Part shown: positions 1 through 63,855 of the stretch, piece by piece
Position numbering within the stretch: position 1 is the first letter of the stretch
Layout: each line of letters opens with the position of its first letter
Assembly: GCA_038205015.1 (NCBI GenBank)
Contig: JBBRCK010000006.1
Coordinates: 1-63,855 of the forward strand
Length of the DNA stretch: 63,855 bases
Reading direction: 5' to 3'
DNA from: Candidatus Levyibacteriota bacterium
GTDB lineage: Bacteria > Patescibacteriota > Microgenomatia > Levybacterales > UBA12049
The notes under the pieces: generated by a model
Told to the model about the DNA's origin: nothing
Database searches by the model: none
What the model saw: only the letters and a program-made list of their open reading frames with translations
Program-made: the position numbers and the translations under genes

Positions 1-2
1 TA

Positions 3-104
3 TCATTATACGATATGAAAGAAGACTTACTCAAGGACTTAAATATGTATCACGACGTTAATCTCTATCTAGAAAGAAAGTATAAAAAATTTATTGAAGA
101 ATAA
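3..104 (+). CDS. 3' end of an upstream CDS (partial), unknown product
   Basis: Open frame from the window edge, SLYDMKEDLLKDLNMYHDVNLYLERKYKKFIEE*, stopping 4 nt before the pcrA ATG at 109. Confidence 0.6.
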   Translation, partial: SLYDMKEDLLKDLNMYHDVNLYLERKYKKFIEE

Positions 105-108
105 AGTT

Positions 109-1941
109 ATGGCAATTAATCTATCTATCCTTAATAAAGAACAAAGAGAAGCAGTTACCTCAGTTGAAGGACCATGTTTAATATTAGCAGGTGCGGGGTC
201 TGGAAAAACAAGAGTTCTTACTTATAGAACTGCTTATTTAATTGATAGTGGTATTCCGGATGAAAATATTTTACTAACCACCTTCACAAATAAAGCAGCC
301 GGCGAAATGAAAGAAAGAATATCAAAACTTCTTGGAACAAAACATTCTGTTTTTGTTGCCACTTTTCACTCACTTTGTGCAAAATTATTAAGAATTGAAG
401 GAAATTACATCGGAATTCCAAAAAATTTTCTAATCTACGACAGTCAAGATCAAAAAGACGCAATAAAGGAGGCATTTAACATTTTAGGGTTATCTATAAA
501 AGAATATAAACCCTCCTCAATTCTTAACACCATTTCTCAAGCTAAAAATGAATTAATAGACGAAACTGCATATCCGACTTTTGCCAGAGGACATTTTCAA
601 GAAGTAGTTTCCAGGGTTTATGTAGTTTATCAAAAATTACTAAAAGAAAATGCAGCTCTGGACTTTGATGATTTAATCTTAAAAACCGTTGAGCTTTTTA
701 GGAAAAACCCCGATGTTTTAGAAAAATATCAAAATAAATTTCAATACATCCTTGTAGATGAATACCAAGATACGAATCATGCACAATATTTACTTACAAA
801 ACTGCTCAGTCAAAAATGGAATAACATTTGTGTTGTCGGAGATTTTTCTCAAAGCATATATAGCTTTAGAGGCGCAGATTTCTTAAATCTTACTAAATTT
901 AAAGAAGATTTTAAAAACTCAAAAACATTTTCCCTTTCACAAAACTACAGATCAACTCAAAAAATTTTAGACAGCGCTTCTGCGGTTATTTCTAAAAACA
1001 ATTCGCACCCTGTGCTAAAACTTTGGACAGAAAATAAACAAGGAGAAGATATATCTATATTTGAATCAATAAATGAACAAAAAGAAGCAGAATTTGTAGT
1101 TGAAAATATTTTAAAAATAATGGAGGAAAGACCATCTCTTAAATTCTATGACTTTGCCACACTTTACAGGACAAATGCTCAATCAAGACTTTTGGAAGAA
1201 ATGTTTATTCACCAAGGCATTCCCTATATTCTAATCGGTGGAACAAGATTTTATGAAAGAAAAGAAATAAAAGACGTTTTAGCATATCTTAAAATCTTAT
1301 CTAACTCCAAAGACAAAGTTTCCTTAAAAAGAATTGAAAAAATTGGAAAAGGAAAATTTGCTAAATTCCTGGAATTTGAAAAAAAATTTAGAGAAAAAGG
1401 AGAAGAAAAAACAATCGATATTTTGGATGATGTCATAAAAGCTTGTGATTATTTATCGCTATATGATGAAAAAGACGAGGAAGACCTAGGAAGACTTGAA
1501 AACATAAAAGAGCTTCGCTCTGTTGCAGTAGCTTTTCCCGACCTAACTATATTTTTAGAGAATGTTTCTTTGGTTGAACAGGAATATATTCCAGACCATG
1601 TTAAAGAAGAACAAGGGAAAAAAGATGCTGTCAATTTGATGACACTACACGCCGCAAAAGGCTTGGAATTTGCTGTTGTCTTTATGGTTGGAATGGAAGA
1701 AGGGCTTTTTCCACACTCAAGAAGTATAATGGATAAAAATGAACTTGAAGAAGAAAGAAGACTTTGCTATGTTGGAATGACTAGGGCAAAAGAAAAACTT
1801 TTTATGACTTATTCAAGAAAAAGACTTTTCTTTGGACAGAAAACAAACAATATTGTTTCAAGATTTTTACTTGAATTGCCAGAAGGAATTCTTGAAAAGG
1901 GACTTAGAAAAATATCACTCGATGTTCCTGATTACTTATGA
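109..1941 (+). CDS. pcrA: ATP-dependent DNA helicase PcrA/UvrD (SF1A), compact form
   Basis: LAGAGSGKT Walker A, ILVDEYQDTN, QNYRS, LYRTNAQSR, MTLHAAKGLEF, EERRLCYVGMTRA; ATG 109 preferred over TTG 94. Confidence 0.95.
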   Translation: MAINLSILNKEQREAVTSVEGPCLILAGAGSGKTRVLTYRTAYLIDSGIPDENILLTTFTNKAAGEMKERISKLLGTKHSVFVATFHSLCAKLLRIEGNYIGIPKNFLIYDSQDQKDAIKEAFNILGLSIKEYKPSSILNTISQAKNELIDETAYPTFARGHFQEVVSRVYVVYQKLLKENAALDFDDLILKTVELFRKNPDVLEKYQNKFQYILVDEYQDTNHAQYLLTKLLSQKWNNICVVGDFSQSIYSFRGADFLNLTKFKEDFKNSKTFSLSQNYRSTQKILDSASAVISKNNSHPVLKLWTENKQGEDISIFESINEQKEAEFVVENILKIMEERPSLKFYDFATLYRTNAQSRLLEEMFIHQGIPYILIGGTRFYERKEIKDVLAYLKILSNSKDKVSLKRIEKIGKGKFAKFLEFEKKFREKGEEKTIDILDDVIKACDYLSLYDEKDEEDLGRLENIKELRSVAVAFPDLTIFLENVSLVEQEYIPDHVKEEQGKKDAVNLMTLHAAKGLEFAVVFMVGMEEGLFPHSRSIMDKNELEEERRLCYVGMTRAKEKLFMTYSRKRLFFGQKTNNIVSRFLLELPEGILEKGLRKISLDVPDYL

Positions 1942-2885
1942 AAAATAATCTCTCTCACCCCTTACAATCCAAAGAATGGGCAAATTTTAGGTTAAAAACC
2001 GGAGTTAAATCCGGCGTAGTTGATAATTTATTTATTACACTTCATCCCGTACCTTTTACAAATTTTACAATTGGCTATCTTCCTAAAGGACCTGATTTAA
2101 CCGAAAAAATAATCAAAGAACTTAAAGATTTTGGAAAAATACAAAATTGTATTTTTATTCAAATTGAACCTAATATTGAAAATATTCCCGGTAAAAAATA
2201 TAAATTTAAAGATTTAAAAGAATCTGCTCGTCCACTTTTTACAAAATATTCTTTTATCCTAGATTTAACCAAATCAGATGAAGAACTCTTTAAAAATATG
2301 TCTTCAAAAACTCGCTATAACATTAGGCTTGCCGAGAAAAGGGGAGTTAGGGTAATGGAAGATAATTCCGAAAAAGCTTTCAAAGAATATTTGCGTTTAA
2401 CCAAAGAGACTACTAAAAGACAAAAATTTTATGCGCATAGCGAAAACTATCATAAGCTAATGTGGGAAACGCTTAAGCAAAGTGGAGAAATTGATAAGGA
2501 AAAACTTTCAGCTCATTTGCTTAAAGCAGTATTTGATAATCAGACTTTGGCAACTTGGATTTTATTTGTTTATAAAGACAAACTTTATTATCCATACGGT
2601 GCGTCCAGCACTATTCATAGGGAACTGATGGCCTCTAACTTAATGATGTGGGAGGCAATAAAATTTGGTAAAAAACTTGGGCTTAAAGAATTTGATATGT
2701 GGGGCGCATTGGGAAAAGACCCTAATCAAAATGACCCATGGTATGGATTCCATAAATTTAAAGAGGGGTATGGAGCAAGACATGCCGAATTCGTAGGAAG
2801 CTATGACTTAGTTATCAATAATGTTGTTTATTTAATTTATAAGTTATTAAACAATATTCGATGGGTAATTTTAAAAGTTAAATAA
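1938..2885 (+). CDS. FemAB/FemX-family peptidoglycan bridge aminoacyltransferase (GNAT fold)
   Basis: HPLQSKEWANF, KTRYNIRLAEKRGV, YYPYGAS, SNLMMWEAIK, FDMWG, GFHKFKEGYG; ATGA overlap with pcrA. Confidence 0.85.
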   Translation: MKNNLSHPLQSKEWANFRLKTGVKSGVVDNLFITLHPVPFTNFTIGYLPKGPDLTEKIIKELKDFGKIQNCIFIQIEPNIENIPGKKYKFKDLKESARPLFTKYSFILDLTKSDEELFKNMSSKTRYNIRLAEKRGVRVMEDNSEKAFKEYLRLTKETTKRQKFYAHSENYHKLMWETLKQSGEIDKEKLSAHLLKAVFDNQTLATWILFVYKDKLYYPYGASSTIHRELMASNLMMWEAIKFGKKLGLKEFDMWGALGKDPNQNDPWYGFHKFKEGYGARHAEFVGSYDLVINNVVYLIYKLLNNIRWVILKVK

Positions 2886-3393
2886 CATAAAGTCTTAATT
2901 TATTTTTCTTATCTTCTTCTTTTAAGGGTAAATTAATTTCATAAACAAAACTTACAATTCTTGTTCCTTTTTTTAATTCTTTTTTAAACTTGGGAATTAA
3001 TTTTTCTAAGGTTTTAGGGACTAAATATACAAAAACAACATCTGCGTCTTTTAAATTCTCGTCAAAAAGATTTTTTCTTTTTACCTTTAAAAGGTTAGAT
3101 AAATTATTGATTTTGAAATTTATCTTTGAAATATAATATCTTGTTGGATCAATTTCTAACCCCACCCCTTTTGCACCAAAAACCTTGGCAGCAATTACCA
3201 AAGCTGTTCCGTCACCACATCCTAAATCATAAATTAAATCGTCTTTTTTAATTTTTGCCAGCTTACATATTGCCCTTGCTGTTTTACTATTCGTTCTCCA
3301 CCAAGGTGCCCACGGACTATCCGGGGGCCAAATCATTGACAACATAAAAAGTAAAAAAACAACAATAAATATAATAACTAAATTAAATATCAT
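2878..3393 (-). CDS. Small membrane-anchored class I SAM-dependent methyltransferase
   Basis: N-terminal TM, APWW, YDLGCGDG motif I, GLEID, VFVYL, GTRIVS. Confidence 0.85.
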   Translation of the reverse strand: MIFNLVIIFIVVFLLFMLSMIWPPDSPWAPWWRTNSKTARAICKLAKIKKDDLIYDLGCGDGTALVIAAKVFGAKGVGLEIDPTRYYISKINFKINNLSNLLKVKRKNLFDENLKDADVVFVYLVPKTLEKLIPKFKKELKKGTRIVSFVYEINLPLKEEDKKNKLRLYVI

Positions 3394-3686
3394 TTAAATT
3401 TATAAATTACCTTGCCTAATATCTGGCTTTTTAAAATATAACCAAATTTTCTACTGTCAAAACTATCATTTTTATTATCTCCCCTAACGAAATATTTTCC
3501 GTTACTAATTTTAAGTACCCTTTTTAAAAATATTTGTTTCTCAATCTCAAATGCCACTATATCATTTATTTTGGGGTTTTTAAATAAATATGGAATTCCA
3601 CTTACTAATACCGCTTCTCCATCAAGAATGTGGGGTAACATGCTATGCCCGGAAACCTTAAGACTTAAGAGAAGTTTGTTTGACAA
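3390..3686 (-). CDS. sodX: Nickel-SOD maturation protease (S26 family)
   Basis: VSGHSMLP catalytic Ser, FLKRV Lys, VRGDNKNDSFDSRKFG; directly downstream of sodN; TTG 3686 preferred over ATG 3734, which lies inside sodN. Confidence 0.85.
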   Translation of the reverse strand: MSNKLLLSLKVSGHSMLPHILDGEAVLVSGIPYLFKNPKINDIVAFEIEKQIFLKRVLKISNGKYFVRGDNKNDSFDSRKFGYILKSQILGKVIYKFK

Positions 3687-3690
3687 AGTA

Positions 3691-4122
3691 TTAAGAGGTT
3701 TTCTTTGTTTGTTGAAAAATGTCTGCAATTTCATCTACTGCCCTTACTAATTCCTCTGCTGCTTTTAGACTAACATCTTGTTTATTCTTGGAACAAAGTT
3801 TTGCAGCTTTCCAAAATGTGTCGTTTAAATTTGGGAATTTTTCCAGATGCTCCGGCTTAAAATAATCTGTCCAAAGAATTAATAATTCTTCTTTACATTT
3901 TCTGGCATGTTCTTCTTTGGTTAAGACGCAGCGGACGAATTTATTTCTGTCTTGTACTGAAGAATTATCCTTGGGTAATTCACCGATAAGCTGTATCATT
4001 TTAAGCACCGTTGCAGCAGCTATTTGTGCAGGTTTTGGATCGTAAATTCCACAAGGAACATCACAGTGGGCATAAGCTATTTTTTGAGGTATAAGTTTTA
4101 AAATAATTTTGGGTATTTTCAT
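3691..4122 (-). CDS. sodN: Nickel superoxide dismutase precursor
   Basis: Ni-hook HCDVPCGIYDP after an 18-aa leader; KEEHA, LWTDYFK, SKNKQ. Confidence 0.95.
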   Translation of the reverse strand: MKIPKIILKLIPQKIAYAHCDVPCGIYDPKPAQIAAATVLKMIQLIGELPKDNSSVQDRNKFVRCVLTKEEHARKCKEELLILWTDYFKPEHLEKFPNLNDTFWKAAKLCSKNKQDVSLKAAEELVRAVDEIADIFQQTKKTS

Positions 4123-4157
4123 TATTAAATGATATCTCTGATTTAGAAAAAAGTCAA
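4123..4157 (-). promoter_or_regulatory. sigma70 promoter of sodN, probably leaderless
   Basis: TTGACT (4157-4152), 17-nt spacer, TATCAT (4134-4129), 6 nt, ATG. Confidence 0.7.
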
Positions 4158-4162
4158 AGCTG

Positions 4163-4774
4163 TTAATAACCTAAGGACTCGTTAACAAAAATTATCGTAA
4201 CCCTTCCCGGAACAACTTCCTTATCAAAGATTAAAAGTTTATTTACGCTACTTGGTATGCCATAAAGTTTTTTTAACCTCTCTGATTCAAGCGGAAGAAC
4301 AAATTCGTAAATTCTCTTAAAACCCTCATCTAAATTATCAACTATTTTTTGAGTGCCGATTACCCAAATAACTTTTTTTGCTCCGCCTACATATGCTGTA
4401 ATCTGACTTCCCGTGTTTGAAGCAATTATTGCCTCTCCCTTTTTTGTAATTGCATTAACACTACCAACTATATAATCTGGGGTTGATCTGATAACTCTTA
4501 TTTTATCTGCATCTTTTTTATGATCTAATCCCATATACTCTTTTCTTATGGATGTGTATTTTTCTGAATCACTAAACTCTTCTGTCAATCCTATTTGCTG
4601 TAAGGTCTGGGATGAAGCTGCAAGAACCCTACTTTTTTGAGGAACTAATTCTAAAACTTTTTTTTTCGCCTGACTACTAGTATCAACTAAAAACACTTCT
4701 ATACCTCTTGGTTCTAAATTACTAATAACTTCCTCTACTATTTTTTTATCTACTGTTTTATTCCAATCTTTCAC
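4163..4774 (-). CDS. LUD-domain (LutC/YkgG-like) protein
   Basis: GSVNAITKKG, ASNTGSQ, KKVIWVIGTQKIV, ALPLESER-like motif; GTG start 6 nt after a TTGACG-17-TAACAT promoter. Confidence 0.8.
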   Translation of the reverse strand: MKDWNKTVDKKIVEEVISNLEPRGIEVFLVDTSSQAKKKVLELVPQKSRVLAASSQTLQQIGLTEEFSDSEKYTSIRKEYMGLDHKKDADKIRVIRSTPDYIVGSVNAITKKGEAIIASNTGSQITAYVGGAKKVIWVIGTQKIVDNLDEGFKRIYEFVLPLESERLKKLYGIPSSVNKLLIFDKEVVPGRVTIIFVNESLGY

Positions 4775-4868
4775 ATAAACATGTTAACTTCTTGGTAAAT
4801 TTACGTCAAGTAGTTAAATCATTATTTATAATTTTGTAAATCTTCCTGCGCTGTGTTAATCTAAGTTT

Positions 4869-5330
4869 ATGGAAACAAAATCTCCAAATAAATCTTTGGA
4901 AAAAATAAAAGAACTTTATCCTATAAAGAACGTAAATATAATTCACCACGCAAGATTATCTAAATTAGACAAGCTTGCAATTTTTGTCACAGAAAAAATT
5001 GGAACGATGGGATTTTTCTTTATTATTCTTGGCTGGACTACAATTTGGCTTGGGTTTAATATTCTAGCTCCAAAGAATTTAAGATTTGATCCATATCCAG
5101 CATTTGTTTTATGGCTTTTTATTTCTAATTTAATCCAGATTCATTTAATGCCCCTTATTATGATTGGACAAAATATTCAAGGAAAACATGCGCAACTTCG
5201 CGCGGAACATGATTTTGAAACAGATAAAAAGGCAGAAAAAGAAATCGAAACCATTTTAAATCATCTAGAAAATCAACAAAATCTTATGCTTGAAATTTTA
5301 AAAAGAATTGAAAAACTGGAGAAAAAATAA
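4869..5330 (+). CDS. DUF1003 membrane protein
   Basis: DKLAIFVTEKIGTMGFF, FDPYPAFVL, PLIMIGQN. Confidence 0.85.
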   Translation: METKSPNKSLEKIKELYPIKNVNIIHHARLSKLDKLAIFVTEKIGTMGFFFIILGWTTIWLGFNILAPKNLRFDPYPAFVLWLFISNLIQIHLMPLIMIGQNIQGKHAQLRAEHDFETDKKAEKEIETILNHLENQQNLMLEILKRIEKLEKK

Positions 5331-5349
5331 TATCTATCAAATTGCTTAT

Positions 5350-5856
5350 TTATTTTTTTCCAAAGGAATCTTTTCTAACAACACCTTTTGCAATAAATGA
5401 TGGGAGCACTCCTATTCCATTATTATGGAACACAAAACCGTTAAAATATGCAACGCCATTTTCTGATGCGTCCCTCCCATCAACTTTAAAAAAACCATCG
5501 CCTGGCTTTGATTCATAAGCAATATGAGAATCTCTTCTTTCGGCTGGAGCAGACCTTATTATTATACCCTCCCTAAGACCGTAAACTCTTCCGACTTGAA
5601 CTATCTGGTCTCTTGTTCCTTCATTAATAATGATTCTTTGTTTCTTTTTACTTTTAAGCTGTTCTATTCGTATAGTGGGGGCTACAACCTGCTCTACTCC
5701 TGAACTTACCTCTTCTACATCTTGAGAAATTGGAGGCGTTTCTAATACTTCTGTGCCTATAACATACCCTCCTCTTCTTGCTTGAGGATCAACTCTGGGA
5801 TCTCCTGAATGTGGATGAGATTCTCTGGTATAAAACGCATCTCTTTCTTCACTCAT
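5350..5856 (-). CDS. Hypothetical protein
   Basis: Long ORF with no recognised motif; ATG 5856 follows TGTTATAAT by 6 nt. Confidence 0.6.
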   Translation of the reverse strand: MSEERDAFYTRESHPHSGDPRVDPQARRGGYVIGTEVLETPPISQDVEEVSSGVEQVVAPTIRIEQLKSKKKQRIIINEGTRDQIVQVGRVYGLREGIIIRSAPAERRDSHIAYESKPGDGFFKVDGRDASENGVAYFNGFVFHNNGIGVLPSFIAKGVVRKDSFGKK

Positions 5857-5915
5857 ATGCAAATTATAACATATGCCTGATTGAACGTAGTGCTTTTTTC
5901 CTGTAACATAAAAAT

Positions 5916-6923
5916 ATGCTTGATATCTTATGTGTCGGCGATGCCGTAATCGATATTTTCTTAAAAATAGAAAAAGATAATCCTCATTTTGATTTAGATA
6001 AAGAGAAAAACAAACTTTTAATAAGTTTTGGAGAAAAAATTAACGTTGAGAAATATATTCTTGACGTTGGCGGTAATGCTGCAAATACTGCAGTCGGGCT
6101 AGCCAGGCTTGGTTTAAATACGGGATTATTAGCTGAGATAGGGACCGATGAATTTTCTCAAAAAATAATAAATAAATTTAGAGAAGAAAAAGTAGGCTCT
6201 GATTTAATAATCCGATCTGAAACAGAAAAAACCTCTTTCTCGGTTGGAATAAACTATAACGGCGAACGAACGCTTTTTGTCGAGCATGTTACAAGAGACC
6301 ACAATTTTAATTTAGAGAATATTAATACAAAACTTATTTATTTAACTAGTCTTGGAAAAAATTGGGAGAAAGCATACTCCGAGACACTTTCTTTTGCGCG
6401 CAAAAATAATATAAAACTTGCGTTTAACCCCGGAACGTTGCAAATTGAAAATAGAAATAAACTTGTAACTGAAGTTATTGAAAATACTGATTATTTATTT
6501 ATTAATAAAGAGGAAGCTGAATTAATACTTTATGGGAAAGAGCTTGGCGTCAATTTACATGACGGTAATGAAAATATTATTAAAAAACTATTATTTGGAA
6601 TAAAAAGTTTGGGAGCAAAAAATGTAATTATCACTGATACAAAAAACGGTTCTTTTATTTATGGTGAAAATAATAGAATGTATAAATTTGGAATAATAAG
6701 TGTTGAGGTAGTAGAAAAAACAGGAGCAGGAGACGGATATGCTGCCGGTTTTTTAGCAGCAATTAATAATAATTTATCTATGCAAGAAGCAATGCTGTGG
6801 GGAACAGTTAACTCTTCATCGGTTATAACCCAAATTGGGGCACAAAAGGGATTGATGTTTAAAAAAGAGATGGAAGAAAAATTAAAAAATTTATATAATC
6901 GAAAAATCGAAGAATTAACATGA
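5916..6923 (+). CDS. PfkB-family carbohydrate kinase
   Basis: GGNAANTAVGLARLG, FNPG, NKEEA, EKTGAGDGYAAGF. Confidence 0.9.
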   Translation: MLDILCVGDAVIDIFLKIEKDNPHFDLDKEKNKLLISFGEKINVEKYILDVGGNAANTAVGLARLGLNTGLLAEIGTDEFSQKIINKFREEKVGSDLIIRSETEKTSFSVGINYNGERTLFVEHVTRDHNFNLENINTKLIYLTSLGKNWEKAYSETLSFARKNNIKLAFNPGTLQIENRNKLVTEVIENTDYLFINKEEAELILYGKELGVNLHDGNENIIKKLLFGIKSLGAKNVIITDTKNGSFIYGENNRMYKFGIISVEVVEKTGAGDGYAAGFLAAINNNLSMQEAMLWGTVNSSSVITQIGAQKGLMFKKEMEEKLKNLYNRKIEELT

Positions 6924-8689
6924 AAAATATTTTAAAAATTATTGCAATTTCAAAGCCACTTCATGGGTTAATAATTATATTAAGCGGATTAATTTTAACA
7001 TCTTCTCTTTTGGATTTGGTTGCACCAATTCTTTCTAAATTTATTATTGACAACATCGTCGCAAATATCCAAACAAAATCCGGAAATCTAAATCAGCTTA
7101 TCATTTTAATCACTTTATCATTTATCGCATCGCTATCAAGCCTGGTTATTACAACCATTAGCGATAGAATTGGTGACCACACTGCGGGAAAATTAAGAAA
7201 ATTTTTAACAGAAAAATTTTATCACAAGGTGTTAACGCTTCCTCAAAGCTATTTTGACTCCGAACTATCCGGAAAAATTGTCAACCAATTAAATAGAGGG
7301 ATTTCATCAATTCAAGATTTTATTAATACTTCTTCAAATTTTATTCTTCCTGCAATCTTACAGAGCATTTTTACAGTAATAGTTTTAGCAATTTATAATA
7401 TTCCGATTGCAATTTTTACGTTTCTTCTTTTCCCACTATATATGCTTATTTCTTATCATTCGACTGTTCAATGGGGAAAAAGAGAAATCGAAAAAAATAA
7501 AATTGAAGATGCAAATAAAGGAAGAATCCAAGAGGTAATATCAAGTATTCCACTGGTTAAAAGCTTTAATAACGAATTAAACGAATTTAGAACCGTTTCA
7601 AAAAATTTAAAAGACATAAATTCAATCTATGCAAAACAAAGCACCACTTATCATATTTTTGATTTTTTCAGAGGATTTAGTTTAAACGTAGTTTTACTTT
7701 TAATTAGTGTCGTTGTTTTCTACAATGCTTTTAAAGGCGCTCTCACCCTAGGAGAGGTTGTTTTAATCCTGCAGCTTGTCGCTCAAGCAAGAAGACCGTT
7801 GTTTGCAATGTCTTTTATACTAACTAGGGTTCAAACCGCGGAAAGCGGGTCCAAAGAATTTTTCCAAATATTAAATTTAAAGTCCTCGGAAAGCTTTGAA
7901 GATGAAATAAATATTAAAAAAATACAAGATGCGACAATTGAATTTAAAAACGTATATTTTAATTATACCCAGGAAGAAAAGGTTTTAGAGGATGTTTCCT
8001 TTAAAATTACAAAGCATGAAAAAGTTGCACTTGTTGGACATAGCGGCGCTGGAAAAACTACAATTATTAATTTAATTCTTAAGTTTTACTCCCCAACCAA
8101 GGGTCAAGTTTTTCTAAAAAACAAATCTTATGGGGATTTAGATCATAAGTTTATAAGAAATAATATTTCATTAGTTTTCCAGGAAAACGAGCTTTTCTCA
8201 TCAACGGTCAGGGAAAATGTTGCTTATGGAAGAAGTAATGCAACCGATGATGAAATCATAAATGCTTTAAAACTTGCAAACGCATATGATTTTGTAGAAA
8301 AGTTTCCAAAAGGCCTGGATAGTGAAGTTGGAGAAAGAGGCGTTAAATTATCAGGTGGACAAAAACAAAGAATTCAAATTGCTCGGGCGATATTAAAAAA
8401 TTCACCTATTTTAATATTGGATGAGGCAACCAGCTCTTTAGATGCAAAAAGTGAAAAAGAAGTTCAAGATGCTTTGGAGTATTTAATGAAAAATAGATTG
8501 GTAATTATTATCGCACACAGATTCTCAACTATTCAAAATGTTAATAAAATCATTGTTATTGACGAAGGAAAAGTAGTTGATTCGGGTAGTCCACGAGAGC
8601 TTTCTAATAAAAAGGGTGTCTATTCCGAACTTTTACAATATCAAATTGAGGGAAACAAAAAACTTCTGGAGAAATTCGATTTACAATAA
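6920..8689 (+). CDS. ABC exporter, fused TMD-NBD (MsbA-like)
   Basis: Six-TM N-terminal half; GHSGAGKT, LSGGQKQR, LILDEATS, IAHR. Confidence 0.92.
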   Translation: MKNILKIIAISKPLHGLIIILSGLILTSSLLDLVAPILSKFIIDNIVANIQTKSGNLNQLIILITLSFIASLSSLVITTISDRIGDHTAGKLRKFLTEKFYHKVLTLPQSYFDSELSGKIVNQLNRGISSIQDFINTSSNFILPAILQSIFTVIVLAIYNIPIAIFTFLLFPLYMLISYHSTVQWGKREIEKNKIEDANKGRIQEVISSIPLVKSFNNELNEFRTVSKNLKDINSIYAKQSTTYHIFDFFRGFSLNVVLLLISVVVFYNAFKGALTLGEVVLILQLVAQARRPLFAMSFILTRVQTAESGSKEFFQILNLKSSESFEDEINIKKIQDATIEFKNVYFNYTQEEKVLEDVSFKITKHEKVALVGHSGAGKTTIINLILKFYSPTKGQVFLKNKSYGDLDHKFIRNNISLVFQENELFSSTVRENVAYGRSNATDDEIINALKLANAYDFVEKFPKGLDSEVGERGVKLSGGQKQRIQIARAILKNSPILILDEATSSLDAKSEKEVQDALEYLMKNRLVIIIAHRFSTIQNVNKIIVIDEGKVVDSGSPRELSNKKGVYSELLQYQIEGNKKLLEKFDLQ

Positions 8690-8690
8690 T

Positions 8691-9248
8691 TTACTTAACA
8701 CCTAGAAGTTCTACTTCAAAAATCAAAGTGGAATTTGGCGGAATGCTGCCCGCCGCTTGTTGCCCATATCCTAAATCAGGCGGAACGACTAATATCCTTT
8801 TTCCTCCGACTTTCATTCCGATAATTCCCTCATCCCAGCCTTTAATTACTTGGCCAACTCCGATTTGAGTTGTAAACGGAGCATTTCTATCATAAGAGCT
8901 GTCAAATTTTGTTCCGTTTGCCAAAGTTCCCAAATAATTTACGGTTACCGTATCTCCGCTTTTAACCTCTTTACCGCTTCCGGTAGCTTCATCTTGAATT
9001 CTTAAACCATCTGCTGTTACTTTAAAATCGTTCATATTTAACTGTTTTGATTTCTGTTCTACTGGTCCCTGTGTTGGAGAAATTATTATACCATTTGCAG
9101 GAGAAATTGTTGGGGATAAAATAGGAGTTGGATTAAAATTTATGTCTGTTGAGGGTTGGCTTTTTTGATTTGATAACAAGAATATTCCCATCACTCCCGA
9201 AAAAATTACAGCTAATACAATTAGTAAGGGAACAATATTTTTTAACAT
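8691..9248 (-). CDS. FKBP-type peptidyl-prolyl isomerase with N-terminal TM anchor
   Basis: VNYLGTL, FDSSYDR, GQVIKGWDEG, LGYG, IPPNSTLIFEVEL. Confidence 0.93.
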   Translation of the reverse strand: MLKNIVPLLIVLAVIFSGVMGIFLLSNQKSQPSTDINFNPTPILSPTISPANGIIISPTQGPVEQKSKQLNMNDFKVTADGLRIQDEATGSGKEVKSGDTVTVNYLGTLANGTKFDSSYDRNAPFTTQIGVGQVIKGWDEGIIGMKVGGKRILVVPPDLGYGQQAAGSIPPNSTLIFEVELLGVK

Positions 9249-9325
9249 AAAATGAATAATACTATATTTGCATAAATTTGTTAATACGCAAAAATTTGAG
9301 CAGTAATTATCTTAAAGACACTAAT

Positions 9326-9541
9326 TTATTTTTTGCCACACACCTTGCAATCTCCTTTATGCATAACTAAGAGGTATAACGCCGAAAGACCAACTAACAC
9401 ATAAACCAACGTTTCAAGCATTGGAACTGATCCAAATACTAATGTGACAAGATTGTAGCCAAAAGCAAAAAGCAACCAATTTATTCCTCCAACAAACAGA
9501 AGAAGAACAGCAGCCACGTGTAATAATTTCTGGTAATCCAT
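9326..9541 (-). CDS. DUF378-family small membrane protein
   Basis: GGINWLL, NLV, YVLVGLSALY; SD GGGGGTGA before ATG 9541 (the called GTG 9550 is part of the SD). Confidence 0.8.
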   Translation of the reverse strand: MDYQKLLHVAAVLLLFVGGINWLLFAFGYNLVTLVFGSVPMLETLVYVLVGLSALYLLVMHKGDCKVCGKK

Positions 9542-9559
9542 TACGCTCACCCCCTTTCT

Positions 9560-9907
9560 TTAATTTTTCTTGGGTAAAAGCTTGTGAACAAATGTATTAG
9601 CGATTGAAAGAACTATACCAAAGACAAACGCCCAAAAAAATCCGTTAACTATAAAACCTGGCACTATTTTACTTACCAAAAGAATTAATAAGGCGTTTAG
9701 AATAAAAGTGAAGAAACCAAGCGATAAAATGTTAATTGGAAGCGTTAGAATTAGAAGAATTGGCCTCAAAAAAGCATTGACTATTCCCAAAATTAAAGCT
9801 ACTACCAGAGCAGTTGTAAAATCAACTACATGAACCCCCGCCGGCATAATATAAGCAATACTAAAAACAACCATTGCGCTAACAATCCAATTAATTAGTA
9901 TTTCCAT
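9560..9907 (-). CDS. YvlD-like 4-TM membrane protein (phage holin family 4)
   Basis: VNAFLRPILLILTLPINILSLGFFTFILNALL; ATG 9907 follows TATACT by 7 nt. Confidence 0.88.
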   Translation of the reverse strand: MEILINWIVSAMVVFSIAYIMPAGVHVVDFTTALVVALILGIVNAFLRPILLILTLPINILSLGFFTFILNALLILLVSKIVPGFIVNGFFWAFVFGIVLSIANTFVHKLLPKKN

Positions 9908-9979
9908 TAATATTAGTATACACAATGTGTTTTACAAGGCAAGGGGTTAAGTAACATTTTAAAAATTGAGAAGTTATTT

Positions 9980-10225
9980 TTATTTAAAATCAAATTTCGA
10001 GTCTCCTGAGTTAACGCTATCTTTTGCTAATTGAAGTGCATCTTCACGAGCGATTATCTCATCAGCTTTTCTTATTAAACCTTCTTTTCTTCTTGAATAA
10101 ATTTCTCTTCCTACCAAAATACTAATTGGCAAAGTTGCAGTTAATACTGCTACAGTTGTTTTTATAACCTCTTCCTTATGCAGATGCGGAATACGTACTG
10201 GGCCACCTTCTATAATATTGATCAT
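9980..10225 (-). CDS. Hypothetical single-TM protein
   Basis: ORF with one hydrophobic segment; fills the gap between same-strand genes. Confidence 0.5.
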   Translation of the reverse strand: MINIIEGGPVRIPHLHKEEVIKTTVAVLTATLPISILVGREIYSRRKEGLIRKADEIIAREDALQLAKDSVNSGDSKFDFK

Positions 10226-10270
10226 GAGCTACTCTAGGTTAATATTTTCACAAAAAAAATTATTGTCAAT

Positions 10271-10690
10271 TTATTTAACACTTTTAAATCCATTATTTAG
10301 CTTAATTGCTAAAAGAAAAACTAATAACATGACAATTTGGCAAGCTAGACAAACCGGGCAGATTACTTTTAATATAAATATTTCCTGTAAAGTGATAGAA
10401 AGACAAAAAATCATTCCAAAAGTCGACATTCCCAAAATTATTTTTTGTTTTTTTAAAATTGACGATATTAAAATCACAATATAACCTACTAACCCAATTA
10501 AAGAAACAGGAATTCCAAAAAGAGTTGATAGACTTCCCTTTGTTACTGCGTCACAATTTACTGTAGTGTTTATAAAACATGATTCTATTATTGGTTTTGT
10601 AAGAAAATTATAAAAAAGATAGATTGCCAAAAATATGCCTAAAGTAGATAGTCCAATTAACATTTTATATGTATTCTTTTTCTTAAGCAT
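10271..10690 (-). CDS. Vitamin K epoxide reductase (VKOR) family disulfide-formation protein
   Basis: Loop Cys pair ESC...NCDAV, LFGIPVSLIGLVGY, active-site CPVC, four TMs. Confidence 0.9.
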   Translation of the reverse strand: MLKKKNTYKMLIGLSTLGIFLAIYLFYNFLTKPIIESCFINTTVNCDAVTKGSLSTLFGIPVSLIGLVGYIVILISSILKKQKIILGMSTFGMIFCLSITLQEIFILKVICPVCLACQIVMLLVFLLAIKLNNGFKSVK

Positions 10691-10695
10691 ATTAA

Positions 10696-10950
10696 TTATT
10701 CGTTAGTTAGGGTCTGCACATCTTTTGAATGATTGCCCTGTGCATTAACAACTTTTATGTTTTTATTTTGTACCAGGCCTTCGAAATTATAAACAGACAG
10801 CCCTACTACAAACAAAACAAAAATAACCATTACAAAGAGCACTACCACGTGAAGATAGTTTTTCTTCTCCGACCCAAGATCCTTAACATTGGTTAGAACG
10901 TTCAATTGAGACATGCTCATATTGTCTGTATTGGGAATTTGATTGTCCAT
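10696..10950 (-). CDS. Hypothetical single-TM protein
   Basis: 84-aa ORF with a central TM, 5 nt upstream of VKOR. Confidence 0.55.
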   Translation of the reverse strand: MDNQIPNTDNMSMSQLNVLTNVKDLGSEKKNYLHVVVLFVMVIFVLFVVGLSVYNFEGLVQNKNIKVVNAQGNHSKDVQTLTNE

Positions 10951-11043
10951 AAATAAAATCTTCTCAGTTATTCTCTCTCATGTCAAATATATTTTCAAGT
11001 AAAATTTGTAAAAATAATTGAAAGTTGTATACTACACTAAATC

Positions 11044-11505
11044 ATGAAGGTTTCTGATGTATTCCAAAAAAAAGTTGGCTATACAACCTCAGACGCATCT
11101 CTTTTAGAGGCTGCAAAATTTATTTTCGGGCATGGGCACCAGGGAATACCGGTCGTTAAAAAACCAAACAATAAGTTAATTGGATTTATAACCGAACAAG
11201 ATATTCTATCGGAACTTTTCCCAAAAGTTAGTGACTTATTCGAAGATTATATTCATGAAAGGGATTTTGAAAGAATGGAAAAAAATATTAAACCGATACT
11301 TTCTAAAAAAGTGAAAGAGGTAATGAGTAAAAAAGTGGTTTTTATTCATGTTGAAGATGCTCTTTTAAAAGCAGAGGCAGTCATGAAATTAAGAAATATT
11401 GCCAGACTTCCTGTTGTTAATGATAAGGGAAATTTGATAGGTATTATTTCCAAGGTAGATATTTTTAGGGCCTTGGTTAATCGTAAATTACGAGGATTTA
11501 AATAG
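11044..11505 (+). CDS. CBS-domain pair protein
   Basis: Two repeats of IPVV/LPVV...LIG(F/I)I(T/S)..D. Confidence 0.9.
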   Translation: MKVSDVFQKKVGYTTSDASLLEAAKFIFGHGHQGIPVVKKPNNKLIGFITEQDILSELFPKVSDLFEDYIHERDFERMEKNIKPILSKKVKEVMSKKVVFIHVEDALLKAEAVMKLRNIARLPVVNDKGNLIGIISKVDIFRALVNRKLRGFK

Positions 11506-11507
11506 AC

Positions 11508-11633
11508 TTATTTTAAAAAGATATAACCTAAGAAGGCAATTAAAAATCCTACTCCTATAATTCCTGAGCCTATGGTTACATATTTAAAAACAATATATAA
11601 AGAATCTTTGCTAGAAATATTATTTTTATCCAC
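11508..11633 (-). CDS. Small single-TM protein missed by the ORF track
   Basis: GTG...TAA, MDKNNISSKDSLYIVFKYVTIGSGIIGVGFLIAFLGYIFLK (41 aa); fills the gap convergent with the CBS gene. Confidence 0.5.
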   Translation of the reverse strand: MDKNNISSKDSLYIVFKYVTIGSGIIGVGFLIAFLGYIFLK

Positions 11634-11744
11634 GACTAAATTATTTCAAGAATATAAAACTGTGTCAATTATTTTTAACTTTAACCACCCGTTGAAAAAT
11701 ACCGCTTGACAACAAGGGGCCTAATGTAAGCATAATATAAATAC

Positions 11745-11945
11745 ATGGCAAGAAAAACAGTTAAAAAATCAAAAATAGTAACTTCTAAATATAAGCCTTT
11801 TGTACTTTATGGAAAATATGACAAAAAATGGGCGCTGTTGTATCTGTTTGTAGATTTATGTATTGGCTTTTCCTTGGGCTTTATGCTTCAACCTTACATC
11901 GTTACAATGCTAACCAGTTATGCCACAAGTATTTTCGGCAATTAA
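11745..11945 (+). CDS. Small membrane protein
   Basis: Basic N-terminus plus one TM; TTGACA upstream. Confidence 0.55.
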   Translation: MARKTVKKSKIVTSKYKPFVLYGKYDKKWALLYLFVDLCIGFSLGFMLQPYIVTMLTSYATSIFGN

Positions 11946-12137
11946 CCCCTACCGATAAACAACACTAAGCACTGTTATTTTAATTTTTGGGCATCTTTTA
12001 GTCACAATCTGTTATCTGTAACAATATTTAGGGGTGACTTCTTCCTCCGTGAGGATATAAGTTTTCCTAACAATACATAGAACCCACTTTACCACAAAAA
12101 ATAAGATTAAATAAAAGATAATTACAATTTATCAAAA

Positions 12138-12440
12138 CTATTTATCCTTTGCTCTGTCTAACTTATCAAGCTTAAGGAGTTTTACTCCGTAATAAACTAC
12201 TATTGCTACTACCAAAAAATCTATTGCTACGCTTATAAAATCTCCCCACATTAGCTTTGCTGCCCCGGCCATAACATAAGCATTTTTTAAATTTAATCCT
12301 CCCATTAATAAACCAATTAAAGGATTTAATAAATCAGTAACTAATGCTGTTACCATTTTGGCAACGGCACCTCCTAGGATAAAACCAACAGCTAAGCCAA
12401 CTACTCCTTGTTCCTTTACAAAATCTATGAAACTTTTCAT
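12138..12440 (-). CDS. mscL: Large-conductance mechanosensitive channel
   Basis: FIDFVKEQGVVGLAVGFILGGAV...VTDLLNPLIG, WGDFISVAIDF; SD GGAGGTGA before ATG 12440. Confidence 0.9.
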   Translation of the reverse strand: MKSFIDFVKEQGVVGLAVGFILGGAVAKMVTALVTDLLNPLIGLLMGGLNLKNAYVMAGAAKLMWGDFISVAIDFLVVAIVVYYGVKLLKLDKLDRAKDK

Positions 12441-12495
12441 ATCTATCACCTCCTTCCCTATTAAAATAGTTACATATTGCTGTAATAAATGTCAA

Positions 12496-12554
12496 TTTTG
12501 AAGATAATTTGGCTCCAAGGAATTTACAACGTTAGAACCTATTTCATTGCTTAG
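12496..12554 (+). repeat. att-like scar S1 (tRNA-end copy with CCA + motif B)
   Basis: TTTTGAAGATAATTTGGCTCC...GTTAGAACCTAT; reads [18 protein letters not shown]. Confidence 0.65.
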
Positions 12555-13305
12555 GAGGTAAAGGTAAAAATACACTTGTTTGTTTTTTATATTTTTCAAA
12601 GTCTTGCCGTCCGGCGTATTTTTTTTCAAGAAGCGGCACACCAGAGACAAACAGAATTAAAATCGTAATCGTTATCGGTCCAATTATTGTAAACAGTCCA
12701 CTTGGAATAGCTAATGAAATAATAAATATTCCCCACCACATGGTTACTTCTCCAAAATAATTAGGGTGACGAGAATACTTCCAAAGACCCTCTTGCATTA
12801 CTTTCCCTTTATTTTCAGGCTTACTAATAAAATTAGATAATTGAGCATCTCCTGTGACTTCAAAATAAAAACCAACAAGCCAAACTGCGATCCCCAAAAT
12901 ACTAAGAATACTAAAACTTGACAGTTTAGAATTATTTATAAAAATAACAGGTATTGAAATTAAAAATAACATTAATCCCTGAAGCATAAATACCTGCAGA
13001 AAGCTACGAAAGTAAAAATTTTTCCATTCTTTTCGCCAAGCAAGATAACGTGAATCTTCCGGCTTACCCTTGTGTCTTTTATAAATATGCCACGCTAGAC
13101 GAACTCCCCAAATAGTAACAAGGATATTCACCAAGATGGAAAGAAGAGAAAATCCAGAAATTACAAATGAAATCCAAGCAAGAATTGGAAAACCCAATCC
13201 CCAGGCAATATCAGCAACATCATTTCTTTTTTTAATTATTGAGATAATAAACCAAAAAAACATATAAACAAATAAAATTGAGGCTAAGATGAGGTAAAAG
13301 TTCAT
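12544..13305 (-). CDS. DUF1295 membrane protein (steroid 5-alpha-reductase-like)
   Basis: [39 protein letters not shown]; ATG 13305 overlaps the upstream TGA (ATGA). Confidence 0.88.
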
Positions 13306-13706
13306 AGTCCCATTTTTGAAGCAATAAGATAAGCTATTGTAGAAACCGAAGCAGCCAAAATCGTTCCCCAAGCCATATCAACCAAAGATACTAAAAGAGG
13401 CCAATTTTTTAAGGTAGCAAGATTGGTCAAATCATAGGTAGCATATGTAAAAAATCCGAAAAGTGCACCAAAAACTAAAGCATAAACCCAAGAATGCTTT
13501 TCAACAGCCGGAGAAATAACAAATAATATAAGACCAACAATAAAAAGAAGATAAAAAGAAATTGCAGCTACCCAATTGACATTTGTCTTCATCAGTAAGC
13601 CTAGCTGCTCAGCGTAAAATTTTCTGGCAACTAAAGATAACCAAATCAAATCAATTGCGAAAAAGACTGGCAGGGTTATTGCATAAAGTTTTAAAAAGGA
13701 TTGCAT
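13302..13706 (-). CDS. DUF2177-family membrane protein
   Basis: [29 protein letters not shown]...VDMAWG; ATG 13706 follows TATAAT by 6 nt. Confidence 0.88.
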
Positions 13707-13731
13707 ATAACGATTATATGCAAATAAATTG

Positions 13732-14061
13732 CTAAATTCTACAATCACATCTCTTCTTATGCAAATTCTCTATTTGTTCCTTTATTGAATTAATTAATAT
13801 ATCTTGTTTTGCCAATCCGCGTGCTTGAGATTTAAGCAAGGGGCTTCTATGATTATATTTTCTTCTTTCCATTTCTTGCACTAAAAGCTCATGACGATTG
13901 TATAAAGCTTTTAGTTTTCCTTTCCAACGCAGTGTTTCGGGATGCTTGGAATACCCCTTTTTATCTTCGGTTATTACTACCCATAAAGCGTGTAACTCCC
14001 GATGCTCCCCTAATAAATGCTGTCTACAAAGAATAGATGGATGTAAATCCCAAATTCTCAT
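13732..14061 (-). CDS. Pyrimidine-dimer DNA glycosylase / T4 endonuclease V-like protein
   Basis: MRIW...LCRQHLLGEHRELH, HPETLRW, RHELLVQEMERRKYNH. Confidence 0.8.
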   Translation of the reverse strand: MRIWDLHPSILCRQHLLGEHRELHALWVVITEDKKGYSKHPETLRWKGKLKALYNRHELLVQEMERRKYNHRSPLLKSQARGLAKQDILINSIKEQIENLHKKRCDCRI

Positions 14062-14076
14062 TTTTAAATTATATCA

Positions 14077-14140
14077 TTTCGAGGCTATTTGGCTCCGCAG
14101 GATAATTATTTACCCTGAGAGTACCGAAAAGATATTATAA
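14077..14140 (+). repeat. att-like scar S2 (tRNA-end copy with CCA)
   Basis: TTTCGAGGCTATTTGGCTCCGC versus TTTTGAGGCTAATTTGCTCCGC at the tRNA end; reads FEAIWLRR... Confidence 0.65.
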
Positions 14141-14146
14141 TCTGGC

Positions 14147-14446
14147 TTAAATAGGACATGTATTTCTTCCGATTGCAGCATAAAATCCACACCATGAAAA
14201 CATTGCTTCAAACAAGGCAAATCCTGAAAAAAACAATAACATAAAATTGCTTGAAGAAAAACCAAGGATTAATAAAATTACTGAAATAGAAATTCTAAGT
14301 ATCTTGTCTGGTTTACCAATATTGGGATTTGCATTCTTTTTAAAATTCTTGGGGGCATATTTCTTTAATATAAATCTATAAGAAAAACCAAATATAAAAG
14401 CAGCAATATATGCAATTAAAAGTGTCTCCACAAGCTTATTATACAT
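14147..14446 (-). CDS. DUF2892 (YgaP-like) membrane protein
   Basis: NIGKPDKILR, EAMFSWCGFYAAIGRNTC. Confidence 0.8.
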   Translation of the reverse strand: MYNKLVETLLIAYIAAFIFGFSYRFILKKYAPKNFKKNANPNIGKPDKILRISISVILLILGFSSSNFMLLFFSGFALFEAMFSWCGFYAAIGRNTCPI

Positions 14447-14463
14447 GATGATTTTCGGAAAAC

Positions 14464-14498
14464 AATTTGCTTCGCGAGCCGAAGGGATGTTAAAACCT
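14464..14498 (+). repeat. att-like scar S3
   Basis: AATTTGCTTCGCGA-GCCGAAGGGATGTTAAAACCT; shares GCCGAAGGGATGTTA (15 bp) with S6. Confidence 0.7.
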
Positions 14499-14536
14499 AT
14501 TTTAAATATTGGCTAGAAGAACGAATGCAAGAAATA

Positions 14537-15721
14537 TTAATCCCCAAATGCATGAATAACCGGTTCCGGCCTAACGATTTTAAGTGAAATCAAAAAAGAT
14601 ATTATTGTTAGAACCGCTGCAACTATAAATGGCGAGGAAATAAGAATAGATGCCAAAAATCCTCCTGCAATCGGACCGATAATCTGCCCTATGCTCATAT
14701 AAGAAGAATTAAGACCCTGTACGGAACCCTGCGATTTTGCATCGGATTCCTGTGAAAGGATAGTCTGAATGAGTGGATTAATAAATGAATTTGTCAAAGC
14801 AAACAGCAATCCAAAAATTATGAATAACATAAAGCCCGTGAATAAATAAAGAGCCAGAAAAACAATTGAAAGTGCTAAAAATGAACGCGACAATAATTTT
14901 CTTACCCCAAAGCGCTTAGAAAGTCTTCCGATTAAAAATACCTGGGTCACTATTCCAATAAATCCTATTGCAGTAAAAAACAAAGATATCTGGGAAGGAG
15001 TAAAATGAAGAACCTTTATGGCATATGGCTGGAATGTTGTCACATACATTGAAAAAGTAATTGCGTAAACAAGGGAAATTGCAAGAACAAGACCAATATT
15101 CTGATCTTTTAGTGCAAGGAATAAGCTTTTGAAATCAAATAACTGTTTATTGTGAACTTGACCGATATTTTTATTCGTTTCAGGTAAGAGAAGCCATGTA
15201 AGAATGGTCGCTACAACGGAGATGATACCTGCAATAATAAAAGGGAGAGCCGGTGATATACCGTAAGTAAAAGCGGAGATTGCCGGACCGAAGAAAAAAC
15301 CGAAACCGAAAGAAGCTCCAATAACCCCAAATCCCTTTGCCCTATCTTTAGGCTCTGTTGAATCAGCTATTACAGCGGATGCTACCGGTAAATTTCCTGC
15401 AGTTGCTCCGTCAAGAGCTCTTGCTAAAAAAATAAATAAGGCACTCGGCGCAAAAGCCATCATAAAAAATGATAGTGCTGTTCCGGCGATAGACACCGTA
15501 AGAAGTGGTTTTCTACCGTATTTATCAGAAAGTCTTCCTATTAGAGGTGCCGATAAAAATTGGCATAATGAGAATAAGGCAAACAATAATCCATTTTGAA
15601 AAACTGAGAGGCCATATTTTAAAGAATAAGAATATAGTATAGGAATAATAATGCCGTAACCTAAAGCATTAACAACCGCAATTAGACCGATTATAAATAA
15701 TGTCCTATTATTTTTTAGCAT
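14537..15721 (-). CDS. MFS drug:H+ antiporter (DHA1/TetA-like)
   Basis: GRLSDKYGRKP motif A, ARALDG, GFFFGPAISA. Confidence 0.9.
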   Translation of the reverse strand: MLKNNRTLFIIGLIAVVNALGYGIIIPILYSYSLKYGLSVFQNGLLFALFSLCQFLSAPLIGRLSDKYGRKPLLTVSIAGTALSFFMMAFAPSALFIFLARALDGATAGNLPVASAVIADSTEPKDRAKGFGVIGASFGFGFFFGPAISAFTYGISPALPFIIAGIISVVATILTWLLLPETNKNIGQVHNKQLFDFKSLFLALKDQNIGLVLAISLVYAITFSMYVTTFQPYAIKVLHFTPSQISLFFTAIGFIGIVTQVFLIGRLSKRFGVRKLLSRSFLALSIVFLALYLFTGFMLFIIFGLLFALTNSFINPLIQTILSQESDAKSQGSVQGLNSSYMSIGQIIGPIAGGFLASILISSPFIVAAVLTIISFLISLKIVRPEPVIHAFGD

Positions 15722-15776
15722 GAATGTTTATTCTATAATAAAATAAAGTTAATTAAAATATAGAACACAAAATTAT

Positions 15777-15801
15777 GGGGCTAATTTGCTCTGTGGGTCG
15801 A
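15777..15801 (+). repeat. att-like scar S4 (tRNA-end copy only)
   Basis: GGCTAATTTGCTC identical (13 bp) to 20198-20210; then TGTGGGTCGA, similar to S6. Confidence 0.65.
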
Positions 15802-15839
15802 TCAAGAAACATTCGACATCATAGTTATATTATCCAGGC

Positions 15840-15900
15840 TTTGGCTCCAAGAGACGCAATATTCCTGAAAAGAATTGAAGGAGACGATGTTAGAATCTAT
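15840..15900 (+). repeat. att-like scar S5
   Basis: TTTGGCTCCAAG identical (12 bp) to S1; GACGATGTTAGAA at 15883-15895. Confidence 0.6.
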
Positions 15901-15907
15901 ATTGCTT

Positions 15908-16552
15908 TTAATCCCAGCTACAAACATAGCTTCCTTTTTTGATTTCTTGAAGTCCACTTGTTTCACTTTTTTCTCTTTTTCGCATTGATTCTTGCCCATA
16001 GAAATATTCAATTTCTTGCCTTATGCTATCTAATTGTCCATTATTCTCTAATTTCAAGATGACATCTTCTGCGGAAATTTTTTTAATTTTAGCTAATATT
16101 TCCTTTTTTTCTTTTTCTCCAACATCTTTAAAGCTACCAAGCATATATTGAAACAAAGCTATAATTCTAGGTAGATGATATTTATTAGTAAGTATACCCA
16201 TCGGGTTTTCTTGCTTCCAGAGTTTTTTTTCAGAAATGTAACTTATTATTGATTTTGCATTTCCACAGGTATTTCCAGGAACACAATAAAGTTTTTCAAT
16301 TGAATCTTTATCTACGTCGCTTGTAAAAAATGACTCCATTACGTCTGGCCTGAATTTTTTCCATTTTTCATTTTTCCCACCCACAATAACGATTTTCTTT
16401 GTTATCTTATCTTTAAGTAAAAGCTCTGCCGCTCTTATCCTAAATCCTTTATCGAGTGCTCCTGATTCATCTTCTAAAAGTAGTTTATATTTGCTATTTA
16501 ATTTAAAAAAATCGACTGATAAAAGAAAGACGATAGAATAATTAGATTTCAT
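15908..16552 (-). CDS. YdcF/DUF218-like protein
   Basis: IVIVGG, NTCGNA, ILTNKYHLPR match the DUF218 pattern. Confidence 0.6.
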   Translation of the reverse strand: MKSNYSIVFLLSVDFFKLNSKYKLLLEDESGALDKGFRIRAAELLLKDKITKKIVIVGGKNEKWKKFRPDVMESFFTSDVDKDSIEKLYCVPGNTCGNAKSIISYISEKKLWKQENPMGILTNKYHLPRIIALFQYMLGSFKDVGEKEKKEILAKIKKISAEDVILKLENNGQLDSIRQEIEYFYGQESMRKREKSETSGLQEIKKGSYVCSWD

Positions 16553-16570
16553 AAGAAGAAGTATATCAAA

Positions 16571-16619
16571 TTGAAGCTAATTTTGATCCGTGGGCCGAAG
16601 GGATGTTAGAACCTGCTTA
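16571..16619 (+). repeat. att-like scar S6
   Basis: TTGAAGCTAATTTTGATCCGTGG-GCCGAAGG-GATGTTAGAACCTGCTTA; last 18 bp identical to S8. Confidence 0.75.
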
Positions 16620-16651
16620 AGATTTACAAATTTTAATATATACTAAAATAT

Positions 16652-16945
16652 ATGCCCCATACGCTCAGGAGTAAAAAGGTAACTAAAAATAATAAACTTT
16701 TATATATCCTCGCATACTCTACTTCTGTAATTGGCCCATTCTTTGCTATTCCTCAAATATACGACATTATAATTAATAAAAACTCTCAAGGCATATCAAT
16801 TATAACCTGGGTGGGGTATTTGGGCGTTGCATTAATTTGGGCTTGGTATGGAATTGTTAAGAAAGATAAACTAATTATCTTTTGTAATGTATTGTGGGCA
16901 ATTTCTGAATTATTAGTTGTGACTACTGCTTTTATTTATAAATGA
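16652..16945 (+). CDS. SemiSWEET / PQ-loop family transporter
   Basis: FFAIPQIYDII...SQGISIITW, YGIVKKDKLIIFCN; three TMs. Confidence 0.8.
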   Translation: MPHTLRSKKVTKNNKLLYILAYSTSVIGPFFAIPQIYDIIINKNSQGISIITWVGYLGVALIWAWYGIVKKDKLIIFCNVLWAISELLVVTTAFIYK

Positions 16946-17099
16946 GCTCCCCAAGCCTAGACTCAATATACCCGAAAACAGACATAACTTTGATAATATT
17001 ATCCAAAGTTTCCAAAATCGAAGCTATATTGGGGAAATGAGACAAAGGTGGGAGGAAATTAAGAAATTGCAAGGAGAAACAAATATAATTTTAAACTAG
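16944..17099 (+). pseudogene. Headless coding fragment, probable recombinase C-terminal tail (scar S7)
   Basis: GAGCTCCCC resembles the tRNA-end motif, followed by an open frame ELPKPRLNIPENRHNF...YIGEMRQRWEEIKKLQ...* with no upstream start. Confidence 0.4.
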
Positions 17100-17107
17100 C
17101 ATTAGTG

Positions 17108-17452
17108 CTATTTGATTAAATCTAATAAAACCATAGCTTCATTATGTTCAGTATCTTTCGCGCCATACAAAAGAGTTATTTCTTTATAGTTTTTCTCTAA
17201 CTCTTTTAACTGGCTGAGTAACTCGTTTTTATCTTTCAATTCTTTTTTGTATCTTTTTTTAAATTCTTCCCATTTCTTTGGGTCATGACCAAACCATTTT
17301 CGTAATTCCGTACTTGGAGCAATTTCTCTCAGCCACAAATCTAAGCGTGCTTCCTCTTTTGATACACCTCTTGGCCAAAGCCTGTCAACAAGTATCCTAA
17401 ATCCGTCACTTTTTTCCTGTTCTTCGTAAATTCGTTTTATTTGGATCTTCAT
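17108..17452 (-). CDS. DUF488 (YeaO-like) protein
   Basis: IKRIYE...[18 protein letters not shown]...[22 protein letters not shown]. Confidence 0.9.
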
Positions 17453-17456
17453 AGAA

Positions 17457-18173
17457 CTAATATCCAGTATATTCTTCTGTTCTTATATTATCTTCGTTTA
17501 CATTTGCCTCTGTTAATATTTGCCTCATAGTTTTAACCATGCCTGCAGGACCAGAAAGATAGTAAATCGGGGTAGTTAAATCAGAGATATGCTTCTTAAG
17601 CATGTCCTTAGTAACATGTCCTGTTTCGCCTTTCCATTCCTGCGGTGTTAATCTAGTCATAACCGGAATAAAAGTGAAGTTCGGATTTCCTTTTGCGAAT
17701 GACTCCAAATCACTCAAGAACGCTGCATCTTTTTGTGTCTTGTTAGAATAGAAAAGGGTTATTTTATGCGGGAGCTTATCATGTGTTGCTTGAGCGATAA
17801 TGCTTCTTACGGTAGTAATACCGATACCGCCCGTTAAGAATACAGCGGGAATCTTTTCAGTCTTATGAAGTATAAAATCACCATATGGAGCGTCTAATTT
17901 TACTTCAGATCCAAGAGGCAAGTCCTTCAATACTCTTTTGAAGGCAGTGTCTCGCATGCGGGTTGCACTCATTAAGTCCTTTTCAAAGGGCGCTGACGCA
18001 AAAGAAAAGCCACGAATATCTCCCTCCTCATCTGTTTCTGATGGGTTCAAGAGTGTATAATCGGCAAACTGTCCTGCCCTAAAAGTAAACTCTTCAGGTT
18101 TCTCAAAATAAAAAGCCATCGTTTCATTGGCAATTTCTTCTTTTTTTAATAATTTTACGGTGTAAATCGGCAT
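17457..18173 (-). CDS. FAD/NAD(P)-binding oxidoreductase (ferredoxin-NADP reductase-like)
   Basis: [32 protein letters not shown]; ATG 18173 lies just after the regulator stop. Confidence 0.88.
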
Positions 18174-18177
18174 AGTT

Positions 18178-18483
18178 TTACTCCCAATGCTTGCATCCAT
18201 CAATACAATAAGCTCCGACGTGTTTTCTTATCAAGTTAAATAACGGTTGTATCGTCTCACTGTTTATTGCATAGATTCGCTCTTTACCGTCTCTCTCTAC
18301 CTCAACAAAGTGACAAAGCAGAAGCCGTTTCATGTCATGGGACACAGCAGATTGTTCAATCTCTAGCTTATCAGAAATAGATGATACACTTTGTTTTCCT
18401 TCTCTGTTTAAAAATTGCAGAATCTTCACCCGTTGCTTACTCCCAAGCACTGTGAAGAAGTCATCAAATGAATTATATATCAT
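18178..18483 (-). CDS. ArsR/SmtB-family transcriptional regulator
   Basis: RVKILQFL, SVSSISDKLEIEQSAVSHDMKRL, RDGKERIYAI. Confidence 0.85.
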   Translation of the reverse strand: MIYNSFDDFFTVLGSKQRVKILQFLNREGKQSVSSISDKLEIEQSAVSHDMKRLLLCHFVEVERDGKERIYAINSETIQPLFNLIRKHVGAYCIDGCKHWE

Positions 18484-18518
18484 ATGAATATGATATCATA
18501 TATTAATACCTGTGTCAA
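18477..18518 (-). promoter_or_regulatory. Promoter and probable autoregulatory operator of the ArsR-FNR-DUF488 operon
   Basis: TTGACA-17-TATCAT-6-ATG; inverted repeat ATATCATAT-GA-ATATGATAT (18477-18496) and palindrome ATATGATATCATAT (18488-18501). Confidence 0.65.
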
Positions 18519-18572
18519 GTTTTCCCGATAAATAATCTGTTGATATTATAATAAGAGGCCTTAGGCATCTCC

Positions 18573-18619
18573 CTTTTGAACCTAGCTCCGTGGGGATGGA
18601 CGATGTTAGAACCTGCTTA
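18573..18619 (+). repeat. att-like scar S8
   Basis: CTTTTGA...GCTCCGTGG...GACGATGTTAGAACCTG; 17 bp identical to S9. Confidence 0.75.
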
Positions 18620-18638
18620 TCTCAGGAAAAATCAACTT

Positions 18639-18878
18639 TTAAAACAGTCTAGCAACAAAAAGTACAACTAGAGAACCTGCAATTGCCACTATAAATGATG
18701 TCATATTGAAACCTGTTACTCCAACATTAAAAAACATTTCTCCTAAATAACCACCTACCACTGCTCCAACAATGCCTAGAATAATTGACCCTATAATTCC
18801 TCCTCTGGAGCTAGGTGCAATAAAATTGGCAATACTACCTGCAATTAATCCAAAAATTATCCAATAAAGAATACTCAT
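18639..18878 (-). CDS. GlsB/YeaQ/YmgE-family membrane protein
   Basis: WIIFGLIAGSIA...IILGIVGAVVGG...SFIVAIAGS; SD GAGGTG. Confidence 0.9.
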   Translation of the reverse strand: MSILYWIIFGLIAGSIANFIAPSSRGGIIGSIILGIVGAVVGGYLGEMFFNVGVTGFNMTSFIVAIAGSLVVLFVARLF

Positions 18879-18923
18879 ATTTCTTCACCTCACTTCTTGT
18901 CACAATAATCAATCTAAAGAAAA

Positions 18924-19319
18924 CTAATCAGATTTTCTTTCGCCCGACAATATTTTAAGCAACATTACAATTCCCCAAGCAATAACAGTATATGCAATTA
19001 ATGCTACTATGGTTGATGGCTCTAATACTGCAGTTGTTTCTACGCCTTGCGTATAACCTTGATGAAATATTCCCTGAAAAGGGAGAATAAAAATTCCAGT
19101 CAAACCGTAGATTAATCCGACAAATGCACTTCCTGGATTAGCACCTGTTAACTTCAGTATTAAACGAGAAACTAGAAGAATATCTAAAAGTCCAAACATA
19201 AAATAGATCAAGTATTGAATAGTTTGGTAACTAGATGCTTGTCTTTTGGTTTCAGTAGTTACAGACTCTTTCGGACCATCACTCTGAGTAGTTACAGACT
19301 CTTTTACAATTTCAGCCAT
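18924..19319 (-). CDS. YggT-like membrane protein
   Basis: RLILKLTGANPGSAFV...IYGLT..FILPFQGIF, LEPSTIVALIAY; SD GGGGGTGA. Confidence 0.7.
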   Translation of the reverse strand: MAEIVKESVTTQSDGPKESVTTETKRQASSYQTIQYLIYFMFGLLDILLVSRLILKLTGANPGSAFVGLIYGLTGIFILPFQGIFHQGYTQGVETTAVLEPSTIVALIAYTVIAWGIVMLLKILSGERKSD

Positions 19320-19403
19320 AATTTTTCACCCCCTTTATTTTTATAATTTAATAAATTTAGCTCTTATCGCAATATCCTAAGGAAAAAATTTGACTTAATT
19401 AAA

Positions 19404-19613
19404 TTAAAGTTTAACTTCAGGCTTTTTAATTATTGTTTCTTTAGGTAGGAAGTTAATTAAAGCTTTTTCAACCAGAGTGGTTAAGCTTATTCCCTCAACT
19501 ACAGCTTGAGCTCTTGTTTGCTTAACTAAATCAGGATTAAGGAAAAGTGTAGTTCGTTGTTTTATATTAGTTGTTATACTACATATAGTAGTACTAGTTG
19601 TAACAGTTATCAA
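19404..19613 (-). CDS. Small ribbon-helix-helix-like DNA-binding protein (start uncertain)
   Basis: QRTTLFLNPDLVKQTRAQAVVEGISLTTLVEKAL fits a beta-alpha-alpha pattern. Confidence 0.55.
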   Translation of the reverse strand: MITVTTSTTICSITTNIKQRTTLFLNPDLVKQTRAQAVVEGISLTTLVEKALINFLPKETIIKKPEVKL

Positions 19614-19623
19614 TGACCAATAA

Positions 19624-19715
19624 CTTTTGAGGCTAATTTGCTCCGCGAGATAGTCCTGCTGACGCTGGATTCGCTTCGGCTCGACGATGTTAGAACCTGT
19701 TTTATATTATTGTAA
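19624..19715 (+). repeat. att-like scar S9 (tRNA-proximal)
   Basis: CTTTTGAGGCTAATTTGCTCCGCGA (19624-19648) is a perfect 25-bp copy of 20191-20215; motif B at 19683-19699; reads LLRE...LDDVRTCFILL*. Confidence 0.85.
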
Positions 19716-20169
19716 ACTTGATCTTGGGGTGCCCAGTTAGTTCGTCTACTACATCAATATATAGGTCAGGATATTTAGCCCTATATTCCCGTATTTTTTG
19801 TATTTCTTCTTTAACATCCTGTTCATATCCTGAAAACGAAATACTATTTATGTTGATTGCTATCTCTTCATACTCCTTTTGTAATTTATCTACATGCCCC
19901 TTAAGATTTGCTGGAGTACTTGAAAATCCTAATCCATGAGTTATATCTTTTGCCAAACCTCTTCCGAATGTTCGTTCATATTCAATAAATAAGTCTTTAT
20001 GGAATGATTGAGGTCCTAATGGCCATTCAGATTTTACTATTTGGCCTGTTGAAGTTCTAAACAATTGTCCTTCTAAATAGACTAAAGGTGGATGTCCCTT
20101 CGGATTAAATAATTCAGAAGATGGGTGCTCTACGACATTAGTTTTTAATAGTTCTTTCCCATCATCCAT
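19702..20169 (-). CDS. Hypothetical protein (first cassette cargo)
   Basis: 155-aa ORF between the tRNA end and S9; TGATATAAT-6-ATG. Confidence 0.6.
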   Translation of the reverse strand: MDDGKELLKTNVVEHPSSELFNPKGHPPLVYLEGQLFRTSTGQIVKSEWPLGPQSFHKDLFIEYERTFGRGLAKDITHGLGFSSTPANLKGHVDKLQKEYEEIAININSISFSGYEQDVKEEIQKIREYRAKYPDLYIDVVDELTGHPKIKFTII

Positions 20170-20207
20170 AAAATTATTATATCAGATGTGCTTTTGAGGC
20201 TAATTTG

Positions 20208-20279
20208 CTCCGCGACTAGGACTCGAACCTAGAACCTTGTCGTTAACAGCGACCTGCTCTACCATTGAGCTATCACGGA
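20208..20279 (-). tRNA. tRNA-Asn (GTT), CCA not encoded
   Basis: TCCGTGA...TCGCGGA-G acceptor stem, GGTCG-CTGTTAA-CGAC anticodon arm, GGTTCGAGTCC T-arm. Confidence 0.95.
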
Positions 20280-20370
20280 ATATTTTAATTTCGCATTAAC
20301 CCTGCTTTACCACCTACAGGCTTTCACAGAATACAAAATGAATTATATCGTGTATGGGAAAGTTTGTAAA

Positions 20371-21447
20371 TTAGCCTAAATAGTCTTTGAGCTTATTACC
20401 TCTTGAAGGATGTCGAAGTTTTCGCAGCGCTTTTGCTTCGATTTGCCTAATTCTTTCTCTAGTTACCGCAAACATTTTCCCAACTTCTTCTAATGTTTTT
20501 GGCCTTCCGTCTTTTAAGCCAAATCTTTCTTCCAGAACTCTTTTCTCTCTATCGGAAAGTGTTGAAAGAACTTGCTCTATTTGTTCTTTTAGAAGCTCCC
20601 TACTGGCTGTATCAAAAAGCGTAGGTGCTGAAGTATCATGGATAAAATCTCCAAGTCTTGAATCATCTTCATCTCCAACCGGAGACTCCAAACTTGCCGG
20701 TTCTTGTGATATTTTTATAATCTCTAACGCTTTTTCTTCGTCAATTCCTAAAGTTTTCGCGACTTCCTCGGGAGTTGGTTCTCTACCTAATTCTTGCATT
20801 AATTTCCTGGACGCTCTTAAAAATCGGTTGATGTTTTCGACCATATGAACAGGAATCCTAATAGTTCTTGCTTGATCTGCAATTGCTCTAGTTATTGATT
20901 GCCTAATCCACCAGGTTGCATAGGTTGAAAATTTATAACCTCTTCTCCAATCATATTTTTCAACTGCCCTAATTAATCCCTGATTTCCTTCTTGGATTAA
21001 ATCCAAAAGTGTTAAACCTCGCCCGACATATTTTTTGGCGATAGAAACAACCAATCTTAAATTTGAATTGATAAGCATTTGCTTGGCGTGTTTATCTTTT
21101 TTTTCAACTTTTTTAGCCAAAGAGATTTCTTGATCAAAAGTTAAAAGAGGAATTCTTCCGATTTCTTTTAAATACATTCTTACCGGATCAGAAACTGTTC
21201 CTTCTGTTAAAACAGTTAATGCTTCTAATTCTTTTTCTAAATCTTCTATTGGTTTCTCTTCGTCCGATACTGCGGCGACCGATTCAAAAACATCAATCTC
21301 TGAGCGCATTAATTTATCGTAAAGTTGGTCAAGCTCAGTTATGTGTTCTTCGGGGTGAGGGAAAATAGAAAGGATCTCTTCTTGTGTTATATATCCTCTT
21401 TTTTTAGCACCAGAAACAATGTCTGTAAGTATATTGGGCTGTTTCAT
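20371..21447 (-). CDS. rpoD: Primary sigma factor RpoD/SigA
   Basis: [47 protein letters not shown]...[13 protein letters not shown]. Confidence 0.97.
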
Positions 21448-21487
21448 TGGTATATTTTAACAAAAATCGCTTCTAATTGAAACCTTT

Positions 21488-23254
21488 TTAGTTTTTTGGT
21501 AGTTCTGATAATAGTTTTGTAAAAGTTCCCTTAAGAATTTCTACTTTTTTTTCATCATTTTTAGCCTCGTTTTCTTTAATTTCGTCCGAAACAATTTTTA
21601 CCTTCTCCTTAACTTGAATTGTTAATAATTCTTTTGAAACTTTACTTACTTCCTCTTCATATTTAAAATCGTCTGAAAATTTAGGAAGCGGAAATAAATA
21701 ACATGTGTCAAAAGATGGGATTAATTCTTTGGATAAATTTTTCGAAAATATTTTTACATCTATCTTTTCTGATTTTTCTAACGATGAATTAATATTTTGA
21801 AATATTTTTTCAAAAGACTTATTTTCGAATTCATAATTTACTAGTAATTTTTTATTTTCGCTCACTACATCCTTAATGTTTTCACTTTGAATAATTAAGG
21901 ACAAAAGATATTCTTCTAAAAGCTCACGTCTGGTGGTTTTATCTTTTTTGGGAATTATGATTTTATCTTCCAGTTGTTTCTTGCTTAATTTATCTATTTC
22001 TTTAAAAAGTGTTTCCAGAGAAACGTCAATAGTTTTACTTAATTTTTTTAAGTAATGTTCTTTAATAATTTCGTTTGAAATATTAGAAATTAATGGAAGG
22101 AGAATATCGGTAATAATTTTTTTACCATCGGCTGAATTTTTATTATTTTCTTTAACTATCTTATCAACTAAAAAATCGTAAATCCCAACGCTTCCTTTTA
22201 CGGCAATTTTAAAAGCAGTTGGATCGTTTTTTATTGCTTCGTCGGGATCTTTTGCATCTTCTAAAACAATTGTTGAGGTTGTAAGGCCTTTCTTTTCTAT
22301 TACTTCCAAACTTCTTTTGGTTGCTTCAAATCCCGCACTATCTTGGTCTAAACAAAGAATTACTTTTGGAGTAAATCTTGCCAGTAGATTTACTTGATTT
22401 TCGGTTAGTGCCGTACCCTTTATCGCGACAACGTTTTTAAACCCTTCCATAAATAAAGCGATAACGTCAAACTCACCTTCTACAATTATTGCTTCCTGTT
22501 TTTTCTTAATTTCATCTTTTGCAATATTTAATCCAAAAAACATTCCTCCTTTATGATAAACAGACGTGTCTTTGGTATTGATATATTTTGGCATATCGGT
22601 TTCATTTAAACTTCTTCCCGAAAAACCCGAAATATTTCCGCGATGATCAAAAAGAGGAAACATTATTCTGCCTCTAAAAAAATCGTAAACTTTTCCCCCT
22701 CTTTCAAATGAAATTCCGGCATTAACTAAATCGATATTTTTATAGCCCTTTTTTTTAATTAAGTAATCTGAAAGTGCACTACCGGTATTGGGAGAGAAAC
22801 CAATTTCAAATGTTTCGATAATCCCTTTATTAATTTTTCTTTTATCTAAAAGGTATGATAATGCAATTTTTCCAGCCTGATGTTTATTTAGAATGTAATT
22901 ATAAAATTTTAAAGCATAGCCGTTAATTTTATAAATTTTTTCTTTCTCAGAATATTCTTCTTTTTTAAATCCGGATTCTTTAAGCTCTATTCCCGCTTTT
23001 TTGGCAAGCGTACGGAGACTTTCGGAAAATTCCATGTTTTCATATTCCATTAAAAAAGTGAAAACATCTCCACCCTTACCACAGCCAAAACAATGCCAAA
23101 TTTGTCTTTCTGGGGAAACTATAAATGAAGGACTGTTTTCACTATGAAACGGGCAATTTGATTTAAAATTTCTTCCGGCTTTTTTAAGCTGAAGATATTC
23201 AGAAATAAAGGAAACAATATCTATTTTTTCTTTAATCTTAGAGAGGTCATCCAT
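21488..23254 (-). CDS. dnaG: DNA primase
   Basis: CPFH...WHCFGC Zn finger, FRGRIMFP, KYIN, VEGEFD, CLDQDSAG, KDPD. Confidence 0.97.
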   Translation of the reverse strand: MDDLSKIKEKIDIVSFISEYLQLKKAGRNFKSNCPFHSENSPSFIVSPERQIWHCFGCGKGGDVFTFLMEYENMEFSESLRTLAKKAGIELKESGFKKEEYSEKEKIYKINGYALKFYNYILNKHQAGKIALSYLLDKRKINKGIIETFEIGFSPNTGSALSDYLIKKKGYKNIDLVNAGISFERGGKVYDFFRGRIMFPLFDHRGNISGFSGRSLNETDMPKYINTKDTSVYHKGGMFFGLNIAKDEIKKKQEAIIVEGEFDVIALFMEGFKNVVAIKGTALTENQVNLLARFTPKVILCLDQDSAGFEATKRSLEVIEKKGLTTSTIVLEDAKDPDEAIKNDPTAFKIAVKGSVGIYDFLVDKIVKENNKNSADGKKIITDILLPLISNISNEIIKEHYLKKLSKTIDVSLETLFKEIDKLSKKQLEDKIIIPKKDKTTRRELLEEYLLSLIIQSENIKDVVSENKKLLVNYEFENKSFEKIFQNINSSLEKSEKIDVKIFSKNLSKELIPSFDTCYLFPLPKFSDDFKYEEEVSKVSKELLTIQVKEKVKIVSDEIKENEAKNDEKKVEILKGTFTKLLSELPKN

Positions 23255-23324
23255 AGTTACTGGCTTATTCTATCAAAAGACTATTGCATTTACTAATCGC
23301 GTTAATTACAATACGCCTTGGATT

Positions 23325-24593
23325 ATGGCTGTAACTGTAATTATCGGCGCACAATGGGGTGATGAGGGAAAAGGTAAAATTATTGACTTCTTGTCTGAGA
23401 AGTCTGATATTATCATTCGCCATCACGGAGGAAACAATGCAGGGCACACGGTTGTAAATAAATACGGTAAATTCCCCATGCACCTTGTGCCTTCTGGAAT
23501 TTTTAATAAAAAGGCAAAAGCAGTTATTGGAAATGGTGTTATTTTAGATTTGGAAGTTTTGGTTAACGAAATTAAAATGCTTGAAAAAGCAAAAATTAAT
23601 TTAAGGGGAAGACTTTTTATTTCCCCTAGAGCTCATGTAATAATGCCCTATCACAAACTTTTGGATAGACTTTATGAAGAGGCAAAAGGCAAATATAAGA
23701 CCGGAACAACCGGAAGAGGAATTGGCCCAACCTATGCTGATAAGGTAAGTTATAACGGCATAAGATTAACAGATTTTTTTGATAAGGAAAATTTTAGACA
23801 AAAACTTAAAACCCAACTTCTGGTAAAAAATAAAATATTAAAAGCCCTCGGAGAAAAACCACTTTCGCAGAATTTAATTGAGAAAGAATATTACAAACTT
23901 TTTAATAAAATTAAACCGTTTATAAAAGAGGTGTTTTCTTTAGTGTTTGACGCATTAGATAAAAAAGAAATTTTAGTTGAGGGAGCACACGGAGTGTTTT
24001 TGGATAACGACTGGGGAACATATCCTTTTGTTACAGCGTCTACTGTTTTGCCGGGAGGAATGAATGCCGGCGTTGGAATTCCCCCGCAGAAAATAAAAAG
24101 AATCATCGGTGTTTCCAAAGCCTATATTACCAGAGTCGGTGGCGGACCATTTCCAACCGAACTTTTTGATAAAGACGGGGATTTACTGGTTGAAAAAGGA
24201 CACGAGTTTGGAACAACCACCGGTCGAAGGCGAAGAACCGGTTGGATAGATTTGGAACTTTTAAGATTTGCCGCCAAAATAAACGGATTTACCGATTTAG
24301 CAATTACTAAACTTGACGTTTTAGATGGCTTTAAGTCGGTTAAAATTTGCACTCATTATATTTTAAACGGCAAAAAAGTTAGATATGAGGATGGAGATGC
24401 GAATTTCTTGCAAAAAGTTAAACCTGTTTATAAAACTTTTAAAGGATGGGATAAAGAAACCAAGGGAATTAAAAACTTTAATGAATTACCAATTGAAGCA
24501 AAAAATTTTATAAAAGAGATTGAAAAATTATCCGGTGTAAAAATTTCCTATATTTCTACCGGACAAAACCGAAGCGAAACAATAATATTATAA
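23325..24593 (+). CDS. purA: Adenylosuccinate synthetase (variant IMP-site residues)
   Basis: GAQWGDEGKGK, NNAGH, IGTTGRGIGP-like, GTYPFVT, GTTTGRRRRTGW, TKLDVL. Confidence 0.93.
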   Translation: MAVTVIIGAQWGDEGKGKIIDFLSEKSDIIIRHHGGNNAGHTVVNKYGKFPMHLVPSGIFNKKAKAVIGNGVILDLEVLVNEIKMLEKAKINLRGRLFISPRAHVIMPYHKLLDRLYEEAKGKYKTGTTGRGIGPTYADKVSYNGIRLTDFFDKENFRQKLKTQLLVKNKILKALGEKPLSQNLIEKEYYKLFNKIKPFIKEVFSLVFDALDKKEILVEGAHGVFLDNDWGTYPFVTASTVLPGGMNAGVGIPPQKIKRIIGVSKAYITRVGGGPFPTELFDKDGDLLVEKGHEFGTTTGRRRRTGWIDLELLRFAAKINGFTDLAITKLDVLDGFKSVKICTHYILNGKKVRYEDGDANFLQKVKPVYKTFKGWDKETKGIKNFNELPIEAKNFIKEIEKLSGVKISYISTGQNRSETIIL

Positions 24594-24595
24594 TT

Positions 24596-25960
24596 ATGAA
24601 ACGTGGTTTCGTAACAGAACTATCTTCAATTACACCTCTTGACGGAAGATATAAACAAAAGACCAAAGATTTATCGGAATATTTAAGTGAATATGCCTTA
24701 ATTAAATACCGACTCGAGGTTGAAATTAAATATTTAATCGCTCTTTCACAAAATCAAATTATCAGAAACTTAACTTATAAAGAGAAACTATTTTTAAAAA
24801 AGATTTATAAAAATTTCTCTTTGATTGAAGCTTTAAAAGTTAAAGAACTTGAAAAAGAAACAAGACATGATATTAAAGCAGTTGAAAAATATTTAATTTT
24901 AATTTTTAATAAAACTTCGTTAAAAGATTTAACCGAGTATATCCATATCTGTTTAACCTCTGAAGATATTAATAATATCGCTTACCGCTTGATGTTAAAA
25001 AATGCTCTTTCCAAAATTATATTAACTGAGATTGAAAACATAAACAATAATCTTTACCAAATTTCCAGAAAACATAAGTCAACTTTAATGTTGGCAAGGA
25101 CTCATGGACAAGCGGCTGTTCCAACAACTTTTGGAAAAGAAATTTTTGTTTTTTATAAAAGACTTGAAAAAGAAATCAAGCTATTAAAAAAATTAGAACT
25201 TACAGGAAAATTAAACGGAGCGGTTGGAAACTTCAATGCGTTTTATTTTGTTTTTCCAAAAACTAATTGGATTAAATTTTCAAGAAAATTTATTGCTTCA
25301 TTTGATTTAAAACCCAACTTAATAACAACTCAGATTAACCCTCTTGAAGATGTTATTTCTCTTTTTCAAAACTTACAAAGAATAAACGGAATTTTAATTG
25401 ATCTAAATCAGGACTTGTGGCGATACATAAGCGACGACTTATTAAAACTTGCCGTTAAAACCAATGAGATAGGATCTTCAACCATGCCGCAAAAAGTTAA
25501 TCCAATTGATTTTGAAAACTCGGAAGGAAACTTAATCTTGGCAAACGGTTTTATGCAAACAATGATTGATAAGCTTTATATTTCAAGACTGCAGAGAGAT
25601 TTATCAAACAGCACAATCATCAGAAATATGGGAACTGCACTGGGATTTTGCTTAATGAGTTATAAAAGCTTATTAACAGGACTATCTCGCGTTGATATCA
25701 ATAAAGAAAAAATGTCTAACGATTTAAAAAATGATTGGACAATACTTTCCGAAGGATTACAAACATTTTTAAGAAGTGAGGGTTTTAAAGATTCTTATTA
25801 TTTTGTTTCCTCTTTTACTAAGGGTAAAAAACTGGACGAGAAAACTTGGAGAGAATTAATTAGCTCTTTAAAAATACCGCAAACTGATAAGGAAAAATTA
25901 TTTAAACTTACTCCCAAAAATTACATCGGAGCTGCTCAACAGTTAGTTACTAAAAAATAA
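24596..25960 (+). CDS. purB: Adenylosuccinate lyase
   Basis: PLDGRY, TRHDIKAVE, LARTHGQ, GSSTMPQKVNPIDFENSEGN, SRLQRDLS. Confidence 0.95.
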   Translation: MKRGFVTELSSITPLDGRYKQKTKDLSEYLSEYALIKYRLEVEIKYLIALSQNQIIRNLTYKEKLFLKKIYKNFSLIEALKVKELEKETRHDIKAVEKYLILIFNKTSLKDLTEYIHICLTSEDINNIAYRLMLKNALSKIILTEIENINNNLYQISRKHKSTLMLARTHGQAAVPTTFGKEIFVFYKRLEKEIKLLKKLELTGKLNGAVGNFNAFYFVFPKTNWIKFSRKFIASFDLKPNLITTQINPLEDVISLFQNLQRINGILIDLNQDLWRYISDDLLKLAVKTNEIGSSTMPQKVNPIDFENSEGNLILANGFMQTMIDKLYISRLQRDLSNSTIIRNMGTALGFCLMSYKSLLTGLSRVDINKEKMSNDLKNDWTILSEGLQTFLRSEGFKDSYYFVSSFTKGKKLDEKTWRELISSLKIPQTDKEKLFKLTPKNYIGAAQQLVTKK

Positions 25961-25962
25961 TA

Positions 25963-26928
25963 TTACTTGTCTTTAACTCTTTTATTTGATTTTCTTATCG
26001 GTGGTACCCCGGCTTTTATTTCTAACTCATGATATATCGATACAAACTGGTCATATCCAATTTTTATACCGGAGGATATATGAATTTTTCTAAGACTTAC
26101 TTGATCATTGGGATCTAATGATTTTAAATAACTTAACACTTCTCTTTTATGCTCTTCTCTTTTCCATCTAGTTTTTAATGCCCTGCTTTTACTTATTGGC
26201 TCAATCATTCTTAACCATAATAAAAATCTAGCTGCGTGTTCAACTTTTTCTAAACTAACTCCTAAGCTAATTGAAATTTCTTGATTACCATACCTTTTTA
26301 AACGAAGGTCTCTTACTTTAAATAAAAATTGGTTTTGCTCAGCAATAATTTGTTTTCCAGATGGAGTTGGAGAAGTTTTATTAAAAAGGATTAACGCTCT
26401 TGAAATTGTTTCCGCTCTTTTTATAGAGATTCCCAGTCTCTTTGCAACTTCTTTATTTGTTGTTCCGCTATTTTTTAAACTTAAGACATCACTTGCCTCA
26501 CCTATTCTGGCAAAAAACGATTCTTCGGCCTCAGGCAAGAAAAGAACTTTTTTGGACACTTTTGGCCTAGACAGTTTATTTTTTGGACTTGTTAATTCTT
26601 CATATTCGAAATCAAATCTAGTATATTCTTTTACCAAGCGATCACTTTCAAGAACTTTATTAAGCATTGAGTCTATTGTCGGGTCTTCTCTAATATCCCC
26701 ATATTCCTTAATCGGGGCAAAAGAACCAGTTTGTTGCCAAAGATGATAAAAGAATAAAAGCCTTTTGTCATCTAGTGGAATCTGCATTCTATCTAAAATA
26801 CTAATTGCGCGTCTTTGTTGTAGTGGAATCTCTTTTTCCCCCAAGCTTTTACGCAAGGTTGGTTCTCTTAAGACCAGTGGGGGTTCTTCTTGGATAGCGG
26901 GCATAGCAACGCCTAATCTTTCCCTCAT
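25963..26928 (-). CDS. Hypothetical protein with tandem HTH-like repeats
   Basis: GTTNKEVAKRLGISIKRAE and YGNQEISISLGVSLEKVE. Confidence 0.5.
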   Translation of the reverse strand: MRERLGVAMPAIQEEPPLVLREPTLRKSLGEKEIPLQQRRAISILDRMQIPLDDKRLLFFYHLWQQTGSFAPIKEYGDIREDPTIDSMLNKVLESDRLVKEYTRFDFEYEELTSPKNKLSRPKVSKKVLFLPEAEESFFARIGEASDVLSLKNSGTTNKEVAKRLGISIKRAETISRALILFNKTSPTPSGKQIIAEQNQFLFKVRDLRLKRYGNQEISISLGVSLEKVEHAARFLLWLRMIEPISKSRALKTRWKREEHKREVLSYLKSLDPNDQVSLRKIHISSGIKIGYDQFVSIYHELEIKAGVPPIRKSNKRVKDK

Positions 26929-26949
26929 CTTGCCGCGATTATATCAGTT

Positions 26950-28494
26950 TTATAAAAAGCGTGATAAATTTAATTTCTTGTCGATAAATAGCCATGCTTG
27001 CGATATTGGATCAAAAAAATCCAATCTTCTCATGCTGTATCTCATATTTTTAACATTAGGGTATGGAGAATTTTCTTTTTTAATTATCTGATAAATAATT
27101 AAATTATCCTCTGTATTAATTTTTTGATATTCTTTAATTGAATATTTTGTTAGTAAACCCTGTAATAAATATGAATTTTTATATGAAAGCGATAAGTTGT
27201 GAACGTACGAACCGGAATAAAGTCCATAAGGATCTGATATAGCAGCGGAGGTAATAAAAATTTTTTGATTATTTTTTAAATAACTATCTATGCTCATTTC
27301 TAAGCCTCCGTCAGTTGTATTTGCGAATTGCCCTTTATAAAAACCCTGCGTATAAGGCCTTTCAAAATGGCTTCTAATTAAAAGTCCTTTTGGCAAAGCA
27401 CTCAAAGTGCTTAATTCATTTAAATATGGAGCATTGTTCACCCTAAATATTTGCGGCAAGGTTATGATTAACAAATAAATTAGCAGTAAATAAAATAATT
27501 TAACGTTTTTTGAAATTAATATCGCTACTAAAGTTGCTAGTCCTAACCCTACAATAAGCGCGTGACGCCCAAATAAAAGCGAGTCCCAAGATTGATTTAA
27601 TAGGATTGCGGGAGCCATAAATAATAAAAATAACCAAAACATTTTACTTTTAGAAAAATATAGCTTGATAAGTGATATGAAGGCTAATAATACAACTAAA
27701 TTTGTGTTATTTCTAAGAAGTGGGATTATAAAATTTCTAAAATAAATAAACATACCACTCATGCTTAAATTTATTGGAACCGTATCTTTAAGACTAAAAA
27801 AATATATATAGATAGAACTCGCCAATTGCCTATTAGAAGCTAAGGCAAGTAAGCCGGCGTTTGTAATCCCAAAAAAAAGTAAACTTAATAAATAATATAT
27901 TGATATTTTATAAATCAGCTTCTTATTTAAAATAAACATCAAGTAAATTAAAAACGGAATCCATAAGATTACACTAAATTGTGTAAAAAATGAAAATCCG
28001 AAGCAAGCAGAGCTTAGTAATATATATGATTTATTTTTGTTTTTTAAATACGCTGTTAATAAATACAAAGAGAAGATAAAAAATGATATATATGTTGTTT
28101 CCATCATAATAGTTACGTTTGTAATCCAATAAATAGGTATAAGTGAAAAAATAATTGAAGCCAACATTCCAATTTTTTTGTCAAACAATATTTCAATTGT
28201 TTTATAGAAAAAATAAATTGAGAAAGTCGCTAAAATTACCTGCGCAACTTGCATTGAATAGAGAGGATTTAAATTTATAAATTTTGCCAAATGATAAATT
28301 GGCCAAAATAATAAAGTGTAGCCCGAGTGAAAAGGAATATGCCCTGAGGTAATTGCAGTAAATAAATTACTTTCCGAAAATCTTCTAATATACTCCTGCG
28401 AATCAAACATCACAGGACTGGTGGTAATAAAAATTACTCTTGAAATGAAAAAAGAAAAAAGAAAAATTAATAAAGGCTTATTTTTGCTAAACAT
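26950..28494 (-). CDS. GT-C fold membrane glycosyltransferase (ArnT/PMT-like)
   Basis: FDSQEY, H(S)GYTLL, MMETTY, many TMs. Confidence 0.7.
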   Translation of the reverse strand: MFSKNKPLLIFLFSFFISRVIFITTSPVMFDSQEYIRRFSESNLFTAITSGHIPFHSGYTLLFWPIYHLAKFINLNPLYSMQVAQVILATFSIYFFYKTIEILFDKKIGMLASIIFSLIPIYWITNVTIMMETTYISFFIFSLYLLTAYLKNKNKSYILLSSACFGFSFFTQFSVILWIPFLIYLMFILNKKLIYKISIYYLLSLLFFGITNAGLLALASNRQLASSIYIYFFSLKDTVPINLSMSGMFIYFRNFIIPLLRNNTNLVVLLAFISLIKLYFSKSKMFWLFLLFMAPAILLNQSWDSLLFGRHALIVGLGLATLVAILISKNVKLFYLLLIYLLIITLPQIFRVNNAPYLNELSTLSALPKGLLIRSHFERPYTQGFYKGQFANTTDGGLEMSIDSYLKNNQKIFITSAAISDPYGLYSGSYVHNLSLSYKNSYLLQGLLTKYSIKEYQKINTEDNLIIYQIIKKENSPYPNVKNMRYSMRRLDFFDPISQAWLFIDKKLNLSRFL

Positions 28495-28580
28495 TACCTG
28501 AAGTATATCAAATATATATAATTTTTTAGAATCTTTTAGTCCTTGACAAGTTTTTTCAAATTATTTTAAAATGTCCTCGA

Positions 28581-28982
28581 GTGAAATCTGAAATACAACG
28601 AAGATTAGCGCATTTATATGATACTGCTGAACCAGTCGACTGCTTTGGGAGAGCACCAGCAACGCCAAGAGAAATTGAAGTGTTTTTAGATACTTCTAAT
28701 CCTCAAAGAGCAGAAGTTCCTCCCCAAGTAAAGCCAGCCTCTCCTTGGTCTTTTCTTCCTAGTGGCACTTTTTCTATCGAAAACGGTTGCGTAGTGCCGT
28801 ATCAAGATGTTGACCAAATAACTACCAGAAAGGGTTTAGAGGACAGGCAGGCTTGTGATATCAATGGAGAAGATTCTGATTCCACCAGCGTTAAAAGACA
28901 AGTTGCCCAACACAGGCAACATCAAAACGCAGGACGCAAGCCTCGAGGAGGTTATAGGCCACAACAGGGAGGGCGCCGCTAA
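28581..28982 (+). CDS. Hypothetical protein with an Arg/Gly/Gln-rich C-terminus
   Basis: 133-aa ORF behind a TTGACA...TAAAAT promoter. Confidence 0.55.
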   Translation: MKSEIQRRLAHLYDTAEPVDCFGRAPATPREIEVFLDTSNPQRAEVPPQVKPASPWSFLPSGTFSIENGCVVPYQDVDQITTRKGLEDRQACDINGEDSDSTSVKRQVAQHRQHQNAGRKPRGGYRPQQGGRR

Positions 28983-29008
28983 TATTTCAAGGAGTGAATC
29001 TTAAAAAC

Positions 29009-30037
29009 TTAAATAAGCTTTCCCTGCTTAGTAACTTTTGGCAAAGTAATTCCTAAATGATGATAAGCTGCCGGTGTTGCTACCCTTCCACGGGAAGTTT
29101 TTTTCAAAAATCCAATCTGCATTAAATAAGGCTCAATTACCTCCTCGACTGTTCCAATGTCTTCTGAGATTGTTGAGGCAATTGTTTCAATTCCAACCGG
29201 TCCGCCGGCGTGTTTTTCAATAATCGCCTTTAGGTATCTAACATCTGATGAATCTAATCCAACTTCATCTACTTCCAGCATATTCAAAGCTTCACTAATA
29301 ATACTTTTTACCAATTTTCCGTCTGCCCTAACCTGAACAAAATCTCTAGCTCTTTTTAAAATTTTTAAGGCAATCCTTGGTGTTCCTCTAGCTCTTTTTG
29401 CTATTTCCAAGATCGACTCCTCATCGATTGGAACTTTTAATTTTAAGGCCGCTTTTTTAATAATCTCTCTTAATTCTTTTGGCTCATAAAAAGAAAGCCT
29501 ATGAATTACGCCGAACCTATCTCGAAGAGGTGCAGACATTAATCCAATCCTTGTCGTTGCGCCAATAATAGTAAACTGGGGAAGATCTAATCTTAGAGTT
29601 CTTGCGCTTGGTCCCTTTCCAATAACCACGTCCAGCGCGTAGTCTTCCATTGCCGGGTACAAAGTTTCCTCAACAGTTTTTTGTAGCCTGTGAATCTCAT
29701 CTATAAAAAGGATATCTCCTTTTTCCAAATTTGTGAGAATAGACGCCAAATCTCCGGCTCTTTCTATCGCAGGACCCGAAGTTACTCTTATATTAACTCC
29801 CATCTCCTTGGCAATTAAATGAGAAAGGGTAGTCTTGCCAAGTCCGGGAGGACCATATAAGAGAATATGCTCGATTGATTCTTTTCTTTTTTTAGAAGCT
29901 TGGATAGCAATCTTTAAGCTTTCTTTAACATTTTTTTGTCCGTAAAAATCGTTCCAATCCGAAGCTCTTAACGAGGTAAACAAAACTTCTTCTTCGGGAG
30001 ATTCTTGTTCTATGTTTTTAACTTTGTCTTTTGCCAT
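29009..30037 (-). CDS. ruvB: Holliday junction branch migration ATPase RuvB
   Basis: [38 protein letters not shown]. Confidence 0.97.
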
Positions 30038-30056
30038 ACGTTTGATACCTTTGGTA

Positions 30057-30635
30057 TTATCTTTTACCTAAATTTTTTAGCGCCGTCTTTACTTTCTCAT
30101 CTAAGGACAACCCCTGAGTTTTTACCTCTCTTAAGGCTTTTTGAGCTTCCTGGGTCGAAAAACCAAAAGTTTTTAAAGCTTGGATCGCTTCTGCATTTTC
30201 AATAAAGTCTTTACCGGACAAATCAAGCTCAGCGTCAGAACCCATTTTATTTTTAAGTTCAATGATAATTTTTTGAGCATTTTTTGTACCAAGCCTAGGA
30301 ACCGAGGTGAAAAATGATACATCTCCTTTAATGATTGCCTCAACAATATCCTTTCTTTCTCCAAAGGAAAAAATATTTAACGCAGTTTTGGGTCCGATTC
30401 CTGAAACAGTAATCAAATTTTCAAAAAGACTTAAATCGTCAATTTCTAAAAACCCAAAAAGTTCTAAGGCATCTTCTCTGACGTAAGTAAATGTAAATAG
30501 TTTGATTTTTTCGTTGGTGATAAGCTTTGAGTAAATACTGTCAGGAACCAAAACTTTATAGCCAACACCCTGAACATCAATTATTACAAAGGGTCTTTTA
30601 AGAACTTCTATTTTTCCATTTAGAAAGCCAATCAT
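30057..30635 (-). CDS. ruvA: Holliday junction DNA-binding protein RuvA
   Basis: [42 protein letters not shown]. Confidence 0.96.
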
Positions 30636-30646
30636 AATTTAGATGA

Positions 30647-31138
30647 TTATAGCATACGAAGTTTTGCGGATTTTTTTGAAAAAGCATGGGTAATTGCAAC
30701 TGCCAAAGCATCCGCAGTGTCATCCGGTTTTGGGATCTCTTTTAAGGCTAATAGTCCTTTTACCATTTTGCCAACCTGCATTTTCTCGGCTCTTCCATAA
30801 CCTGTTAGGGTAAGTTTTACCTGAAGCGGAGTATAAATTCCGATATTTAAATTTGCTTTTGAGGCTGACAAAAGAATAACGCCTCTTGCCTGGCCAACAA
30901 TAAAAGCGGTTTTTGCATTATTATTAAAAAACAGTTCTTCTATGGAAAACTCGTCGGGGGAGTATTTTTTGATTATTTGAGAGACTTCGTCATAAATTTG
31001 CTTTAGCCTATCGGGCGCAGCCTTTTTTGCGGAAGTTTCGATACAACCAAAAGCTATCACTTTTAGCTTTGATTTTCCAAACTCGACCACTCCCCAGCCA
31101 CACCTTGCAATTCCCGGATCAATCCCTAAGACTGTCAT
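30647..31138 (-). CDS. ruvC: Holliday junction resolvase RuvC
   Basis: LGIDPG, IEELFF, GQARGV, PDDTADALAVA. Confidence 0.96.
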   Translation of the reverse strand: MTVLGIDPGIARCGWGVVEFGKSKLKVIAFGCIETSAKKAAPDRLKQIYDEVSQIIKKYSPDEFSIEELFFNNNAKTAFIVGQARGVILLSASKANLNIGIYTPLQVKLTLTGYGRAEKMQVGKMVKGLLALKEIPKPDDTADALAVAITHAFSKKSAKLRML

Positions 31139-31191
31139 TTTTTGATTATATCACTTGCTTATTATTCGTCTTTTAAGTAAAATACTATATT

Positions 31192-31908
31192 ATGAAGCGT
31201 GAAAAACTAAAAGCGGGAATAAGAAAAGTTTTAGGTAAAGACGTTAAAAAACTCCGAAGAGAAGGATTCTTACCGGCTAACGTTTATGGGAAAAGCATCA
31301 AATCTGAAGCAGTTCAAGTAACTTACAAAGATTTTGACGAAGTTTTTAAAGAAGCCGGAGAAACCGGATTAGTTGATTTGGAAGTTGATGGGAAATTAGT
31401 TCCGGTTTTAATTCATAACGTTCAAAAAAACTTTAGAGGTTTAGTTTTACACGCAGATTTTTTCCAAGTTAATCTTAAAGAAAAAGTTAAGACTAATATT
31501 CCACTCGAGATTGTCGGAGAACCAAAAGCAGTTACGGATAAGGTCGGAATTTTGATGAATATTTTATCGGAAGTTGAAGTCGAAGCGCTTCCGGAAGAAC
31601 TTCCTGAGAATATTGAAGTAAATGTTGAGCACTTAGCAAATATTGATGACCAAATAACGGTAGCTGATCTTAAAGCTCCAACCGGAGTTGAAGTTTTAAC
31701 AGATCCAAATCAAGTTGTTTCCAAAATCGCAGAATTAGTCTCTAAAGAAGCTCAAGAGCAAGCAGCCGAAGAAGCAGCAGCGGCCGAAGCAGCAGCAACT
31801 GAAACTCCAGTCGAGGGTGAAGCAGTTGTCGAAGGTGAAACTACATCCGAGGGTGAAAAACCAGCAGAAAATCCAGAAGCTTCTAAAGAAGAAGTCAAAC
31901 CTCAATAA
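31192..31908 (+). CDS. rplY: 50S ribosomal protein L25 (long Ctc/TL5 type) with acidic tail
   Basis: KKLRREGFLPANVYG, HADFFQV, VEVEALPEELPE, ITVADL. Confidence 0.93.
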   Translation: MKREKLKAGIRKVLGKDVKKLRREGFLPANVYGKSIKSEAVQVTYKDFDEVFKEAGETGLVDLEVDGKLVPVLIHNVQKNFRGLVLHADFFQVNLKEKVKTNIPLEIVGEPKAVTDKVGILMNILSEVEVEALPEELPENIEVNVEHLANIDDQITVADLKAPTGVEVLTDPNQVVSKIAELVSKEAQEQAAEEAAAAEAAATETPVEGEAVVEGETTSEGEKPAENPEASKEEVKPQ

Positions 31909-32369
31909 TAATTTTGATTTTTGTTTAAAATTTCTTCCAATTTCTTTGAATCTAAGTAGTTTGGGTCTAAAAGCAAAGCTTTTTTGTTAAATTTTTTTGC
32001 TTTATTAAAATTTCCTAAATTATATTCTAAAACCGCAACTCTAAAATATGCATCTTTGTAGCCTGAATATTTATTTGTAACCGATGTCCAAAAATTAATT
32101 TCACGTTGGATTTTTTCACGCTCTAAATTAATTTCGTAAGCTTGGTTAAAGTTTTTATAAACCTTAAAACTGATTAAACTTATTCCTAAAATTAAAACAA
32201 ATATTACTAATATACCTAAAATTATTGAAAAATAATAAAATATTTTTTTAACTTTAGGTTGATTTTGCAATCTAATCGATAAATTTTTGAATTTTTTAAA
32301 TAACTTATTCTCGGTAATTCTTCGGTAAATACTCGGGAATTGCGAGGCTAAGGCGTTATTTTTACTCAT
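31902..32369 (-). CDS. Single-TM protein with a C-terminal TPR
   Basis: YSGYKDAYFRVAVLEYNLGNFNKAKKFNKKALLLDPN. Confidence 0.65.
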   Translation of the reverse strand: MSKNNALASQFPSIYRRITENKLFKKFKNLSIRLQNQPKVKKIFYYFSIILGILVIFVLILGISLISFKVYKNFNQAYEINLEREKIQREINFWTSVTNKYSGYKDAYFRVAVLEYNLGNFNKAKKFNKKALLLDPNYLDSKKLEEILNKNQNYY

Positions 32370-34473
32370 AAATTGGCCACTCTGATATCATTAGGCTCTC
32401 CCCCTCTTTCCACAGTATGTGATAAATCTCCTCTGTCACAAATGGCATAAATGGATGAAGAAGTTTTAAAATTACCAAATATGAATTCTTTAAGACGGAA
32501 TATGAAGAGTTATCTATTCTGTTTTTAACATCTTCTATGTAAATATCGGCGAAAGTATGCCAGGCAAATTCATAAAGGTTTTGAGCAGCGTGGTTAAAAT
32601 CATATTTATTAAGTAAGCTTGCTACCTCTTTTGCCAGCTGTTTTATTTTTTCACTCATCTCGTTATCATTTTCATTTGTTATCTTTTTTTCTGATTCTAT
32701 GTAGTCTTCGGGCTTAGTCATTTCGATAAACCTAGCCATATTCCATAACTTATTGGTAAACTTTCGCATCGCTTCAAGCTTAGGATAAGATAAGGACTGA
32801 TCATTCCCAAAAGCTGTGCCGTAAATAAGCGCAAAACGCACTGCGTCGGCTCCATATTGATCAATTAGCTCTATCGGATTAATTACGTTCCCCTTGCTCT
32901 TGCTCATTTTCTTGCCTAGAGGATCATTGACTAGGCCATGTAGCACAACATCTTTAAAAGGAATTTGCTCCCCTATCCTCTCTACTCCTTGTTTTTTCTG
33001 AATATAAATTCCAAGCATTACCATTCTGGCCACCCACCATGGCAAAATGTCATACCCTGTTTCCATTACGTTGGCCGGATAAAACTTAAGACTATCGGTA
33101 GTTTTTAAAGTAGCGTAGGGCCATTGTCCTGAAGAAAACCAAGTATCAAAAGTGTCTTCGTCTTGAATCATTTTTCCCGAGCATTTCCCGCATTTTTCCC
33201 GAACTTCCCCGGCTGTCACTTCCCACTGCCCGCATTTTTCGCATTTAAAGGCTGGAATTCTTATTCCCCACACAATTTGGCGGGATATATTCCAATCTTT
33301 AATATTTTCAAGAAATTGTAAGTATCTTTTTTCAAAATCCTTAGGATAAATCTTAATCTCTTCTTTTTTAACTACTTCTATTGCCTGTCTTGCTAAGGGC
33401 TCCATTTTTACAAACCACTGCTCTAAAGGGAGCGGCTCAATTGGGTTTTTACATTTATAGCAAAGGCCAATTCTATGGACATAATTTTCATCTATTTTTT
33501 CAACTAGTCCTTTTGCCTGCATATCCTCAACCACTGCTCTCCTAGCTTGCTTAATATATAAACCTTCGTATTTACCAGCTTTTTCATTCATTTTGCCGTC
33601 AAAATTTATTACTTGAACCATTGGCAAGTCATGCCTATCAGCTACTTCAAAATCGTCAAAATCATGAGCCGGAGTAATTTTTACAACACCTGTACCAAAT
33701 AATGGATCGACAAATTTATCGGCTACAACTTTTATTTTTGATTTTCCCAATACCGTTTCAATATCCAATTCTTTGCCGATATATTGCTGGTAACGCTTGT
33801 CATCCGGATGAACCGCCACGGCCGTATCTCCAAACTTTGTTTCCGGCCTAGTAGTTGCTAAAATTAATGGACCATACTTAATGTAATAAAGAGGATTTTG
33901 TCTTTCTTCATAAATTACTTCTAAATCTGAAAAGCTGGTGCCATCATAAGTACAATAATTAACTAGCCTTTTTGCTCGATAAACTAAACCATCGTCAAAT
34001 AATTTTTTAAAAGTGTCATAAACAATTTCTATAACATCTTTATCCATGGTATATTTTTCCCGGCTCCAATCAAGCGAGAATCCAAGTCTTCGAAGTTGTT
34101 TTTCTATCCCCCCTCTATTTTCATCAACGTAGAGTTTAATCATCTTAAATAGCTCTTCTCTGGTAAAATCCAAGCGCGACTTCCCTTCTTCTCTAAGTTT
34201 TTTCTCAAAAACAAACTGCGTTTCTATGCCTGCATGATCAGTTCCAGGAAGCCAGAGTGTTGATAATCCTTTCATGCGGTGATATCTAATTAAAATATCT
34301 TCTACTACATACATCGCGTGGCCAAAATGAAGCGCTCCGTTAGCATTGGTAGGAGGCAAAATTATTGAGTATGGTTTTCCTGTGGGGTTAACTTCGGGCT
34401 TAAAATATCCTTTTTCTTCCCAAGTTTTATAGATTTTCTCCTCAACGTCTTTATTATTATAAACTTTGTCCAT
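32362..34473 (-). CDS. valS: Valine--tRNA ligase (no C-terminal coiled coil)
   Basis: HFGH (HIGH), GTDHAGIETQ, TTRPET, DWNISRQIVWG, KMSKS, LHPFMPFVTEE. Confidence 0.95.
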   Translation of the reverse strand: MDKVYNNKDVEEKIYKTWEEKGYFKPEVNPTGKPYSIILPPTNANGALHFGHAMYVVEDILIRYHRMKGLSTLWLPGTDHAGIETQFVFEKKLREEGKSRLDFTREELFKMIKLYVDENRGGIEKQLRRLGFSLDWSREKYTMDKDVIEIVYDTFKKLFDDGLVYRAKRLVNYCTYDGTSFSDLEVIYEERQNPLYYIKYGPLILATTRPETKFGDTAVAVHPDDKRYQQYIGKELDIETVLGKSKIKVVADKFVDPLFGTGVVKITPAHDFDDFEVADRHDLPMVQVINFDGKMNEKAGKYEGLYIKQARRAVVEDMQAKGLVEKIDENYVHRIGLCYKCKNPIEPLPLEQWFVKMEPLARQAIEVVKKEEIKIYPKDFEKRYLQFLENIKDWNISRQIVWGIRIPAFKCEKCGQWEVTAGEVREKCGKCSGKMIQDEDTFDTWFSSGQWPYATLKTTDSLKFYPANVMETGYDILPWWVARMVMLGIYIQKKQGVERIGEQIPFKDVVLHGLVNDPLGKKMSKSKGNVINPIELIDQYGADAVRFALIYGTAFGNDQSLSYPKLEAMRKFTNKLWNMARFIEMTKPEDYIESEKKITNENDNEMSEKIKQLAKEVASLLNKYDFNHAAQNLYEFAWHTFADIYIEDVKNRIDNSSYSVLKNSYLVILKLLHPFMPFVTEEIYHILWKEGESLMISEWPIYE

Positions 34474-34505
34474 GAAGCTATTCTAACATACGACAGAATT
34501 TCTAT

Positions 34506-35810
34506 TCAATTAGTTTTGGTTAATTTAAATCCCCTGGTTTTTATGGTTTGGATTTCGAAATTATTATCTTGTTGTTTTAATTTATTCCTAACTCTTTCAA
34601 CTAACTTATCTATTGCCCAATCTGAAATCCCCAAGCCGGTTCCCTCGGGCCACACCGCTTCAATTATTTTTTCTCTTTCGCAAATTTGATCAAATTTATT
34701 TTTTAAGTATTCAAAAAGCATTAACTCTTTTTTACTAAACTCATTAGTATTGTCTTTTGCTTCTCCTATTGCTCGCTGTTTTACAAAATATGCAAAAAGA
34801 GGACTAAAAATGATTAATTTACTATTTTCTTCTCTAACCAAGCCTGCTTCCCAAAGATAGGCAGTTTGTTTTTTTGCCTCTTTGGTGATAATTTCACTTT
34901 TATCTATTTTTGATAAAACCGTTTGCTCATTAGTATTTAAATTTTCCCAAAGTTCTTCAGATTGTAACCTGATTCGCTCATCGTTAATTAAATAATCAAA
35001 TAAATCCTTTTTTGTATTAATTTCTTTGTAAGGCTCATGCAAAGCAATAAGTCCAAGTAATAAATATTGAAAATGCCCATCTACTAATCTTAATAATTCT
35101 TTTTCCAAATCCTTATTTAATTTTAGTTGGTAACGGCTTTTATAGGTTTCATAGATTATCATTGTATCCTCTTTTTTTGTGAGACCTATATAAACATTTT
35201 TATAAACTAGTGCCAAAACAGCTTGTGAAGAAATATTGGGAAATACTCTATCAAACGGAACAAAACTGGTAAAAACAAAGCTTAATTTTTGATGAGAGAA
35301 ATTTTTTAATCCTTCCAAATTAGCAAATAATTCCGGCGTAGCTGCTTGCCCAAGCCTGTCAAAGCGTATAAAAAACATTGTTGGTAGACAACCTTCCTCA
35401 ATTATTTTTCCTATGGCCAGCCTTACGCTGTCAATTGTAAAAAACAAATCTTTTAGCTGTATGCTTTCCAAGAATAGATCCCTAATCTCATTCTTTGTTT
35501 TTTCGGAAAGCGTAGAATCATCTACCGCATCAACAATCCTTTTAAGTGTTAGGACCCAAAATGGCATAATATCGCATTCAAATAAATCATTTAAGTCAAC
35601 TGTTATAAATATATGTTTTTCCCAATTATTAACATAAGTTTTATATACCTCAGGCTGTTTAAGAAAAAACCTTAAAAAATTACCTATTCCCACTCTTTTT
35701 ATACCAAGCAGAACAATTGAGTGCCGTCCATTTAAATACTCGGCCAAAGTCCTGGCGTTATTCTCTTGAAAAGAAAGTGGATATTTAATTGCCAGTAAGT
35801 CTTGCGCCAT
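34506..35810 (-). CDS. Degenerate P-loop NTPase fused to an OmpR-type winged HTH (paralog 1)
   Basis: Walker-A-like GIKRVGIG lacks Lys; C-terminus EREKIIEAVW...IDKLVERVRNKL...IQTIKTRGFK. Confidence 0.7.
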   Translation of the reverse strand: MAQDLLAIKYPLSFQENNARTLAEYLNGRHSIVLLGIKRVGIGNFLRFFLKQPEVYKTYVNNWEKHIFITVDLNDLFECDIMPFWVLTLKRIVDAVDDSTLSEKTKNEIRDLFLESIQLKDLFFTIDSVRLAIGKIIEEGCLPTMFFIRFDRLGQAATPELFANLEGLKNFSHQKLSFVFTSFVPFDRVFPNISSQAVLALVYKNVYIGLTKKEDTMIIYETYKSRYQLKLNKDLEKELLRLVDGHFQYLLLGLIALHEPYKEINTKKDLFDYLINDERIRLQSEELWENLNTNEQTVLSKIDKSEIITKEAKKQTAYLWEAGLVREENSKLIIFSPLFAYFVKQRAIGEAKDNTNEFSKKELMLFEYLKNKFDQICEREKIIEAVWPEGTGLGISDWAIDKLVERVRNKLKQQDNNFEIQTIKTRGFKLTKTN

Positions 35811-35859
35811 AAAGTATTATCATTTTAAATGCCGACTCAACATTTAGCAATAAGCTTTA

Positions 35860-35899
35860 CTGTCAGAATTTTGTCAGAAAAGTGTCTCTTAATCGTCAA
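35860..35899 (+). promoter_or_regulatory. Pho-box-like array of four 11-bp-phased GTCA repeats
   Basis: CTGTCAG (35860), TTGTCAG (35871), GTGTCTC (35882), TCGTCAA (35893); ends at the -35 position of the 35933 promoter (TATTAT 35921-35926). Confidence 0.6.
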
Positions 35900-35932
35900 G
35901 CCAAATAATATGAAAGACTATATTATGTTTCT

Positions 35933-36115
35933 ATGACAATAGAACTTGGACCAAAGCCGGTACAACTAGAAGGCAACCCTAGCGAGGAACGAAAAGTACC
36001 AAGATATCAATTAATTGGCGATGAGAGAAAACGACCAGTTACAATTGTTGATATTCACAGAACTATTAAGCCTGAGACCAGCCCTCATCTAATTCAAATC
36101 GTAAATTTTAAATAA
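35933..36115 (+). CDS. Small hypothetical protein (60 aa)
   Basis: TATTAT-6-ATG; divergent from wHTH paralog 1. Confidence 0.55.
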   Translation: MTIELGPKPVQLEGNPSEERKVPRYQLIGDERKRPVTIVDIHRTIKPETSPHLIQIVNFK

Positions 36116-36177
36116 AATTAATTTATTACTTCACAAACGTTTCACAGATAATTTAACTGTGGGATTTACAAATTATT

Positions 36178-38820
36178 TTACTTTTGCCCTAGTTTTATTG
36201 AATATTCCCTGTCTCTGGTAACTTGCTCTAAAAAGTTACTCTCATTTTCTCTTGTCTTTAAATCCTTAACCTTATCAATTATTTTTAAATTTTTAGGATA
36301 CATTAATGAGAATTCATATGGCAAAAAATCAATACCCGGTTGTTTAAACAATTTTAAGTCATATTTAATTTCCGGACTTAAAACACTTACTTTTTGAGGT
36401 AACTGATAATCAATACTAATTTTCCTTAACTCTTCCGGACCGACATTAATTAAAAAACCGTAAACAGTGTTTTTACCTTGATTATATTTTTCTACTTCAA
36501 GACCAACGGGAGGAGTAAAATTCTTTTTTTCATAAATGGTTGGATCCTCAATTGCAGTTACTATATTTTGTTTCTTATTATCTATATTAATTGAACTAAT
36601 ATTTGCACCAATCGGTAAAATTATTCTTAAATAGTTTTTATAATTAACTATTGTTAGGTTATTTCCCTTAGCCGAATTTTTAAAAGTGATTACTGCATTT
36701 TCTTTAACACTTCCGTCATTTCCGATAATTACTTTATGCGAAAGACTTCTGGTTACAAAATAATTAATCGTATTTTCTCCCAAATTTGCTTCATTTATTC
36801 CGAAGGTATCATTAATTAAATTTATGTCTACCGCCCTATTGTCGGTTATCGATGAAGAATAATTATTAAGAGAAAAGGCGGTTTGCATGTTAGCATCATT
36901 AAAGGAAAAAAGCATATGCTTCTCATCTATTGAATTTACTATTGCGCTTATTAATGGCAAAAGCTGTATGTCCTTACTTTTCGATATTTTAAAATTTAAG
37001 CTATTTAAGACTGCTCTTAGAAAATCTTTCTCTGTGTGCTTTTGAGTGACTTGAAACAAATTATCCGAGGTTATTGTTTCGTTATAAGCTGGAACATTTA
37101 CCGCACCCACAACCGAAAGCAAGGATTTAATAAATGACAGGTCAACTGCAATAATTCCATCGACATTTTTGTGAGCTTCAGAACTTAAAAATATCGCTGA
37201 AGCAACAGTGCCTTTAGAAAAATCAATGTTAAAATTACTATCTTTTAAAAACCAGTGAACAGACGGCAGATATCTTCTGATTGCAAATGGTGGCTCAACA
37301 TGGGTTTTAAGCTCTTTATCGGCCTCATAAACGTCATATATCTTAAAATTCTTAATACTTCCCTGATCAAGGTCTAAAATTGCATAAGAATCAATCAGTC
37401 CTCCACCTGGCCTTAGCTCTTGATTGTTTTGTAACAGGACCATATAGGTTTTTTTGTCGTTGAATCCAAATATATTTGGCCAGAAATCAATTGTTGATGA
37501 GTATATACTTAGAGAATCGGAAAATTTATTAACAATTGCCGAAGGCACAAGACCCTCCTGAATCAGTTTTTGAAAACTATAATAAGCCTTTTTGGATTCG
37601 GTAAAAATATAGGAAAAATCCGATTCAGGATTTTGAGACTTATTGCTGATAATACTAATAGTTTTTTCGTAAGACGTAGTTGATGAAATTATCAAATCAG
37701 AGATTTCTTTAGCCTGGTCAATTTTTTCGGAAAAACCTAATACATAATCTTCTTTTCCAATAAATGAAAACTCCTTAGCAACTAATGGAATTGTGTTTTG
37801 AGCATTCGAAAAAATATTTGAAGAAATAATTGCTTGCGACTTCAGTAGTGATAAATTTTGGGAGTAGATTTCATTTTTTATGGAAAACATGCAAATAAAC
37901 CCAACCAGAGATAAAATAAAGACAATAATTATCGGGGAAACAATAATATAAAATCCAAAGCTTAACAAAAATAAGAAATAGTTAAACATACTTGTTTTAT
38001 CTTCTTTCTTTTCTCTTTCAATGATTAAAGAAGGTTTAATAATTTCAAAATTAATTTTTTTAATTTTTTCCTCCAAATTATAATGTTCAGAAATTAGATG
38101 TCTTCCTTCTTTTAATAAAACGAGATTGGTTTGCTTAGATTTCTCTTTTATGTAATCTAAGGATATTTCGGGATTATTTTTTTTAAAAAGGCTCGCAATC
38201 TTTAAAAGACTTACGGGTTGTGAAGAGAACAAATAGAAGAGTTTATCTTTTTCAAAATCTCCAAAAACCATTTCCAGTATTGAATCAACTTCATCATCAA
38301 ATAGTACCGGAAAAATTTCCCTAGTACCGTCTCCCGGAATAGTAATAATGTTATTCTTTTTTATTTCGTTAATAAAATTATTTATTTCATTCTTAATGTT
38401 ATATATTTTATCCTTAGCAAAAATATCTCCCAGAATTGCAACTTTTGATTTATTGTAAGAATTTATAACTGTATTGACTATGTTTTTGTTTAATGAATTT
38501 CTGCCAAGTACTAAGACGAATTCACAATTGTCTTTTTCAGCTTTTTTTAAAAAGGGTTGAATTATCTTTTCCGAAACATCTAAAGACTCGTCTATTAAAA
38601 AGATGTGGGAATAAATGTTGTCCGGGATTGATGGAATTGTTTTTACAAACGGCACGTGAATAATGTTTTCCAACAAGCTGTCATAGCTTTTGCTGACTAA
38701 AACTACCAAAGATTCATTTCTTAATTTTTCTGCTAGCACTTCCCCGATGTCCCCCTTTTTATCAACTATTAAAATAGGGTTATTATTTCTTTCCGAGGTA
38801 ATAATGGCAGTATTGTGCAT
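36178..38820 (-). CDS. DUF4012 membrane protein with an N-terminal degenerate epimerase-like domain
   Basis: MVLLQNNQELRPGGGLIDSY, WFLKDSN, DGIIAVD, NYKNYLRIILP, LFKQPG; N-terminal IPGDGTREIFPV. Confidence 0.75.
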   Translation of the reverse strand: MHNTAIITSERNNNPILIVDKKGDIGEVLAEKLRNESLVVLVSKSYDSLLENIIHVPFVKTIPSIPDNIYSHIFLIDESLDVSEKIIQPFLKKAEKDNCEFVLVLGRNSLNKNIVNTVINSYNKSKVAILGDIFAKDKIYNIKNEINNFINEIKKNNIITIPGDGTREIFPVLFDDEVDSILEMVFGDFEKDKLFYLFSSQPVSLLKIASLFKKNNPEISLDYIKEKSKQTNLVLLKEGRHLISEHYNLEEKIKKINFEIIKPSLIIEREKKEDKTSMFNYFLFLLSFGFYIIVSPIIIVFILSLVGFICMFSIKNEIYSQNLSLLKSQAIISSNIFSNAQNTIPLVAKEFSFIGKEDYVLGFSEKIDQAKEISDLIISSTTSYEKTISIISNKSQNPESDFSYIFTESKKAYYSFQKLIQEGLVPSAIVNKFSDSLSIYSSTIDFWPNIFGFNDKKTYMVLLQNNQELRPGGGLIDSYAILDLDQGSIKNFKIYDVYEADKELKTHVEPPFAIRRYLPSVHWFLKDSNFNIDFSKGTVASAIFLSSEAHKNVDGIIAVDLSFIKSLLSVVGAVNVPAYNETITSDNLFQVTQKHTEKDFLRAVLNSLNFKISKSKDIQLLPLISAIVNSIDEKHMLFSFNDANMQTAFSLNNYSSSITDNRAVDINLINDTFGINEANLGENTINYFVTRSLSHKVIIGNDGSVKENAVITFKNSAKGNNLTIVNYKNYLRIILPIGANISSINIDNKKQNIVTAIEDPTIYEKKNFTPPVGLEVEKYNQGKNTVYGFLINVGPEELRKISIDYQLPQKVSVLSPEIKYDLKLFKQPGIDFLPYEFSLMYPKNLKIIDKVKDLKTRENESNFLEQVTRDREYSIKLGQK

Positions 38821-38840
38821 AAATAATAATTTTAAATATT

Positions 38841-39260
38841 CTATATCTTATTGTCCAGGGCTTGATTTACCATAAAATCAGCCAGCTTGTTTTGCTCCCT
38901 TGGAATATGATTGTAGTAAATCGGTAAACCTATCTCCTGTTCCAATTTTTTAATCTGAAACAATATTTCTCTTAATTTGGCATTTTTTATTTTCCAAAGT
39001 CCAACAATTTGCGAGTATGCTAACAGAGAATCCATATAGAAGGTAATTTCTGAGATGCTATTATGTTCTTTATTTGCTAAAACCCAGGTAAGACCTTCGG
39101 CAATTGCAGAATATTCTGCAACATTATTAGTAGTTTCCCCAAGCCTTTTCCCAATTTTTGCCAATACCCTTCCCTCACTATCTTGAATATATACCCCCAA
39201 TGCGGCAGGGCCCGGATTTCCCCGTGCGCCCCCATCTGTAAAAATCTTTATCTTATTCAT
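38841..39260 (-). CDS. rnhA: Ribonuclease HI family protein
   Basis: FTDGGARGNPGPA, TNNVAEY, MDS, HIPREQNKLAD. Confidence 0.9.
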   Translation of the reverse strand: MNKIKIFTDGGARGNPGPAALGVYIQDSEGRVLAKIGKRLGETTNNVAEYSAIAEGLTWVLANKEHNSISEITFYMDSLLAYSQIVGLWKIKNAKLREILFQIKKLEQEIGLPIYYNHIPREQNKLADFMVNQALDNKI

Positions 39261-40497
39261 AGTTTTTATTACCTATTCTAATATAATTCAAAACTATTAA
39301 AAGTTTTATGGACAAAATTAAAAAAACTCCCCCTTCACAAACTAGTGTTATCCAAGCCGATGCCAGATAAGAATATGTTGGTATAAATATTATGTTAAGA
39401 AAAATATTGATAATCAATGAGAAGAAATATGTATACATTAAAAACTTCTGTTTTTCTTTGGTAATTAAAGCCCACTGAATTAAACTGGTAACAAAGAAGA
39501 ACGGAAGAGACATTAAAAGAATTCTAAACGGAATAGAAGCTTTTGAAAAATCACTTTTAATAAAAGTGAAAAGGGGAGTGGAAAACCAAAATACTAAAAT
39601 CAAAACTAAAGACATGCTAAAGAAAATTAACAAATATCTGTTAATTAATTTTTTAAAAATAGCTTGATCATTCTTGTATTTTATTAAAAATGGATAAACG
39701 GCGTTAGAAAGAAATAGGGGAATAGCAATTAAAAAATCAAAGAATTTGTAAGACAATCCATATATGCCAACGCTTTTTGTCGTGGACATTAACGACAAAA
39801 GAATAATGTCTGCTCTAAAATAGATTAAGTTAAAAAGAAGCATCAACCCAATTGGTAATGCTAAAACAAAAATATCTCTGGCGTATTTTTTGTCAAAAGA
39901 AAAGGGCAAAAGTTTTTCCTTGGTATCCATTATATGAAGAGCACCAGTTAAAAACCCTGTTAAAACAAATGCGAACAGAACATATAAAATTGAAAATTTT
40001 AAGAATGCTAATCCAAAAACAAGTATTAAATTTACAACAGAACCTATTATTATTCCTTTGGCATAAAACTTGAAATTAACATTTTTTTGAAAAATTGCAA
40101 TAGAGCTTAATATTAAGCTTTGAGAAAAAACACTCAGTGAAAATATTAAGATACCAAGCTTAGTATTAAATGAGAACCCTGATAAAGAATTGACATCATA
40201 TGGCAAGATAAAAGCAACTAAATTAATTATTATGAATAATAACGATGAAATAAATATTCGAAGATAAAAAAATGTTTTAAAATCTTGTTTTTCTAGATTT
40301 AAAAAAATTGCGTTTAATCCAAAATCAATTAACAAATAAAAAAGAGTTACGTAGGAGGTGATTTTAATATACTCTCCAAAACCTAATACTCCAAAAAATC
40401 TGGCGATGATAATTGCTATTAAAAATCCTGTAAACGATGAGACGAGTCGGGAGGCAAATTGATAAAGAGTGTTCTTGGCCACTAGTGAGTAATGCAT
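39253..40497 (-). CDS. Wzx-like polysaccharide/oligosaccharide flippase
   Basis: VAKNT, FGVLGFGEY, DFGL, YFRADIILL, VGIYGLSYK; 12 TMs. Confidence 0.85.
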   Translation of the reverse strand: MHYSLVAKNTLYQFASRLVSSFTGFLIAIIIARFFGVLGFGEYIKITSYVTLFYLLIDFGLNAIFLNLEKQDFKTFFYLRIFISSLLFIIINLVAFILPYDVNSLSGFSFNTKLGILIFSLSVFSQSLILSSIAIFQKNVNFKFYAKGIIIGSVVNLILVFGLAFLKFSILYVLFAFVLTGFLTGALHIMDTKEKLLPFSFDKKYARDIFVLALPIGLMLLFNLIYFRADIILLSLMSTTKSVGIYGLSYKFFDFLIAIPLFLSNAVYPFLIKYKNDQAIFKKLINRYLLIFFSMSLVLILVFWFSTPLFTFIKSDFSKASIPFRILLMSLPFFFVTSLIQWALITKEKQKFLMYTYFFSLIINIFLNIIFIPTYSYLASAWITLVCEGGVFLILSIKLLIVLNYIRIGNKNYE

Positions 40498-40578
40498 AAA
40501 CTTATTTTAACAGAAATAATTATCTAAATACTAAAAAGTTTGTTTGAAATAAAAAATAAACGGGGATTATAGGGGAAT

Positions 40579-41028
40579 TTATTTTTGTCTAATAACCAGG
40601 ACTCTATCTTTGCCTTCTCCACTTGACTCGGAAACAACTTCTTCATCATTTTGTAAAAGCATGTGCACAATCCGTCTTTCCCATGATTTTAAGTCCGAGA
40701 TATAAACTTCTTTTCCAGAAGCTATTGCTCTCTCTTTAAAATCTAGAGCCAGTTTTTCTAAATACTCTGTTCTGTTTTTCTTATAATCTCCAACCTCTAA
40801 AGATACTCTTTTAAACTCTCCCAGTTCTTTTGCGAGTACTAATGATAAAACTAACTGAAGTGCTTCAAGGGTTTCACCATGATAACCAATAATCATCCCC
40901 GTATCATCTGTTTCCAGTGATACCGAGATTGCTTCTTCGTCTTCGGCAATAGTAAACTCAGCTTTTATGCCAAGCAAGTCGAAAAGTTTTTTGATTGTTT
41001 TTTCTACTGTTTTATTTTTTGTTGCCAT
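40579..41028 (-). CDS. jag: Jag/KhpB RNA-binding protein (KH + R3H, no Jag-N domain)
   Basis: GMIIGYHGETLEALQ, VGDYK, SWERRIVH, SGEGKDRVLVI. Confidence 0.9.
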   Translation of the reverse strand: MATKNKTVEKTIKKLFDLLGIKAEFTIAEDEEAISVSLETDDTGMIIGYHGETLEALQLVLSLVLAKELGEFKRVSLEVGDYKKNRTEYLEKLALDFKERAIASGKEVYISDLKSWERRIVHMLLQNDEEVVSESSGEGKDRVLVIRQK

Positions 41029-41830
41029 TTAATTTATCCGTCCATTGTTTCAAACTACCCAGTCCTGAGATTTGATACTGTTGTATGATACCAAAAATTG
41101 TGAAAGTGTTCCAGTATAAAGAAAGTCCGATTGGAAAACTGTATGAGAAAAAGCCAATCATAATTGGAAAAATATAAAGAGACTGAGATTGAAAAGCGGT
41201 TGCAAAATCATCTTTCTTTTTTTCATTACCTTTTTCTACCAGCTCTTTGCCTGTTTTTGCTGAAATCAGCATTTTAGATTGTAAAAACTGGAAAGCGCCG
41301 GTTAAAAATGGCACCAAAAGAATTAATGGCCCTAAGGTATTAATTAATTGTGAAGGGTTTTGCGCCAGAGGAATACCAAAAAAACTTGCATCCCAAGCTT
41401 TGGTAAGTTTTAAAAAATCAACGTATGCAATCTTATTAACAACATCAAGATTTGTCCCAACATGAATAATCTTATTTAGGACTGAGTATAGTCCCCAAAT
41501 AACCGGGAGCTGTACTAAAACAGGCAAGCAGCCAGCCAGAGGATTTACGCCAAACTCTTTATAAAGCTTCATCGTTTCCGATTGCAACATTTTGGCATCA
41601 TTTTTATGTTTTTCTTTAAGTTTTGATAAATGTGGGTTTAAATCCATCATCTTTTTTGAAGCTTTTATTTGCGATGAGGTAAGAGGATACAAAATTAATC
41701 TGATTAATATTGTTAAAACAATAATTGAAAAGCCAAGCGCAAACGGCAAGTGAATAAACAAAAGCGCATGATAAATAAGAAGAAGTACATTAACTATTGG
41801 GTCAACGATAATTGCATCGAAAATATTCAT
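41012..41830 (-). CDS. yidC: Membrane protein insertase YidC
   Basis: SIIVLTILIRLILYPL, LYKEFGVNPLAGCLP, GLSLYW. Confidence 0.95.
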   Translation of the reverse strand: MNIFDAIIVDPIVNVLLLIYHALLFIHLPFALGFSIIVLTILIRLILYPLTSSQIKASKKMMDLNPHLSKLKEKHKNDAKMLQSETMKLYKEFGVNPLAGCLPVLVQLPVIWGLYSVLNKIIHVGTNLDVVNKIAYVDFLKLTKAWDASFFGIPLAQNPSQLINTLGPLILLVPFLTGAFQFLQSKMLISAKTGKELVEKGNEKKKDDFATAFQSQSLYIFPIMIGFFSYSFPIGLSLYWNTFTIFGIIQQYQISGLGSLKQWTDKLNGNKK

Positions 41831-41832
41831 AA

Positions 41833-42045
41833 TTAGTTTCCTTTATAAAAAGGCTGACATTTTAAAAGCCTGGCCGTTGCCATTTTCCCGCCGGTAAATA
41901 AACCATGCTGACTGATTGACTGTTTTGCATAGGTTGAGCAGGAAGTTTGGAAACGGCACGATTGACTGATCCCAAAAAGATTTCTTAAAACAGTGTGTAT
42001 AAATACTTGATAAAAACTGATTGCTGCTAGGGCTATTTTTTTCAT
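41833..42045 (-). CDS. yidD: Membrane protein insertion efficiency factor YidD
   Basis: CRFQTSCSTYA, HG...G, RLLKCQPF; conserved position between rnpA and yidC. Confidence 0.9.
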   Translation of the reverse strand: MKKIALAAISFYQVFIHTVLRNLFGISQSCRFQTSCSTYAKQSISQHGLFTGGKMATARLLKCQPFYKGN

Positions 42046-42046
42046 G

Positions 42047-42355
42047 TTATTTTAATGCTTCCTGAAGACTTTTCTTAACTTCTTCCAGCTGTTTAAAGGT
42101 CAATAATTTTTTTGCGTAAACAATCACGTTTTTCCCTTCACCCAAGCTTTTTAAAAGTTCTCTGGCGCTTTGGGCCAACACTCTTTTGGTTTTGTTTCTT
42201 AAAACTGCTTTCTTACTTACTTTTTTTGAAACAACAAAACCAAACCTTGAAACTTTTTCTCCGCTTTTGGAGATTTTTATGTTGAAAAGGGGAGTTTCAA
42301 TAACTTTACCTTTTGTGCCGGCAACTTTTTTAAGACGGTTTTCTTTTTTAAGCAT
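42047..42355 (-). CDS. rnpA: RNase P protein component
   Basis: RFGFVVSKKVSKKAVLRNKTKR (RNR motif variant). Confidence 0.92.
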   Translation of the reverse strand: MLKKENRLKKVAGTKGKVIETPLFNIKISKSGEKVSRFGFVVSKKVSKKAVLRNKTKRVLAQSARELLKSLGEGKNVIVYAKKLLTFKQLEEVKKSLQEALK

Positions 42356-42356
42356 G

Positions 42357-42491
42357 TTAAACGGTTAAGCTCTTTCTGGTTCGATTTCTTCTTCTGGCTA
42401 ATACTTTTTGTCCACCATGAGATGCGGATCTTTTTAAAAAGCCGTGCTTTCTGGCTCTTTTTCCTTTTTTCATTTTTCTTAATTTTTCCAT
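42357..42491 (-). CDS. rpmH: 50S ribosomal protein L34 (missed by the ORF track)
   Basis: MEKLRKMKKGKRARKHGFLKRSASHGGQKVLARRRNRTRKSLTV*; canonical position. Confidence 0.93.
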   Translation of the reverse strand: MEKLRKMKKGKRARKHGFLKRSASHGGQKVLARRRNRTRKSLTV

Positions 42492-42556
42492 ACGAGTTAG
42501 TATAACAAAACTAAAGCGTTTTTGGAATAGATACAGTTTTATCTATTTTTGTTATC

Positions 42557-42586
42557 TTGACAAAAAGTTATCCACATTATTAAACT
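42557..42586 (+). promoter_or_regulatory. dnaA promoter with a perfect DnaA box between -35 and -10
   Basis: TTGACA 42557-42562, TTATCCACA 42568-42576, TAAACT 42581-42586. Confidence 0.8.
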
Positions 42587-42597
42587 GCAATACACTT

Positions 42598-43950
42598 ATG
42601 GAAGAGACAAAAGACCTTTGGAAAAACATATTAGCCGAAGTAGAACTAGAGGTATCTAGAGCTAACTACTTAACTCTATTTAAAAGAACGCAGCTTGTTT
42701 CTATAGAAGAAGACGTCCTAACGGTTGCCGCATCTTCCTCGATGATTATTGATCTTTTGCAAAGAAGGTTTTATGAAATCATTAAAAAATCTGCTGACAA
42801 ACTCTTGGGAAAAAGCGTAAGAATTGTATTTATCCCTAAAACTATTGTGGATAGTTTCGAAAAGCAGGATGAAAAAGCCGGCCCGCTTTTTGAATCGGAA
42901 AACAAACCAACGCCCCAACACCTACAAAGAGTAAGACCGGACTACACTTTTGAAAACATGGCGGTTTCTTCCAGTAATCAACTGGCCTTTGTTAGCGCCT
43001 CAACCGTTGCCAGCAAACCAGGAGTTGCATACAATCCTTTGTTTATTTATGGCCCAACCGGCGTTGGAAAGACTCATTTAATGCAGGCAATTGCCAATGA
43101 GGTTTTTGCTAAAAGCCCGGATAAAAAAATTCTCTATACCACCAGCGAAGAGTTTACCAACGAAGTCGTTGAGGCGATTAGAACTAATAACACCTCTTCG
43201 ATGAAGAAGAAGTTTAGAAATATCGATTTACTTATTATTGACGACATTCAGTTTATTGCCGGAAAAGAAAGAGTACAAGAAGAACTTTTTCACACTTTCA
43301 ACATCCTTGTTGACAACGCGTGCCAGATTGTCTTGTCATCTGATAGGCCACCGGCTGAAATAAAGCAAGTTGAAAAAAGGCTGCTTTCCCGTTTTTCAGG
43401 AGGATTAACTGTTGACGTTCAATCGCCCGACTTTGAACTCAGAACGGCAATTCTTTTAATTAAATCCAAAAAATATGGCATTGGCTTAACAATAGATGTT
43501 GCAAAACTAATTGCTCAAAAAGAACAAGATGCCAGGGGACTGGAAGGATTACTTTTGCGAATTATTACCCAGGCCCAAGGAAAAGGTGGGGAAATAACTG
43601 AAGAATTAGTATCTTCTGTTTTATCTTTAAATAAAGAGGAAAAGTTAAACAGCTTTCATCCGGACGAGTTAATAAAAAATGTCTGCAACTATTATAGCGT
43701 TAAAGAAACACAGCTTAAAAGTCCAAAGAGAGACGCTTTTTTGGTAAGACCAAGGCAAGTGGCAATGTTTCTTCTTAAAAAAGAGCTTAATTTAACCTTT
43801 GTAGAAATTGGCAACTTATTAGGAGGAAGGGACCATACAACAATTATGCATGGAGTGGAAAAGGTTGATAACATGTTGAAAAACTCTTTAATTTCGGAGG
43901 ATATCTTGGGGATTCCAAAACTTAATGTTGATAAAAATGTTAATAACTAA
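42598..43950 (+). CDS. dnaA: Chromosomal replication initiator DnaA
   Basis: YNPLFIYGPTGVGKTHL, IDDIQF, QEELFHTFN, RLLSRF, GGRDHTTIMH. Confidence 0.98.
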   Translation: MEETKDLWKNILAEVELEVSRANYLTLFKRTQLVSIEEDVLTVAASSSMIIDLLQRRFYEIIKKSADKLLGKSVRIVFIPKTIVDSFEKQDEKAGPLFESENKPTPQHLQRVRPDYTFENMAVSSSNQLAFVSASTVASKPGVAYNPLFIYGPTGVGKTHLMQAIANEVFAKSPDKKILYTTSEEFTNEVVEAIRTNNTSSMKKKFRNIDLLIIDDIQFIAGKERVQEELFHTFNILVDNACQIVLSSDRPPAEIKQVEKRLLSRFSGGLTVDVQSPDFELRTAILLIKSKKYGIGLTIDVAKLIAQKEQDARGLEGLLLRIITQAQGKGGEITEELVSSVLSLNKEEKLNSFHPDELIKNVCNYYSVKETQLKSPKRDAFLVRPRQVAMFLLKKELNLTFVEIGNLLGGRDHTTIMHGVEKVDNMLKNSLISEDILGIPKLNVDKNVNN

Positions 43951-44074
43951 CAAATTATGGTTATAAACAATTTTTCCACTTTTTTATCAACAACTTATCC
44001 ACTTTTATTTAGCCTTGCTCTGTTGCTTTTTTCCACTTTTCCATATAAACTACTACAACTACAAATAGATTAAC
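43926..44074. other. Probable oriC: DnaA-box cluster, DnaA-trios and AT-rich unwinding region
   Basis: TGTTGATAA 43926, TGTTAATAA 43938, TTATAAACA 43961, TTTTCCACT 43972, TTATCAACA 43984, TTATCCACT 43995, TTTTCCACT 44029; CTA-CTA-CAA-CTA-CAA-ATA 44050-44067. Confidence 0.8.
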
Positions 44075-45181
44075 ATGAAAGTTTCTTTTCTTTCCAATAA
44101 CCTTTCAGACAAAATTTCTTTTTTAAACCACGCTGTGTCAAGTAGGGGACAGCTTCCCATCCTGTCTAATTTCTTATTAGAAGCAAAGAAAGGAAAGCTT
44201 AGTATAAGCGCAACGGATTTAGAAATTGGAATAACCACCAGTATTGCCGTAAATGTTGAGAAAGAAGGAAGGACAACGGTTCCTGCTAAAAACTTTTCAG
44301 ATTTATTACTTAACTTAGGAAATCAAAAAGTGACAATATCACAAGATGGAGAAACACTTAAGTTGGTTGGAGAAAAGACAAAAGCCTCTTTTCAAACAAT
44401 GTCTTCTGATGAATTTCCAAAACTATATGAAGAAAAAGGAGAAGAGTTCATAGAAATAAAAAAGAAAGACATAGAAAAGTTTTTACTAAGAGTGGTTTTC
44501 TCATCAGCAATTGATTCTTCCAGACCGGCTCTTTCCGGAATACTTTTAGACAAAGAAAAAAACGAAGCTGTAATGGTTGCAACAGATGGATACAGGCTTT
44601 CTCTTCAGAAAAACGTTTTCAAGACAACAGAGAAGCTTGAGAAGCCCATTGTAATCCCCGCCAGAATTTTTAAAGAACTGTTGTCAATTAAAGAAGACGA
44701 AGAAAATATAAAAGTGTTTGTCTCTGAAAAAAATAACCAGATTTTGTTTAGCCAAGGAGAAACTGTTTTAGTTGGTAGATTAATAGATTCTGAATACCCG
44801 GAATATGCAAAGATAATACCGGAGAGCTTTGCAATAAAAACAGAGTTTAACAGAGAAGAACTTTTAAGCGCAATTAAAATCTGTTCAATTTTTGCCAGAG
44901 AAACAGCAAATATAGTTAAGCTTTACATTGAAAAGAACAAAATTATTGTTTCAGCGAATTCGCCATCAGTTGGGGAAGATTCGGTAGAAGTTGAGGCAAA
45001 AACAACCGGAGGAGAAAACGAGATTGCTTTTAATGCAAAGTACCTTTTAGATATATTGTCATTTTTAAATAAGGACGAAATAGTTTTTGAAATGAACGGC
45101 CCTTTAAATCCCGGAGTGTTTAAAATTAAAGAGGACAACTCATTTCTCCACTTAATAATGCCAATTAGGGTGCAGGAATAG
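44075..45181 (+). CDS. dnaN: DNA polymerase III beta sliding clamp
   Basis: PILSNFLL, ATDLE, VATDGYRL, GRLIDSEYPEY, IAFNAKYLLD, HLIMP. Confidence 0.97.
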   Translation: MKVSFLSNNLSDKISFLNHAVSSRGQLPILSNFLLEAKKGKLSISATDLEIGITTSIAVNVEKEGRTTVPAKNFSDLLLNLGNQKVTISQDGETLKLVGEKTKASFQTMSSDEFPKLYEEKGEEFIEIKKKDIEKFLLRVVFSSAIDSSRPALSGILLDKEKNEAVMVATDGYRLSLQKNVFKTTEKLEKPIVIPARIFKELLSIKEDEENIKVFVSEKNNQILFSQGETVLVGRLIDSEYPEYAKIIPESFAIKTEFNREELLSAIKICSIFARETANIVKLYIEKNKIIVSANSPSVGEDSVEVEAKTTGGENEIAFNAKYLLDILSFLNKDEIVFEMNGPLNPGVFKIKEDNSFLHLIMPIRVQE

Positions 45182-45737
45182 CTTGCAACGGTTCTTGAAA
45201 AACATCTGAAGGTTTTTTCGTTACTATTCCAGCAAAAGGAGCAACATTTTTTAGAAATGTATCTTTTTCTTGAGGCGCAAACCTTATAAACGAATAAGCA
45301 AAGCTTCCTTGTGTTTGTATGGCAACACCCTTTTTATAAAACACTAACCAAGTGTTTTCTGGGATATTTTCATCAAAAAGAGAATCATAATTTTTTCCCA
45401 AAACCTTAACCTCTTTTTCTACTAACGTGTTGTCGGGAAGAGATTCTTGTGTGGCAACAACAACACCGTTTTTTGACCACACATTATCATATTGGAATAA
45501 AACAGGACTGTTGTAGGAGATCTTTTTTCCTAAAGTTGAATTATCGGTTGCTGCAGGCTTACCATAGGAATCGATTACCTTTGATTCTTTTGTTATCCCA
45601 GGATTAATGCTATTAAACCTGGAAACAATATTACCGTTATTTGTTAATGAATTAAAAATTATAAAGATAAAAACAACTCCCACCAAGACGCAGGCTGTTA
45701 ATAATAAAAATGTTGTTTTATTTTTAATGAAACTCAT
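45165..45737 (-). CDS. Single-TM extracellular protein (possible immunity/inhibitor)
   Basis: N-terminal TM; INPGITKESKVIDSYGKP resembles BLIP/SmpA-type repeats; overlaps the peptidase gene end by 14 nt. Confidence 0.5.
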   Translation of the reverse strand: MSFIKNKTTFLLLTACVLVGVVFIFIIFNSLTNNGNIVSRFNSINPGITKESKVIDSYGKPAATDNSTLGKKISYNSPVLFQYDNVWSKNGVVVATQESLPDNTLVEKEVKVLGKNYDSLFDENIPENTWLVFYKKGVAIQTQGSFAYSFIRFAPQEKDTFLKNVAPFAGIVTKKPSDVFQEPLQAIPAP

Positions 45738-46881
45738 AATTTGGAGATATATACGTATGTACCCAGGCGTATGTTCTTGGACAATCCCTCTTAAAATTAT
45801 TTACTGTTCCAGCCGGACCCTTATGATAATTATAAACATAAAGCGCCATTGCCTCTGCCATTGATTCATTAATTTGATTACGACGGCTTTGGTTGCAATA
45901 GGACGGTAATCCATATGTTTTCATACATTTACCAATATAGCAAGCGCTTCCGTCTCCCGAAAGATAGTCAACATTGAATCTGTTGCTCAAATTTCCGTCT
46001 CTATGTTGAAACATATGGGTTGTTTCGTGTGTTATCCAATAATTACCGCTGCCGGAATAATAAGTAGTGACCATTATGTTTGCATTAATTAGTTGGGCTT
46101 GGTTGCTCCATCCGGTATAACCGCAAGCGTGACCAGTATTCTTACTGTTTGAAAAAAGTTCAGCTCGATAAGCAGTACTTATAAGTCTATTTTTCATGGA
46201 TGGAGAGTAGGTCATATGGTCCCAAATTTTCCAAAAACCAATCTTAGATTGGCAAGTTGGCGTTTGGGATGCGTTTCTGGGGTATGGGGACATGCCACAG
46301 TCATATTGCCAAGTTGTTCCCGCTATTACCCTTGCATTAAGGTCACTTTTAAGCTTAGAGTCTACGTTGCTACACGTTGGCAGAGTATGATTTCCTCCTC
46401 CCGCTGGGGGTGCTGGGGGAAGAGGAACGCAGCAAACAGGAGCTGCTGTTGCAGAGCAGGTATAATCACCAGAAGTATCTGCCGGAGCGCTCGCCGGACA
46501 ATTAGCTGCGGTTGCTACACAAGTGTTCCCCGTAATACTCATGCAGTCTACGCCCGTTCCAGCATTTACAGTATCTCCTCCGCTTGTCGCAGCAGTAATT
46601 ATAGCGGTAACCATTAGTACAAAAAAAATAATACCAATTATTATTAGAGCGATTGGTCCCCAAACTTCAATTGTTGAGATAAGAGCTGTTCCAATCTGCC
46701 TAACAGCTTGTTTTCCTGCTTGTTTTACAAACTTTTTTCCAACATTTTTGGCCAGCTGCTTTCCTCTCTTTGAGATTTCTCCTTTAACCTTATTTTGAGC
46801 TTCAGATTTAAGATGCTCAACAGTATTATGGGCATGTTCCTGTGGGGAATTGTTATTTTCGTTTTCTTCTTCTTGAGCCAT
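45724..46881 (-). CDS. Membrane-anchored Zn-metallopeptidase-like protein with a 6-Cys module
   Basis: Charged helical N-terminus, TM, C-x7-C-x6-C-x13-C-x7-CC, Pro-rich linker, HETTH and downstream NESMAE. Confidence 0.6.
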   Translation of the reverse strand: MAQEEENENNNSPQEHAHNTVEHLKSEAQNKVKGEISKRGKQLAKNVGKKFVKQAGKQAVRQIGTALISTIEVWGPIALIIIGIIFFVLMVTAIITAATSGGDTVNAGTGVDCMSITGNTCVATAANCPASAPADTSGDYTCSATAAPVCCVPLPPAPPAGGGNHTLPTCSNVDSKLKSDLNARVIAGTTWQYDCGMSPYPRNASQTPTCQSKIGFWKIWDHMTYSPSMKNRLISTAYRAELFSNSKNTGHACGYTGWSNQAQLINANIMVTTYYSGSGNYWITHETTHMFQHRDGNLSNRFNVDYLSGDGSACYIGKCMKTYGLPSYCNQSRRNQINESMAEAMALYVYNYHKGPAGTVNNFKRDCPRTYAWVHTYISPNYEFH

Positions 46882-46898
46882 AATTTAATAATAGCAAA

Positions 46899-48812
46899 TT
46901 AATCAAGAGTTATCTCAGGCTTATTTGTCGTTTCGGGCGTTGGATCAGGAAGATCGATTGGTTTTACTTGGGCAGCATCGATTCTTTCCCTTTCTTCTTT
47001 TTCCGCTTCTTCTTTAGCCTCTGTTTCTGCTTTTTTTAACTCCTCTTTCTCTTCCGGATTGGAGGTAATCATCTTGTGTTCAAATGGAGCAGCGATTATT
47101 TGCATTGCCACATGGCTTTGTCCTGCAAAAAACAAACCCTCACCCGGATTTGCAGACAAGAGTAATTGCTTCTCTCCTGCTGTAAGGTAAAAAAGCTCAG
47201 CCACTAAATCAATTTCGGTTGGACTTTGTTTTAAAAGCATCTGGATTGAGGAATTTGATAAAATTGCTTTTCCATAATCGGTTGAGAGAAAATCTTGAAC
47301 ATCTTGAGTGGCCGTTGTTAGGGCAAGATAATATTTTCTCGCTCTTTTGGCTACGCTGTAAACAAAGGACGCTGAATCTTCATATTTCATCATTACCCAT
47401 GCCTCGTCAAGGATTAACACTCTCTTTTTGAGAGTTTTCCTAACCTTAGTCCAAATAAAGTCTAAAATTACGTGCATTGCAATCGGCCTAATTTCCTCTT
47501 CCAAAGCTTTAATGTTGAAAACAGTAAAAGGATTTTTAATGTCAAAATTAGATTGCTGGTTAAAAATACCATTTAAACTTCCCTTAATAAATCTTTCAAG
47601 GCCTAAGGCCAAATCTTTGGCTACCTTATCTTCCATGCCCAGCAACACTTTATATAAATCTTCCATTAATGGCGGAGTATTTTTTTGAGTTTGTGGATCC
47701 TGCGTAATTCCTTTTTGCCTATAGGTTTCAACTAAAGCTCTATCTAAAATGGCATCATGTTCGGGATCTAGTTTTCCTAAAACAATTTTTAAAAGACCGT
47801 GTAATGATAGGATTTTTAATCCAAGCTCATTTTCTCCCGCTTCGTATACCTCCGAAAGATCAAAAGGGTTAATTTTTATCGGAGAGTTTGAAGAAAAAGT
47901 TACCTCTTCTCCCCCCATAGCTTTAGTCATTTCCGAATATTCTCCTTCAGGGTCGATGATTATAACTTCAGCCCCAAACATAAACTGCCTCATTGCCTCA
48001 AGTTTGATTAAATAAGATTTTCCAGCTCCTGATTTTCCAAAAACAACCTCGTTGGCATTTTCCAAAGAAAACCTGTCAAAGATAATTAAAGATCCGTTTT
48101 GCTGGTTAATTCCATACATCAGACCCTTGTCTTGCGCAAGCATGGCGGATGTAAAAGGAAAAGTTGATGCTAAAGACGTAGTGTCCATATTTCTGGTAAT
48201 AAATAATTTATCCTGACCTAGAGGAATGGTCGTTTTAAATCCAGCTTCCATTTGTAGCGCCGCAGGTCTTGGGTCAACCAGGATTGAGTTGAGCGTGGTT
48301 TTTAATCTTTTTGCAGCCTCATTTAAATCCTCAATTTTTTCGGAAAATAGAGTAGCGTAAAGACTAAATTGAAAAAAACGCTCCATACCTTTTGCTAATT
48401 CTTCTTGAACAGCTAGCGCATCTTCCAGCGAAGCGCTTACCTTTGGGTCTACGTCTAAGCCCTCATCCTCAGATGACATAATAGTTGCTTCCATTTCCGA
48501 AATTTTTCTTCTTAAATCAGACAATACGTCGGCAGAAGATGTGGGATAGATAAACATTGACACATTCATAGAATGGTCAAACTCAACCAATGGTTCAAGC
48601 CAATTGGGAGAAACGAATCTTGGGTAGCCACTAATAAATACTGTTTTGTAAAATTTACCACCGACCTTAACATGATTAAAATCAATCTCGATTTCTGCCG
48701 GTGCAATCAGATCTGGAACCGAAAAGGCAGCTTCTTGCTTTACTTCTATTTCTTTTTCAACAGGTATTTGTTTATTCTCGATGTTACCGGTAATTTTTTT
48801 CTTACCAAACAT
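46899..48812 (-). CDS. VirB4/TraE-like type IV secretion ATPase
   Basis: FPFTS, IIFDRFSLENAN, GKSGAGKS, IIIDPEGEY, LILDEAW, KRARKY, ATQ. Confidence 0.9.
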   Translation of the reverse strand: MFGKKKITGNIENKQIPVEKEIEVKQEAAFSVPDLIAPAEIEIDFNHVKVGGKFYKTVFISGYPRFVSPNWLEPLVEFDHSMNVSMFIYPTSSADVLSDLRRKISEMEATIMSSEDEGLDVDPKVSASLEDALAVQEELAKGMERFFQFSLYATLFSEKIEDLNEAAKRLKTTLNSILVDPRPAALQMEAGFKTTIPLGQDKLFITRNMDTTSLASTFPFTSAMLAQDKGLMYGINQQNGSLIIFDRFSLENANEVVFGKSGAGKSYLIKLEAMRQFMFGAEVIIIDPEGEYSEMTKAMGGEEVTFSSNSPIKINPFDLSEVYEAGENELGLKILSLHGLLKIVLGKLDPEHDAILDRALVETYRQKGITQDPQTQKNTPPLMEDLYKVLLGMEDKVAKDLALGLERFIKGSLNGIFNQQSNFDIKNPFTVFNIKALEEEIRPIAMHVILDFIWTKVRKTLKKRVLILDEAWVMMKYEDSASFVYSVAKRARKYYLALTTATQDVQDFLSTDYGKAILSNSSIQMLLKQSPTEIDLVAELFYLTAGEKQLLLSANPGEGLFFAGQSHVAMQIIAAPFEHKMITSNPEEKEELKKAETEAKEEAEKEERERIDAAQVKPIDLPDPTPETTNKPEITLD

Positions 48813-49480
48813 TATTTTTGTACCTCCTCTACTACTTGCTGCTCTGGTTTTACCCCATTTTCGACCTCATAGTCATTAATTTTAGCATCATTAAAGATTT
48901 CATAAAAAAGTTTAATTAACTGCTCTTTTCCTAAGGTTTCTGCTTTTAAATTCAGTCTTCTAATTTGTGTATGTAGGCTTTCTGCTTTTGAGCGAAGAGA
49001 AGCCCTGGCTCCAACCAAAAACAAATCTTGTGCACTACTAACTCTTACTTGCTGAGATGCTCCGCTTAAGCCCTTTTCCAAAGAAGAGTAGGAAATAACA
49101 ACATAGAATTTTTTATCCAAAATTGTATTTACTTTTACTAATTCTGCCACAAAGTCCCTATACATTCCTATTTGAGTTGCCAGCAATTGGTTTTTTGAGT
49201 TCGCTTTTTCTTTTTCAAGAAGTGTTAAGTATGATGCAACATTCAATTTTTTACTTCGAATTACTATTTGGATAGGGAAAGAAAGAGAATTTAAAAGTGC
49301 TGCGTAGGAATAGATTTTTACGTCTTGCTCCTCAGCGGAGAGCAAGGTAAAATTTGTCGCTTTAACCTCGATAACGATACAAGCGCTTCCGCCTTTTAAA
49401 ATTACCACATCATCAACAATGTCTAAAATCTCAGTAAAGGCCTGGGTAGTATTTGATATTTTTTGAGCAGTTTTAGCCAT
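48812..49480 (-). CDS. VirB4-associated (TraC-N-like) T4SS component
   Basis: STQ-like NTTQAF, VKATNFTLLS..EQ, LNSLSFPIQI, KKFYVVI; coupled to VirB4. Confidence 0.7.
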   Translation of the reverse strand: MAKTAQKISNTTQAFTEILDIVDDVVILKGGSACIVIEVKATNFTLLSAEEQDVKIYSYAALLNSLSFPIQIVIRSKKLNVASYLTLLEKEKANSKNQLLATQIGMYRDFVAELVKVNTILDKKFYVVISYSSLEKGLSGASQQVRVSSAQDLFLVGARASLRSKAESLHTQIRRLNLKAETLGKEQLIKLFYEIFNDAKINDYEVENGVKPEQQVVEEVQK

Positions 49481-49482
49481 AA

Positions 49483-50712
49483 TTAATTAAAAAGAGATCT
49501 CCTTAATTCTTCTCTTGAATCAACAGAAATAACCTCAATTGGTAAAATTATTTCACCCTTTACCACAAAAGTAACGCTGTCAAATTTGTTCTGTACTCTA
49601 GGGTCTTCAAACTCAATAGTATAGTTCCCATTTGTTAGGGGAGTAGCTGAGGCAAATTGTCCCAAAGCATTGGTTTTAAAGGCTCTAACTGCATTACCCT
49701 GGGTATCTTTTACTTCTACTAAAATATTGGAAAGTGGATTCCCTCGGGGGTCTTTAATAATGCCGGTAACAATATTTGGAAACTCAGGTGTAGAAGGAAG
49801 GCCAACGCTTTTTGCCATGTTTTGAGGAATACTGCGGACATATTTTGTTTCTTGTGGAGCTTCTTGTTGTGCAACAGAGGCTGAGAAAAACGGTTTGCCT
49901 TGATTAGCCATTGTCCTTTGTAAATTAATTAACTTACTTTCCAATTCTTGTTTTTGGAAAAGAAGATCATTAAGATTTTTCTGAAGCTCCAATACTTTTT
50001 GGTGCGCATTTAAATATTCCTGTGAGTTTGCCTGCGGCTGCGAAGCCTCTTTTGCTTTTGCCTCTTGAAGCTCTTTTTCCAAAAGCGCAGCTGTTTTCTG
50101 CAAGTCTTGGTCTCCCTGTTTGTTTGCATAGTCATTGGGATTAAGCTGCAGGGCTGGTTGCTGTTGTTGCGGAGCTTGCGCTGCAGGGCTGGTTTTGTCA
50201 GCATAGGCGTGTTCTGCTACATATCCAGGAGCACTTGGAGCAGTGCTTTGACCATATTCGTTTAGTGACTGGAAAAAGACAGTCTCTTTCTTATCAAGCT
50301 TATTCTTGCCTTTTGGAAGATTATCTAAAAATTCTCGAAGTTGTTTCTCCGACATGTCTGAGATCGACAACCTAGATTTGTTAAATTGATTTATTTTTGA
50401 AGGATCGGAAACTTTATCATCTACTCTTTGGTAATAATATTTTGTGGGAGACATTACAGCCTTAATAAAATTGACAATCATCTTATCCATTGGTCTTCCA
50501 TCGATTGGTAAAAATGACAAAGCAGCCCCGGCTGCCCCAAAAATTAACATAAATGGAATTTTTACTATAAAAATAATTGGGGAAGCATAGGTAAGCCAGG
50601 CGAAAAATGCCCCAGTAGCAACATAAGCAAATTGCTTCACGGTCATATTTCCAATTAATTTAAATTGAAACCCGGTAATATCCTGGGGGATTGGGTGATT
50701 ATTTATTTCCAT
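49483..50712 (-). CDS. PrgI-family protein with coiled coil and a C-terminal CnaB/carboxypeptidase-regulatory-like domain
   Basis: HPIPQDITGFQFKLIGNMTVKQF, DGRPMD; GIIKDPRGNPLSNILVEV...TNALGQF...NGNYTI. Confidence 0.8.
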   Translation of the reverse strand: MEINNHPIPQDITGFQFKLIGNMTVKQFAYVATGAFFAWLTYASPIIFIVKIPFMLIFGAAGAALSFLPIDGRPMDKMIVNFIKAVMSPTKYYYQRVDDKVSDPSKINQFNKSRLSISDMSEKQLREFLDNLPKGKNKLDKKETVFFQSLNEYGQSTAPSAPGYVAEHAYADKTSPAAQAPQQQQPALQLNPNDYANKQGDQDLQKTAALLEKELQEAKAKEASQPQANSQEYLNAHQKVLELQKNLNDLLFQKQELESKLINLQRTMANQGKPFFSASVAQQEAPQETKYVRSIPQNMAKSVGLPSTPEFPNIVTGIIKDPRGNPLSNILVEVKDTQGNAVRAFKTNALGQFASATPLTNGNYTIEFEDPRVQNKFDSVTFVVKGEIILPIEVISVDSREELRRSLFN

Positions 50713-50851
50713 ATACAAAAAGCATATAACGTGAAAAATCTGCTTTCAAGATTATCAAACTATGTCAAATAATATTAAAAAAGGAAATTTCCGTGAAAAA
50801 TCTTTTAGCTAAATTCCGCAAGCTCTGCAGCGTTTTGGGAGGCATAATGGA

Positions 50852-51163
50852 TTAACAGGTTTTGAAAGAAAGTGGGTGCGAGGCGTTGAGGCATCCAACC
50901 CCGGTTATACCGGCGATAAGATTTATTATAAAAAATGAAAGAAACATTAAAAATAGTCCAAGGACTGCGAGAGCAATTGTTTTTCTTGCCTGGTCAAGTT
51001 TTTTAGCATCTCCTCCGGAAATTAAAAACCTTATTCCACCAATAATTATAAAGATAACCCCCACAGAACCCGCTAAAAGCAGCGCCCAATAGATTAAGTT
51101 TGTGATTAATATTGGGATGCAACCGATTGTTGCGACTCCGTTTTTTCCACAAGACCAGTTCAT
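50852..51163 (-). CDS. TrbC/VirB2-like pilin (minimal)
   Basis: GGIRFLISGGDAKKLDQARKTIALAVLGL two-TM hairpin. Confidence 0.8.
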   Translation of the reverse strand: MNWSCGKNGVATIGCIPILITNLIYWALLLAGSVGVIFIIIGGIRFLISGGDAKKLDQARKTIALAVLGLFLMFLSFFIINLIAGITGVGCLNASHPLSFKTC

Positions 51164-51226
51164 AGTTTTAGTCTAGCAAAAAAAAAGAAAAAAGTAAATA
51201 AATTACGAGTTAAGAAATTTTAAGAA

Positions 51227-51661
51227 TTATGGAGTTAAAGAGGGCATTGTTAGCTGGCTTAGGTTTTTACCGATGAAGAGGAACAAAATGACGTTTAATA
51301 TAAGATAGGATAAGAAGATTATAACTAATCCGATTATAGCTGCAACGATACTATCTCTGGCAGATGAAACAGCTTGCTTGTCCCCTCCGGAAGTAAGCCA
51401 TCTTAATCCGCCTAATACGAGATAAAGAAGAGCTGCGATGGTTGCAACTACGAATATTAAATTAATCACAGTAGTAATAATATTTCCAACACTGGCTCCG
51501 GTAAAGCCGCATAATATACTAAAATCTCCCGTAGCGCATCCGCCAATTGCTGCTGCATATGAAAAAGATGCTAATGTGAGGTATGCTGTTGCGGGTGCTA
51601 ATACTGTTAAAATTTTTTTCATGTCTATATTAAATGTAAAGAGTTTTTTAATGTTTGTCAA
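51227..51661 (-). CDS. TrbC/VirB2-like pilin with signal peptide (ATG 51622 is an alternative start)
   Basis: GGLRWLTSGGDKQAVSSARDSIVAAIIGL. Confidence 0.8.
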   Translation of the reverse strand: MTNIKKLFTFNIDMKKILTVLAPATAYLTLASFSYAAAIGGCATGDFSILCGFTGASVGNIITTVINLIFVVATIAALLYLVLGGLRWLTSGGDKQAVSSARDSIVAAIIGLVIIFLSYLILNVILFLFIGKNLSQLTMPSLTP

Positions 51662-51722
51662 TACCCTAATTTGTGGCTAATTATTGACTTTAACTAAAAA
51701 AGAAATAAAAAACTTAACGTTT

Positions 51723-53021
51723 TTAAAGACGAAATAATTTAAGAATAATGTTTACTATTAAATAAGCAAGAAAAACAATGATCAGTCCGATAATTGCAAA
51801 AACTATTTTTTGTCTGGCGCTACTAAGCTTTTGCCTATCTCCTCTGGAAGTAAGCCAATCAACGCCTCCCCAAACAAGATAAAAAAGAGCAAGAAGAATT
51901 GATATAAAAATAAGTAGGTTAATTATTAAGTTAATCATCGATTGATGCCCTACTGCGGCGGGAGCATTACCAGGCTTTGGTCCAACAAGAAATCTGGCAA
52001 TATCACCTAATGCGGTTGCCACAGGAGCGTTTCCCCAAGTACCCCAGTTAGTGCCCGTGCTGTTTACGTTTGAAACCGAAGGAGGAAAGTGGCAACCTAA
52101 GACATGATTTGGGTCACATACTAGGCCATTTACCGTATCGCAATAGCTTGACATATAAGTTGTTCCGTCGGTATCTGCAGTTATACAATTGGTTCCCGCT
52201 GGAGCGCCAGATTTAGGCGAGCAAGCAGGGGCAGGGTCTGTTCCGGTAAATTTGCAATTTGCCGGACAATAATGACAAAGGGTATCCGTACCGGGTCCGC
52301 TATTACCACCGGTTGATATAGTAAAAGTTTTTGGATTACAAAGAAGATTACTTGAGTCTGCAAAGCCGCAGCTCTTCGATACTTTAATCGTGTAAGATCC
52401 AATACCTAAGGTGCCAATATTCACGCTGCTTTTAAGATCTGATATCTTTCTGCAGTCTCCTCCGCTAGGAAGAGAGTTCCCGGTTCCACCATCAAACCAA
52501 ATCCTTAAATCGTCATTCGGGTTATAATAGCTTGGAATACCTATTAATTTAAAAGAAACGGTATCATTATTTGAATAACCAGGACTTCCAGTTGAAGATG
52601 TTTCTATAGTACAGGAACTCCCTAATTGAGAAGGATCAATGATTTGTATGGGCGTTAGAACATCGCAGACCTTGGTGGTAGGGCCGGAAGCGTTAAACAC
52701 GCCTGCAACAAGAGAGCCGGGAAGCAATGCTCCATTAGTAGTAGCTTTTCCTTTAAAGTTGCCATTGGTGTCAAAAGTAATGTTAGCAACGGGAAGAATG
52801 TTTGTTTCTTGACCGTCAGTTCTTCCCCAGAACATATTGTACTGACTGCTTCCGCCAGCAATTCCAGAACAAGTTAGGTTAAAGTCGAAGTCAGTTGAGC
52901 TTACAAGAATAGCACCTTCGGCCACCTCAATCGCACCGCTTATAACCGCTGCCAGTACAGTTTGACTTGTAAATTGAAAGAGTAAAAAGAAAAAAGTAAG
53001 AAATAAGAATATTTTTCTCAT
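51723..53021 (-). CDS. Extended pilin: signal peptide, beta-rich/Cys ectodomain, C-terminal VirB2-like hairpin
   Basis: C-terminal GGVDWLTSRGDRQKLSSARQKIVFAIIGL. Confidence 0.7.
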   Translation of the reverse strand: MRKIFLFLTFFFLLFQFTSQTVLAAVISGAIEVAEGAILVSSTDFDFNLTCSGIAGGSSQYNMFWGRTDGQETNILPVANITFDTNGNFKGKATTNGALLPGSLVAGVFNASGPTTKVCDVLTPIQIIDPSQLGSSCTIETSSTGSPGYSNNDTVSFKLIGIPSYYNPNDDLRIWFDGGTGNSLPSGGDCRKISDLKSSVNIGTLGIGSYTIKVSKSCGFADSSNLLCNPKTFTISTGGNSGPGTDTLCHYCPANCKFTGTDPAPACSPKSGAPAGTNCITADTDGTTYMSSYCDTVNGLVCDPNHVLGCHFPPSVSNVNSTGTNWGTWGNAPVATALGDIARFLVGPKPGNAPAAVGHQSMINLIINLLIFISILLALFYLVWGGVDWLTSRGDRQKLSSARQKIVFAIIGLIIVFLAYLIVNIILKLFRL

Positions 53022-53024
53022 ATA

Positions 53025-54500
53025 CTATTGTCCAAAGAGATTTAAGATATCAACTCCGATAAAATTTAAAATTGAAAAAGCAAAAATTATAAAAATTAAT
53101 CCAACAATTGCCGCGGTAAGTTGTTCTTGTGCTTCCCTAACTCTGTCGGGATTTCCCTGCGAAGCAATTAATCTGTAAGCAGATAAAATGATTAGCAAAG
53201 CCGCAATTCCTCCGGCAATCGACAAAATAACTGCAAACAATTTTGTGATTAGAGATTGCGGATTGGTACTAATATCACCAAGTGCTGTACGGCAGGGAAT
53301 AACATTGCCTCCTTTAGTATTGCATGGAAGCTGGCCGCTTGTGAATCCTGGGCCCAAATCAAGAGTGTTGCTTTTGCAGCCTAATCCATTGGGATAGCAG
53401 GTTTGAGTGTCTGGATCACAGGGTGCCTCGGTGTAATTAGTGGAATAGCTTTTTTTATTAGTTGCGGCGTCGGTTATTATATAGCATTTTTTAGCATTAG
53501 TGCTAGCTGTTGAATCATAAGTATATCCACCAGGACAGGTTGGGCAAGGAGCAATGGGTTCAATATTACCGGGAACACAGCAAAGCGTTTTAGTACCAGT
53601 GCAATTATAGTTTCTCGCGTCGGGAACTCCTTGTGCGCTTACACAAGAACTAGTATTGGCAGCAGTGTTTGCTTGGCAAAGTACCGGGCAGTCGGGTTTT
53701 GGCGGTGCTGCTTTGCATGTTCCACCAGTAGTTGTAGGAGTACAGCCATAAGTACAGTCTTTTGTATTAGCCGGGCTACAGTAGGGTGCTAACTTGCATG
53801 TTCCACCTTGGCAAGAGTAGGTAGAATTACAACAACCACCAGCTGCGGTACAGGCTCCTCCAGTAGTAGGTTGGCAGCTTGCAAATTTACAACAAACGGT
53901 TCCGGTGCAATTCGTAGCACCAGCGATAGTTCCATTGCCGTTAGCGGTGCAAATTTCTTTTGTTGTACAACTTGATGTATATCCGGTAGGAGCTAAAGAC
54001 GCGCAGGTTACAGTCTTAACTTCTACGCAGCATCGGGCTTGGGTTGTGCAATTAGAACTGGGTTGAAAATTTCCTGTGCAGGAGCCAGCAACTTTGCAGC
54101 CTGCAGTATGAGTAGTGTCTGCATAAGTGGTACAGGCTGGAGCAGCTACACATTTAGTCCCACTACAAACCTGCGTATTACTATTACAAGTGTTTGTGCA
54201 AGAGACGGTTCTATTGCAATTATTTGTAAAAGATCCGCATTTATAATTTTTTGCCGTGCACGAGCTGCTTGTCTCGCAAGTATTCCATTGGCAACATATA
54301 TTCCCTCCTGTGCAATTAAGGGCTCCAAGGCTTGTTCCCTCCCCAGTTTTGGTGCAGAACGCTACAGAGGAGCATGAAGAGCCAGTAAGGGGAGCAGCGC
54401 CGCAGGCTGCAGCTTGAGAGACATTTTTAGCAGGCGCAAAAGCAAGAAAAATTATAAATATAGAAAATAAAGATAAAGTAAAAAGAAGCAGTCTTCTCAT
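53025..54500 (-). CDS. Cys-rich extended pilin (about 50 Cys) with C-terminal VirB2-like hairpin
   Basis: C-terminal SAYRLIASQGNPDRVREAQEQLTAAIVGL; ATG 54500 follows TACGAT by 6 nt. Confidence 0.75.
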   Translation of the reverse strand: MRRLLLFTLSLFSIFIIFLAFAPAKNVSQAAACGAAPLTGSSCSSVAFCTKTGEGTSLGALNCTGGNICCQWNTCETSSSCTAKNYKCGSFTNNCNRTVSCTNTCNSNTQVCSGTKCVAAPACTTYADTTHTAGCKVAGSCTGNFQPSSNCTTQARCCVEVKTVTCASLAPTGYTSSCTTKEICTANGNGTIAGATNCTGTVCCKFASCQPTTGGACTAAGGCCNSTYSCQGGTCKLAPYCSPANTKDCTYGCTPTTTGGTCKAAPPKPDCPVLCQANTAANTSSCVSAQGVPDARNYNCTGTKTLCCVPGNIEPIAPCPTCPGGYTYDSTASTNAKKCYIITDAATNKKSYSTNYTEAPCDPDTQTCYPNGLGCKSNTLDLGPGFTSGQLPCNTKGGNVIPCRTALGDISTNPQSLITKLFAVILSIAGGIAALLIILSAYRLIASQGNPDRVREAQEQLTAAIVGLIFIIFAFSILNFIGVDILNLFGQ

Positions 54501-54539
54501 AGACTTATCGTAGAACAAATCGTAAATAAAATGCAAGTT

Positions 54540-55877
54540 TTAGTTTGCAAACTTAAATCCCCTACCTTTAACGGTTTGAATATATTTTGGTTCATTAGGA
54601 TTGTTTTCAATTTTTTTTCTAAGCCTAAAAATTAACTGATCTAGAGCTTGGTCGGTTACTCCAAGTGTAGTTTTTTGTTCTCCCCAGACTGCATTAATAA
54701 TCTCTTCTTTTTCCAAAACTTTGTCTTTTTGGGTTAGTAAAAATTTAAATAACTTAAACTCCAAAGAGGTTAAAAGATCAGAAATTATCAAATCGTTTTT
54801 TTTAATTTCATTGGTGTTTTCGTCAAAAATTATTTCCTCTTTAGCTTCTACAATACTAGTTTTAACGACAACTGTATGTTTAACAAAATCTTGGAAAAGG
54901 GGAATTGTTGGTGCTCCGTTAAAACACAGAAATATATTTTCCAAGAAAATCGGTTCCTGTTTTTTGTCGATAAAATATTGTTGTTCGGATGGATTTAAAC
55001 TGTTCCAAATTGCAAAAAGTGAGCTTCTAATTGGCCTTTGACTTAATAGATAATCGATTAATTGTCTTTTATTTTCCGGTAAGTTTTTATCCAAAGACAA
55101 AATTGTTTCAAGACAAAGAGTAGTTAATCTTCCATGCCCAGCAGTTAGAGTAATGGTTTCATCGATTATTTTCTTCTCTATTTTTTTACCGGTTACTTTT
55201 TCTAAATGCGAAATTCTAAAATCTAAGCCCACTTTATCTAAAATGGGTAAATATATTATTCTTCCGGCAACATATTCGAAAAAATCCGCAAAAAGAGAAG
55301 GTTCAAGCAAGTCTTCCAAGGGTCTACTTAAAGAAAAAATAACAGAGAAGTGATATTTTGCCCTATTTCTTAAAACCCTGAGATTGGCAAAAAATTCAGA
55401 CGTTACCGTTGGAACATACTCTTCGAACCTGTCAAAAAGTAAAACTAACGTTAGATTTTTTTCAATCGCCAAATAATCAACGGTTTTTTTAAGTCCCTGA
55501 AATAAAACCAATTCGTCGTTAAACTCAACACTTTCTTTAAAGATTTTATTAATCTCTAAGTATTCGTTTTTTAATCCTCTTTCTCGCAACGAATCTAAGA
55601 TTCCCAAAAAAATGAACTTATTAACGTCGGACATAGGTTTTTTTCTGATTTCTGAAAAATTTAAAAGGACAAAATGGAAGTTTTTTTGTTTTTCACTCAA
55701 ATGTTTAATGCGGATGTTTCTGTTGTAAGAGAGAAGTCCCAAAAGGTTTGACCTACCAACGCCGGCAACGGAAACTATTTGACAAGAATTTCCTTCTTGG
55801 ATAAAAGAAATAATTTTAGTAATTTCTTCAAATCTGGTGGTGTCGGGGTACAGGCTTTCAAAGTGTTCAAGCTCCAT
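54540..55877 (-). CDS. Degenerate P-loop NTPase fused to an OmpR-type winged HTH (paralog 2)
   Basis: SVAGVGRS (Arg for Lys), LLFDRFE; LEKEEIINAVW...ALDQLIFRLRKKIE...IQTVKGRGFK; ATG 55877 follows TATAAT by 6 nt. Confidence 0.7.
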   Translation of the reverse strand: MELEHFESLYPDTTRFEEITKIISFIQEGNSCQIVSVAGVGRSNLLGLLSYNRNIRIKHLSEKQKNFHFVLLNFSEIRKKPMSDVNKFIFLGILDSLRERGLKNEYLEINKIFKESVEFNDELVLFQGLKKTVDYLAIEKNLTLVLLFDRFEEYVPTVTSEFFANLRVLRNRAKYHFSVIFSLSRPLEDLLEPSLFADFFEYVAGRIIYLPILDKVGLDFRISHLEKVTGKKIEKKIIDETITLTAGHGRLTTLCLETILSLDKNLPENKRQLIDYLLSQRPIRSSLFAIWNSLNPSEQQYFIDKKQEPIFLENIFLCFNGAPTIPLFQDFVKHTVVVKTSIVEAKEEIIFDENTNEIKKNDLIISDLLTSLEFKLFKFLLTQKDKVLEKEEIINAVWGEQKTTLGVTDQALDQLIFRLRKKIENNPNEPKYIQTVKGRGFKFAN

Positions 55878-55925
55878 TAATCTATTATAGTTCATCTTCC
55901 ATTAATCTTAAACAATGCCGAGTGT

Positions 55926-55958
55926 TTGTTAGTTTTTTGTAAGACAAATATCAAGCTG
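55926..55958 (+). promoter_or_regulatory. Degenerate 11-bp-phased repeats at the -35 position of the 55990 promoter
   Basis: TTGTTAG (55926), TTGTAAG (55937), ATATCAA (55948); same distance to the -10 (TAATAT 55976) as in the 35.9 kb array. Confidence 0.4.
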
Positions 55959-55989
55959 TTTTCCTGCCTTTGACATAATATGTATCCAT

Positions 55990-58299
55990 ATGAAAGAACG
56001 TGAACCAAACGAATTGACAAATCAACCTAATTCTTTTAATCTTGATAGTAATATGGATGGACCTAACGCAACCCCAGAAGTACCACAGCCTGAACGCCAT
56101 GAAGAGCCGGCTACGCAAGAGCAAATTTTAAGTGCTCAAGACGCGGAGAATATTGCCATCGGTCTTGGAATCTCGAGGGAGTCCATGGGTGATGTTTTTA
56201 AACAGGCTGCAAGAAACAGTGGAAGAGTAGACAAGAGGGATTTGGAAAGCGGACACGTACTACCGGAATCCTTCGAAGACTTAGTAAAGGTGGTAATGAG
56301 GTCGGCGACTGAAGATTTTAAGACAGGGGGAGAAAGAGAGCTGATTGACAAAGAGGGAGAGATTGTTAAAGAAAATTTTATGGCTTGGATTAGGCAGAGA
56401 ATGTTTGATTTGCACGATTTTAATCCAACCAGTAAGGTTAATTTTTTCTCCGACATTAATGTAAAAATTGGTTATTCTCAAATAAGTTTTTACGACATGA
56501 TTTTTACAGGAAGTTATTTTTTGCAGGAAAGAAAAGAACCAGACGGAAGATATAGTTATCATAAAAACGAAGACTACGAAGCGATAAAGCAGCAGCTAAT
56601 TATTGAGGCGTTTATGTTCTCTAAATCCAGAAACGATGATGTTGAATATAAAGCAGTGATGGGTCAGGAAAAAGAGCTACCTAAACTTCTTGCCCAAATT
56701 TATTACGGCAATCCTTTTACCAGAAGCGATTTTTTACATAACATTTTAACCATGTCCTCAATGGATAAAAAAGAAGTTCAAGCACTTAGAGTAAAGGCTG
56801 GAGATGTAAATGCAGCTCAATTTGAGCAAGAGAAAATAAAAACAGTGCTAAAAGAAAATACCAGCGTTGGAGACGGGGTAAGAAAAGCCTTGCTTGCTTA
56901 TTATTATGCTAACGATATTGCGATGCTTGAAAAAGTTTTAGGCCCGGATTCTGTTCTTTTCCAAGAGCAATATGATGAATATGATAGTGCCACAGGTAAG
57001 ATTAAAGGGAAAAAATTAGGACAAGTTAATGAAGAGCGCAAAATAAAAGAAAAAGATAAATTAGAAAAAGACAAAACTTATATTAAGTATGAAAACGGCA
57101 GACTGGCTATGGATACTAAAAAAACATTTGTAGATTATATGAATGTGTTTAATCACGCATCAAAAGATGAGGGAATTGTTAATGAGGTTAGGGAAAGAAT
57201 AAGGCAATCAATAATGCAGTCTGGTTTAAGTTATTCCGAAGCAAAATATGCTGAAGCATGGGCCTTCTCAATGACCAGATGGACCGGTATTGGAGCAAGA
57301 AACGATGTTACGGCTGCAGCTTTTGATGCTTGGTCTAAGCCACAAAATCTTTTGGAATACCGACTTAAGCAACTGGCAGAAAAAAGAAGAGGAGTAATGG
57401 GAAATATTTTTAATCTTGCCGGAATAAAAAGAGCAGGTTTGGGATTTTTTGAAGGAGTAACCGATACCCAAGGAAGAACAGTTCTTGAGGCCATACAGGG
57501 TGGTCAAGGTGAAGATCTAAAAGATGATAACCCATTTAAAAATATTAAAGATGAAGAAAAGATTAGGTTTGGGCAAGATGCAGGATATAGATTTGCAACT
57601 AATCATGTTTTTAATGCCTTTGCGATTTATGACAATATTATTACTCACACCGATTTTAATATTGAAGATATGGTTACCTATGATGGTTTTGGAAGAGCAA
57701 TAATCGATCAGGAAAAAGCCAACAAGATGGTTGACGGAATTCAAAAAGCAATCAGATACGCATATTGTACTTATGCCGGAACAGATTACTCAAAAAATAT
57801 CAGGGTTTGGGACAATGGAGGAGTAAAAGAGCTTCCGGTTATTGCAGCGATGTTTGGTCCGGATATTCTAAAGCTAATTCAAAGAGATATCGAAAAAAAG
57901 AGTCCGGGAGCATCAAAAAATCCAAATGTTTGGGAAGTTGGTAAAGATGATGATAAATTTGAAATGGACGTTTCAAAACTTAAAGAAACGCCAATAAGGG
58001 AGATGCTATGGAAAAACGTCTTGCATTATTTGGTGGCAGAAGAATTACATTCGCATAGAAGCATGAAGAGCGAGCTAAAGAGGTATAACTACGCAAATAC
58101 TGAAAAAATATACCAATTCTTAAAGGTAAAAGGTTTAGTTTCAGATGAAGAAGAGGTTGAAGAAATGAGAAAGCTAAGTAATTCCACCTTAAGAGTATTG
58201 GCGGCAGAAGATTTTGGGACAGATGTTGGCAAAGGTTTATTAAAAGGTTTTTGGGCCGCAATGCGAATAATGCTTAAAGATGTTGCTACCGGGAAGTAA
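55990..58299 (+). CDS. Large hypothetical, probably cytoplasmic, alpha-helical protein (769 aa)
   Basis: Uninterrupted ORF; no signal peptide or recognised motif. Confidence 0.7.
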   Translation: MKEREPNELTNQPNSFNLDSNMDGPNATPEVPQPERHEEPATQEQILSAQDAENIAIGLGISRESMGDVFKQAARNSGRVDKRDLESGHVLPESFEDLVKVVMRSATEDFKTGGERELIDKEGEIVKENFMAWIRQRMFDLHDFNPTSKVNFFSDINVKIGYSQISFYDMIFTGSYFLQERKEPDGRYSYHKNEDYEAIKQQLIIEAFMFSKSRNDDVEYKAVMGQEKELPKLLAQIYYGNPFTRSDFLHNILTMSSMDKKEVQALRVKAGDVNAAQFEQEKIKTVLKENTSVGDGVRKALLAYYYANDIAMLEKVLGPDSVLFQEQYDEYDSATGKIKGKKLGQVNEERKIKEKDKLEKDKTYIKYENGRLAMDTKKTFVDYMNVFNHASKDEGIVNEVRERIRQSIMQSGLSYSEAKYAEAWAFSMTRWTGIGARNDVTAAAFDAWSKPQNLLEYRLKQLAEKRRGVMGNIFNLAGIKRAGLGFFEGVTDTQGRTVLEAIQGGQGEDLKDDNPFKNIKDEEKIRFGQDAGYRFATNHVFNAFAIYDNIITHTDFNIEDMVTYDGFGRAIIDQEKANKMVDGIQKAIRYAYCTYAGTDYSKNIRVWDNGGVKELPVIAAMFGPDILKLIQRDIEKKSPGASKNPNVWEVGKDDDKFEMDVSKLKETPIREMLWKNVLHYLVAEELHSHRSMKSELKRYNYANTEKIYQFLKVKGLVSDEEEVEEMRKLSNSTLRVLAAEDFGTDVGKGLLKGFWAAMRIMLKDVATGK

Positions 58300-58307
58300 G
58301 TTTTTGT

Positions 58308-60107
58308 TTATTTAGTTTCGGGTGGTGTAGATGCTCCAGTTGTTACGGGTTTTTCTTCTGGTTTAGTCAGCCCAGCTGCCTGTGCTTTTTTATAGGCTAT
58401 GGAATCTGTGCCGTAACTTAATTTTTCTAAAGATGGAGCTTTAACAGCACCTCCAATAAGTGATTGAATTCGATTACGATCATAAGCATTTTTTTCTAGG
58501 TTCCACCTTCCGCCAGTAATACGTTGTATTCTACTTCCAACTGCTCCTTCTAACTCTCCTGATCTTGCATCCCTACGGTATAATCTGCCACCAACTGCTC
58601 CACCAACTGCTCCTGCAACAGCCATTCCAGTAGCACTACTACTGCCTAATCCAAGTCCTCCGCCGGTTCCAAAGGCTTTTTTAACCTGATCAACAAGTCC
58701 GGGAGCAGCCAGAATAAAGCCAATTGCAATTAATCCACCAAACATAGTTGTATTGCCGTTTCCAGTAAGGTTTCCAACTAGTGGAGGATTAAATACTGTT
58801 GAAAAACCAGTAGCTGGATCAATACCCGCATTCTTAGTATTAACTTCCAGGCTATACATTATTGCACGGGCAACCATAAATAAGAAGATTACAGCCGGAA
58901 AGGGAGCCAAGTTGCCAGCTAGATTTTTTATCCAACCTGACCAACCTACATTTGCGCCAGCGCCCGGGATTAGTCCTGCTAAAATCCAAAGTGGGCCAAG
59001 AATAACCGCTAGTAATACATTAATAAAGCATTTTAAGAGAGCAAACCAAAGCTTAAACAGCGCAACTAATATGGCAACTGCAAAGACTAAGAAGGCAATA
59101 ATTCCTGCAATTAATCCAAAAAGTGATCCAATCGCACCCATAATTGCATCTCCAATTATTTTCCCGATGTCGGGAATACAAATAATAAAACCACAACTTT
59201 GTGGCTTTGAAGCCACTAGGGCTTGTTGTATATTGTCGGAGAAAATTAAGTCGTGGATTAAGCTGCCAACGCTTGAAGCACCGGCAAAAGAAAGTCCCAA
59301 AATTCCACCCGCTTGTCCACCAAACAAATCATTTGCAAATCCCGGAGCAGACAGACTCATCCACCCAAAAAGACCTGACGTAGGGTCGTTGACTAGAGCT
59401 GCGGGTGCAATCATGGTAATTACGAAATAAATACTAACCCACATAAAATCAATTAAAAGCCCAGCGATTGCGTAGGAAAAAGTAATCATTATTAGGCCAA
59501 TTACCAGCTTAGGTATTTGATTTTGAATTGTCATAACTGTACGGGGATCGATCTTTACACGAAGCATTATTGCAACGCCAATTATTACAAATATTATAAC
59601 CATAAGAAGGTATGCCATATTCCTAAAAATAAGAAAAAGGGGAAGTACCATTTTTAAACCCTCAAAACCTATTCCTTGTCCAACTACTGCTTGTGCGTGA
59701 GCGGATTTAACTAACCCAAAATTATTCGAAGTGTAGGCAAAGAAATCGGTTGAATGTATGGGAATTTGAAAAGTCGCCGTAATTAAATTTCCCATTGCTC
59801 CAATTACTCCGCCGTTATTTTGGACAAATCCTATTTTTCCGGTACTTTGATCGATTCCAAGACAGGATTGTTTTGGGTTAATCGGGTCGACTCCTACAAG
59901 CTGACAAATCATTGCCGACATTACCTCAATCATTACGTTTTGGGTGAAATTATGCATATTTTTTGGTACATTGGGGTTGGTGTTGGAACTTACATTTTGT
60001 TGAGGTAATGGAGCATTATTTTGAGCATTAATAAAAGGAGCTTTTATAACAAAGAAGATTAAACTGAAGGCAAAGATAACTCCTAGTGCTCGAGCAGTAA
60101 ACCTCAT
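58308..60107 (-). CDS. Polytopic membrane protein, TrbL/VirB6-like
   Basis: Signal peptide, multiple Gly/Ala-rich TMs, VILGPLWILAGLIP, W..NLAGNLAPFP, Gly-rich tail; near the VirB4 cluster. Confidence 0.6.
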   Translation of the reverse strand: MRFTARALGVIFAFSLIFFVIKAPFINAQNNAPLPQQNVSSNTNPNVPKNMHNFTQNVMIEVMSAMICQLVGVDPINPKQSCLGIDQSTGKIGFVQNNGGVIGAMGNLITATFQIPIHSTDFFAYTSNNFGLVKSAHAQAVVGQGIGFEGLKMVLPLFLIFRNMAYLLMVIIFVIIGVAIMLRVKIDPRTVMTIQNQIPKLVIGLIMITFSYAIAGLLIDFMWVSIYFVITMIAPAALVNDPTSGLFGWMSLSAPGFANDLFGGQAGGILGLSFAGASSVGSLIHDLIFSDNIQQALVASKPQSCGFIICIPDIGKIIGDAIMGAIGSLFGLIAGIIAFLVFAVAILVALFKLWFALLKCFINVLLAVILGPLWILAGLIPGAGANVGWSGWIKNLAGNLAPFPAVIFLFMVARAIMYSLEVNTKNAGIDPATGFSTVFNPPLVGNLTGNGNTTMFGGLIAIGFILAAPGLVDQVKKAFGTGGGLGLGSSSATGMAVAGAVGGAVGGRLYRRDARSGELEGAVGSRIQRITGGRWNLEKNAYDRNRIQSLIGGAVKAPSLEKLSYGTDSIAYKKAQAAGLTKPEEKPVTTGASTPPETK

Positions 60108-60150
60108 ATTACTATTAGTTTGTAATATTTTTAGTTGGTTGTCAAGCCAT

Positions 60151-61047
60151 TTAGTAATTAATCACGGTTCTAATTACTTGACAAGAAGTTGGGCCAATAG
60201 GTGGTTGTTGGCAAGATAAGCCACTTGCCATATTACTTACAGGTAAAGCGACGAGTTTTAGTGGGTCTTCATTGTAGGAATCTCTACGAGTAAAGTAATC
60301 TGGCATGGCCTGTTCCCATCGGCCGTTTTTTAACACCATATTCATAGGGTCTTCGTCTGAAAATTGCTGTGCAGGCAAATATGGAGTTGCATCGGGTGTA
60401 AGAAGCCACTTCTCAACTACCTTGGGGCTGGGATAGGTACTGCCTGGTATTGGCCAAAATTCATTTTCTTGAGAAGCATAATCGAACGATAAAGTGGTCG
60501 TAAATGAATCAGTTATGCCTTGTTGTTGATCCGTAGTGGTTAGTTCCTTGCGGACCGAGGTAAGCTTTATATTTTCTATGGTCAGAGTACCTTGAGACTT
60601 AATTCCCTGAGCCTCGGTAGTGGTATAGCTGTTAGCATAATATACACTTCCTCCAATCCAATTTATAACTAGGGGCGAATCTTGGGTTTCACCCTTTTTT
60701 ATAGTCTCGACGTTGTGCTTCCATGCGTCAGGATTCTGTATGGAAGTGTTTAAATAATAGAAAATGGCTGGATAATTCTGTTTTTGATTTGCATTAAGAA
60801 AAGAGAACCAATAATCAAATCCCGCGTTTGAAGCTTGTTGCTCCATCGAAAGAGGTGCTTCGGTTGGTTTTTGAGTTTCAATTACTCTTTGGGTTGGTTC
60901 AGCGGTTGGGATTGCCTCGGATGGAATTTGAGTTGGTTTTGGACTTTGTAAATCTGCAGAGCAAGCGCCCACAGCCAGTGTTGCAGCTAGCGCCGTAGAA
61001 GCTAATTTAACTCTCCCATCACGAATGAATGATTCAATCCTTGGCAT
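60151..61047 (-). CDS. Putative lipoprotein with a Pro/Thr-rich linker
   Basis: LAATLAVGA-C lipobox; PKPTQIP...EPTQ...KPTEAP. Confidence 0.6.
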   Translation of the reverse strand: MPRIESFIRDGRVKLASTALAATLAVGACSADLQSPKPTQIPSEAIPTAEPTQRVIETQKPTEAPLSMEQQASNAGFDYWFSFLNANQKQNYPAIFYYLNTSIQNPDAWKHNVETIKKGETQDSPLVINWIGGSVYYANSYTTTEAQGIKSQGTLTIENIKLTSVRKELTTTDQQQGITDSFTTTLSFDYASQENEFWPIPGSTYPSPKVVEKWLLTPDATPYLPAQQFSDEDPMNMVLKNGRWEQAMPDYFTRRDSYNEDPLKLVALPVSNMASGLSCQQPPIGPTSCQVIRTVINY

Positions 61048-61142
61048 AATTTGGCATTATAGGCCTTTTTTGTGAGTTGTCAAGTTTAGTTTGTTAAAAC
61101 AATATTTTTAAAGTAAAATACGGATAACAACTTAAAATATTT

Positions 61143-61215
61143 GCTCTTGTAGCTCAATGGACAGAGCGCGACGTTGCGGACGTTGAGGTTGGGAGTTCGA
61201 CTCTCCCCGAGAGCA
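61143..61215 (+). tRNA. tRNA-Arg (GCG), CCA not encoded
   Basis: GCTCTTG...CGAGAGC-A acceptor stem, CGACG-TTGCGGA-CGTTG anticodon arm, GGGAGTTCGACTCTCC T-arm. Confidence 0.93.
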
Positions 61216-61228
61216 CATAACTCACTTT

Positions 61229-62890
61229 TTATAACCTTAATTCTATGCTTTCAAACAATAGCTTTGTTTTAGAGACTGTATTTAAATAAGAATAGGTTTT
61301 ATGCTCCTGATTTTTCCATTCTAGCTTTTTAAAGAATGAGAATAAACCAACTAGCGTATTAGTGTTTTCTGACCTACGTACAACATAATTCTGTTTATTT
61401 ATTAAATATTTATCTATTAAGTTTTTATTTTGTTCGTTGTTTTTTAGTAGTATTAATTCTGTCCCATCTAAATAAATTAGCTTAAAGCCGGAATCATAAA
61501 TAAAATAACGAAGTATATTAGCGGGAAATTCAGAATGCGATAGGATAACTACATTAATGTTAAAATCCTGACTTATTTTATTAAAAAGCTTTGGATTACT
61601 TAGTAAAGGATAATATGTTTTTAAAAAAAACGTGCTAGGATAAGCCTCTGGCCGCATGTCCATAAAAATTCTTTCATTTGGATATAATCTGTAAGCTAAG
61701 TATTGACCTAAATTAATATTGTTATATATGGGGCCTTTTATGCTGTTTTTTAAATAAAAATCTACAGCTAATTTATGTGATTCAACTACTCCAAAACCAA
61801 ACCCTAGGCTTGATACTTGCTTTAGGGAAAGAAGAAATAAGGTAAAGCAGATAAACAAAAGACAATAAATTTTGAATATGTACATATGCTTATTAGATAG
61901 CCTCTTAGATAAAAACAAGCTGATATCTGCTAGAAAAAAGGTAAGTATTTTTACCAAAGGAATAAAAATCCCATACGCAAACAGCGCCACGTTTCTGACA
62001 GCAATAATTACGCTTGCAGAAAATACAAGAATTAACAACCAGTCAATTAAATTTACCCTTTTTCTATAAAATAAAAAGAGAGTAAATAGAGCTAAGATTA
62101 TTAATATAATTAGCAAAATATGGATTATGCCAAAATCTCTTGCTGTTAAAAAAATGTTCAGGTTTTCTACTGGTGTAATAGAATAATTCTTGTAAAAATT
62201 TAAAGGGTATAAGAGTCCTTTTACGAAATTAGGATTAAATAAAGCTGAGGTGATTGAAGAAATAAAAACAATGAACAAGATTAGCACTTGTCTTGTCGGC
62301 CTAAATTTACTAACTACAACCTGATCGACTAGGAATAAAATAATCAATATCGGCCCAATTATAAAATTAATATGCAAATTTACCCAGATTGCCTCTAGTG
62401 GAATTAATAAAAAAATTGAGTTTGTGCTTATCTCCTTATATTTAAAAAGTATAATTATAAAAATTATTAGCAAAAGATAGCTAAATAATTCCGGTCTCAG
62501 ATCTATGGCTCTTGTGGATAGAAGCGCCACGCAAAATAAAAATGATAATAAAATGCTTTGTATGTCATACCTTTTAGCTACAAAAATAAAGAGTAGGTAA
62601 AAGGTTAATAGAGAAATAAGAATAGCAAAACATATAAGTCCATAAAAATTAAAAAACTTAAAAATTAAAAAAAATAAAACTTCCGAGAGCCAATGCGAAT
62701 TAACATAAGCATAGTCAGGATTGGTATAGGAAATTAAGTTTATATTTATAAATTGATGGCTTTGGGTCATTATCTTGCCAAATAGAAGATGTCTTCCCAG
62801 GTCAAAGTCTAAAATTATAGGATGAAAAAATGAAATAAAAATATATAGAAAATAAACAAAAAAACCAAAAATTGTTAATTTTTTTTTCAT
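61229..62890 (-). CDS. Polytopic GT-C-like membrane protein
   Basis: DFDLGRHLLFG, NSHWL, RPELFSY, WVNLH, PVEN, FMDMRPEAY. Confidence 0.65.
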   Translation of the reverse strand: MKKKLTIFGFFVYFLYIFISFFHPIILDFDLGRHLLFGKIMTQSHQFININLISYTNPDYAYVNSHWLSEVLFFLIFKFFNFYGLICFAILISLLTFYLLFIFVAKRYDIQSILLSFLFCVALLSTRAIDLRPELFSYLLLIIFIIILFKYKEISTNSIFLLIPLEAIWVNLHINFIIGPILIILFLVDQVVVSKFRPTRQVLILFIVFISSITSALFNPNFVKGLLYPLNFYKNYSITPVENLNIFLTARDFGIIHILLIILIILALFTLFLFYRKRVNLIDWLLILVFSASVIIAVRNVALFAYGIFIPLVKILTFFLADISLFLSKRLSNKHMYIFKIYCLLFICFTLFLLSLKQVSSLGFGFGVVESHKLAVDFYLKNSIKGPIYNNINLGQYLAYRLYPNERIFMDMRPEAYPSTFFLKTYYPLLSNPKLFNKISQDFNINVVILSHSEFPANILRYFIYDSGFKLIYLDGTELILLKNNEQNKNLIDKYLINKQNYVVRRSENTNTLVGLFSFFKKLEWKNQEHKTYSYLNTVSKTKLLFESIELRL

Positions 62891-62953
62891 TTTTACTCAT
62901 CTCATCATAACAAAAATATCAAATTATATAATAGTTTGATAAAATAAGATAAA

Positions 62954-63040
62954 GGAGGAGTGCAAGAGTGGTTTATTTGGCCGGTTTCGAAAACCGAGCG
63001 AATCGAAAGATTCACACAGGTTCAAATCCTGTCTCCTCCG
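62954..63040 (+). tRNA. tRNA-Ser (CGA), CCA not encoded
   Basis: GGAGGAG...CTCCTCC-G acceptor stem, CGGT-TTCGAAA-ACCG, long variable arm, CAGGTTCAAATCCTG. Confidence 0.9.
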
Positions 63041-63043
63041 CTT

Positions 63044-63460
63044 ATGAAATTAGAATTTTCTGCCGGAGGAATTGTTTATAAAAAAGAAAATGGAAAAGTG
63101 CTTATTTTAGTAGCTCAACACTCTGGTCATCATGGTTGGGTTTTTCCAAAAGGAAGAATTGGTGATTATATAAAAAACGAATCAAAGGAAGAAACAGCAA
63201 TAAGAGAAGTGGAAGAAGAAACAGGAGTAAAAGGTAAAATAATAAAAACGCTATCCCCATCAAATTTTATTTACGAGTGGGAAGGCGAAAAAATAAAAAA
63301 GACAGTTTATTATTTTATAATGGCTTATCTCGATGGCGATATAACCAGACATGATTGGGAGATGGAAAATGTTGAATGGCTAAAAATTGAAGATGTAGGT
63401 ACTCGCCTAACCTATCTATCAGAAAAAAAGGTTTGGGAAGAAGCTAAAAAATTGATATAA
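63044..63460 (+). CDS. NUDIX hydrolase
   Basis: SAGGIV, WVFPKG...E.KEETAIREVEEETG Nudix box; ATG 63044 (the called 62960 start lies inside the tRNA). Confidence 0.9.
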   Translation: MKLEFSAGGIVYKKENGKVLILVAQHSGHHGWVFPKGRIGDYIKNESKEETAIREVEEETGVKGKIIKTLSPSNFIYEWEGEKIKKTVYYFIMAYLDGDITRHDWEMENVEWLKIEDVGTRLTYLSEKKVWEEAKKLI

Positions 63461-63468
63461 TACTTATC

Positions 63469-63855
<387 letters not shown>

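Follow-up and report, generated by a model that had tools for sequence, protein, structure and literature searches.

How does a ladder of small gene cassettes, each closed by the same short sequence, arise behind a tRNA gene when no recombinase is encoded among them? We addressed this question for a locus of Levybacteria (CPR), using a window, meaning the whole stretch of DNA analyzed, of 63,855 nt from Candidatus Levyibacteriota bacterium (GCA_038205015.1 JBBRCK010000006.1:1-63855), and a survey of more than 200 loci elsewhere that carry the same short sequence, here called the unit. Our analysis favors, with a probability of roughly 0.6, a tandem array of seven recombinase-less cassettes that site-specific recombination, driven in trans by a large serine recombinase (LSR), would have built up at the 3' end of tRNA-Asn, a system resembling both the staphylococcal cassette chromosome (SCC) and integrons.

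Seven cassettes anchored at tRNA-Asn

Downstream of tRNA-Asn lie seven small cassettes, each ending in a 33-nt unit that mimics the variable loop, T-arm, and acceptor 3' strand of this tRNA (Table 1). The 25-mer CTTTTGAGGCTAATTTGCTCCGCGA, which covers the final 9 nt of the tRNA, occurs exactly twice in the window, where shuffled sequences give an expectation of zero matches, confirming the perfect direct repeat reported by a first-pass annotation of this DNA, and the tRNA itself is left intact. The anchoring of the ladder at the tRNA 3' end also holds, with all units co-oriented. The cassette ORFs are intact and tightly packed, with one unit per 0.3 to 2 kb, and the cassettes carry their own promoters. 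Small delimited segments of about 0.35 to 1.65 kb had been described; they are real, but the intervals between units measure 0.32 to 1.97 kb, and one boundary has to be dropped. A weak repeat copy proposed at 16944 is supported by no test, and the sequence model R1 (see below) finds no unit there, so SemiSWEET is not separately delimited. Unit 7 is the last recognizable unit, and MscL comes next.

The 155-aa protein of cassette 1 has no Pfam match, and its AF2 model (pLDDT 80) has no PDB match, suggesting an unrecognized fold. Its gene has a 65%-identical homologue with the same leader between two units in locus L217, so a cassette of the window does occur at a different array position elsewhere. 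Among 5.8 billion proteins, the DUF218-like protein of cassette 4 has no homologue at E<=1e-10; the DUF2177 and DUF1295 pair of cassette 7 is also found downstream of tRNA-Asn in locus L018. Pfam searches of every array ORF agree with the earlier statement that the array holds no recombinase: no recombinase domain, fragments included, was found in the seven intervals (8 kb), and recombinase families including Phage_integrase gave no match in 40 ORFs of the window, comprising all array ORFs and 26 others.

Table 1. Features of the array and of the distal tRNA-Ser locus in the window
Feature	Coordinates	Strand	Remarks
tRNA-Asn(gtt)	20207-20279	-	ARAGORN; Rfam tRNA 65.4 bits; array anchor
25-bp repeat, copy 1	20191-20215	-	last 9 nt of tRNA-Asn plus 16 nt of flank; AAATTAGCCTCAAAAG in tRNA orientation
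Cassette 1 (putatively newest)	19703-20190	-	155-aa protein (ORF 19702-20169); extended -10 TGATATAAT at 20176-20184
Unit 1, long form	19640-19702	-	core 19683-19703; 24-33 nt insert, then TCGCGGAGC at 19640-19648; R1 match 19683-19703, 24.7 bits, E=1.1e-6
25-bp repeat, copy 2	19624-19648	-	overlaps unit 1, long form
Cassette 2	18619-19639	-	69-aa ORF; YGGT-like 18924-19319; Transgly_assoc/GlsB 18639-18878 (Pfam)
Unit 2, canonical short form	18585-18618	-	AGGTTCTAACATCGTCCATCCCCACGGAGC; R1 match 18592-18618, 28.9 bits, E=5e-8
Cassette 3	16619-18584	-	ArsR-type HTH 18178-18483; FNR-like NAD_binding_1 17457-18203; DUF488 17108-17452
Cassette 3 promoter	18518-18490	-	TTGACA-17-TATCAT
SemiSWEET, in cassette 3	16652-16945	+	opposite strand to array
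Unit 3	16585-16618	-	R1 match 16602-16619, 15.2 bits, E=0.0012; adjoining A copy scores 27
Cassette 4	15904-16584	-	DUF218-like 214-aa protein, 15908-16552
Unit 4, long form	15843-15903	-	R1 match 15882-15903, 17.9 bits; A copy scores 30
Orphan extra tRNA-end-like copy, by unit 4	15775-15797	-	
Cassette 5	14503-15774	-	MFS transporter 14537-15721
Unit 5	14469-14502	-	R1 match 14486-14503, 12.3 bits, E=0.0099
Cassette 6	14149-14468	-	YgaP-like TM protein 14147-14446
Unit 6	14091-14148	-	degenerate core (3 mismatches), clear tRNA-end-like part; A copy scores 32
Cassette 7	12545-14090	-	Pyr_excise 13732-14061; DUF2177 13302-13748; DUF1295 12544-13371
Unit 7 + flank copy	12511-12544 + 12496-12510	-	R1 match 12526-12544, 15.0 bits; A copy scores 29
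tRNA-Ser(gga)	63517-63606	+	converges with LSR C-terminus
LSR, C-terminal ~83 codons	63607-63855	-	cut by window end; not part of array

A conserved unit that mimics a tRNA end

Two motifs had been distinguished in the ladder, and we found that motif B and the tRNA-end-like part of motif A form a single 33-nt unit, AAAC-AGGTTCTAACATCGTCCA-N5-CGGAGC. The model R1, built from 143 unit copies of other organisms with zero window sequence and run with filters off, gave exactly six matches at E<=0.01, all on the minus strand, which is that of the tRNA, and all within the array (12526-19703). This independent model bears out motif B at six sites and places them, in 64 kb, only in the array beside the tRNA. 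Motif B itself (GATGTTAGAACCTG) has three exact copies (16602, 18602, and 19686), two copies with 2 mismatches (14486 and 15886), and one with 3 (12528), all on the plus strand; with at most 2 mismatches it is found nowhere else in the 64 kb. Motif A, scored by gapped local alignment of the 25-mer, fared unevenly: the copies ending at 12516, 14098, 15791, and 16590 score 27 to 32, above the best score anywhere outside the array (25), whereas the copy at 14477, which abuts a motif B copy, is borderline alone (24), and those at 18573 and 15840 are recognizable only by context beside motif B. All motif copies lie between genes, as first described. The proposed decay with distance from the tRNA stands insofar as R1 scores fall roughly outward (Table 1), but the motifs are not decaying scars of tRNA-Asn; they belong to a conserved unit, and the variation of motif A is mostly the cassettes' own sequence.

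Conservation of the unit sets in at -4 and stops sharply after GGAGC, the tRNA end. The unit copies the 3' third of a tRNA with the T-stem destroyed and is therefore not a tRNA-like fold; identical T-stem-destroying changes recur across many CPR lineages, and the unit is common to many such lineages and several tRNA types. The element appears widespread in CPR bacteria, most metagenome loci being known by sequence and not by taxon, and we found no description of this tRNA-mimic unit or cassette element in the literature.

RNAalifold on 143 units predicted zero pairs, i.e., no consensus hairpin, and Rfam gave no match for the unit. Together with the destroyed T-stem, these results argue against the unit being a cis-acting expression signal of accessory genes, such as a 3'-UTR, terminator-associated, or tRNA-like processing element, whose clustering would reflect gene location. 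Such a signal would suit the co-orientation of units with genes and their placement just past stop codons, often followed by a terminator and a promoter. However, the units are restricted to one 8-kb stretch of the 64 kb, beside the tRNA, population break points coincide with them, and they associate with the 3' ends of LSR genes (see below), making an expression signal very improbable. The same structure test refutes identity with a classical integron array or a CALIN (an attC cluster lacking the integron integrase), consistent with the previous view that this is not an attC/IntI system. Although the co-oriented, mostly single-ORF cassettes have integron-like size and diversity, they carry their own promoters and are anchored at a tRNA, no IntI or tyrosine recombinase was matched, and the conserved linear repeat lacks the R''/L''-L'/R' hairpin, leaving an integron origin scarcely credible.

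Gene gains and losses fall at units

Across the survey, units are co-oriented in all 54 loci with at least two of them and intergenic in 206 of 234 cases, and the genes flanking them are mostly co-oriented (152:33 upstream, 140:43 downstream). Where Levybacteria loci include tRNA-Asn, nine of ten unit matches are found on the tRNA strand, downstream of the gene. The 101 inter-unit intervals have a median of 763 nt, with a single ORF in 62, and 155 cassette ORFs fall into 154 families. Loci L130 and L195 share a backbone 94% identical but have entirely different cassettes, and L099 and L129 likewise combine a common backbone with different cassettes; cassette content thus differs among relatives downstream of a conserved upstream backbone. 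Homology between loci breaks at unit edges, and conservation between cassettes that otherwise differ covers the unit and about 100 nt besides. One cassette ORF of the L146 array (4425-4844) recurs in the L199 array with 82% amino acid identity.

Parts of the L146 array are present in 24 public runs, and contig joints in these runs coincide with unit ends. One of its cassettes is at zero depth in four runs with its flanks present, and the cassette behind unit 4 is found in other populations immediately after the T-arm and acceptor of a genuine tRNA, as well as behind a different unit. Relatives and population contigs therefore agree with the proposal that gene gains and losses fall at the repeats. 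For the window array, the contigs of the single run holding the window contain no circular junction or empty site.

Break points within or at conserved units, the conserved stretches of about 100 nt, and the lack of a linked recombinase in most arrays would also fit a process with no dedicated recombinase, in which the unit and the adjoining conserved terminator/promoter serve as portable homology, and natural transformation and RecA swap, insert, and delete cassettes. We consider this improbable, since it leaves unexplained the 33-nt conservation across distant lineages, the mimicry of tRNA ends, the start of arrays at tRNA 3' ends, and the shared junction position at which LSR genes meet units and tRNAs. 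Moreover, the invariant core of 18 to 20 nt is very short for RecA-dependent exchange.

A candidate recombinase acting in trans

A set of 296 representative ORFs of 170 to 430 aa within 5 kb of units contains no recurrent recombinase family. Of about 120 metagenome loci retrieved via the unit, many of them short, just 3 have an LSR gene (domains Resolvase+Recombinase+Zn_ribbon_recom). Among 80 Levybacteria loci, 11 have an LSR gene that converges on tRNA-Asn, and in L156 such a gene converges on tRNA-Trp. The LSR 3' end abuts a unit in metagenome loci L088 and L103, and an LSR element is followed by units in L044 and L056. In these four unit-bearing loci, recombinase-less elements with the same att-like sequences either accompany autonomous elements in a tandem arrangement or replace them; in the window array, units stand alone. 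The 64 kb contain no visible Asn-type LSR, and the sole partial LSR, 52% identical to that of L103 across 91 aa, lies beside tRNA-Ser, 43 kb from the array. The tRNA-Ser/LSR junction of the window equals the unit/LSR junction of L103 from the first acceptor-strand base onward, whereas to its left there is a T-arm in the window and a unit core in L103. The 25-bp repeat at tRNA-Asn starts at this same tRNA position. Comparison brackets the switch point at tRNA position 66 or beyond (repeat and LSR junctions) and within or just left of CGGAGC (population contigs). The trans-acting enzyme for the array is likely of the LSR family that abuts tRNA-Asn or units in relatives, which we regard as the candidate.

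In the mechanism we propose, a cassette would open with a short leader that often carries a promoter, continue with one to four genes, and close with a unit that represents the 'P' half-site and crossover region of an att site for a CPR LSR family. Its chromosomal counterpart, the 'B' half-site, would be the part of the tRNA imitated by the unit, namely the variable loop, T-arm, and acceptor strand. With strand exchange placed within CGGAGC or immediately to its left, at the extreme tRNA end, the tRNA would stay intact and a usable target would be kept or regained, so that each new cassette would enter beside the tRNA and displace older ones outward. An autonomous LSR element, located at another place in the genome or in the community, would supply the enzyme in trans. 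The unit probably marks the capture of recombinase-less cassettes by LSRs encoded elsewhere; LSR action on units, the crossover position, and circular cassette intermediates are what we infer from these comparisons.

Some observations sit uneasily with this mechanism. Canonical LSRs recombine attP with attB, not with attL, so repeated integration at one tRNA would require that an attB-like site be regenerated or that the enzyme be promiscuous in the manner of Ccr. A TTAG-type motif right of the junction is about 4 nt from GGAGC in window cassettes versus about 17 nt in LSR elements; the right half-sites are thus not equivalent. In addition, the same unit core is combined with Asn-, Gln-, His-, and Ser-like ends, an uncommon breadth for a single recombinase family.

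The ladder could instead be wreckage of several full-size autonomous islands at tRNA-Asn, LSR or tyrosine-integrase elements resembling the tandem islands of the tycheposon or Islander type, that lost their recombinase and most cargo, with cassettes that are not individually mobile. Multi-kilobase LSR elements do occupy tRNA-Asn in relatives, the units of L056 and L044 come after such an element, L071 retains a 58-nt LSR-side flank followed by a unit without an LSR, L003 has a genuine displaced tRNA end of 14 nt, and the same decay is seen in tycheposon islands (bioRxiv 10.1101/2020.12.28.424599). However, decay would have to leave zero recombinase fragments in 8 kb and intact, closely packed ORFs, and it fits poorly with the prevalence of single-ORF intervals elsewhere. 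It would also need repeated identical deletions to place the same leader-gene-unit module in different arrays. We therefore judge wreckage unlikely.

Comparison with known systems

In SCC, composite islands lie at the 3' end of rlmH, with CcrAB/CcrC as their LSRs (see bioRxiv 10.1101/336396, bioRxiv 10.64898/2026.03.31.715619, PMC5964201). Both systems target the 3' end of a conserved housekeeping gene and leave that gene undamaged, form tandem arrays marked off by direct repeats of the attachment core, place recombinase-less members (in SCC, pseudo-SCC and ACME, thought to move in trans) beside recombinase-bearing ones, and use, in the present case putatively, enzymes of the LSR class. Unlike in SCC, the target is a tRNA (Asn; elsewhere Ser, Trp, and probably Gln and His), the elements are 0.3 to 2 kb with one to four genes rather than 3 to 60 kb, and the site has a 20-nt conserved tRNA-mimic arm common to several tRNA specificities; the host is CPR, and the activity is predicted from sequence. 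Tycheposons (Prochlorococcus) and Islander tandem islands (bioRxiv 10.1101/2020.12.28.424599; PMC4383910) similarly integrate at tRNAs with only partial tRNA copies between elements, and their newcomers displace older elements in a flexible-gene reservoir. There, every element encodes an integrase and the repeats duplicate the tRNA segment faithfully, whereas here the seven intervals hold no recombinase, element size is much smaller, and the repeated sequence is a mimic, conserved yet diverged.

With integrons and CALINs the array shares co-oriented, mostly single-ORF cassettes, extreme gene diversity, and a fixed entry point at one end. CALINs are arrays without an adjacent integrase, and the same is possible for this array type. 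It differs from integrons in having no tyrosine IntI, a double-strand sequence motif instead of a folded attC hairpin, promoters of its own, and entry at a tRNA 3' end. Xer-dependent modules, such as IMEX at dif and the pdif modules of Acinetobacter plasmids, are likewise small and recombinase-less, with short bounding sites, enzymes encoded elsewhere, and serial integration at one chromosomal site. The unit, however, lacks the dyad with 6-bp spacer of XerC/XerD-type sites, its orientation is uniform rather than alternating, and the genes associated with it encode LSRs, not Xer.

Architecture of the array at tRNA-Asn

The best-supported reading of the array is a tandem series of recombinase-less cassettes that, on the sequence evidence, would have been integrated at the 3' end of tRNA-Asn by large serine recombinases (LSRs) acting in trans. 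More broadly, we consider it somewhat less than an even chance (roughly 0.45) that CPR (Patescibacteria) have a lineage-spanning, integron-like gene-capture platform built from other parts, in which promoter-bearing, mostly single-gene cassettes with a conserved tRNA-mimic half-site are captured, shuffled, and lost at tRNA 3' ends by LSRs encoded elsewhere.

In the orientation of the tRNA, every junction in the array reads stop codon, AAAC-AGGTTCTAACATC..., a short variable stretch, ...CGGAGC, often AAATTAGCCTCAAAA, and the next gene. The first-pass annotation had described two separate repeats, a tRNA-end-like motif A and a motif B. Since all junctions have this one order of parts, motif B belongs with the left part of motif A in a single unit, a mimic of the tRNA 3' end that closes each of seven cassettes. 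Motif B is found in three exact and three near-exact copies, all on a single strand, between 12.5 and 19.7 kb, and the perfect 25-bp repeat of the tRNA-Asn end and flank is present as annotated.

A sequence model built from 143 units, exclusively from other organisms, gave six matches at E<=0.01 in a scan of the whole window with filters off, all on the tRNA strand, and these are exactly the six motif B sites. Gapped alignment of the 25-mer detected four further copies scoring 27 to 32 against a background maximum of 25, and the weak motif A copy annotated at 16944 found no support. The genes in the intervals are ordinary small accessory genes; relatives of the DUF218 cassette protein were sought, and none was detectable. 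A sequence next to MscL resembles a very degenerate unit; from this likeness, the array may once have reached beyond 12496, and MscL may be one of its older cassettes. On the other side, TTTAGGCTAATTT immediately precedes the -35 element of the tRNA-Asn promoter (TTTACA-17-TATAAT) and nearly repeats the downstream flank motif AAATTAGCCT in inverted orientation, with an alignment score of 24, within background.

Features of the window and of loci from relatives, metagenomes, or viral contigs (L numbers)
Sequence	Feature	Position	Strand	Description
Window	tRNA-Asn(gtt)	20207-20279	minus	directly downstream of dnaG and rpoD
Window	25-bp repeat	19624-19648		perfect second copy of last 9 nt of tRNA-Asn plus 16 nt of flank
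Window	model matches	12526-19703	tRNA strand	range of the six matches
Window	interval			155-aa protein without assigned family
Window	interval			YGGT-like and GlsB-like proteins
Window	interval			ArsR, FNR-like, DUF488; SemiSWEET on opposite strand
Window	interval			DUF218-like protein
Window	interval			MFS transporter
Window	interval			YgaP-like protein
Window	interval			Pyr_excise, DUF2177, DUF1295
Window	degenerate unit-like sequence	12040-12095		CTTCCTCCGTGAGG...CATAGAACCCAC, between MscL and next gene
Window	inverted flank near-copy	20342-20370		
Window	joint in 72-nt contig of run X1	16585 / 20246		
Window	tRNA-Ser(gga) and partial LSR gene	63517-63855		convergent, at right end
L146	second unit subtype	1943-1974, 3922-3953		
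L146	'empty' joint	983->4914		
L081	canonical unit	14690-14730		
L099	intron-split tRNA-Asn	10444-10747		
L209	155-aa homologue after tRNA-Gln(ctg)	7987-8519		
L213	155-aa homologue after tRNA-Gln(ctg)	7925-8465		

Distribution and conservation of the unit

The unit, with the core AGGTTCTAAC and the end CGGAGC, reproduces tRNA-Asn (AGGTTCTAGGTTCGAGTCCTAGTCGCGGAGC) from the variable loop through the T-arm to the 3' acceptor strand, but its T-stem is destroyed and it is shorter by 2 nt. Seven other loci (L003, L012, L015, L018, L044, L056, and L071) have it 3' of tRNA-Asn and on the strand of the tRNA, and in tRNA-containing loci 9 of 10 matches are downstream and co-oriented. Scanning metagenomes with the 18-nt unit core, for which a few single matches are expected by chance, we found at least 120 loci. 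Unit counts are underestimates because the 18-mer screen misses a second subtype, AATAGTTCTAAATGCGTCCTGT..GGGGAGC, seen twice in array L146 and followed by a conserved terminator, AAAATCGCC..GGCGGTTTTTTGGTAGAAT.

Among the matches listed, positions outside the search pattern are also conserved (AAAC before the core in about 80%, CGGAGC after N5 in 55-75%), every one of the 54 multi-unit loci has its units co-oriented, and the acceptor-like part falls into types resembling the ends of tRNA-Asn (the commonest), Gln, His, Ser, and others. At the position equivalent to the tRNA end, conservation abruptly breaks off. No consensus secondary structure was found in the unit, and an Rfam search gave no family match apart from tRNA, which leaves no known RNA family as a candidate. 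A classical integron is excluded: the likeness of GTTAGAA / AAC to R'/R'' is superficial, the unit has no hairpin, and the array has no recombinase, bearing out the earlier view that this is not an attC/IntI system. By inspection, the unit lacks the inverted arms that would flank a 6-bp spacer in a dif/Xer-like site.

Some unit pairs are only 34-79 nt apart (L168, L170, L122, L159, L127, and L141), and one L146 joint is likewise 'empty'; simple unit-by-unit recombination does not account for them. Of seven exact core matches in viral contigs, six were coding coincidences and one was a real, canonical unit beside host-like genes at the end of IMG/VR contig L081; that contig carries genes for terminase, portal, and capsid and may be a CPR prophage adjoining an array. 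The 'unit' of an apparent 2.3-kb circular contig (L179) also proved to be a coding-sequence coincidence.

Cassette turnover in relatives and metagenomes

The window organism is a Levybacterium. Upstream of tRNA-Asn, purA-dnaG-rpoD synteny is kept in about 75 of 80 Levybacteria species, and the window's cassette genes are almost never found downstream of tRNA-Asn in those 80; relatives do not show the identical gene order that, in the first-pass annotation, would have spoken against serial integration. Two relatives have ladders of their own, made up of other genes: L003 has NUDIX and SET, L018 a kinase-like protein and DUF1428. The 101 inter-unit intervals have a median length of 763 nt, 62 of them hold a single ORF, and their 155 ORFs fall into 154 families.

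L130 and L195 have backbones 94% identical and completely different intervals, with homology returning only at units, and L099 and L129 show the same pattern downstream of tRNA-Asn. Ends of homology blocks between loci coincide with unit edges, and gains and losses lie at the repeats, as first proposed. Cassette exchange driven by homology is less likely, as is a purely regulatory role for the units, which are intergenic and have mostly co-oriented adjacent genes.

Array L146 is found in contigs of 24 public runs, each containing a different fraction of it, with contig joints at unit ends; one cassette has zero depth in four runs while its flanks are covered. Its unit-4 cassette also occurs behind a different unit and, in a population of greater abundance, immediately follows the T-arm and acceptor of a genuine tRNA. 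The window's array appears in contigs of one run, identical and without informative joints. A 72-nt contig in run X1, covered at roughly half the main contig's depth, links the 5' half of tRNA-Asn (through position 34, with 3 mismatches) and the DUF218 cassette leader; its source may be an intron-containing or rearranged tRNA of a related strain.

Contigs of related species end exactly at the tRNA-Asn 3' end (L001, L060, and L074) or about 50-650 nt past it (L009, L019, L059, and L070), which is what strain-variable downstream content would produce.

Candidate recombinases

No recombinase was found in the array, as annotated, or among the 40 window ORFs tested, and the window shows no Asn-type LSR. 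That the intervals are decayed autonomous islands is less likely than capture of recombinase-less cassettes. Among ORFs of up to 430 aa near units, no family of tyrosine or small serine recombinases recurred. Longer ORFs were excluded from this survey, and LSRs therefore emerged only when all ORFs of the fetched loci were clustered, as a family of 490-580 aa (Pfam Resolvase, Recombinase, and Zn_ribbon_recom). LSR genes converge on the tRNA-Asn 3' end in 11 of 80 Levybacteria loci, 3 of the 11 with a group I intron in the tRNA, on tRNA-Trp in L156, and on a unit instead of a tRNA in L088 and L103. An LSR query against viral contigs gave no match. In L099, and likewise upstream of the LSR genes of L011, L014, and L065, a group I intron (about 250 nt, with CAGAGACTA...GATAGTCC motifs) splits the anticodon loop of tRNA-Asn; ARAGORN misses these tRNA genes because of the intron.

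At the right end of the window, which truncates the gene, the C-terminal approximately 83 codons of an LSR converge on tRNA-Ser(gga). They share 52% identity with the L103 LSR over 91 aa, and the arrangement suggests that an LSR element is integrated at tRNA-Ser in this genome. The right sides of the window tRNA-Ser and L103 unit junctions are alike from the first acceptor-strand base (CTCTCCGCCAATTT...), whereas their left sides are T-arm and unit core, respectively. The 25-bp repeat at tRNA-Asn starts at the same tRNA position as this switch; in L146 contigs the switch is further right, in or just before CGGAGC. Such a pattern would be expected of a B half-site in the tRNA and a P half-site in the unit, with strand exchange at the very end of the tRNA, and the recombinase would come in trans from LSRs encoded elsewhere. 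Repeated integration at one site is not readily compatible with the directionality of canonical LSRs, and the spacing of right-hand half-sites in cassettes differs from that in LSR elements.

Comparison with known systems and implications

The staphylococcal cassette chromosome (SCC) composite island at rlmH, with ccr-less pseudo-SCC, is closest to the array in the latter's proposed function and enzyme class. Tycheposon islands of Prochlorococcus resemble it in being anchored at tRNAs and in pushing older inserts outward, and integrons in cassette size, single-ORF content, and gene diversity; however, the array lacks the defining properties of integrons and of integrase-bearing tRNA islands. 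Within incomplete literature coverage, we found no report of the unit sequence or of LSR-linked cassette arrays at CPR tRNAs, and nothing relevant on CPR with tRNA and integrase or serine recombinase, or on integron-like LSR arrays.

CPR have tiny genomes, yet strong strain heterogeneity, and to our knowledge few recognized mobile elements. If the platform is real, LSR-driven cassettes at tRNA 3' ends would be a source of much strain-level gene variability in these reduced genomes. It would account for the location of flexible genes (transporters, repair enzymes, methyltransferases, toxin and defence genes), the tRNA-Asn breaks in relatives' assemblies, and the movement of recombinase-less DNA. 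Integron-like architecture would then have been reached a second time by an independent mechanism, with a serine recombinase, a double-strand site, and a tRNA anchor, and the platform would provide a family of LSR/att pairs with a constant donor arm and a crossover-proximal part that follows the target tRNA, relevant to recombinase specificity and genome engineering. As a simple marker, the 33-nt unit makes the hypothesis directly testable in any CPR metagenome.

The 155-aa protein of the newest cassette

The 155-aa gene of the newest cassette has a homologue in L217, 65% identical and placed between two units with different neighbours. Both share the leader TTTAGCC.CAAAA...CTGATATAATAAT...ATG, and in two homologous cassettes TTAGCC lies 16-17 nt from TGATATAAT, a spacing at which it may double as a -35 element. 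As an explanation of the flank motif, a promoter alone was rejected: a promoter scan gave no enrichment, and a possible -35 role does not explain the units. The protein was also rejected as the recombinase, since Pfam, PDB-sequence, and fold searches with the family were all without a match and the L217 homologue is an ordinary internal cassette. The family has an invariant EYERTFGRG motif and a confident AF2 model. Other homologues begin 4-5 nt after tRNA-Gln(ctg) in L209, L211, L212, and L213, downstream of AspRS, GluRS, and DAGK genes.

Follow-up and report, generated by a model that had tools for sequence, protein, structure and literature searches.

Scars in a tRNA-Asn island of a Candidatus Levybacteria chromosome probably derive from an attachment site inside the 3′ end of large serine recombinase genes

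Introduction

The island downstream of the tRNA-Asn gene in a Candidatus Levybacteria (CPR) chromosome raises the question of where the short repeats that divide it have come from. At 12.0-20.3 kb of the window (the whole stretch of 63,855 nt that was analysed), 8 kb hold 15 accessory genes in about eight modules, with at least 10 scars between them, all built on one plan: antisense to the tRNA, a copy of the acceptor stem (..LLR[DEG], within motif A) and the motif GAYGATGTTAGAACC (DDVRT, motif B). The original prediction was that these scars are the C-terminal tail of a recombinase, guessed to be of the serine type, and that the attP of the cassettes was once embedded in an integrase gene end. 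The enzyme is indeed a serine recombinase, specifically a large serine recombinase (LSR), and the array quite probably arose through the site-specific recombination that a CPR family of LSRs carries out, with an attP embedded in the last part of the LSR gene itself.

Results

Layout of the island

The chromosomal target, on the attB side, is tRNA-Asn(GTT) at 20207..20279 on the minus strand (ARAGORN and sequence), which contributes its T-arm and acceptor stem as the left half of the present attL. The genes upstream of it are rpoD and dnaG, and the synteny dnaG-rpoD-tRNA-Asn is found in 80 Levybacteria loci. The scar array extends from about 12040 to 20279, a little past the limits first given for it. 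The 15 small cargo genes (12138..20169; ORFs, Pfam) are all on the minus strand except SemiSWEET (+), and their modules comprise an uncharacterised 155-aa protein; an RHH-like protein, an uncharacterised 131-aa protein and a GlsB/YmgE-like protein (RHH-like and GlsB/YmgE-like being readings of the sequence, with no Pfam match); an ArsR-HTH, an FNR-like reductase, DUF488 and SemiSWEET; an uncharacterised 214-aa protein; MFS; YgaP-TM; Pyr_excise, DUF2177 and DUF1295; and MscL. Six modules have a common boundary 16 nt past the acceptor, beyond which they differ at once, a promoter-like region and then a gene coming next, and the genes at these boundaries point away from the tRNA.

Among this cargo neither ORFs and Pfam nor, for LSRs, tblastn revealed a recombinase, and no replication module was found in the modules by ORFs and Pfam. 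The array and the rest of the window contain no LSR other than a stump beside a tRNA-Ser, and Pfam found no tyrosine recombinase in nearly all window ORFs of at least 110 aa, three at 60151-63460 excepted. Homologues of the cargo are almost absent from the same place in the 80 syntenic loci, and several MAG contigs end at tRNA-Asn; the locus appears to be an integration hot-spot with hypervariable cargo.

The scars

Motif B, as GAYGATGTTAGAACC or close to it, lies on the plus strand at 12528, 14486, 15886, 16602, 18602 and 19686 and, more weakly, at 14131, and three copies have the exact 14-mer. It translates as NVRT in S1, DVKT in S3, DDVRI in S5, DVRT in S6 and DDVRT in S8 and S9, and the nearby stop that had been described for six copies is there, 4-17 codons further on, although it is not the native LSR stop. 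Between the G of GCTCC and the G of GTTAGAACC there are 19 nt in S1 and 49 nt in S9, both in frame, 20 nt in S3, S6 and S8, 42 nt in S2 and 45 nt in S5; S3, S5, S6 and S8 are frameshifted between motifs A and B as had been claimed, and the shift is +1 in the three with 20 nt. The usual 19-nt spacing is found only in S1, and S2, S5 and S9 carry inserts of 23-30 nt.

Scar S9 (19624..19702, like all the scars on the minus strand) is composed of B (AGGTTCTAACATCGTC), a 30-nt in-frame insert, the acceptor copy and a 16-nt flank; on the plus strand it reads FEANLLREIVLLTLDSLRLDDVRTCFILL, that is, FEANLLRE..DDVRTCFILL, up to a stop. Its motif A is a 25-nt stretch (19624-19648) identical to 20191-20215, the 3′ end of tRNA-Asn with its 16-nt flank, where none would be expected by chance. 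This flank, AAATTAGCCTCAAAAG (20191..20206, minus strand), lies directly past the tRNA, reads FEANL on the plus strand in the LSR frame and is identical in S9, with divergence at once beyond; at unoccupied tRNA-Asn sites it is absent, and a terminator hairpin stands in its place. It would represent the element-derived right arm (P′-like) of attL.

S8 (18577..18618, AGGTTCTAACATCGTCCATCCCCACGGAGC) is near the commonest attP-like form, with a spacing of 20 rather than 19; S6 (16570..16618) has the exact B motif and the flank AAAATTAGCTTCAA; S5 (15836..15902) has a variant B (AGATTCTAACATCGTC) and an acceptor copy with CCA; S3 (14455..14502) has the variant AGGTTTTAACATCC; S2 (14076..14146) has a good A part (FEAIWLRR) and a badly decayed B; and S1 (12496..12546) reads WLQGIYNVRT in frame, in the register of LSR tails such as LRGIDKVRT. 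The readings originally given for S1, S2 and S9 are thus all present on the plus strand. The W codon had been explained as the antisense of the tRNA CCA, and TGG does occupy that position in S1, S2 and S5, but the resident tRNA-Asn encodes no CCA. Three degenerate scars are additional to those first listed: S7 (16946..16975), an uncertain fragment recognised by eye that resembles a tRNA 3′ end without the 5-nt insert and adjoins the sole plus-strand gene of the island; S4 (15772..15800), with an A part only, acceptor-like and followed by AAATTAGCCCC; and S0 (12041..12085; GGGTTCTATG..CCTCACGGAGG), after MscL, the most distal and most degenerate, a weak identification by eye. Most scars of the window are probably inactive as sites now. 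An identity as attC sites was rejected for the scars, the DNA of eight sites, on both strands, folding no better than shuffles (z -0.6 to +1.6).

Two forms of the recombinase tail

In syntenic Levybacteria, LSRs of four sub-families directly adjoin tRNA-Asn (loci L005, L045, L055, L057, L012, L015, L048 and L066) and read into it antisense, in the frame of motif A (FEANLLRD/E), their ORFs ending in ..WTNNTGMLRD, ..FYSQNLSLLRDQDSNLEP, ..DNQLWLRD or ..PIWLPREDSNLEP before the stop. The family has the architecture Resolvase + Recombinase + Zn_ribbon_recom, with PF00239 and PF07508 in L045, whose element consists of the LSR and an HTH_36 protein, and PF00239, PF07508 and PF13408 in the attP-form LSR of L097. 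Homologues away from tRNAs have another end (..NPILLRGLDEVRTRIMSNLQDFYVPTF.., ..VVLRGIDKVRTWIM.., ..ILRGIVDDVRTYFM..), with the tail ..NPxLLRG-x-D[DE]VRT-WIMxNLEDFxIPSF up to the stop, so that intact genes do carry A and B contiguously at their 3′ end, as LLRG-x-D[DE]VRT. The same attP-form tail, ..FEP-24 aa-[DN][DEK]VRT-WIM.., is present in 35 metagenome LSRs (33 unique, most full-length) with no tRNA nearby. The protein alignment is colinear to LLR and divergent from there; in relatives beside tRNA-Arg, Ser, Trp, Thr, His and Tyr, the change to tRNA antisense comes right past ..NPxx.

The commonest scar form in related Levybacteria, 29 nt long (GCTCCGAGGGATAGACGACGTTAGAACCT) and present in 14 of the 15 scars aligned from related loci, reads LRGIDDVRT with a spacing identical to that of the LSR tails, and internal scars of these loci continue with TTAGCCTCAAAA and a new gene. 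The distal scars of L045 and L004, in turn, run into the native tRNA terminator hairpin, the same that is found at the unoccupied tRNA-Asn sites L018, L052, L073 and L049. Hence L045 displays both hybrid products, the tRNA with the LSR tail on one side and B-var-acceptor with the native terminator on the other, and L004 is alike, as would be expected of the attL and attR of an LSR integration system.

Since tRNA-adjacent LSRs share the frame and un-integrated homologues carry the DDVRT-type tail, the scar sequence appears to be the native 3′ end of the LSR gene. Recombinase families with a DVRT-type tail beside a tRNA-antisense segment exist and are abundant, and the two tail forms support the idea of an attP originally within the integrase gene end. 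The reading of the scars as a C-terminal tail is right as to the sequence, but the protein itself continues for some 15-35 conserved codons past DVRT.

The window holds a further case. An LSR 3′ stump of a sister family (63469..63855, minus strand), cut by the window end, reads ..DFTKSENWRRGRDSNPR.. antisense through tRNA-Ser(GGA) (63517..63606, plus strand), the target of its element, the W being the antisense of CCA, as had been proposed for this ORF. Its homologues carry PF07508/PF13408, and the family has two tails, integrated ..NWRRGRDSNP.. and free ..NWRCFLDEVRTFFDENPEN up to the stop (..NWRCFLDEVRTFF..); the stump has the integrated form.

A DNA site within coding sequence

The site in the LSR tail resembles the tRNA 3′ end with 5 extra bases ahead of the T-loop motif TTCGAACC. 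The distance from FEP to this motif is 89 nt in the 23 unique attP forms and 84 nt in the 11 unique integrated forms, and the distance from the acceptor to the motif is 19-20 nt in the short scars of the window (19 in S1) as against 14 nt in the tRNA. In serine integrases, attP and attB share a distal motif bound by the zinc-ribbon domain (ZD), which lies 5 bp further out in attP (PMC3783163), and the 5-nt difference found here would correspond to that shift.

Codon usage points in the same direction. In the V-R-T tail, V is GTT in 32 of 32 cases, R is CGA in 30 of 33 (background 0.069) and T is ACC in 27 of 33, whereas neighbouring conserved residues vary synonymously (for example P, in alignment column 43, with four codons), and the tail past VRT keeps its residues through synonymous change. 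The comparison of codon and nucleotide conservation suggested for motif B therefore shows V-R-T frozen at synonymous sites, which implies a DNA site within the coding sequence; motif B appears to be constrained at the nucleotide level as a mimic of the T-loop, beyond what its codons require.

Discussion

Origin of the array

If we accept this reading, an intact, un-integrated element would carry an attP of about 50 bp within the last 20-35 codons of its LSR gene. Read on the LSR-sense strand, this attP would mimic, in antisense, the 3′ end of the tRNA gene that is targeted, and would consist, in order, of: (i) the P′ arm (..N-P-x-L); (ii) a 7-nt copy of the acceptor stem (L-R-G); (iii) a copy of the T-stem with 5 more bases (x-D-D/E); (iv) the T-loop motif GTTCGAACC (V-R-T); and (v) the remainder of the ORF, W-I-M-x-N-L-E-D-F-x-I-P-S-F. 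The real tRNA would present the same T-loop motif 5 bp nearer to the acceptor end, which is the attP/attB geometry of serine integrases, and the zinc-ribbon domain would bind the shifted motif. This geometry and the point where attP and attL forms diverge suggest a crossover within the final 3-5 nt of the acceptor strand, by which the tRNA would be rebuilt from the P′ arm of the element. The integrated LSR ORF would then end in tRNA antisense (..LLRD and a stop), its tail swapped, and the detached P arm, with the DDVRT codons, would pass to the far end of the insert and be joined there to the displaced acceptor end and flank; this junction (attR) would be the scar. Repeated insertion at the regenerated tRNA end would push older inserts outward, giving the array from S9 to S0 in that presumed order, and the scars would then decay variably, by spacer insertions and +1 shifts.

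For a classical serine integrase, attL is no partner of attP, and repeated insertion at an occupied tRNA consequently requires an explanation; the arrays at one tRNA argue that either the directionality rules differ or attL remains a target. We know of no RDF for the Levybacteria system. The modules of the window would be LSR-less cargo (a promoter, one to four genes and an att site) brought in by an LSR that acts in trans from another locus, which would be the simplest account of them and is the weakest part of the explanation. Their right arm, AAATTAGCCTCAAAAG, resembles the P′ arm of known LSR tails only loosely, and its TTAGCC motif lies at a variable distance (7-12 nt) from the acceptor across genomes.

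The alternative with the best claim, plausible although clearly less probable, keeps the LSR origin of the scars and takes the modules as the leftovers of complete LSR elements whose recombinase was later deleted, the scars being inert fossils. LSR genes that have decayed are found very commonly beside tRNAs, the database homologues being mostly C-terminal stumps of 100-300 aa on long contigs; of the LSR tail in L072 just 58 nt are left, joined to a scar; many scars of the window have a non-standard spacing; and integration truncates the LSR and may disable it, as in the archaeal “suicidal” integrases (PMC7253208). Against this stand the boundary shared by the six modules, the absence from every module of LSR codons beyond those 16 nt and the size of some modules, just 0.4-0.7 kb, and eight independent clean deletions to one base are unlikely.

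Very little speaks for the scars as decayed duplicates of the tRNA-Asn 3′ end from tyrosine-integrase islands, with FEANLLRE and DDVRT as coincidental frames. It is true that tRNA-linked islands such as tycheposons (bioRxiv 10.1101/2020.12.28.424599) typically have partial tRNAs in tandem as scars, that the tRNA itself contains motif A and the initial 8 nt of B and that short open frames are not rare in AT-rich DNA. However, the conserved non-tRNA core TAAC[AG]TC[GC]TC and the +5/+6-nt spacing recur in scars of many genomes, unlike random decay, intact LSRs have this very sequence as the end of their coding region, with the tail past VRT conserved as protein, and in relatives tRNA-Asn is flanked by LSRs, not by tyrosine integrases. 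Still more improbable are integron-like attC sites, single-stranded hairpins served by an integron-type tyrosine integrase, for although co-oriented cassettes of one to four genes lie between repeats of about 50-80 bp with loosely inverted ends (GGTTCTAAC ... TTAGCCTC), the LSR attP accounts for the repeats, and no IntI-like gene was found beside the tRNA in relatives.

Comparison with known systems

The literature searched contained no description of this arrangement, and the LSR-built array shares features with several known systems. With the serine integrases phiC31, Bxb1 and A118/LI (Rutherford et al. 2013, PMC3783163) it has in common the Resolvase + Recombinase + zinc-ribbon class of enzyme, att sites of about 40-50 bp with the distal motif displaced in attP, hybrid attL/attR products and an attP that adjoins the int gene. 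In contrast to these, the Levybacteria attP lies inside the LSR ORF and copies the acceptor stem, an identity that greatly exceeds the 2 bp usual elsewhere; a tRNA gene provides attB with its 3′ end, the distal motif common to the two sites being the universal T-loop sequence; and inserts form arrays at one site, which a classical attL would forbid.

Integrons are similar in that small cargo units, most of them in one orientation and each ending in a recombination site, line up at one fixed chromosomal point; here, however, there is neither IntI nor a folded attC, the array is anchored at a tRNA gene, and each unit seems to have a promoter of its own. The tycheposons, tRNA islands of Prochlorococcus (bioRxiv 10.1101/2020.12.28.424599), also occur in streamlined genomes, with flexible genes beside few tRNA genes, new inserts that displace the old outward, and scattered partial-tRNA scars and fragmented integrases, to which the tandem inserts and partial-tRNA scars at this tRNA and the LSR stumps of relatives correspond. 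Of the 937 elements in that study, however, 910 had tyrosine recombinases; tycheposon scars are simple partial tRNAs, and the present modules are far smaller and without replication genes or an integrase of their own.

In the SSV-type (“suicidal”) archaeal integrases (PMC7253208; PMC8371274), the integrase ORF likewise contains the recombination site, which corresponds to a tRNA gene, the integrase gene is altered upon integration and integrated copies tend to decay. The likeness is one of function and not of membership, for the SSV enzymes are tyrosine recombinases whose gene is split into two halves, whereas those of Levybacteria are serine recombinases and lose only the last 20-35 residues or so, replaced by a few codons of tRNA antisense. 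Finally, in the integration-dependent immunity of mycobacteriophage BPs and its relatives (PMC4557955), attP is also within a coding sequence whose C-terminus changes upon integration, so that the free and the integrated state differ in their form of the protein, although there the gene affected is the repressor and the enzyme a tyrosine integrase; by analogy with BPs, a regulatory role for the swap of the LSR tail could be conjectured.

The island downstream of tRNA-Asn and its scars

The tRNA-Asn(GTT) gene (20207-20279, minus strand) lies just downstream of dnaG and rpoD in a patescibacterial chromosome of low GC content (~33%), which RpoD-based synteny places in Candidatus Levybacteria (Levyibacteriota), RpoD identity being 85-96% in 80 related loci. 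Between this gene and ~12040 there are 15 small accessory genes, 14 of them on the minus strand, with Pfam matches to MscL, DUF1295, DUF2177, Pyr_excise, YgaP-TM, MFS, SemiSWEET (PF03083), DUF488, an FNR-like reductase (NAD_binding_1) and ArsR (HTH_5); the five remaining genes had no Pfam match, and two of their products look, by eye, RHH-like and GlsB/YmgE-like. When 80 related genomes were compared, this cargo had almost no counterpart at the same place, a hypervariability that is predicted by repeated insertion at a rebuilt tRNA end. The contigs of four MAGs (L002, L061, L071 and L075) stop at tRNA-Asn or only a few bases from it, as is expected of assembly breaks at a strain-variable insertion site. 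A promoter/terminator scan of the island gave no enrichment over shuffles (43 vs 34 ± 5), and any promoter of a module's own would be one of the individual TTGACA/TATAAT-like sites that follow some scars only. Exact-protein look-ups of three other window genes gave no match, and that of RpoD recovered the same contig in one Logan run and nothing else. Elsewhere, the window contains a nickel superoxide dismutase (Sod_Ni) with an adjacent S26-type maturation peptidase (3390-4122) and, adjoining dnaA/dnaN (42598-45181), a type IV secretion-like cluster (46899-54536) with a VirB4/TraG-like ATPase, a PrgI-family protein and three T4SS-pilin-domain proteins.

The cargo genes are separated by short repeats, the scars S1-S9, to which S0 (~12041-12085) is now added; S4 has the A part only and S7 is doubtful. 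Read in the tRNA sense, a scar consists of motif B (cAGGTTCTAACATCgtC), a variable stretch, and motif A, that is, the acceptor-stem copy CGCGGAGC(C) followed by AAATTAGCCTCAAAAG. Motif A of S9 matches the tRNA end and its 16-nt flank exactly over 25 nt, and three copies of motif B are exact 14-mers. The original prediction was that the scars read as the C-terminal tail of a recombinase and that the att site may derive from an integrase 3′ end; on re-reading the sequence, all its translations of the scars proved correct, A and B falling in a single frame in S1 (WLQGIYNVRT) and S9 (LLRE, ten codons, DDVRT), and the ORF at 63469-63855 (minus strand) reading, antisense, ..DFTKSENWRRGRDSNPR.. through tRNA-Ser(GGA). 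The A-B register is +1 off in S3, S6 and S8, and there are long inserts in S2 and S5. The SemiSWEET gene (16652-16975), the only one of the island on the plus strand, ends exactly at S7, a tRNA-3′-end-like fragment that lacks the 5-nt insert and may represent a different or older kind of event.

In other Levybacteria genomes a 29-nt non-tRNA core, AGGTTCTAAC[AG]TC[GC]TC[CT]A[CT]CC..CGGAGC, recurs at ~20 places downstream of tRNA-Asn (for example in loci L004, L009, L016, L019, L045, L057 with three copies, L059, L062, L064, L072, and L078 with four). This form reads LRGIDDVRT, with the same spacing as LRGIDKVRT in the database protein P0128.

Serine recombinases beside tRNA-Asn and the two forms of their tail

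A large serine recombinase (LSR) directly adjoins tRNA-Asn, and reads towards it, in the related loci L005, L045, L055, L057, L012, L015, L048 and L066. These enzymes belong to four sub-families with 22-59% identity to that of L045, which has Resolvase and Recombinase domains, and their ORFs end inside the tRNA, antisense to it, with ..WTNNTGMLRD, ..FYSQNLSLLRDQDSNLEP, ..DNQLWLRD or ..PIWLPREDSNLEP before the stop, in the frame of the FEANLLRD/E of the original prediction. Downstream of unoccupied tRNA-Asn genes (L018, L052, L073, L049) lies a terminator hairpin, and a similar hairpin follows the outermost scars in L045 and in L004, as expected for attR if the original tRNA end has been displaced. 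The LSR-bearing inserts of the relatives are small, that of L045 (~7 kb) carrying the LSR, an HTH_36 protein, DUF5659, an XRE regulator, a PIN protein and an Imm5-like protein. In the same locus (L045:9545-18481) tRNA-Asn is inverted with respect to rpoD, the LSR element lying between the two, which may reflect an inversion between att sites. The anticodon loop of tRNA-Asn is interrupted downstream of rpoD by a group I intron in L012 (13446-13632; Rfam RF00028, 67 bits, E 1e-16) and likewise in L015 and L066, and for this reason ARAGORN reports no tRNA-Asn in these three loci.

With the last 187 residues of the L005 enzyme as query, a protein search recovered homologs with two kinds of tail: integrated-gene-like ends (..NPxLLRD, ..LLRGQDSNLQP), and tails in which LLR is followed by G-x-D-[DE]-V-R-T and 15-35 further residues (..NPILLRGLDEVRTRIMSNLQDFYVPTFQKLK at the stop, ..VVLRGIDKVRTWIMSTKEDFEIPVL.., ..ILRSIVDDVRTYFMGIKEYFEVPVL.., ..LLGDVDDVRTYGYKASRVAALIFAHFKKEFG..). 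In L082, whose contig has no tRNA-Asn, the DNA of the gene at this tail is GCTCCGCGGACTGGACGAAGTTCGAACC, the scar in antisense. A metagenome scan with an alignment of LSR tails gave 57 loci, 35 of them (33 unique sequences) in the free (attP) form, in which the tail continues through DVRT with no tRNA nearby; A and B are contiguous at the 3′ end of these genes, most of which are full-length (580-630 aa), and one (L097) shows Resolvase, Recombinase and Zn_ribbon_recom domains. Other loci of the scan are integrated beside tRNA-Arg, Ser, Trp, Thr, His or Tyr, with the tRNA antisense immediately after ..NPxx. The sister family to which the stump at the window end belongs has the same two forms, 65 of its 114 GSNF-bearing homologs being integrated (..NWRRGRDSNP..) and 20 free (..ENWRCFLDEVRTFFDENPEN at the stop), and sister families occur at tRNA-Ser, Arg, Trp, Thr, His and Tyr genes. 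With LSRs that have DVRT-type tails and tRNA-antisense tails, the observation behind the original prediction is confirmed, and the derivation of the scars from a recombinase gene end is supported.

The homologs of both families (P0001-P0174) are mostly C-terminal stumps of 100-300 aa, many of them on long contigs and annotated as "hypothetical protein", so that decayed recombinase genes beside tRNA genes seem to be very common in Patescibacteria. Viral contigs scanned with the L045 enzyme contained no relatives, a terminal-overlap test of the attP-form loci gave no circular-looking contig, and the assembled contigs of one sediment metagenome held no informative joints. An AlphaFold model of the C-terminal part (P0131, 6-sequence alignment) was uninformative on the tail (mean pLDDT 47.6).

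tRNA mimicry, the five-base shift and codon constraint

In the sense of the LSR gene, the free form is composed of ..AAAAATCCCAT.. as P′ arm, copies of the acceptor (7 nt) and of the T-stem (5 nt), five extra bases (CGAAG, CGATG or CAAAG) and TTCGAACC, in that order; the integrated form differs only in lacking the five bases (compare TGCGGCCTCGTGGACGACGTTCGAACC in L094 with TGCAGGGAATGGGAC-TCGAACC in L101). The distance from the FEP codons upstream to the start of the T-loop motif is 89 nt in the free form (23 unique sequences) and 84 nt in the integrated form (11 unique sequences). Within the window, acceptor and motif are 19 nt apart in S1, 20 nt apart in S3, S6 and S8, and 14 nt apart in the tRNA. 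This is the attP/attB relation of serine integrases, in which the motif of the zinc-ribbon domain is 5 bp closer to the middle of attB than to that of attP, attB being ~10 bp shorter (PMC3783163). From this geometry the crossover would be placed within the final few bases of the acceptor strand, which is where free and integrated tails diverge. No dyad-symmetric partner of the T-loop motif was seen by eye in the P′ arm.

Whether motif B is constrained as nucleotide or as protein is answered by the codons of the 33 unique free-form genes: V is GTT in 32/32 (background 0.33), R is CGA in 30/33 (background 0.069) and T is ACC in 27/33, whereas conserved residues beyond VRT vary synonymously, P with four codons, F and I with several. 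Thus motif B is held as DNA, and the tail beyond it as protein, which implies that the ORF beyond the att site is real. The argument is the contrast between columns, as the binomial p-values (down to 1e-31) overstate the independence of related sequences.

In the 3′ region of the LSR genes (L005, L045, L055, L088-L144), three DNA motifs that resemble the T-loop in direct orientation are frozen at their synonymous sites: GSN, GGTTCGAAC (GGT TCG AAC; 43/48 unique sequences, TCG background 6%); FEP, TTCGAACCT (TTC GAA CCT), 105 nt beyond GSN; and VRT (GTT CGA ACC), ~88 nt beyond FEP. Only VRT is inside the att site, GSN and FEP falling outside a 50-bp site. The window-end stump has two T-loop-like copies, RFEL and GSNF (63715-63740 and 63820-63845).

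Proposed mechanism and alternative explanations

In the most likely mechanism, attP belongs to the LSR gene itself, and its recombination with the end of the tRNA would restore the latter by means of the P′ arm. A few tRNA-antisense codons would take the place of the final 20-35 LSR residues, and the P arm with the DDVRT codons would become part of attR, at the opposite end of the insert; later insertions at the rebuilt end would then push the older inserts outward.

The modules of the window contain neither an LSR nor remnants of one, and may be elements that lost it, since LSR decay is widespread among the homologs and L072 (13138-13223) keeps only 58 nt of LSR tail codons after tRNA-Asn, fused directly to a scar, as though a deletion running from the FEP-motif copy to the T-loop motif copy of attR had removed an entire element. 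Six modules share a common 16 nt after the acceptor and then diverge, which favours LSR-less cargo moved in trans. A classical serine integrase does not reuse an occupied site (attL); for repeated insertion, either these enzymes differ or the right arm of the modules restores a usable target.

Other readings of the scars do not survive. That they are merely decayed tRNA ends is ruled out by the 29-nt non-tRNA core shared with other Levybacteria genomes. An interim idea that motif B was being read in the wrong frame (TMLEP, not DDVRT), taken from an M-F-E-P found ~19 codons before the tRNA in integrated LSRs, was dropped because attP-form LSRs hold both FEP, itself a second copy of TTCGAACC, and, 29 codons later, DDVRT. 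An integron/attC reading is rejected, since no scar folds as a single strand on either strand (z-scores -0.6 to +1.6) and Pfam annotation of nearly all window ORFs of at least 110 aa, those at 60151-63460 excepted, gave no tyrosine integrase.

Taken jointly, these features could describe a gene-capture platform of the CPR, integron-like but built on a serine recombinase, although we consider this rather unlikely as a whole. Small LSR-less modules with a ~50-bp tRNA-mimic att site would in that case be inserted in trans, repeatedly, at the tRNA 3′ end; the LSR would take the universal T-loop as distal motif and the identity of the target from the 7-nt acceptor-stem copy, which would explain the switching of the family between Asn, Ser, Arg, Trp, Thr, His and Tyr genes; the exchange of the C-terminal tail would be a built-in directionality switch or lock without a separate RDF; and the frozen GSN and FEP motifs would be accessory or alternative sites.

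Significance and comparison with known systems

The LSR att-site system accounts for an island of highly variable accessory genes in the streamlined genome of a CPR bacterium, and probably for many more such islands. The attP of these serine integrases is part of their own coding sequence and a recognizable imitation of the target tRNA, and therefore attP and attB can both be read directly from the genome, which is rare for serine integrases and useful for the mining of new integrase/att pairs. The logic of T-loop plus acceptor suggests how the choice of target is encoded, and dozens of sequences provide natural evidence for the model in which a 5-bp shift of the zinc-ribbon motif discriminates attP from attB. 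Self-truncation on integration may also explain many of the "hypothetical protein" stumps beside tRNA genes of Patescibacteria. A literature search found no description of tRNA-mimic attP sites or LSR-tRNA systems in CPR, a provisional result of incomplete coverage.

Among known systems, the large serine integrases have the same enzyme and the same site geometry. The archaeal SSV-type "suicidal" tyrosine integrases (PMC7253208) also have a site inside the integrase ORF that is matched to a tRNA gene, and the self-truncation described here is their serine-recombinase counterpart. In the integration-dependent immunity of mycobacteriophage BPs (PMC4557955), integration likewise alters the C-terminus of a protein, and the tycheposons offer a parallel in the dynamics of the island.

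Follow-up and report, generated by a model that had tools for sequence, protein, structure and literature searches.

Four phased direct repeats in the gap between two divergent genes very probably constitute the operator of the adjacent regulator, P0001, an AAA-like/OmpR-type protein devoid of a receiver domain, and the 60-aa gene on the other side of the gap is probably activated through them. To the combined reading, in which the array is the operator of P0001 and switches on the 60-aa gene, we assign a probability of about 0.7. Judged by its recurrence in related genomes, the array is a conserved cis-regulatory element; the identity of P0001 as the binder, the sign of the regulation and an oligomerisation through the AAA+ module are what we infer beyond this. 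The window (the whole stretch of DNA that was analysed, 63,855 nt) comes from a 727-kb assembly of 34% G+C in 21 contigs, and the array occupies the 122-bp gap between the divergent ORFs P0001 (minus strand) and P0002 (plus strand). The features to which the text refers are the following.

34506-35810, minus strand: regulator P0001, 434 aa, with a predicted degenerate AAA+ module, a lid/winged-helix region and, at residues 357-430, an OmpR/PhoB-type winged helix
35822-35850, minus strand: the regulator's own putative promoter, TTGCTA-17 nt-TAAAAT, ending 11 nt before its ATG
35860-35866, plus strand: repeat 1, CTGTCAG, candidate distal site for the small-gene promoter, centred at about -70
35871-35877, plus strand: repeat 2, TTGTCAG, 11 bp past repeat 1
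35882-35888, plus strand: repeat 3, GTGTCTC, a weak or auxiliary site
35893-35899, plus strand: repeat 4, heptamer TCGTCAA, the proximal site
35893-35901, plus strand: repeat 4 in its full form, TCGTCAAGC, spanning about -40 to -32 of the small-gene promoter, which is the position of a -35 box
35921-35926, plus strand: -10 box of the small gene, TATTAT, 6 nt before ATG 35933
35933-36115, plus strand: small ORF P0002, 60 aa, hydrophilic, with the motif RPVTIVD, the presumed regulated gene
54540-55895, minus strand: P0001 paralogue, AAA-like/OmpR-type, about 25-27% identical (27% in the aligned region)

The heptamers CTGTCAG, TTGTCAG, GTGTCTC and TCGTCAA follow one another with a period of exactly 11 bp. 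The sequence-only reading had described four repeats in 11-bp phase, which do lie at 35860, 35871, 35882 and 35893, and a genome-wide scan showed the array to be single in the 727-kb genome: GTC repeated four times at an 11-bp period occurred once in the whole genome, with about 0.003 occurrences expected from the frequency of GTC, and TGTCAGAA-N3-TGTCAGAA was also found once. When all triplets were scanned for four-fold 11-bp phasing, TCC was the only other G+C-containing word in the whole genome. A weight matrix trained exclusively on other genomes, with the window's own site left out, gave 47 bits to the array and at most 8 bits to every other position; the full-array matrix did not find a second site anywhere in the genome, so that the regulon of the source genome would consist of the array site alone. 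The best further match to repeats 1-2, at window position 60725, lies inside a coding ORF and was taken as chance. GTCAAGC followed by a -10 box was also considered as a general promoter element; it has 6 matches in the genome, and only the one at the array comes with the repeats. The array is real and not the product of chance.

The promoter of the small gene was as first described, with TATTAT 6 nt before ATG 35933 and AAGCCA (35898-35903) where a -35 box would fall with a 17-nt spacer; across loci, this position reads AAGCnA. Among the genome's promoters that have a -10 box close to the ATG, TTG is present at -35 in 30% (17-nt spacer) and the G of a TGn extension in 40%; the small-gene promoter has neither TTG at -35 nor TGn, which fits a dependence on an activator. 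Genome-wide, TAnnnT ends 5-11 nt before the ATG in 48% of the ORFs of at least 200 aa versus 16% at random, and SD-like motifs are not enriched (10% before ORFs versus 12% at random positions). A -10 box as close as 6 nt to the ATG is thus usual in this genome, which points to leaderless mRNAs. For the small gene, the transcription start is predicted at or beside the A of ATG 35933, which would yield a leaderless mRNA. Counted from a start at about 35933, GTCAAGC covers approximately -38 to -32 and the repeat centres fall near -37, -48, -59 and -70; the small gene's coding strand is the one on which the repeats read TGTCA. With this predicted start, the geometry of the array is that of an activator standing in for the -35 box. 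Two points against the activation model are that repeat 4 is one turn more distant from the -10 box than the proximal half of a Pho or SARP box, and that a conserved repeat in the -29 to -19 slot is absent from the 19 loci aligned below.

The same geometry was examined for repression, in which the adjacent regulator would bind the array and act mainly as a repressor, of the small gene or of its own gene or of the two together, with a signal relieving the repression. Repeat 4 overlaps the -35 position of the small gene, divergent regulator-target pairs are often autorepressed, and since leaderless -10-only promoters are common in the genome, the small-gene promoter may possess the basal activity on which a repressor would act. 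The absence of both auxiliary promoter elements argues against such a role, as do the orientation and phasing of the repeats, which match those of OmpR-family activation sites, and the position of repeat 1, which is clear of the regulator's own -35 and -10 boxes. We consider a mainly repressive action unlikely. The putative regulator promoter has a recognisable -35 box, an equivalent promoter of the form TTGMYA-17-TA(C/A)AAT is present at orthologous loci, and repeat 1 starts 9 nt upstream of that -35 box, at about -48 relative to this promoter; autoregulation is thus plausible, and the array probably also tunes the expression of the regulator. A second regulator promoter, with minus-strand GCTTGAC as its -35 box, was considered and rejected, because the TGACAA/TGACAT found 17 nt downstream lacks the essential A at position 2.

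Comparison with relatives showed that the array is part of a larger module, TGTCAG-N5-TGTCWG-N16-GTCAAGC-N19-TAnnnT-N6-10-ATG, found in register at 19 orthologous loci of other Levybacteria and also in other families of the class, where it separates the regulator gene from a small ORF that diverges from it. Read from the regulator outwards, most orthologous loci have, in this order, the start codon of the regulator, the -10 and TTGCTA-like -35 boxes of its promoter, a spacer of 8-10 nt, TGTCAG-N5-TGTCWG, then GTCAAGC (its GTC 33 nt past the GTC of repeat 1), 19 nt, TAnnnT, and the ATG 6-10 nt further on. The alignment comprises 19 loci that match GTCA-N29-GTCAAG in exact register, with one match in each. 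Repeat 1 reads GTCAG in 19/19 loci, of which GTCA is forced by the search pattern and only the G that follows it (G9) was free to vary; this free G is itself kept in 19/19. The columns of repeat 2, which the pattern does not force, are T in 18/19, G in 19/19, T in 17/19, C in 18/19 and G in 16/19. The final C of GTCAAGC in repeat 4 is present in 17/19 loci, and the TAnnnT of the small-gene -10 box has T in 16/19, A in 19/19 and T in 17/19. Repeat 3 retains a full GTC at 7 of the 19 loci, and elsewhere R-T-Y alone remains; the closest relatives (L021-L023) keep all four GTC. Sites 1, 2 and 4 are almost invariant, and site 3 is weak outside the window's clade. The four-repeat array of the sequence-only reading thus stands for repeats 1, 2 and 4, and for repeat 3 it is reduced to R-T-Y beyond that clade.

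Spacing is conserved together with sequence. The distance from repeat 4 to the -10 box is 19 nt in all 19 loci, and it is kept at 19 nt in two loci in which the array is shorter (L004) or longer (L028) by exactly one 11-bp unit; L026 and L029 show shifts of 1-2 bp. The window and L021 share about 90% of positions from the -35 box of the regulator to repeat 4, both included, amid diverged flanks to which the small ORF belongs, which is a classical phylogenetic footprint. Conservation of the repeats upstream of orthologous gene pairs was what the original proposal had been staked on, and the array is indeed kept beside orthologues of 41-81% identity, with its orientation and its 19-nt distance to the -10 box. 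It is absent in about one third of the orthologue loci (L011, L013, L015, L020, L032 and L035). One further locus upstream of an orthologue (L003, G002:C3) was left out of the scoring, its intergenic stretch being a run of N. These data also bear on whether the repeats are fortuitous, or a phased A-tract curvature without sequence-specific role, for which the A+T-rich genome and the A-runs after repeats 1-3 could be cited. Such an explanation has practically no probability, given that the array recurs in the same place in more than 20 genomes with so few expected by chance, and given that its G/C positions are invariant and its A/T spacers variable.

The distribution of the array follows that of the regulator. 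P0001 orthologues of 41-54% identity are present in about 30 of 60 related genomes, and closer relatives, with 81% and 63-64% identity, occur in metagenomes, where the gene order DUF4012, small ORF, regulator, ValRS is kept. We searched related genomes with the strict pattern GTCAG-N5-TG-N20-22-GTCAAG, using the reversed pattern as control. The strict pattern gave 21 matches in 20 of 61 genomes and the reversed control none; all 20 genomes with a match carry a P0001 orthologue, about 17 of the matches lie in its divergent upstream region, and genomes without an orthologue gave 0 matches among the 61 relatives, counts to be read as descriptive rather than as a statistical test because the genomes are interrelated. 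In a class-wide sample of 301 genomes, full-looking arrays recur in other families, immediately upstream of an orthologue (41-46% identical to P0001) in 4 of 5 genomes checked. The reversed control matched 7/301 genomes in this sample, so class-wide matches that lack the second TGTC are probably noise. One pattern match (G009:C1) is intragenic and was set aside as a stray.

Some relatives contain extra copies of the cassette away from the regulator. One (L047, G032:C3:2920) precedes an 87-aa ORF with RKPVQIIDL, which shares the PVxIID motif, another (L048, G002:C3:29803) precedes a 342-aa ORF, and a third (L046, G053:C5:24312) precedes a tiny ORF upstream of a Sua5/TsaC-like gene. In the G002 and G032 copies the ATG lies within a few nt of the -10 box; the G053 copy keeps the 19-nt distance to the -10 box and has its first ATG 19 nt later. 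Such operator-promoter cassettes suggest that the regulon is larger in some relatives. The genes around the locus in the window code for a 703-aa valyl-tRNA synthetase, a DUF4012 protein, ribosomal protein L25, RNase H and a polysaccharide flippase-like protein. The valyl-tRNA synthetase (32362-34473, minus strand) matches positions 2-696 of an 860-position model, its C-terminal extension missing; in several relatives, its gene follows immediately after that of the regulator.

The C-terminal part of P0001 (residues 357-430) matched Trans_reg_C (PF00486) in Pfam with 42.9 bits for a cut-off of 26.2, the family profile matched the solved structures of ArlR, CovR, WalR, PhoB, ToxR and CadC, and BLASTP against E. 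coli PhoB gave E = 7e-10. In the BLASTP alignment, the invariant Arg406 and Arg408 of P0001 align with PhoB Arg201 and Arg203, and Lys424 with Arg219. We take Arg201 and Arg203 to belong to the recognition helix of PhoB and Arg219 to its wing, with roles known from the PhoB-DNA structure. In 30 homologues, the recognition helix SDWAID[KR]L..R.R does not vary, which matches the invariance of the TGTCAG core. P0001 gave no match to the receiver domain (PF00072), and its N-terminal 340 residues gave no strong match in Pfam; weak AAA_35 matches were obtained for 7 of the 30 homologues.

The AlphaFold2 model of P0001 (mean pLDDT 82, pTM 0.73) was compared with known structures using Foldseek. A probability of 1.0 was returned for 2qen (an archaeal Walker-type ATPase), 2fna (SSO1545), Orc1/Cdc6 (1w5t, 2qby), ORC4/5 and MalT, with E = 4e-6 for the MalT structure 8bob_C; the best fold matches of the N-terminal 340 residues were archaeal Orc1/Cdc6 and PF01637-type ATPases. 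The profile match of the family to 2qen spans the P-loop segment. According to the model, the N-terminal fold is Orc/Cdc6- or STAND-like AAA+, comprising the P-loop core, helical lid and winged helix of the AAA+/STAND fold but neither the Walker A (GxxxxGK[ST]) nor the Walker B (hhhhD[DE]) motif: the P-loop of the family reads G36-I-K-R-V-G41-I42-S/G43, with Ile42 at the lysine position in all 30 sequences, and Walker B reads FFIRF-D151-R152, in which the second acidic residue is missing. The module is a decayed ATPase, for which ligand binding or a role in assembly only would be possible. Of the NTPase-wHTH protein first proposed, the AAA+ fold and the OmpR-type winged helix hold and the P-loop lysine is lost; its description as a receiver-less wHTH protein agrees with the AAA+ N-terminus and the missing receiver match.

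Only two proteins of the genome have an OmpR-type (Trans_reg_C) domain, P0001 and its paralogue, both without a receiver, and the genome's sole receiver domain is a stand-alone frame of 129 aa; a response regulator with a DNA-binding domain was not found in the genome. The winged helix of the paralogue is of the P0001 type (75.9 bits to Trans_reg_C), so that the paralogue, or a regulator of a non-OmpR type, might be thought to bind the array, P0001 being merely a syntenic neighbour. We regard this as improbable. The paralogue is more widespread among relatives than the P0001 orthologue and is present in most of them, those without an array included; TGTCAG repeats were not seen upstream of paralogue genes; and across families the array tracks the P0001 orthologue and not the paralogue. 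As to the paralogue itself, its P-loop reads GVGRSN, with Lys replaced by Arg, and its true start is probably Met7 (MELEHF...), 6 nt downstream of a TATAAT. The paralogue gene diverges from a 769-aa ORF, whose promoter in the gap 55896-55989 is TTGACA-17-TAATCT, and a conserved ATATCAAGCT element is common to the window paralogue and other paralogue loci.

At about 10 loci of relatives, small ORFs of 54-130 aa are found in the place of P0002, 111-127 nt from the start codon of the regulator, and at the other loci larger genes take their place. No global similarity was seen in a multiple alignment of the small ORFs, and an exhaustive HMMER search of 1.8 billion representative proteins did not find a full-length homologue of P0002. 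Matches of P0002 to large TPR_12/CHAT/NB-ARC repeat proteins consisted of 4-10 summed weak stretches over residues 18-46 and were judged spurious, a probable by-product of summing over repeats. The frame is maintained within one genus, at a dN/dS of 0.19-0.28, and N-termini are alike in the window's clade (e.g. KPVQLEGN and KNVGLGGN). The motif PV.[IV].[DE] is present in 5 of 13 small ORFs with 0.05 expected, an enrichment that is indicative only because the motif was defined after the data were seen. From these sequence features, the small ORFs appear to be real genes. The 60-aa orphan of the sequence-only reading belongs to a group of hypervariable small ORFs, among which PVxIxD is shared by some.

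We propose that the four repeats point to the same side of the helix, in a gap flanked by divergent genes that are both essentially leaderless, and that copies of P0001 would bind them in head-to-tail order, each by its OmpR/PhoB-type winged helix, with the degenerate AAA+ module in the place of a receiver domain serving oligomerisation or signal sensing. The copy on repeat 4 would fill the position of the missing -35 box and recruit RNA polymerase to TATTAT, so that the 60-aa gene would be turned on much as PhoB and SARPs turn on their targets. A bolder version supposes that the dead AAA+ module replaces the phosphorylation-driven dimerisation of receivers and that P0001 builds an ORC- or DnaA-like nucleoprotein filament on the four phased sites, one protomer per helical turn, which fires both divergent promoters, with the hypervariable small protein acting, via its PVxIxD motif, as a partner or anti-activator of the filament in a feedback. 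This version we hold to be rather unlikely; if true, it would describe a self-contained two-gene switch used instead of two-component signalling in one class of CPR bacteria.

For activation of the small gene by P0001, the interest lies in how little is known of transcription control in CPR/Patescibacteria, which have very few regulators, cannot be grown alone and have provided almost no experimental knowledge. A published description of the P0001 architecture was not found in the literature, promoter studies in Patescibacteria included. The array offers a sharply delimited cis element (about 45 bp), a promoter geometry and a single candidate binding protein, and since the module is kept in more than one family of the class, direct testing in vitro or in E. 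coli is possible. A rapidly evolving family of small proteins is indicated as the regulated output. The logic by which OmpR-type repeats replace a -35 box would operate here with a decayed Orc/STAND-type module instead of a receiver domain, an arrangement that would be a third one beside response regulators and SARPs.

One close parallel to the array is the Pho box, whose consensus is CTGTCAT-N4-CTGTCAY. In both systems an OmpR/PhoB-type winged helix goes together with directly repeated TGTCA, which has a period of 11 bp and is read along the coding strand ahead of the -10 box, and the promoter has no -35 box; repeats 1-2 (CTGTCAG-AATT-TTGTCAG, 35860-35877) reproduce the two 7-bp TGTCA-type repeats and the 4-bp A/T-rich spacer. 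The label Pho-box-like given earlier is apt for this pair of repeats and fails for the rest: the proximal site is 19 nt from the -10 box in 19/19 loci, one turn further than the approximately 10 nt of a Pho box, and has the form GTCAAGC; there are four sites here and two there; and the genome has no cognate PhoB/PhoR. A genuine Pho box under phosphate-starvation control by a PhoB/PhoR two-component system would be suggested by the likeness of the repeats, but it is virtually excluded, since two OmpR-type domains and a stand-alone receiver leave no PhoB and the target is a small hypervariable ORF without a phosphate link. P0001 is not a two-component response regulator either, its N-terminus being AAA+ in place of a receiver with a phospho-acceptor Asp.

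AfsR, which couples an OmpR-type domain to a STAND module, is the activator of afsS, a gene for a small protein; SARPs have the winged helix at the N-terminus, ahead of a BTA domain, and their 3' repeat is 8 bp away from the -10 box (PMC10936776). The likeness of P0001 to AfsR and the large SARPs of Streptomyces extends to the OmpR-type domain with a STAND-type nucleotide-binding module, to the small-protein target and, for the afs box, to 11-bp direct repeats that overlap a -35 region in which the -35 box itself is poor. AfsS has 63 aa. Unlike these proteins, P0001 has its winged helix at the C-terminus and has lost the P-loop lysine, a TPR domain was not detected, and a BTAD match was found neither in P0001 nor in 30 homologues, so the order of an N-terminal OmpR-type domain and a BTA domain is not that of P0001. 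Unlike SARP boxes, the array extends upstream and not downstream of the -35 position, and repeat 4 is one turn further upstream than the proximal repeat of either Pho or SARP boxes.

MalT and the LAL regulators also combine a STAND/AAA+ module with a C-terminal DNA-binding domain, and MalT binds multiple sites of the same orientation in the shared divergent control region malEp-malKp. MalT is a protein of about 900 aa with a LuxR-type helix-turn-helix, an active ATP site and a sensor domain, whereas P0001 has 434 aa, a degenerate ATP site and a C-terminus that is Trans_reg_C and not GerE/LuxR. Set beside AfsR as well as MalT, P0001 is a small protein, and its P-loop is dead. Orc1/Cdc6 and the PF01637-type ATPases (2qen, 2fna) share the AAA+ core, lid and winged helix, but keep the GK[ST] P-loop and have no OmpR-type domain, and Orc1/Cdc6 act at replication origins, the array being at promoters. 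With no receiver, no BTA domain, a C-terminal winged helix and another spacing to the -10 box, the element is placed outside the Pho and SARP classes; by analogy, its logic is like that of a Pho or SARP box, phased direct repeats of the OmpR type replacing a -35 box.

Follow-up and report, generated by a model that had tools for sequence, protein, structure and literature searches.

A recurring six-cysteine module, probably of beta-defensin-like fold, on a giant T4SS pilin and a virB4-adjacent predicted metallopeptidase of a Candidatus Levyibacteriota bacterium

Our data support the notion that a six-cysteine unit is a real, recurring and shuffled domain, which is common to a giant pilin (P503) and to an HEXXH protein (P385) encoded next to virB4 in the window, that is, in the whole stretch of 63,855 nucleotides analysed here. 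The unit represents a domain family of ~36-40 residues with the framework C...C...C...C...CC, starting with C-x-S/A-x-G-G-x-C, and the G-G-x-C motif together with all six cysteines can be aligned over 15 copies from different proteins. Neither Pfam nor NCBIfam contains a model for this family, and it is rare, occurring in 2 of 401 genomes of the phylum.

Results

P503 is a giant VirB2-like T4SS pilin encoded at 53025..54536 on the minus strand, as are all features of the window described below. Translation probably begins at the ATG at 54500 and would give a protein of 491 aa; the database copy P0001 begins with MRRLLLF. A signal peptide is followed by a Cys-rich ectodomain of ~380 aa and by a C-terminal two-helix pilin hairpin, and the whole protein harbors 50 Cys (10% Cys). 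The T4SS_pilin domain (aa 425-493; 53058..53264), with a short cytoplasmic loop between its two transmembrane helices, exceeds the Pfam cut-off of PF18895 (38.2 vs 26.6 bits), and NCBIfam assigns the protein to Mbov_0395 pilin-like (E 5.5e-7). P503 belongs to an array of four tandem, highly divergent pilin genes that adjoins virB4 and lies near dnaA and dnaN; the three further pilins (432, 144 and 103 aa; 50852..53021) are also above the PF18895 cut-off with 30-35 bits, and no match to the module regex was found in them. The VirB4-type ATPase (46899..48812; PF19044 TraG P-loop, E 9.7e-29) shares 65-83% identity with its counterparts in Candidatus Levybacteria MAGs, and its gene is located directly upstream of the HEXXH gene. 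The end of the latter is overlapped by the gene of a 190-aa single-TM protein (45165..45737), which is kept in conserved synteny with the HEXXH gene. The genome also encodes an oxidising system of two VKOR and two DsbA-like genes.

The earlier note had described four modules in the pilin and a single copy in the HEXXH protein, followed by VP as in module 4, and the translation of the minus-strand ORFs gives exactly these units and spacings. Module 1 of P503 (aa 45-82; 54291..54404; C-x9-C-x5-C-x13-C-x5-CC) starts right behind the signal peptide and scores 21.8-24.6 bits with the foreign-copy HMM, which was built from copies of other genomes only. Module 3 (aa 178-216; 53889..54005; C-x11-C-x5-C-x13-C-x4-CC-K-F) is the best copy of the pilin: foreign models give 22.6-30.7 bits, and its score with a model including two small-protein copies of the own genome was reached by 0 of 1000 shuffles. 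The two remaining units are divergent and produce partial matches to the foreign-copy HMM (4-9 bits): for module 2 (aa 135-170; 54027..54134; C-x11-C-x5-C-x9-C-x5-CC) the match amounts to 4 bits, and module 4 (aa 283-320; 53577..53690; C-x3-C-x10-C-x13-C-x6-CC-VP), divergent in its first half, is matched over the C-terminal two-thirds only (7-9 bits). The C-x3-C start of module 4 is also present in the HEXXH orthologue G502 and in a G115 protein. As read from the sequence, the P503 copies are nearly uncharged; they have a high content of T, S, G and A, and other Cys-rich segments lie in between. Over its last 177 aa, P503 shares 48% identity with a giant pilin of 483 aa from another genome (L074), with which the N-terminal Cys-rich part gave no alignment. 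When the P503 ectodomain served as query in a word-indexed homologue search, P503 itself was the sole match, and homologues surfaced solely via VirB4-anchored loci.

The HEXXH protein P385 (45724..46881) is composed of a Lys-rich cytoplasmic N-terminus, a TM helix (~aa 74-98), the 6-Cys module (aa 113-151; 46429..46545; C-x7-C-x6-C-x13-C-x7-CC-VP), a Pro-rich linker and a predicted zinc metallopeptidase domain (aa ~166-385), so that the module separates the membrane anchor from the catalytic domain. Gluzincins are characterised by HEXXH, a Glu ligand further downstream and a thermolysin-like fold. The zinc-binding motif HETTH occupies residues 285-289 (46015..46029), and 7 orthologues show no variation at H285, E286, H289, E339 and E343. 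The catalytic domain is modeled by AlphaFold with pLDDT 80-95, and its best Foldseek match is the putative zinc metallopeptidase 4l7a (probability 0.99, E 2.5e-3), thermolysin-like elastases being weaker; the sequence itself gave no match in Pfam, NCBIfam or PDB chains. These models and alignments characterise P385 as a predicted gluzincin-like zinc metallopeptidase without a Pfam family. In the AlphaFold model of full-length P385 the module has low confidence (pLDDT below 50). The HEXXH orthologues are always encoded between virB4 and dnaN; P385, P0003 and G502 carry the module, four others lack it, and relative to the orthologue P0004 the module is a clean insertion in P385.

The recurrence of the module beyond chance CC spacing is borne out by shuffles, by a scan of the genome and by copies in other genomes. 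The six-frame pattern scan of the whole genome of this Levybacteria (CPR) bacterium, tiny at 727 kb, yielded seven matches confined to three secreted proteins: four in P503, one in P385 and two in a 125-residue secreted protein on contig C5. When the loose regex was applied to the P503 ectodomain, 0 of 20,000 composition-matched shuffles reached 4 matches (at least one match appeared in 7%), and the one match of the P385 ectodomain was reached in 23 of 20,000. CC doublets are at chance level (5 observed vs 5.7 +/- 1.9 expected from shuffles); therefore, the signal of the module resides in the Cys spacing. The default composition correction of HMMER loses most copies in Cys-rich proteins, and therefore --nonull2 and composition-matched shuffles were used instead. 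The alignment underlying the HMM was Cys-anchored; a MAFFT alignment of the foreign copies misplaced cysteines and resulted in a poor model. The foreign-copy HMM recognises the P385 copy along with P503 modules 1 and 3. It gives the P385 module 25.4 bits vs a shuffle maximum of 14.3 (0/1000 shuffles; E 0.005 in the whole-genome search) and the whole P503 ectodomain 109 bits vs 42.7 +/- 8.1 for shuffles, none of 1000 reaching the score. An HMM made from the four P503 units gave no significant match to the P385 unit, thus the link between pilin and enzyme runs via the family and not via direct pairwise similarity. The earlier proposal of a shuffled module common to both proteins holds through the family HMM; modules 2 and 4 are divergent, and the P503 units by themselves do not reach P385 significantly.

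Among the pilin ORFs of related loci the module was found in 7 of 130. It is N-terminal on PF18895 pilins of L048, L078 and L082 (29.2, 37.6 and 21.2 bits, each 0/500 shuffles) and C-terminal, after the hairpin, on those of G025 (E 1.7e-4 per genome) and L054 (3/500 shuffles). In a VirB2-type hairpin, both termini point to the outside. The protein following virB4 in L074 repeats the TM helix, module and linker of P385, but carries a Peptidase_C39_2 domain; its module is modest (1/500 shuffles). Copies in L047, L091 and L096 matched the regex with profile support absent and were not counted, and Cys-rich control pilins gave no module match. Most giant Cys-rich pilins of related loci lack the module, which is therefore an optional cargo among several rather than a component on which the machine depends.

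The module is also found in free secreted proteins. P0005, P0011 and P0012 consist of two modules and end with a Phe two residues past the last CC; two-module proteins are located on high-GC, non-CPR contigs as well. Such free-standing copies in non-CPR bacteria imply that the module is not T4SS-specific. The assignment of the module to one machine, as suggested before, was thus confirmed only in part: other CPR T4SS pilins and the C39-type enzyme after virB4 carry it, but so do the free proteins, including non-CPR ones. P0005 is cationic (~+5 in the mature part of ~83 aa, counted from the sequence), and a related-loci search with it found none. CC-x-F is seen at internal modules too (CCRFT in sp1, CCKFA in P503 module 3), which makes it a feature of the domain rather than a free inhibitory tail; an inhibitory C-terminus like that of the tick carboxypeptidase inhibitor (TCI) was down-weighted on this ground. 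The profile search over 1.84 billion representatives returned 6 matches at E <= 0.001, a small number that is due to the 40-position profile being too short.

The earlier note had also supposed a defensin-like fold. This fold consists of three antiparallel strands fixed by three disulfides, to which helices may be added. The AlphaFold model of the module reaches pLDDT 82.8 and shows three strands (10-13, 23-24, 34-38) and one short helix (14-19), though the cysteine framework may bias AlphaFold toward the defensin fold. The best whole-domain PDB matches in Foldseek are all of the beta-defensin fold, namely platypus defensin-like peptide 1 (1b8w), human beta-defensins 1 and 2 (2nlp, 1fd3), AvBD3 (7lzl) and the sea-anemone SCRiP (7lx4), with TM 0.49-0.62 and rmsd 2.1-3.4 A, each of them individually non-significant (E 1.6-8). 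Foldseek against viral models returned unrelated proteins only, with equally weak E-values, and therefore only the consistency and the whole-domain TM-scores of the PDB matches carry weight. The sequence profile found only TCI and human beta-defensin 1 among all PDB chains (HMMER E 0.6-5.5, non-significant), and hhalign against the chain of human beta-defensin 1 gave P 8.9e-4. The only match to Pfam PF00711 Defensin_beta came from P0008 (13.8 bits, E 0.059) and is below the cut-off of 21; P503, P385, P0005, P0011 and P0012 had no match to this model. Beta-defensins have the spacing C-x6-C-x4-C-x9-C-x6-CC, with usual loop ranges of roughly 4-8, 3-5, 9-13 and 4-7. The canonical copies in P0005, G025, P0011 and P0012 (6-5-11/12-5) fit these ranges; P385 has 7-6-13-7, and the copies of P503 (9-5-13-5, 11-5-9-5, 11-5-13-4 and 3-10-13-6) are partly outside of them. 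The model and the concordant PDB matches point to a module that probably has a beta-defensin-like fold with three disulfides.

Discussion

The module shares with animal beta-defensins the six-Cys framework ending in CC and the G-x-C before Cys2, and CVSSGGQC of human beta-defensin 1 aligns with its C-x-S-x-G-G-x-C. In contrast to them, it is bacterial, its loops vary more and are longer, with up to 11 residues in loop 1 and up to 13 in loop 3, and it mostly occurs as a repeat within large, membrane-anchored proteins and not as a free cationic peptide. Unlike a free, cationic, secreted host-defence peptide, the copies of P503 and P385 are embedded and nearly neutral; P0005 alone is free and mildly cationic. 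Bacterial cis-defensins (xanthusin etc., PMC11561630) are secreted, small and disulfide-rich and also go by the name of defensins, but they have the cysteine-stabilised alpha/beta fold with C...CxxxC...C...CxC, whereas C...C...C...C...CC of the module matches trans-defensins. The trans-defensins pair their cysteines C1-C5, C2-C4 and C3-C6, and this superfamily is said to have arisen exclusively in animals (PMC7203481); in the literature searched we found no bacterial beta-defensin fold, and the fold is described there from animals only. It is tempting to regard the module as a true homologue of the animal beta-defensin/big-defensin domain. The trans-defensins would then have a prokaryotic branch, serving CPR bacteria as outward cargo of T4SS pilins and virB4-adjacent peptidases and occurring in free tandem proteins, also in high-GC non-CPR bacteria. 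We consider such homology rather unlikely; if true, it would mean that the fold arose in bacteria or that genes passed between animals and bacteria.

CPR bacteria live attached to other cells. Patescibacteria possess VirB2-like pilin arrays of 2-11 and an ori-proximal T4SS, and in a cultivated relative, the one system tested, the T4SS is reported to be needed for epibiotic growth (PMC12102498). The array described here resembles the arrays of that work in its tandem divergent pilins, its adjacency to virB4 and its ori-proximal location; the passages of PMC12102498 consulted mention neither Cys-rich pilin cargo nor a module that pilins have in common with the enzyme encoded after virB4. The same source lists VirB1-type T4SS hydrolases with cell-wall-binding modules (LysM) and Peptidase_M23 partners. 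The situation in our locus is similar, as a small accessory domain is attached to a predicted envelope-directed enzyme encoded beside virB4, and it is combined with more than one kind of catalytic domain, HEXXH in our locus and C39-like in L074. In fold and sequence, though, the module is unrelated to LysM-type wall-binding domains.

On these grounds we lean towards the module being a compact, protease-resistant extracellular binding or targeting domain, probably beta-defensin-like, which was shuffled between a T4SS pilin and a peptidase. It has the appearance of a building block that faces outward in a machine for cell contact. According to this proposal, a three-disulfide extracytoplasmic domain of ~36-40 aa would be reused as a shuffled block in three settings (pilin, peptidase and free protein), and it could anchor two parts of the same ori-proximal T4SS-like machine, the tip of the pilin and the presumed envelope-cutting enzyme, on a ligand of the cell envelope. 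Such a ligand might belong to a partner cell or to the bacterium's own wall. A role in binding, its ligand and the recognition of a host are what we infer from this arrangement. The nearly uncharged P503 copies agree better with a structural or binding role than with a cationic killing peptide.

One could argue that the modules are structural spacers, i.e. stiff beads resistant to proteases, by which the pilin ectodomain and the tether of the enzyme are lengthened or made more rigid, and that they bind no ligand. We give this reading a minor but real chance. The T/S/G/A-rich, almost neutral composition of the P503 copies and their setting among other Cys-rich segments would suit it, as would the loop lengths differing widely between copies, the other Cys-rich cargo of many related giant pilins and the N-terminal region of P503 that is unalignable with its closest giant-pilin homologue. 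However, a free secreted protein of two domains has nothing to space, and the surface motif C-x-S/A-x-G-G-x-C and CC-x-F are kept across distant proteins.

A peptidase inhibitor or regulator similar to TCI is improbable. TCI (1zlh_B, 3d4u_B) is a secreted protein of 75 aa with two tandem beta-defensin-fold domains, it tops the PDB profile matches with both domains aligned, and P0005, P0011 and P0012 share its two-domain layout and end with Phe; in P385 and L074 the module directly precedes a peptidase domain, which it could block until release, or it could act on a peptidase of a partner cell. Yet TCI is an animal protein matched at a profile E-value of 0.6, and the CC-x-aromatic ending belongs to the bacterial domain itself, so that no free inhibitory tail is left. 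Moreover, the module precedes two unrelated catalytic types, a zinc HEXXH and a Cys C39-like one, and it is present on pilins without any enzyme.

Human beta-defensin 3 binds lipid II, and an antimicrobial or envelope-attacking effector, which would bind lipid II or membranes of hosts or competitors and be delivered by the pilin and the enzyme, could be imagined from this. The resemblance of fold and profile to beta-defensins, the positive charge of P0005 and the epibiotic role of the T4SS mentioned above speak for such an effector. We regard it as quite improbable, as the copies of P503 and P385 are neutral segments of large proteins, and their sequence reveals no amphipathic or strongly cationic surface. 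Finally, chance spacing in Cys-rich low-complexity proteins, with no common domain at all, is highly improbable: the Cys content of P503, the CC count at expectation, the P503-only model that misses P385 and the copies dropped by the HMMER composition correction would allow it, but it is contradicted by the shuffle tests, by just seven genome matches, all within three secreted proteins, by orthologues with the module at the same position and by Cys-rich control pilins without a match.

The binding or targeting module we favour provides, as a shared, portable and disulfide-stapled unit, a concrete candidate, amenable to expression, for the element by which these bacteria contact or recognise other cells. 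The free two-module proteins are short enough to be synthesised directly for solving their structure. Finding the beta-defensin framework, together with a predicted fold of this type, in a bacterial domain is also relevant to how trans-defensins originated; current reviews regard them as exclusive to animals.

Results

The genome (727 kb in 21 contigs, the window being contig C6) harbors a T4SS cluster of the Gram-positive/CPR type, which spans 45.2-55.9 kb on the minus strand and whose VirB4 is 65-83% identical to VirB4 of Candidatus Levybacteria/Levyibacteriota MAGs. The OmpR-type regulator (54540-55895) comes first in the cluster order and is followed by four PF18895 T4SS pilins (503, 432, 144 and 103 aa), a PrgI/VirB3-family protein (49483-50718), a TrsD-like protein (48812-49480), VirB4 (46899-48812), the HEXXH protein P385 (385 aa, 45724-46881) and a single-TM protein of 190 aa (45165-45737), all on the minus strand; dnaN (44075-45181) and dnaA (42598-43950) lie directly after the cluster. 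An ori-proximal T4SS with a pilin array is described for Patescibacteria in PMC12102498, and the cluster is of the type described there. The PrgI-family protein carries a Gln/Ala-rich coiled extension and then a C-terminal CarboxypepD_reg (Ig-like) domain. The 190-aa protein has no family match; its gene overlaps the end of the HEXXH gene by 14 nt and adjoins it in most orthologous loci, including module-free ones, and is absent in genomes G466 and G507.

The earlier note had read four 6-Cys modules in the giant pilin P503 (53025-54536, minus strand) and one in P385 (46429-46545), and translation bore out all five, in place and in spacing. The pattern C-x3-12-C-x4-11-C-x8-15-C-x4-8-CC, run on six frames of the whole genome, recovered all five and added only two further places, both on contig C5. 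Four matches never arose in 20,000 shuffles of the P503 ectodomain, and one match arose in 23 of 20,000 shuffles of the P385 ectodomain. CC doublets per se are not over-represented; therefore, the ordered spacing is the signal. Between the modules P503 has other Cys-rich segments (residues 87-134, 221-282 and 331-420), one of which contains the half-unit CTAAGGCC. Its membrane-proximal C-P-x-C-P-x-G-Y-T-Y region is also found in pilins of locus L074 and, in a looser form (C-x-x-C...G...Y-x-Y), in those of L047 and L048; the heads preceding this region differ between pilins.

Both new matches belong to P0005, a protein of 125 aa (G000:C5:26102-26479, equal to L007:8103-8480, plus strand), in which a signal peptide is followed by two copies of C-x6-C-x5-C-x12-C-x5-CC-x-F. 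The 43-aa leader (MAYKSFNQRFPTFKWVLLLA...NVSTNTQQHA), the only one of its kind in this genome, is kept in five proteins of other assemblies, whose matched N-terminal stretches are 58-84% identical to it (43% in P0010). Since the mature parts of P0005-P0010 are unrelated, this is a conserved leader with swapped cargo; in P0008 the cargo is one unit.

In order to avoid circularity, the family was tested with an HMM built from eight foreign copies only, whose best two matches in the whole genome were P0005 (E 8.5e-12) and P385 (E 0.005). Bit scores were compared with composition-matched shuffles, with composition correction off: the P385 unit reached 25.4 bits (shuffle maximum 14.3) and the P503 ectodomain 109 bits (shuffles 42.7 +/- 8.1; 0 of 1000 reached the score). 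Module 1 scored 21.8 bits and module 3 22.6 bits, the latter rising to 30.7 once the two small-protein copies of the same genome joined the model, and modules 2 and 4 gave only partial matches to the foreign-copy model. Thus, as judged by sequence, the P385 unit belongs to the family together with modules 1 and 3, and modules 2 and 4 are divergent copies. The claim of a unit common to pilin and enzyme holds in this form; a model from P503 alone found P0005 (E 0.003) but missed P385.

The first P0005 unit, modeled by AlphaFold2 with a 15-row alignment, gave a mean pLDDT of 82.8. Its best whole-domain Foldseek matches in PDB were platypus defensin-like peptide 1 (TM 0.57/0.55), human beta-defensins 2 and 1, avian beta-defensin 3 (TM 0.59/0.62) and a SCRiP (TM 0.62/0.61), with E-values of 1.6-8 that are not significant for a 40-residue query; the others aligned only locally, to unrelated proteins of large size and to one short scorpion toxin (TM about 0.25). 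The search of viral models returned only unrelated proteins at equally weak E-values. The cysteine framework may have steered the prediction. A search that does not depend on AlphaFold, with the sequence profile, gave 15 matches at E < 10 among 177,635 distinct PDB sequences, all of them human beta-defensin 1 or tick carboxypeptidase inhibitor, whose two beta-defensin-fold domains both aligned to the unit. Hhalign against the beta-defensin 1 chain gave P 8.9e-4, and Pfam Defensin_beta matched P0008 below threshold; neither Pfam nor NCBIfam has a model for the unit. All in all, the methods agree on a likeness to the beta-defensin fold, though it is proposed and not proven. Trans-defensins are placed in animals only by PMC7203481, and the bacterial defensins reported in PMC11561630 are cis-defensins throughout.

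A set of 58 loci anchored on VirB4, all from named genomes, contained 130 pilin ORFs (in 39 of the loci); the pattern matched nine ORFs in this set. Seven are pilins, six above the PF18895 cut-off and one, in L082, below it (23.8 against 26.6 bits). Another encodes a protein, immediately behind virB4 in L074 (L074:10874-12013, plus strand, MAG JAJXYH010000004.1), which has the layout of P385 (charged N-terminus, TM helix, 6-Cys unit, Pro/Gly/Ser linker) with Peptidase_C39_2 in place of HEXXH, so that the enzyme is swapped behind a kept, putative targeting part. None of 500 shuffles reached the scores of units in L048 (29.2 bits), L078 (37.6), L082 (21.2) and the L074 giant pilin (16.4); support was modest for L054 (3/500) and the L074 peptidase (1/500), and the test gave none for L047 and L091. 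Cys-rich pilins of like size without a pattern match scored mostly at background, so cysteine richness does not account for the unit. One such control (L067:400-1473, plus strand), missed by the pattern, scored 17.1 bits with the module profile (1/500 shuffles) and may contain a variant unit. The unit is also optional cargo, carried by about 5% of pilins. Over their last 177 residues P503 and the giant pilin of L074 are 48% identical, and they are unalignable in their N-terminal Cys-rich parts, which suggests conserved stalks with variable heads.

The family extends to other proteins. The HEXXH orthologue P0003 (41% identical) has the unit at the position seen in P385, P0004 (47%) has only linker there, in the G502 orthologue the unit opens with C-x3-C, as P503 module 4 does, and the orthologues of G466, G529 and G507 have none; all these orthologue genes lie between virB4 and dnaN. 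A pilin of G025, a genome in the same family as this one, bears the unit at its C-terminus, after the transmembrane hairpin (L016:8522-8899, minus strand, cut by the contig end), as does L054:4685-5146 (plus strand). Large Cys-rich secreted proteins of G115, G173, G201 and G326 contain one to several units. An exhaustive profile search added the two-unit proteins P0011 (L105:597-884) and P0012 (L104:2075-2482), whose contigs (65-76% GC; neighbours ECF sigma, caspase-like Peptidase_C14, subtilisin-like Peptidase_S8, eCIS_core and WD40 genes) are not CPR; the family therefore exists outside CPR too. In an alignment of 15 copies all six Cys align, and the C-x-S/A-x-G-G-x-C start and V/I-CC-x-F end are common. 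The unit is rare: 1 of 60 relatives, 10 of 401 class genomes (E <= 0.01) and 2 of 401 phylum genomes (E <= 0.001).

Discussion

The P385 catalytic domain, modeled at pLDDT 80-95, best matches the putative zinc metallopeptidase 4l7a (probability 0.99) and then, weakly, thermolysin-like enzymes; it has no sequence family match in Pfam, NCBIfam or PDB sequences, and across seven orthologues its HEXXH and two Glu further downstream do not vary. For a cultivated relative, PMC12102498 reports that peptidase and lysozyme homologues follow virB4; by position, P385 occupies this slot.

The signal peptide of P503 places its ectodomain outside, and the Lys-rich N-terminus and single TM helix of P385 (about aa 74-98) do the same for its unit and enzyme domain. 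Both termini of a VirB2-type hairpin face outward, so units at either pilin end fit. Additionally, two VKOR and two DsbA-like (Thioredoxin_4) genes (window 10304-10663, minus strand; G000:C1:20038-20932; G000:C3:58325-58822), a sizeable investment for 727 kb, mean that disulfides can form outside the cytoplasm. Of these, one VKOR gene and one DsbA-like gene lie side by side on C1.

One would argue that the unit is a mere spacer, but it has conserved motifs and free-standing proteins consist of it. An inhibitor specific to one enzyme is hard to reconcile with a unit that is fused to pilins as well as to two unrelated catalytic types. The embedded copies are neutral, which is at odds with a killing peptide. 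Weighing binding against these readings, we infer throughout that the unit is best read as portable and extracellular, serving in binding or targeting: the pilin head would display several copies, the tether of an envelope-directed peptidase would bear one, and a free pair would be secreted as well. What this window adds is a unit common to a pilin and an enzyme adjoining virB4, with two catalytic types, a four-copy giant pilin in Levybacteria, free two-unit proteins and occurrences outside CPR.
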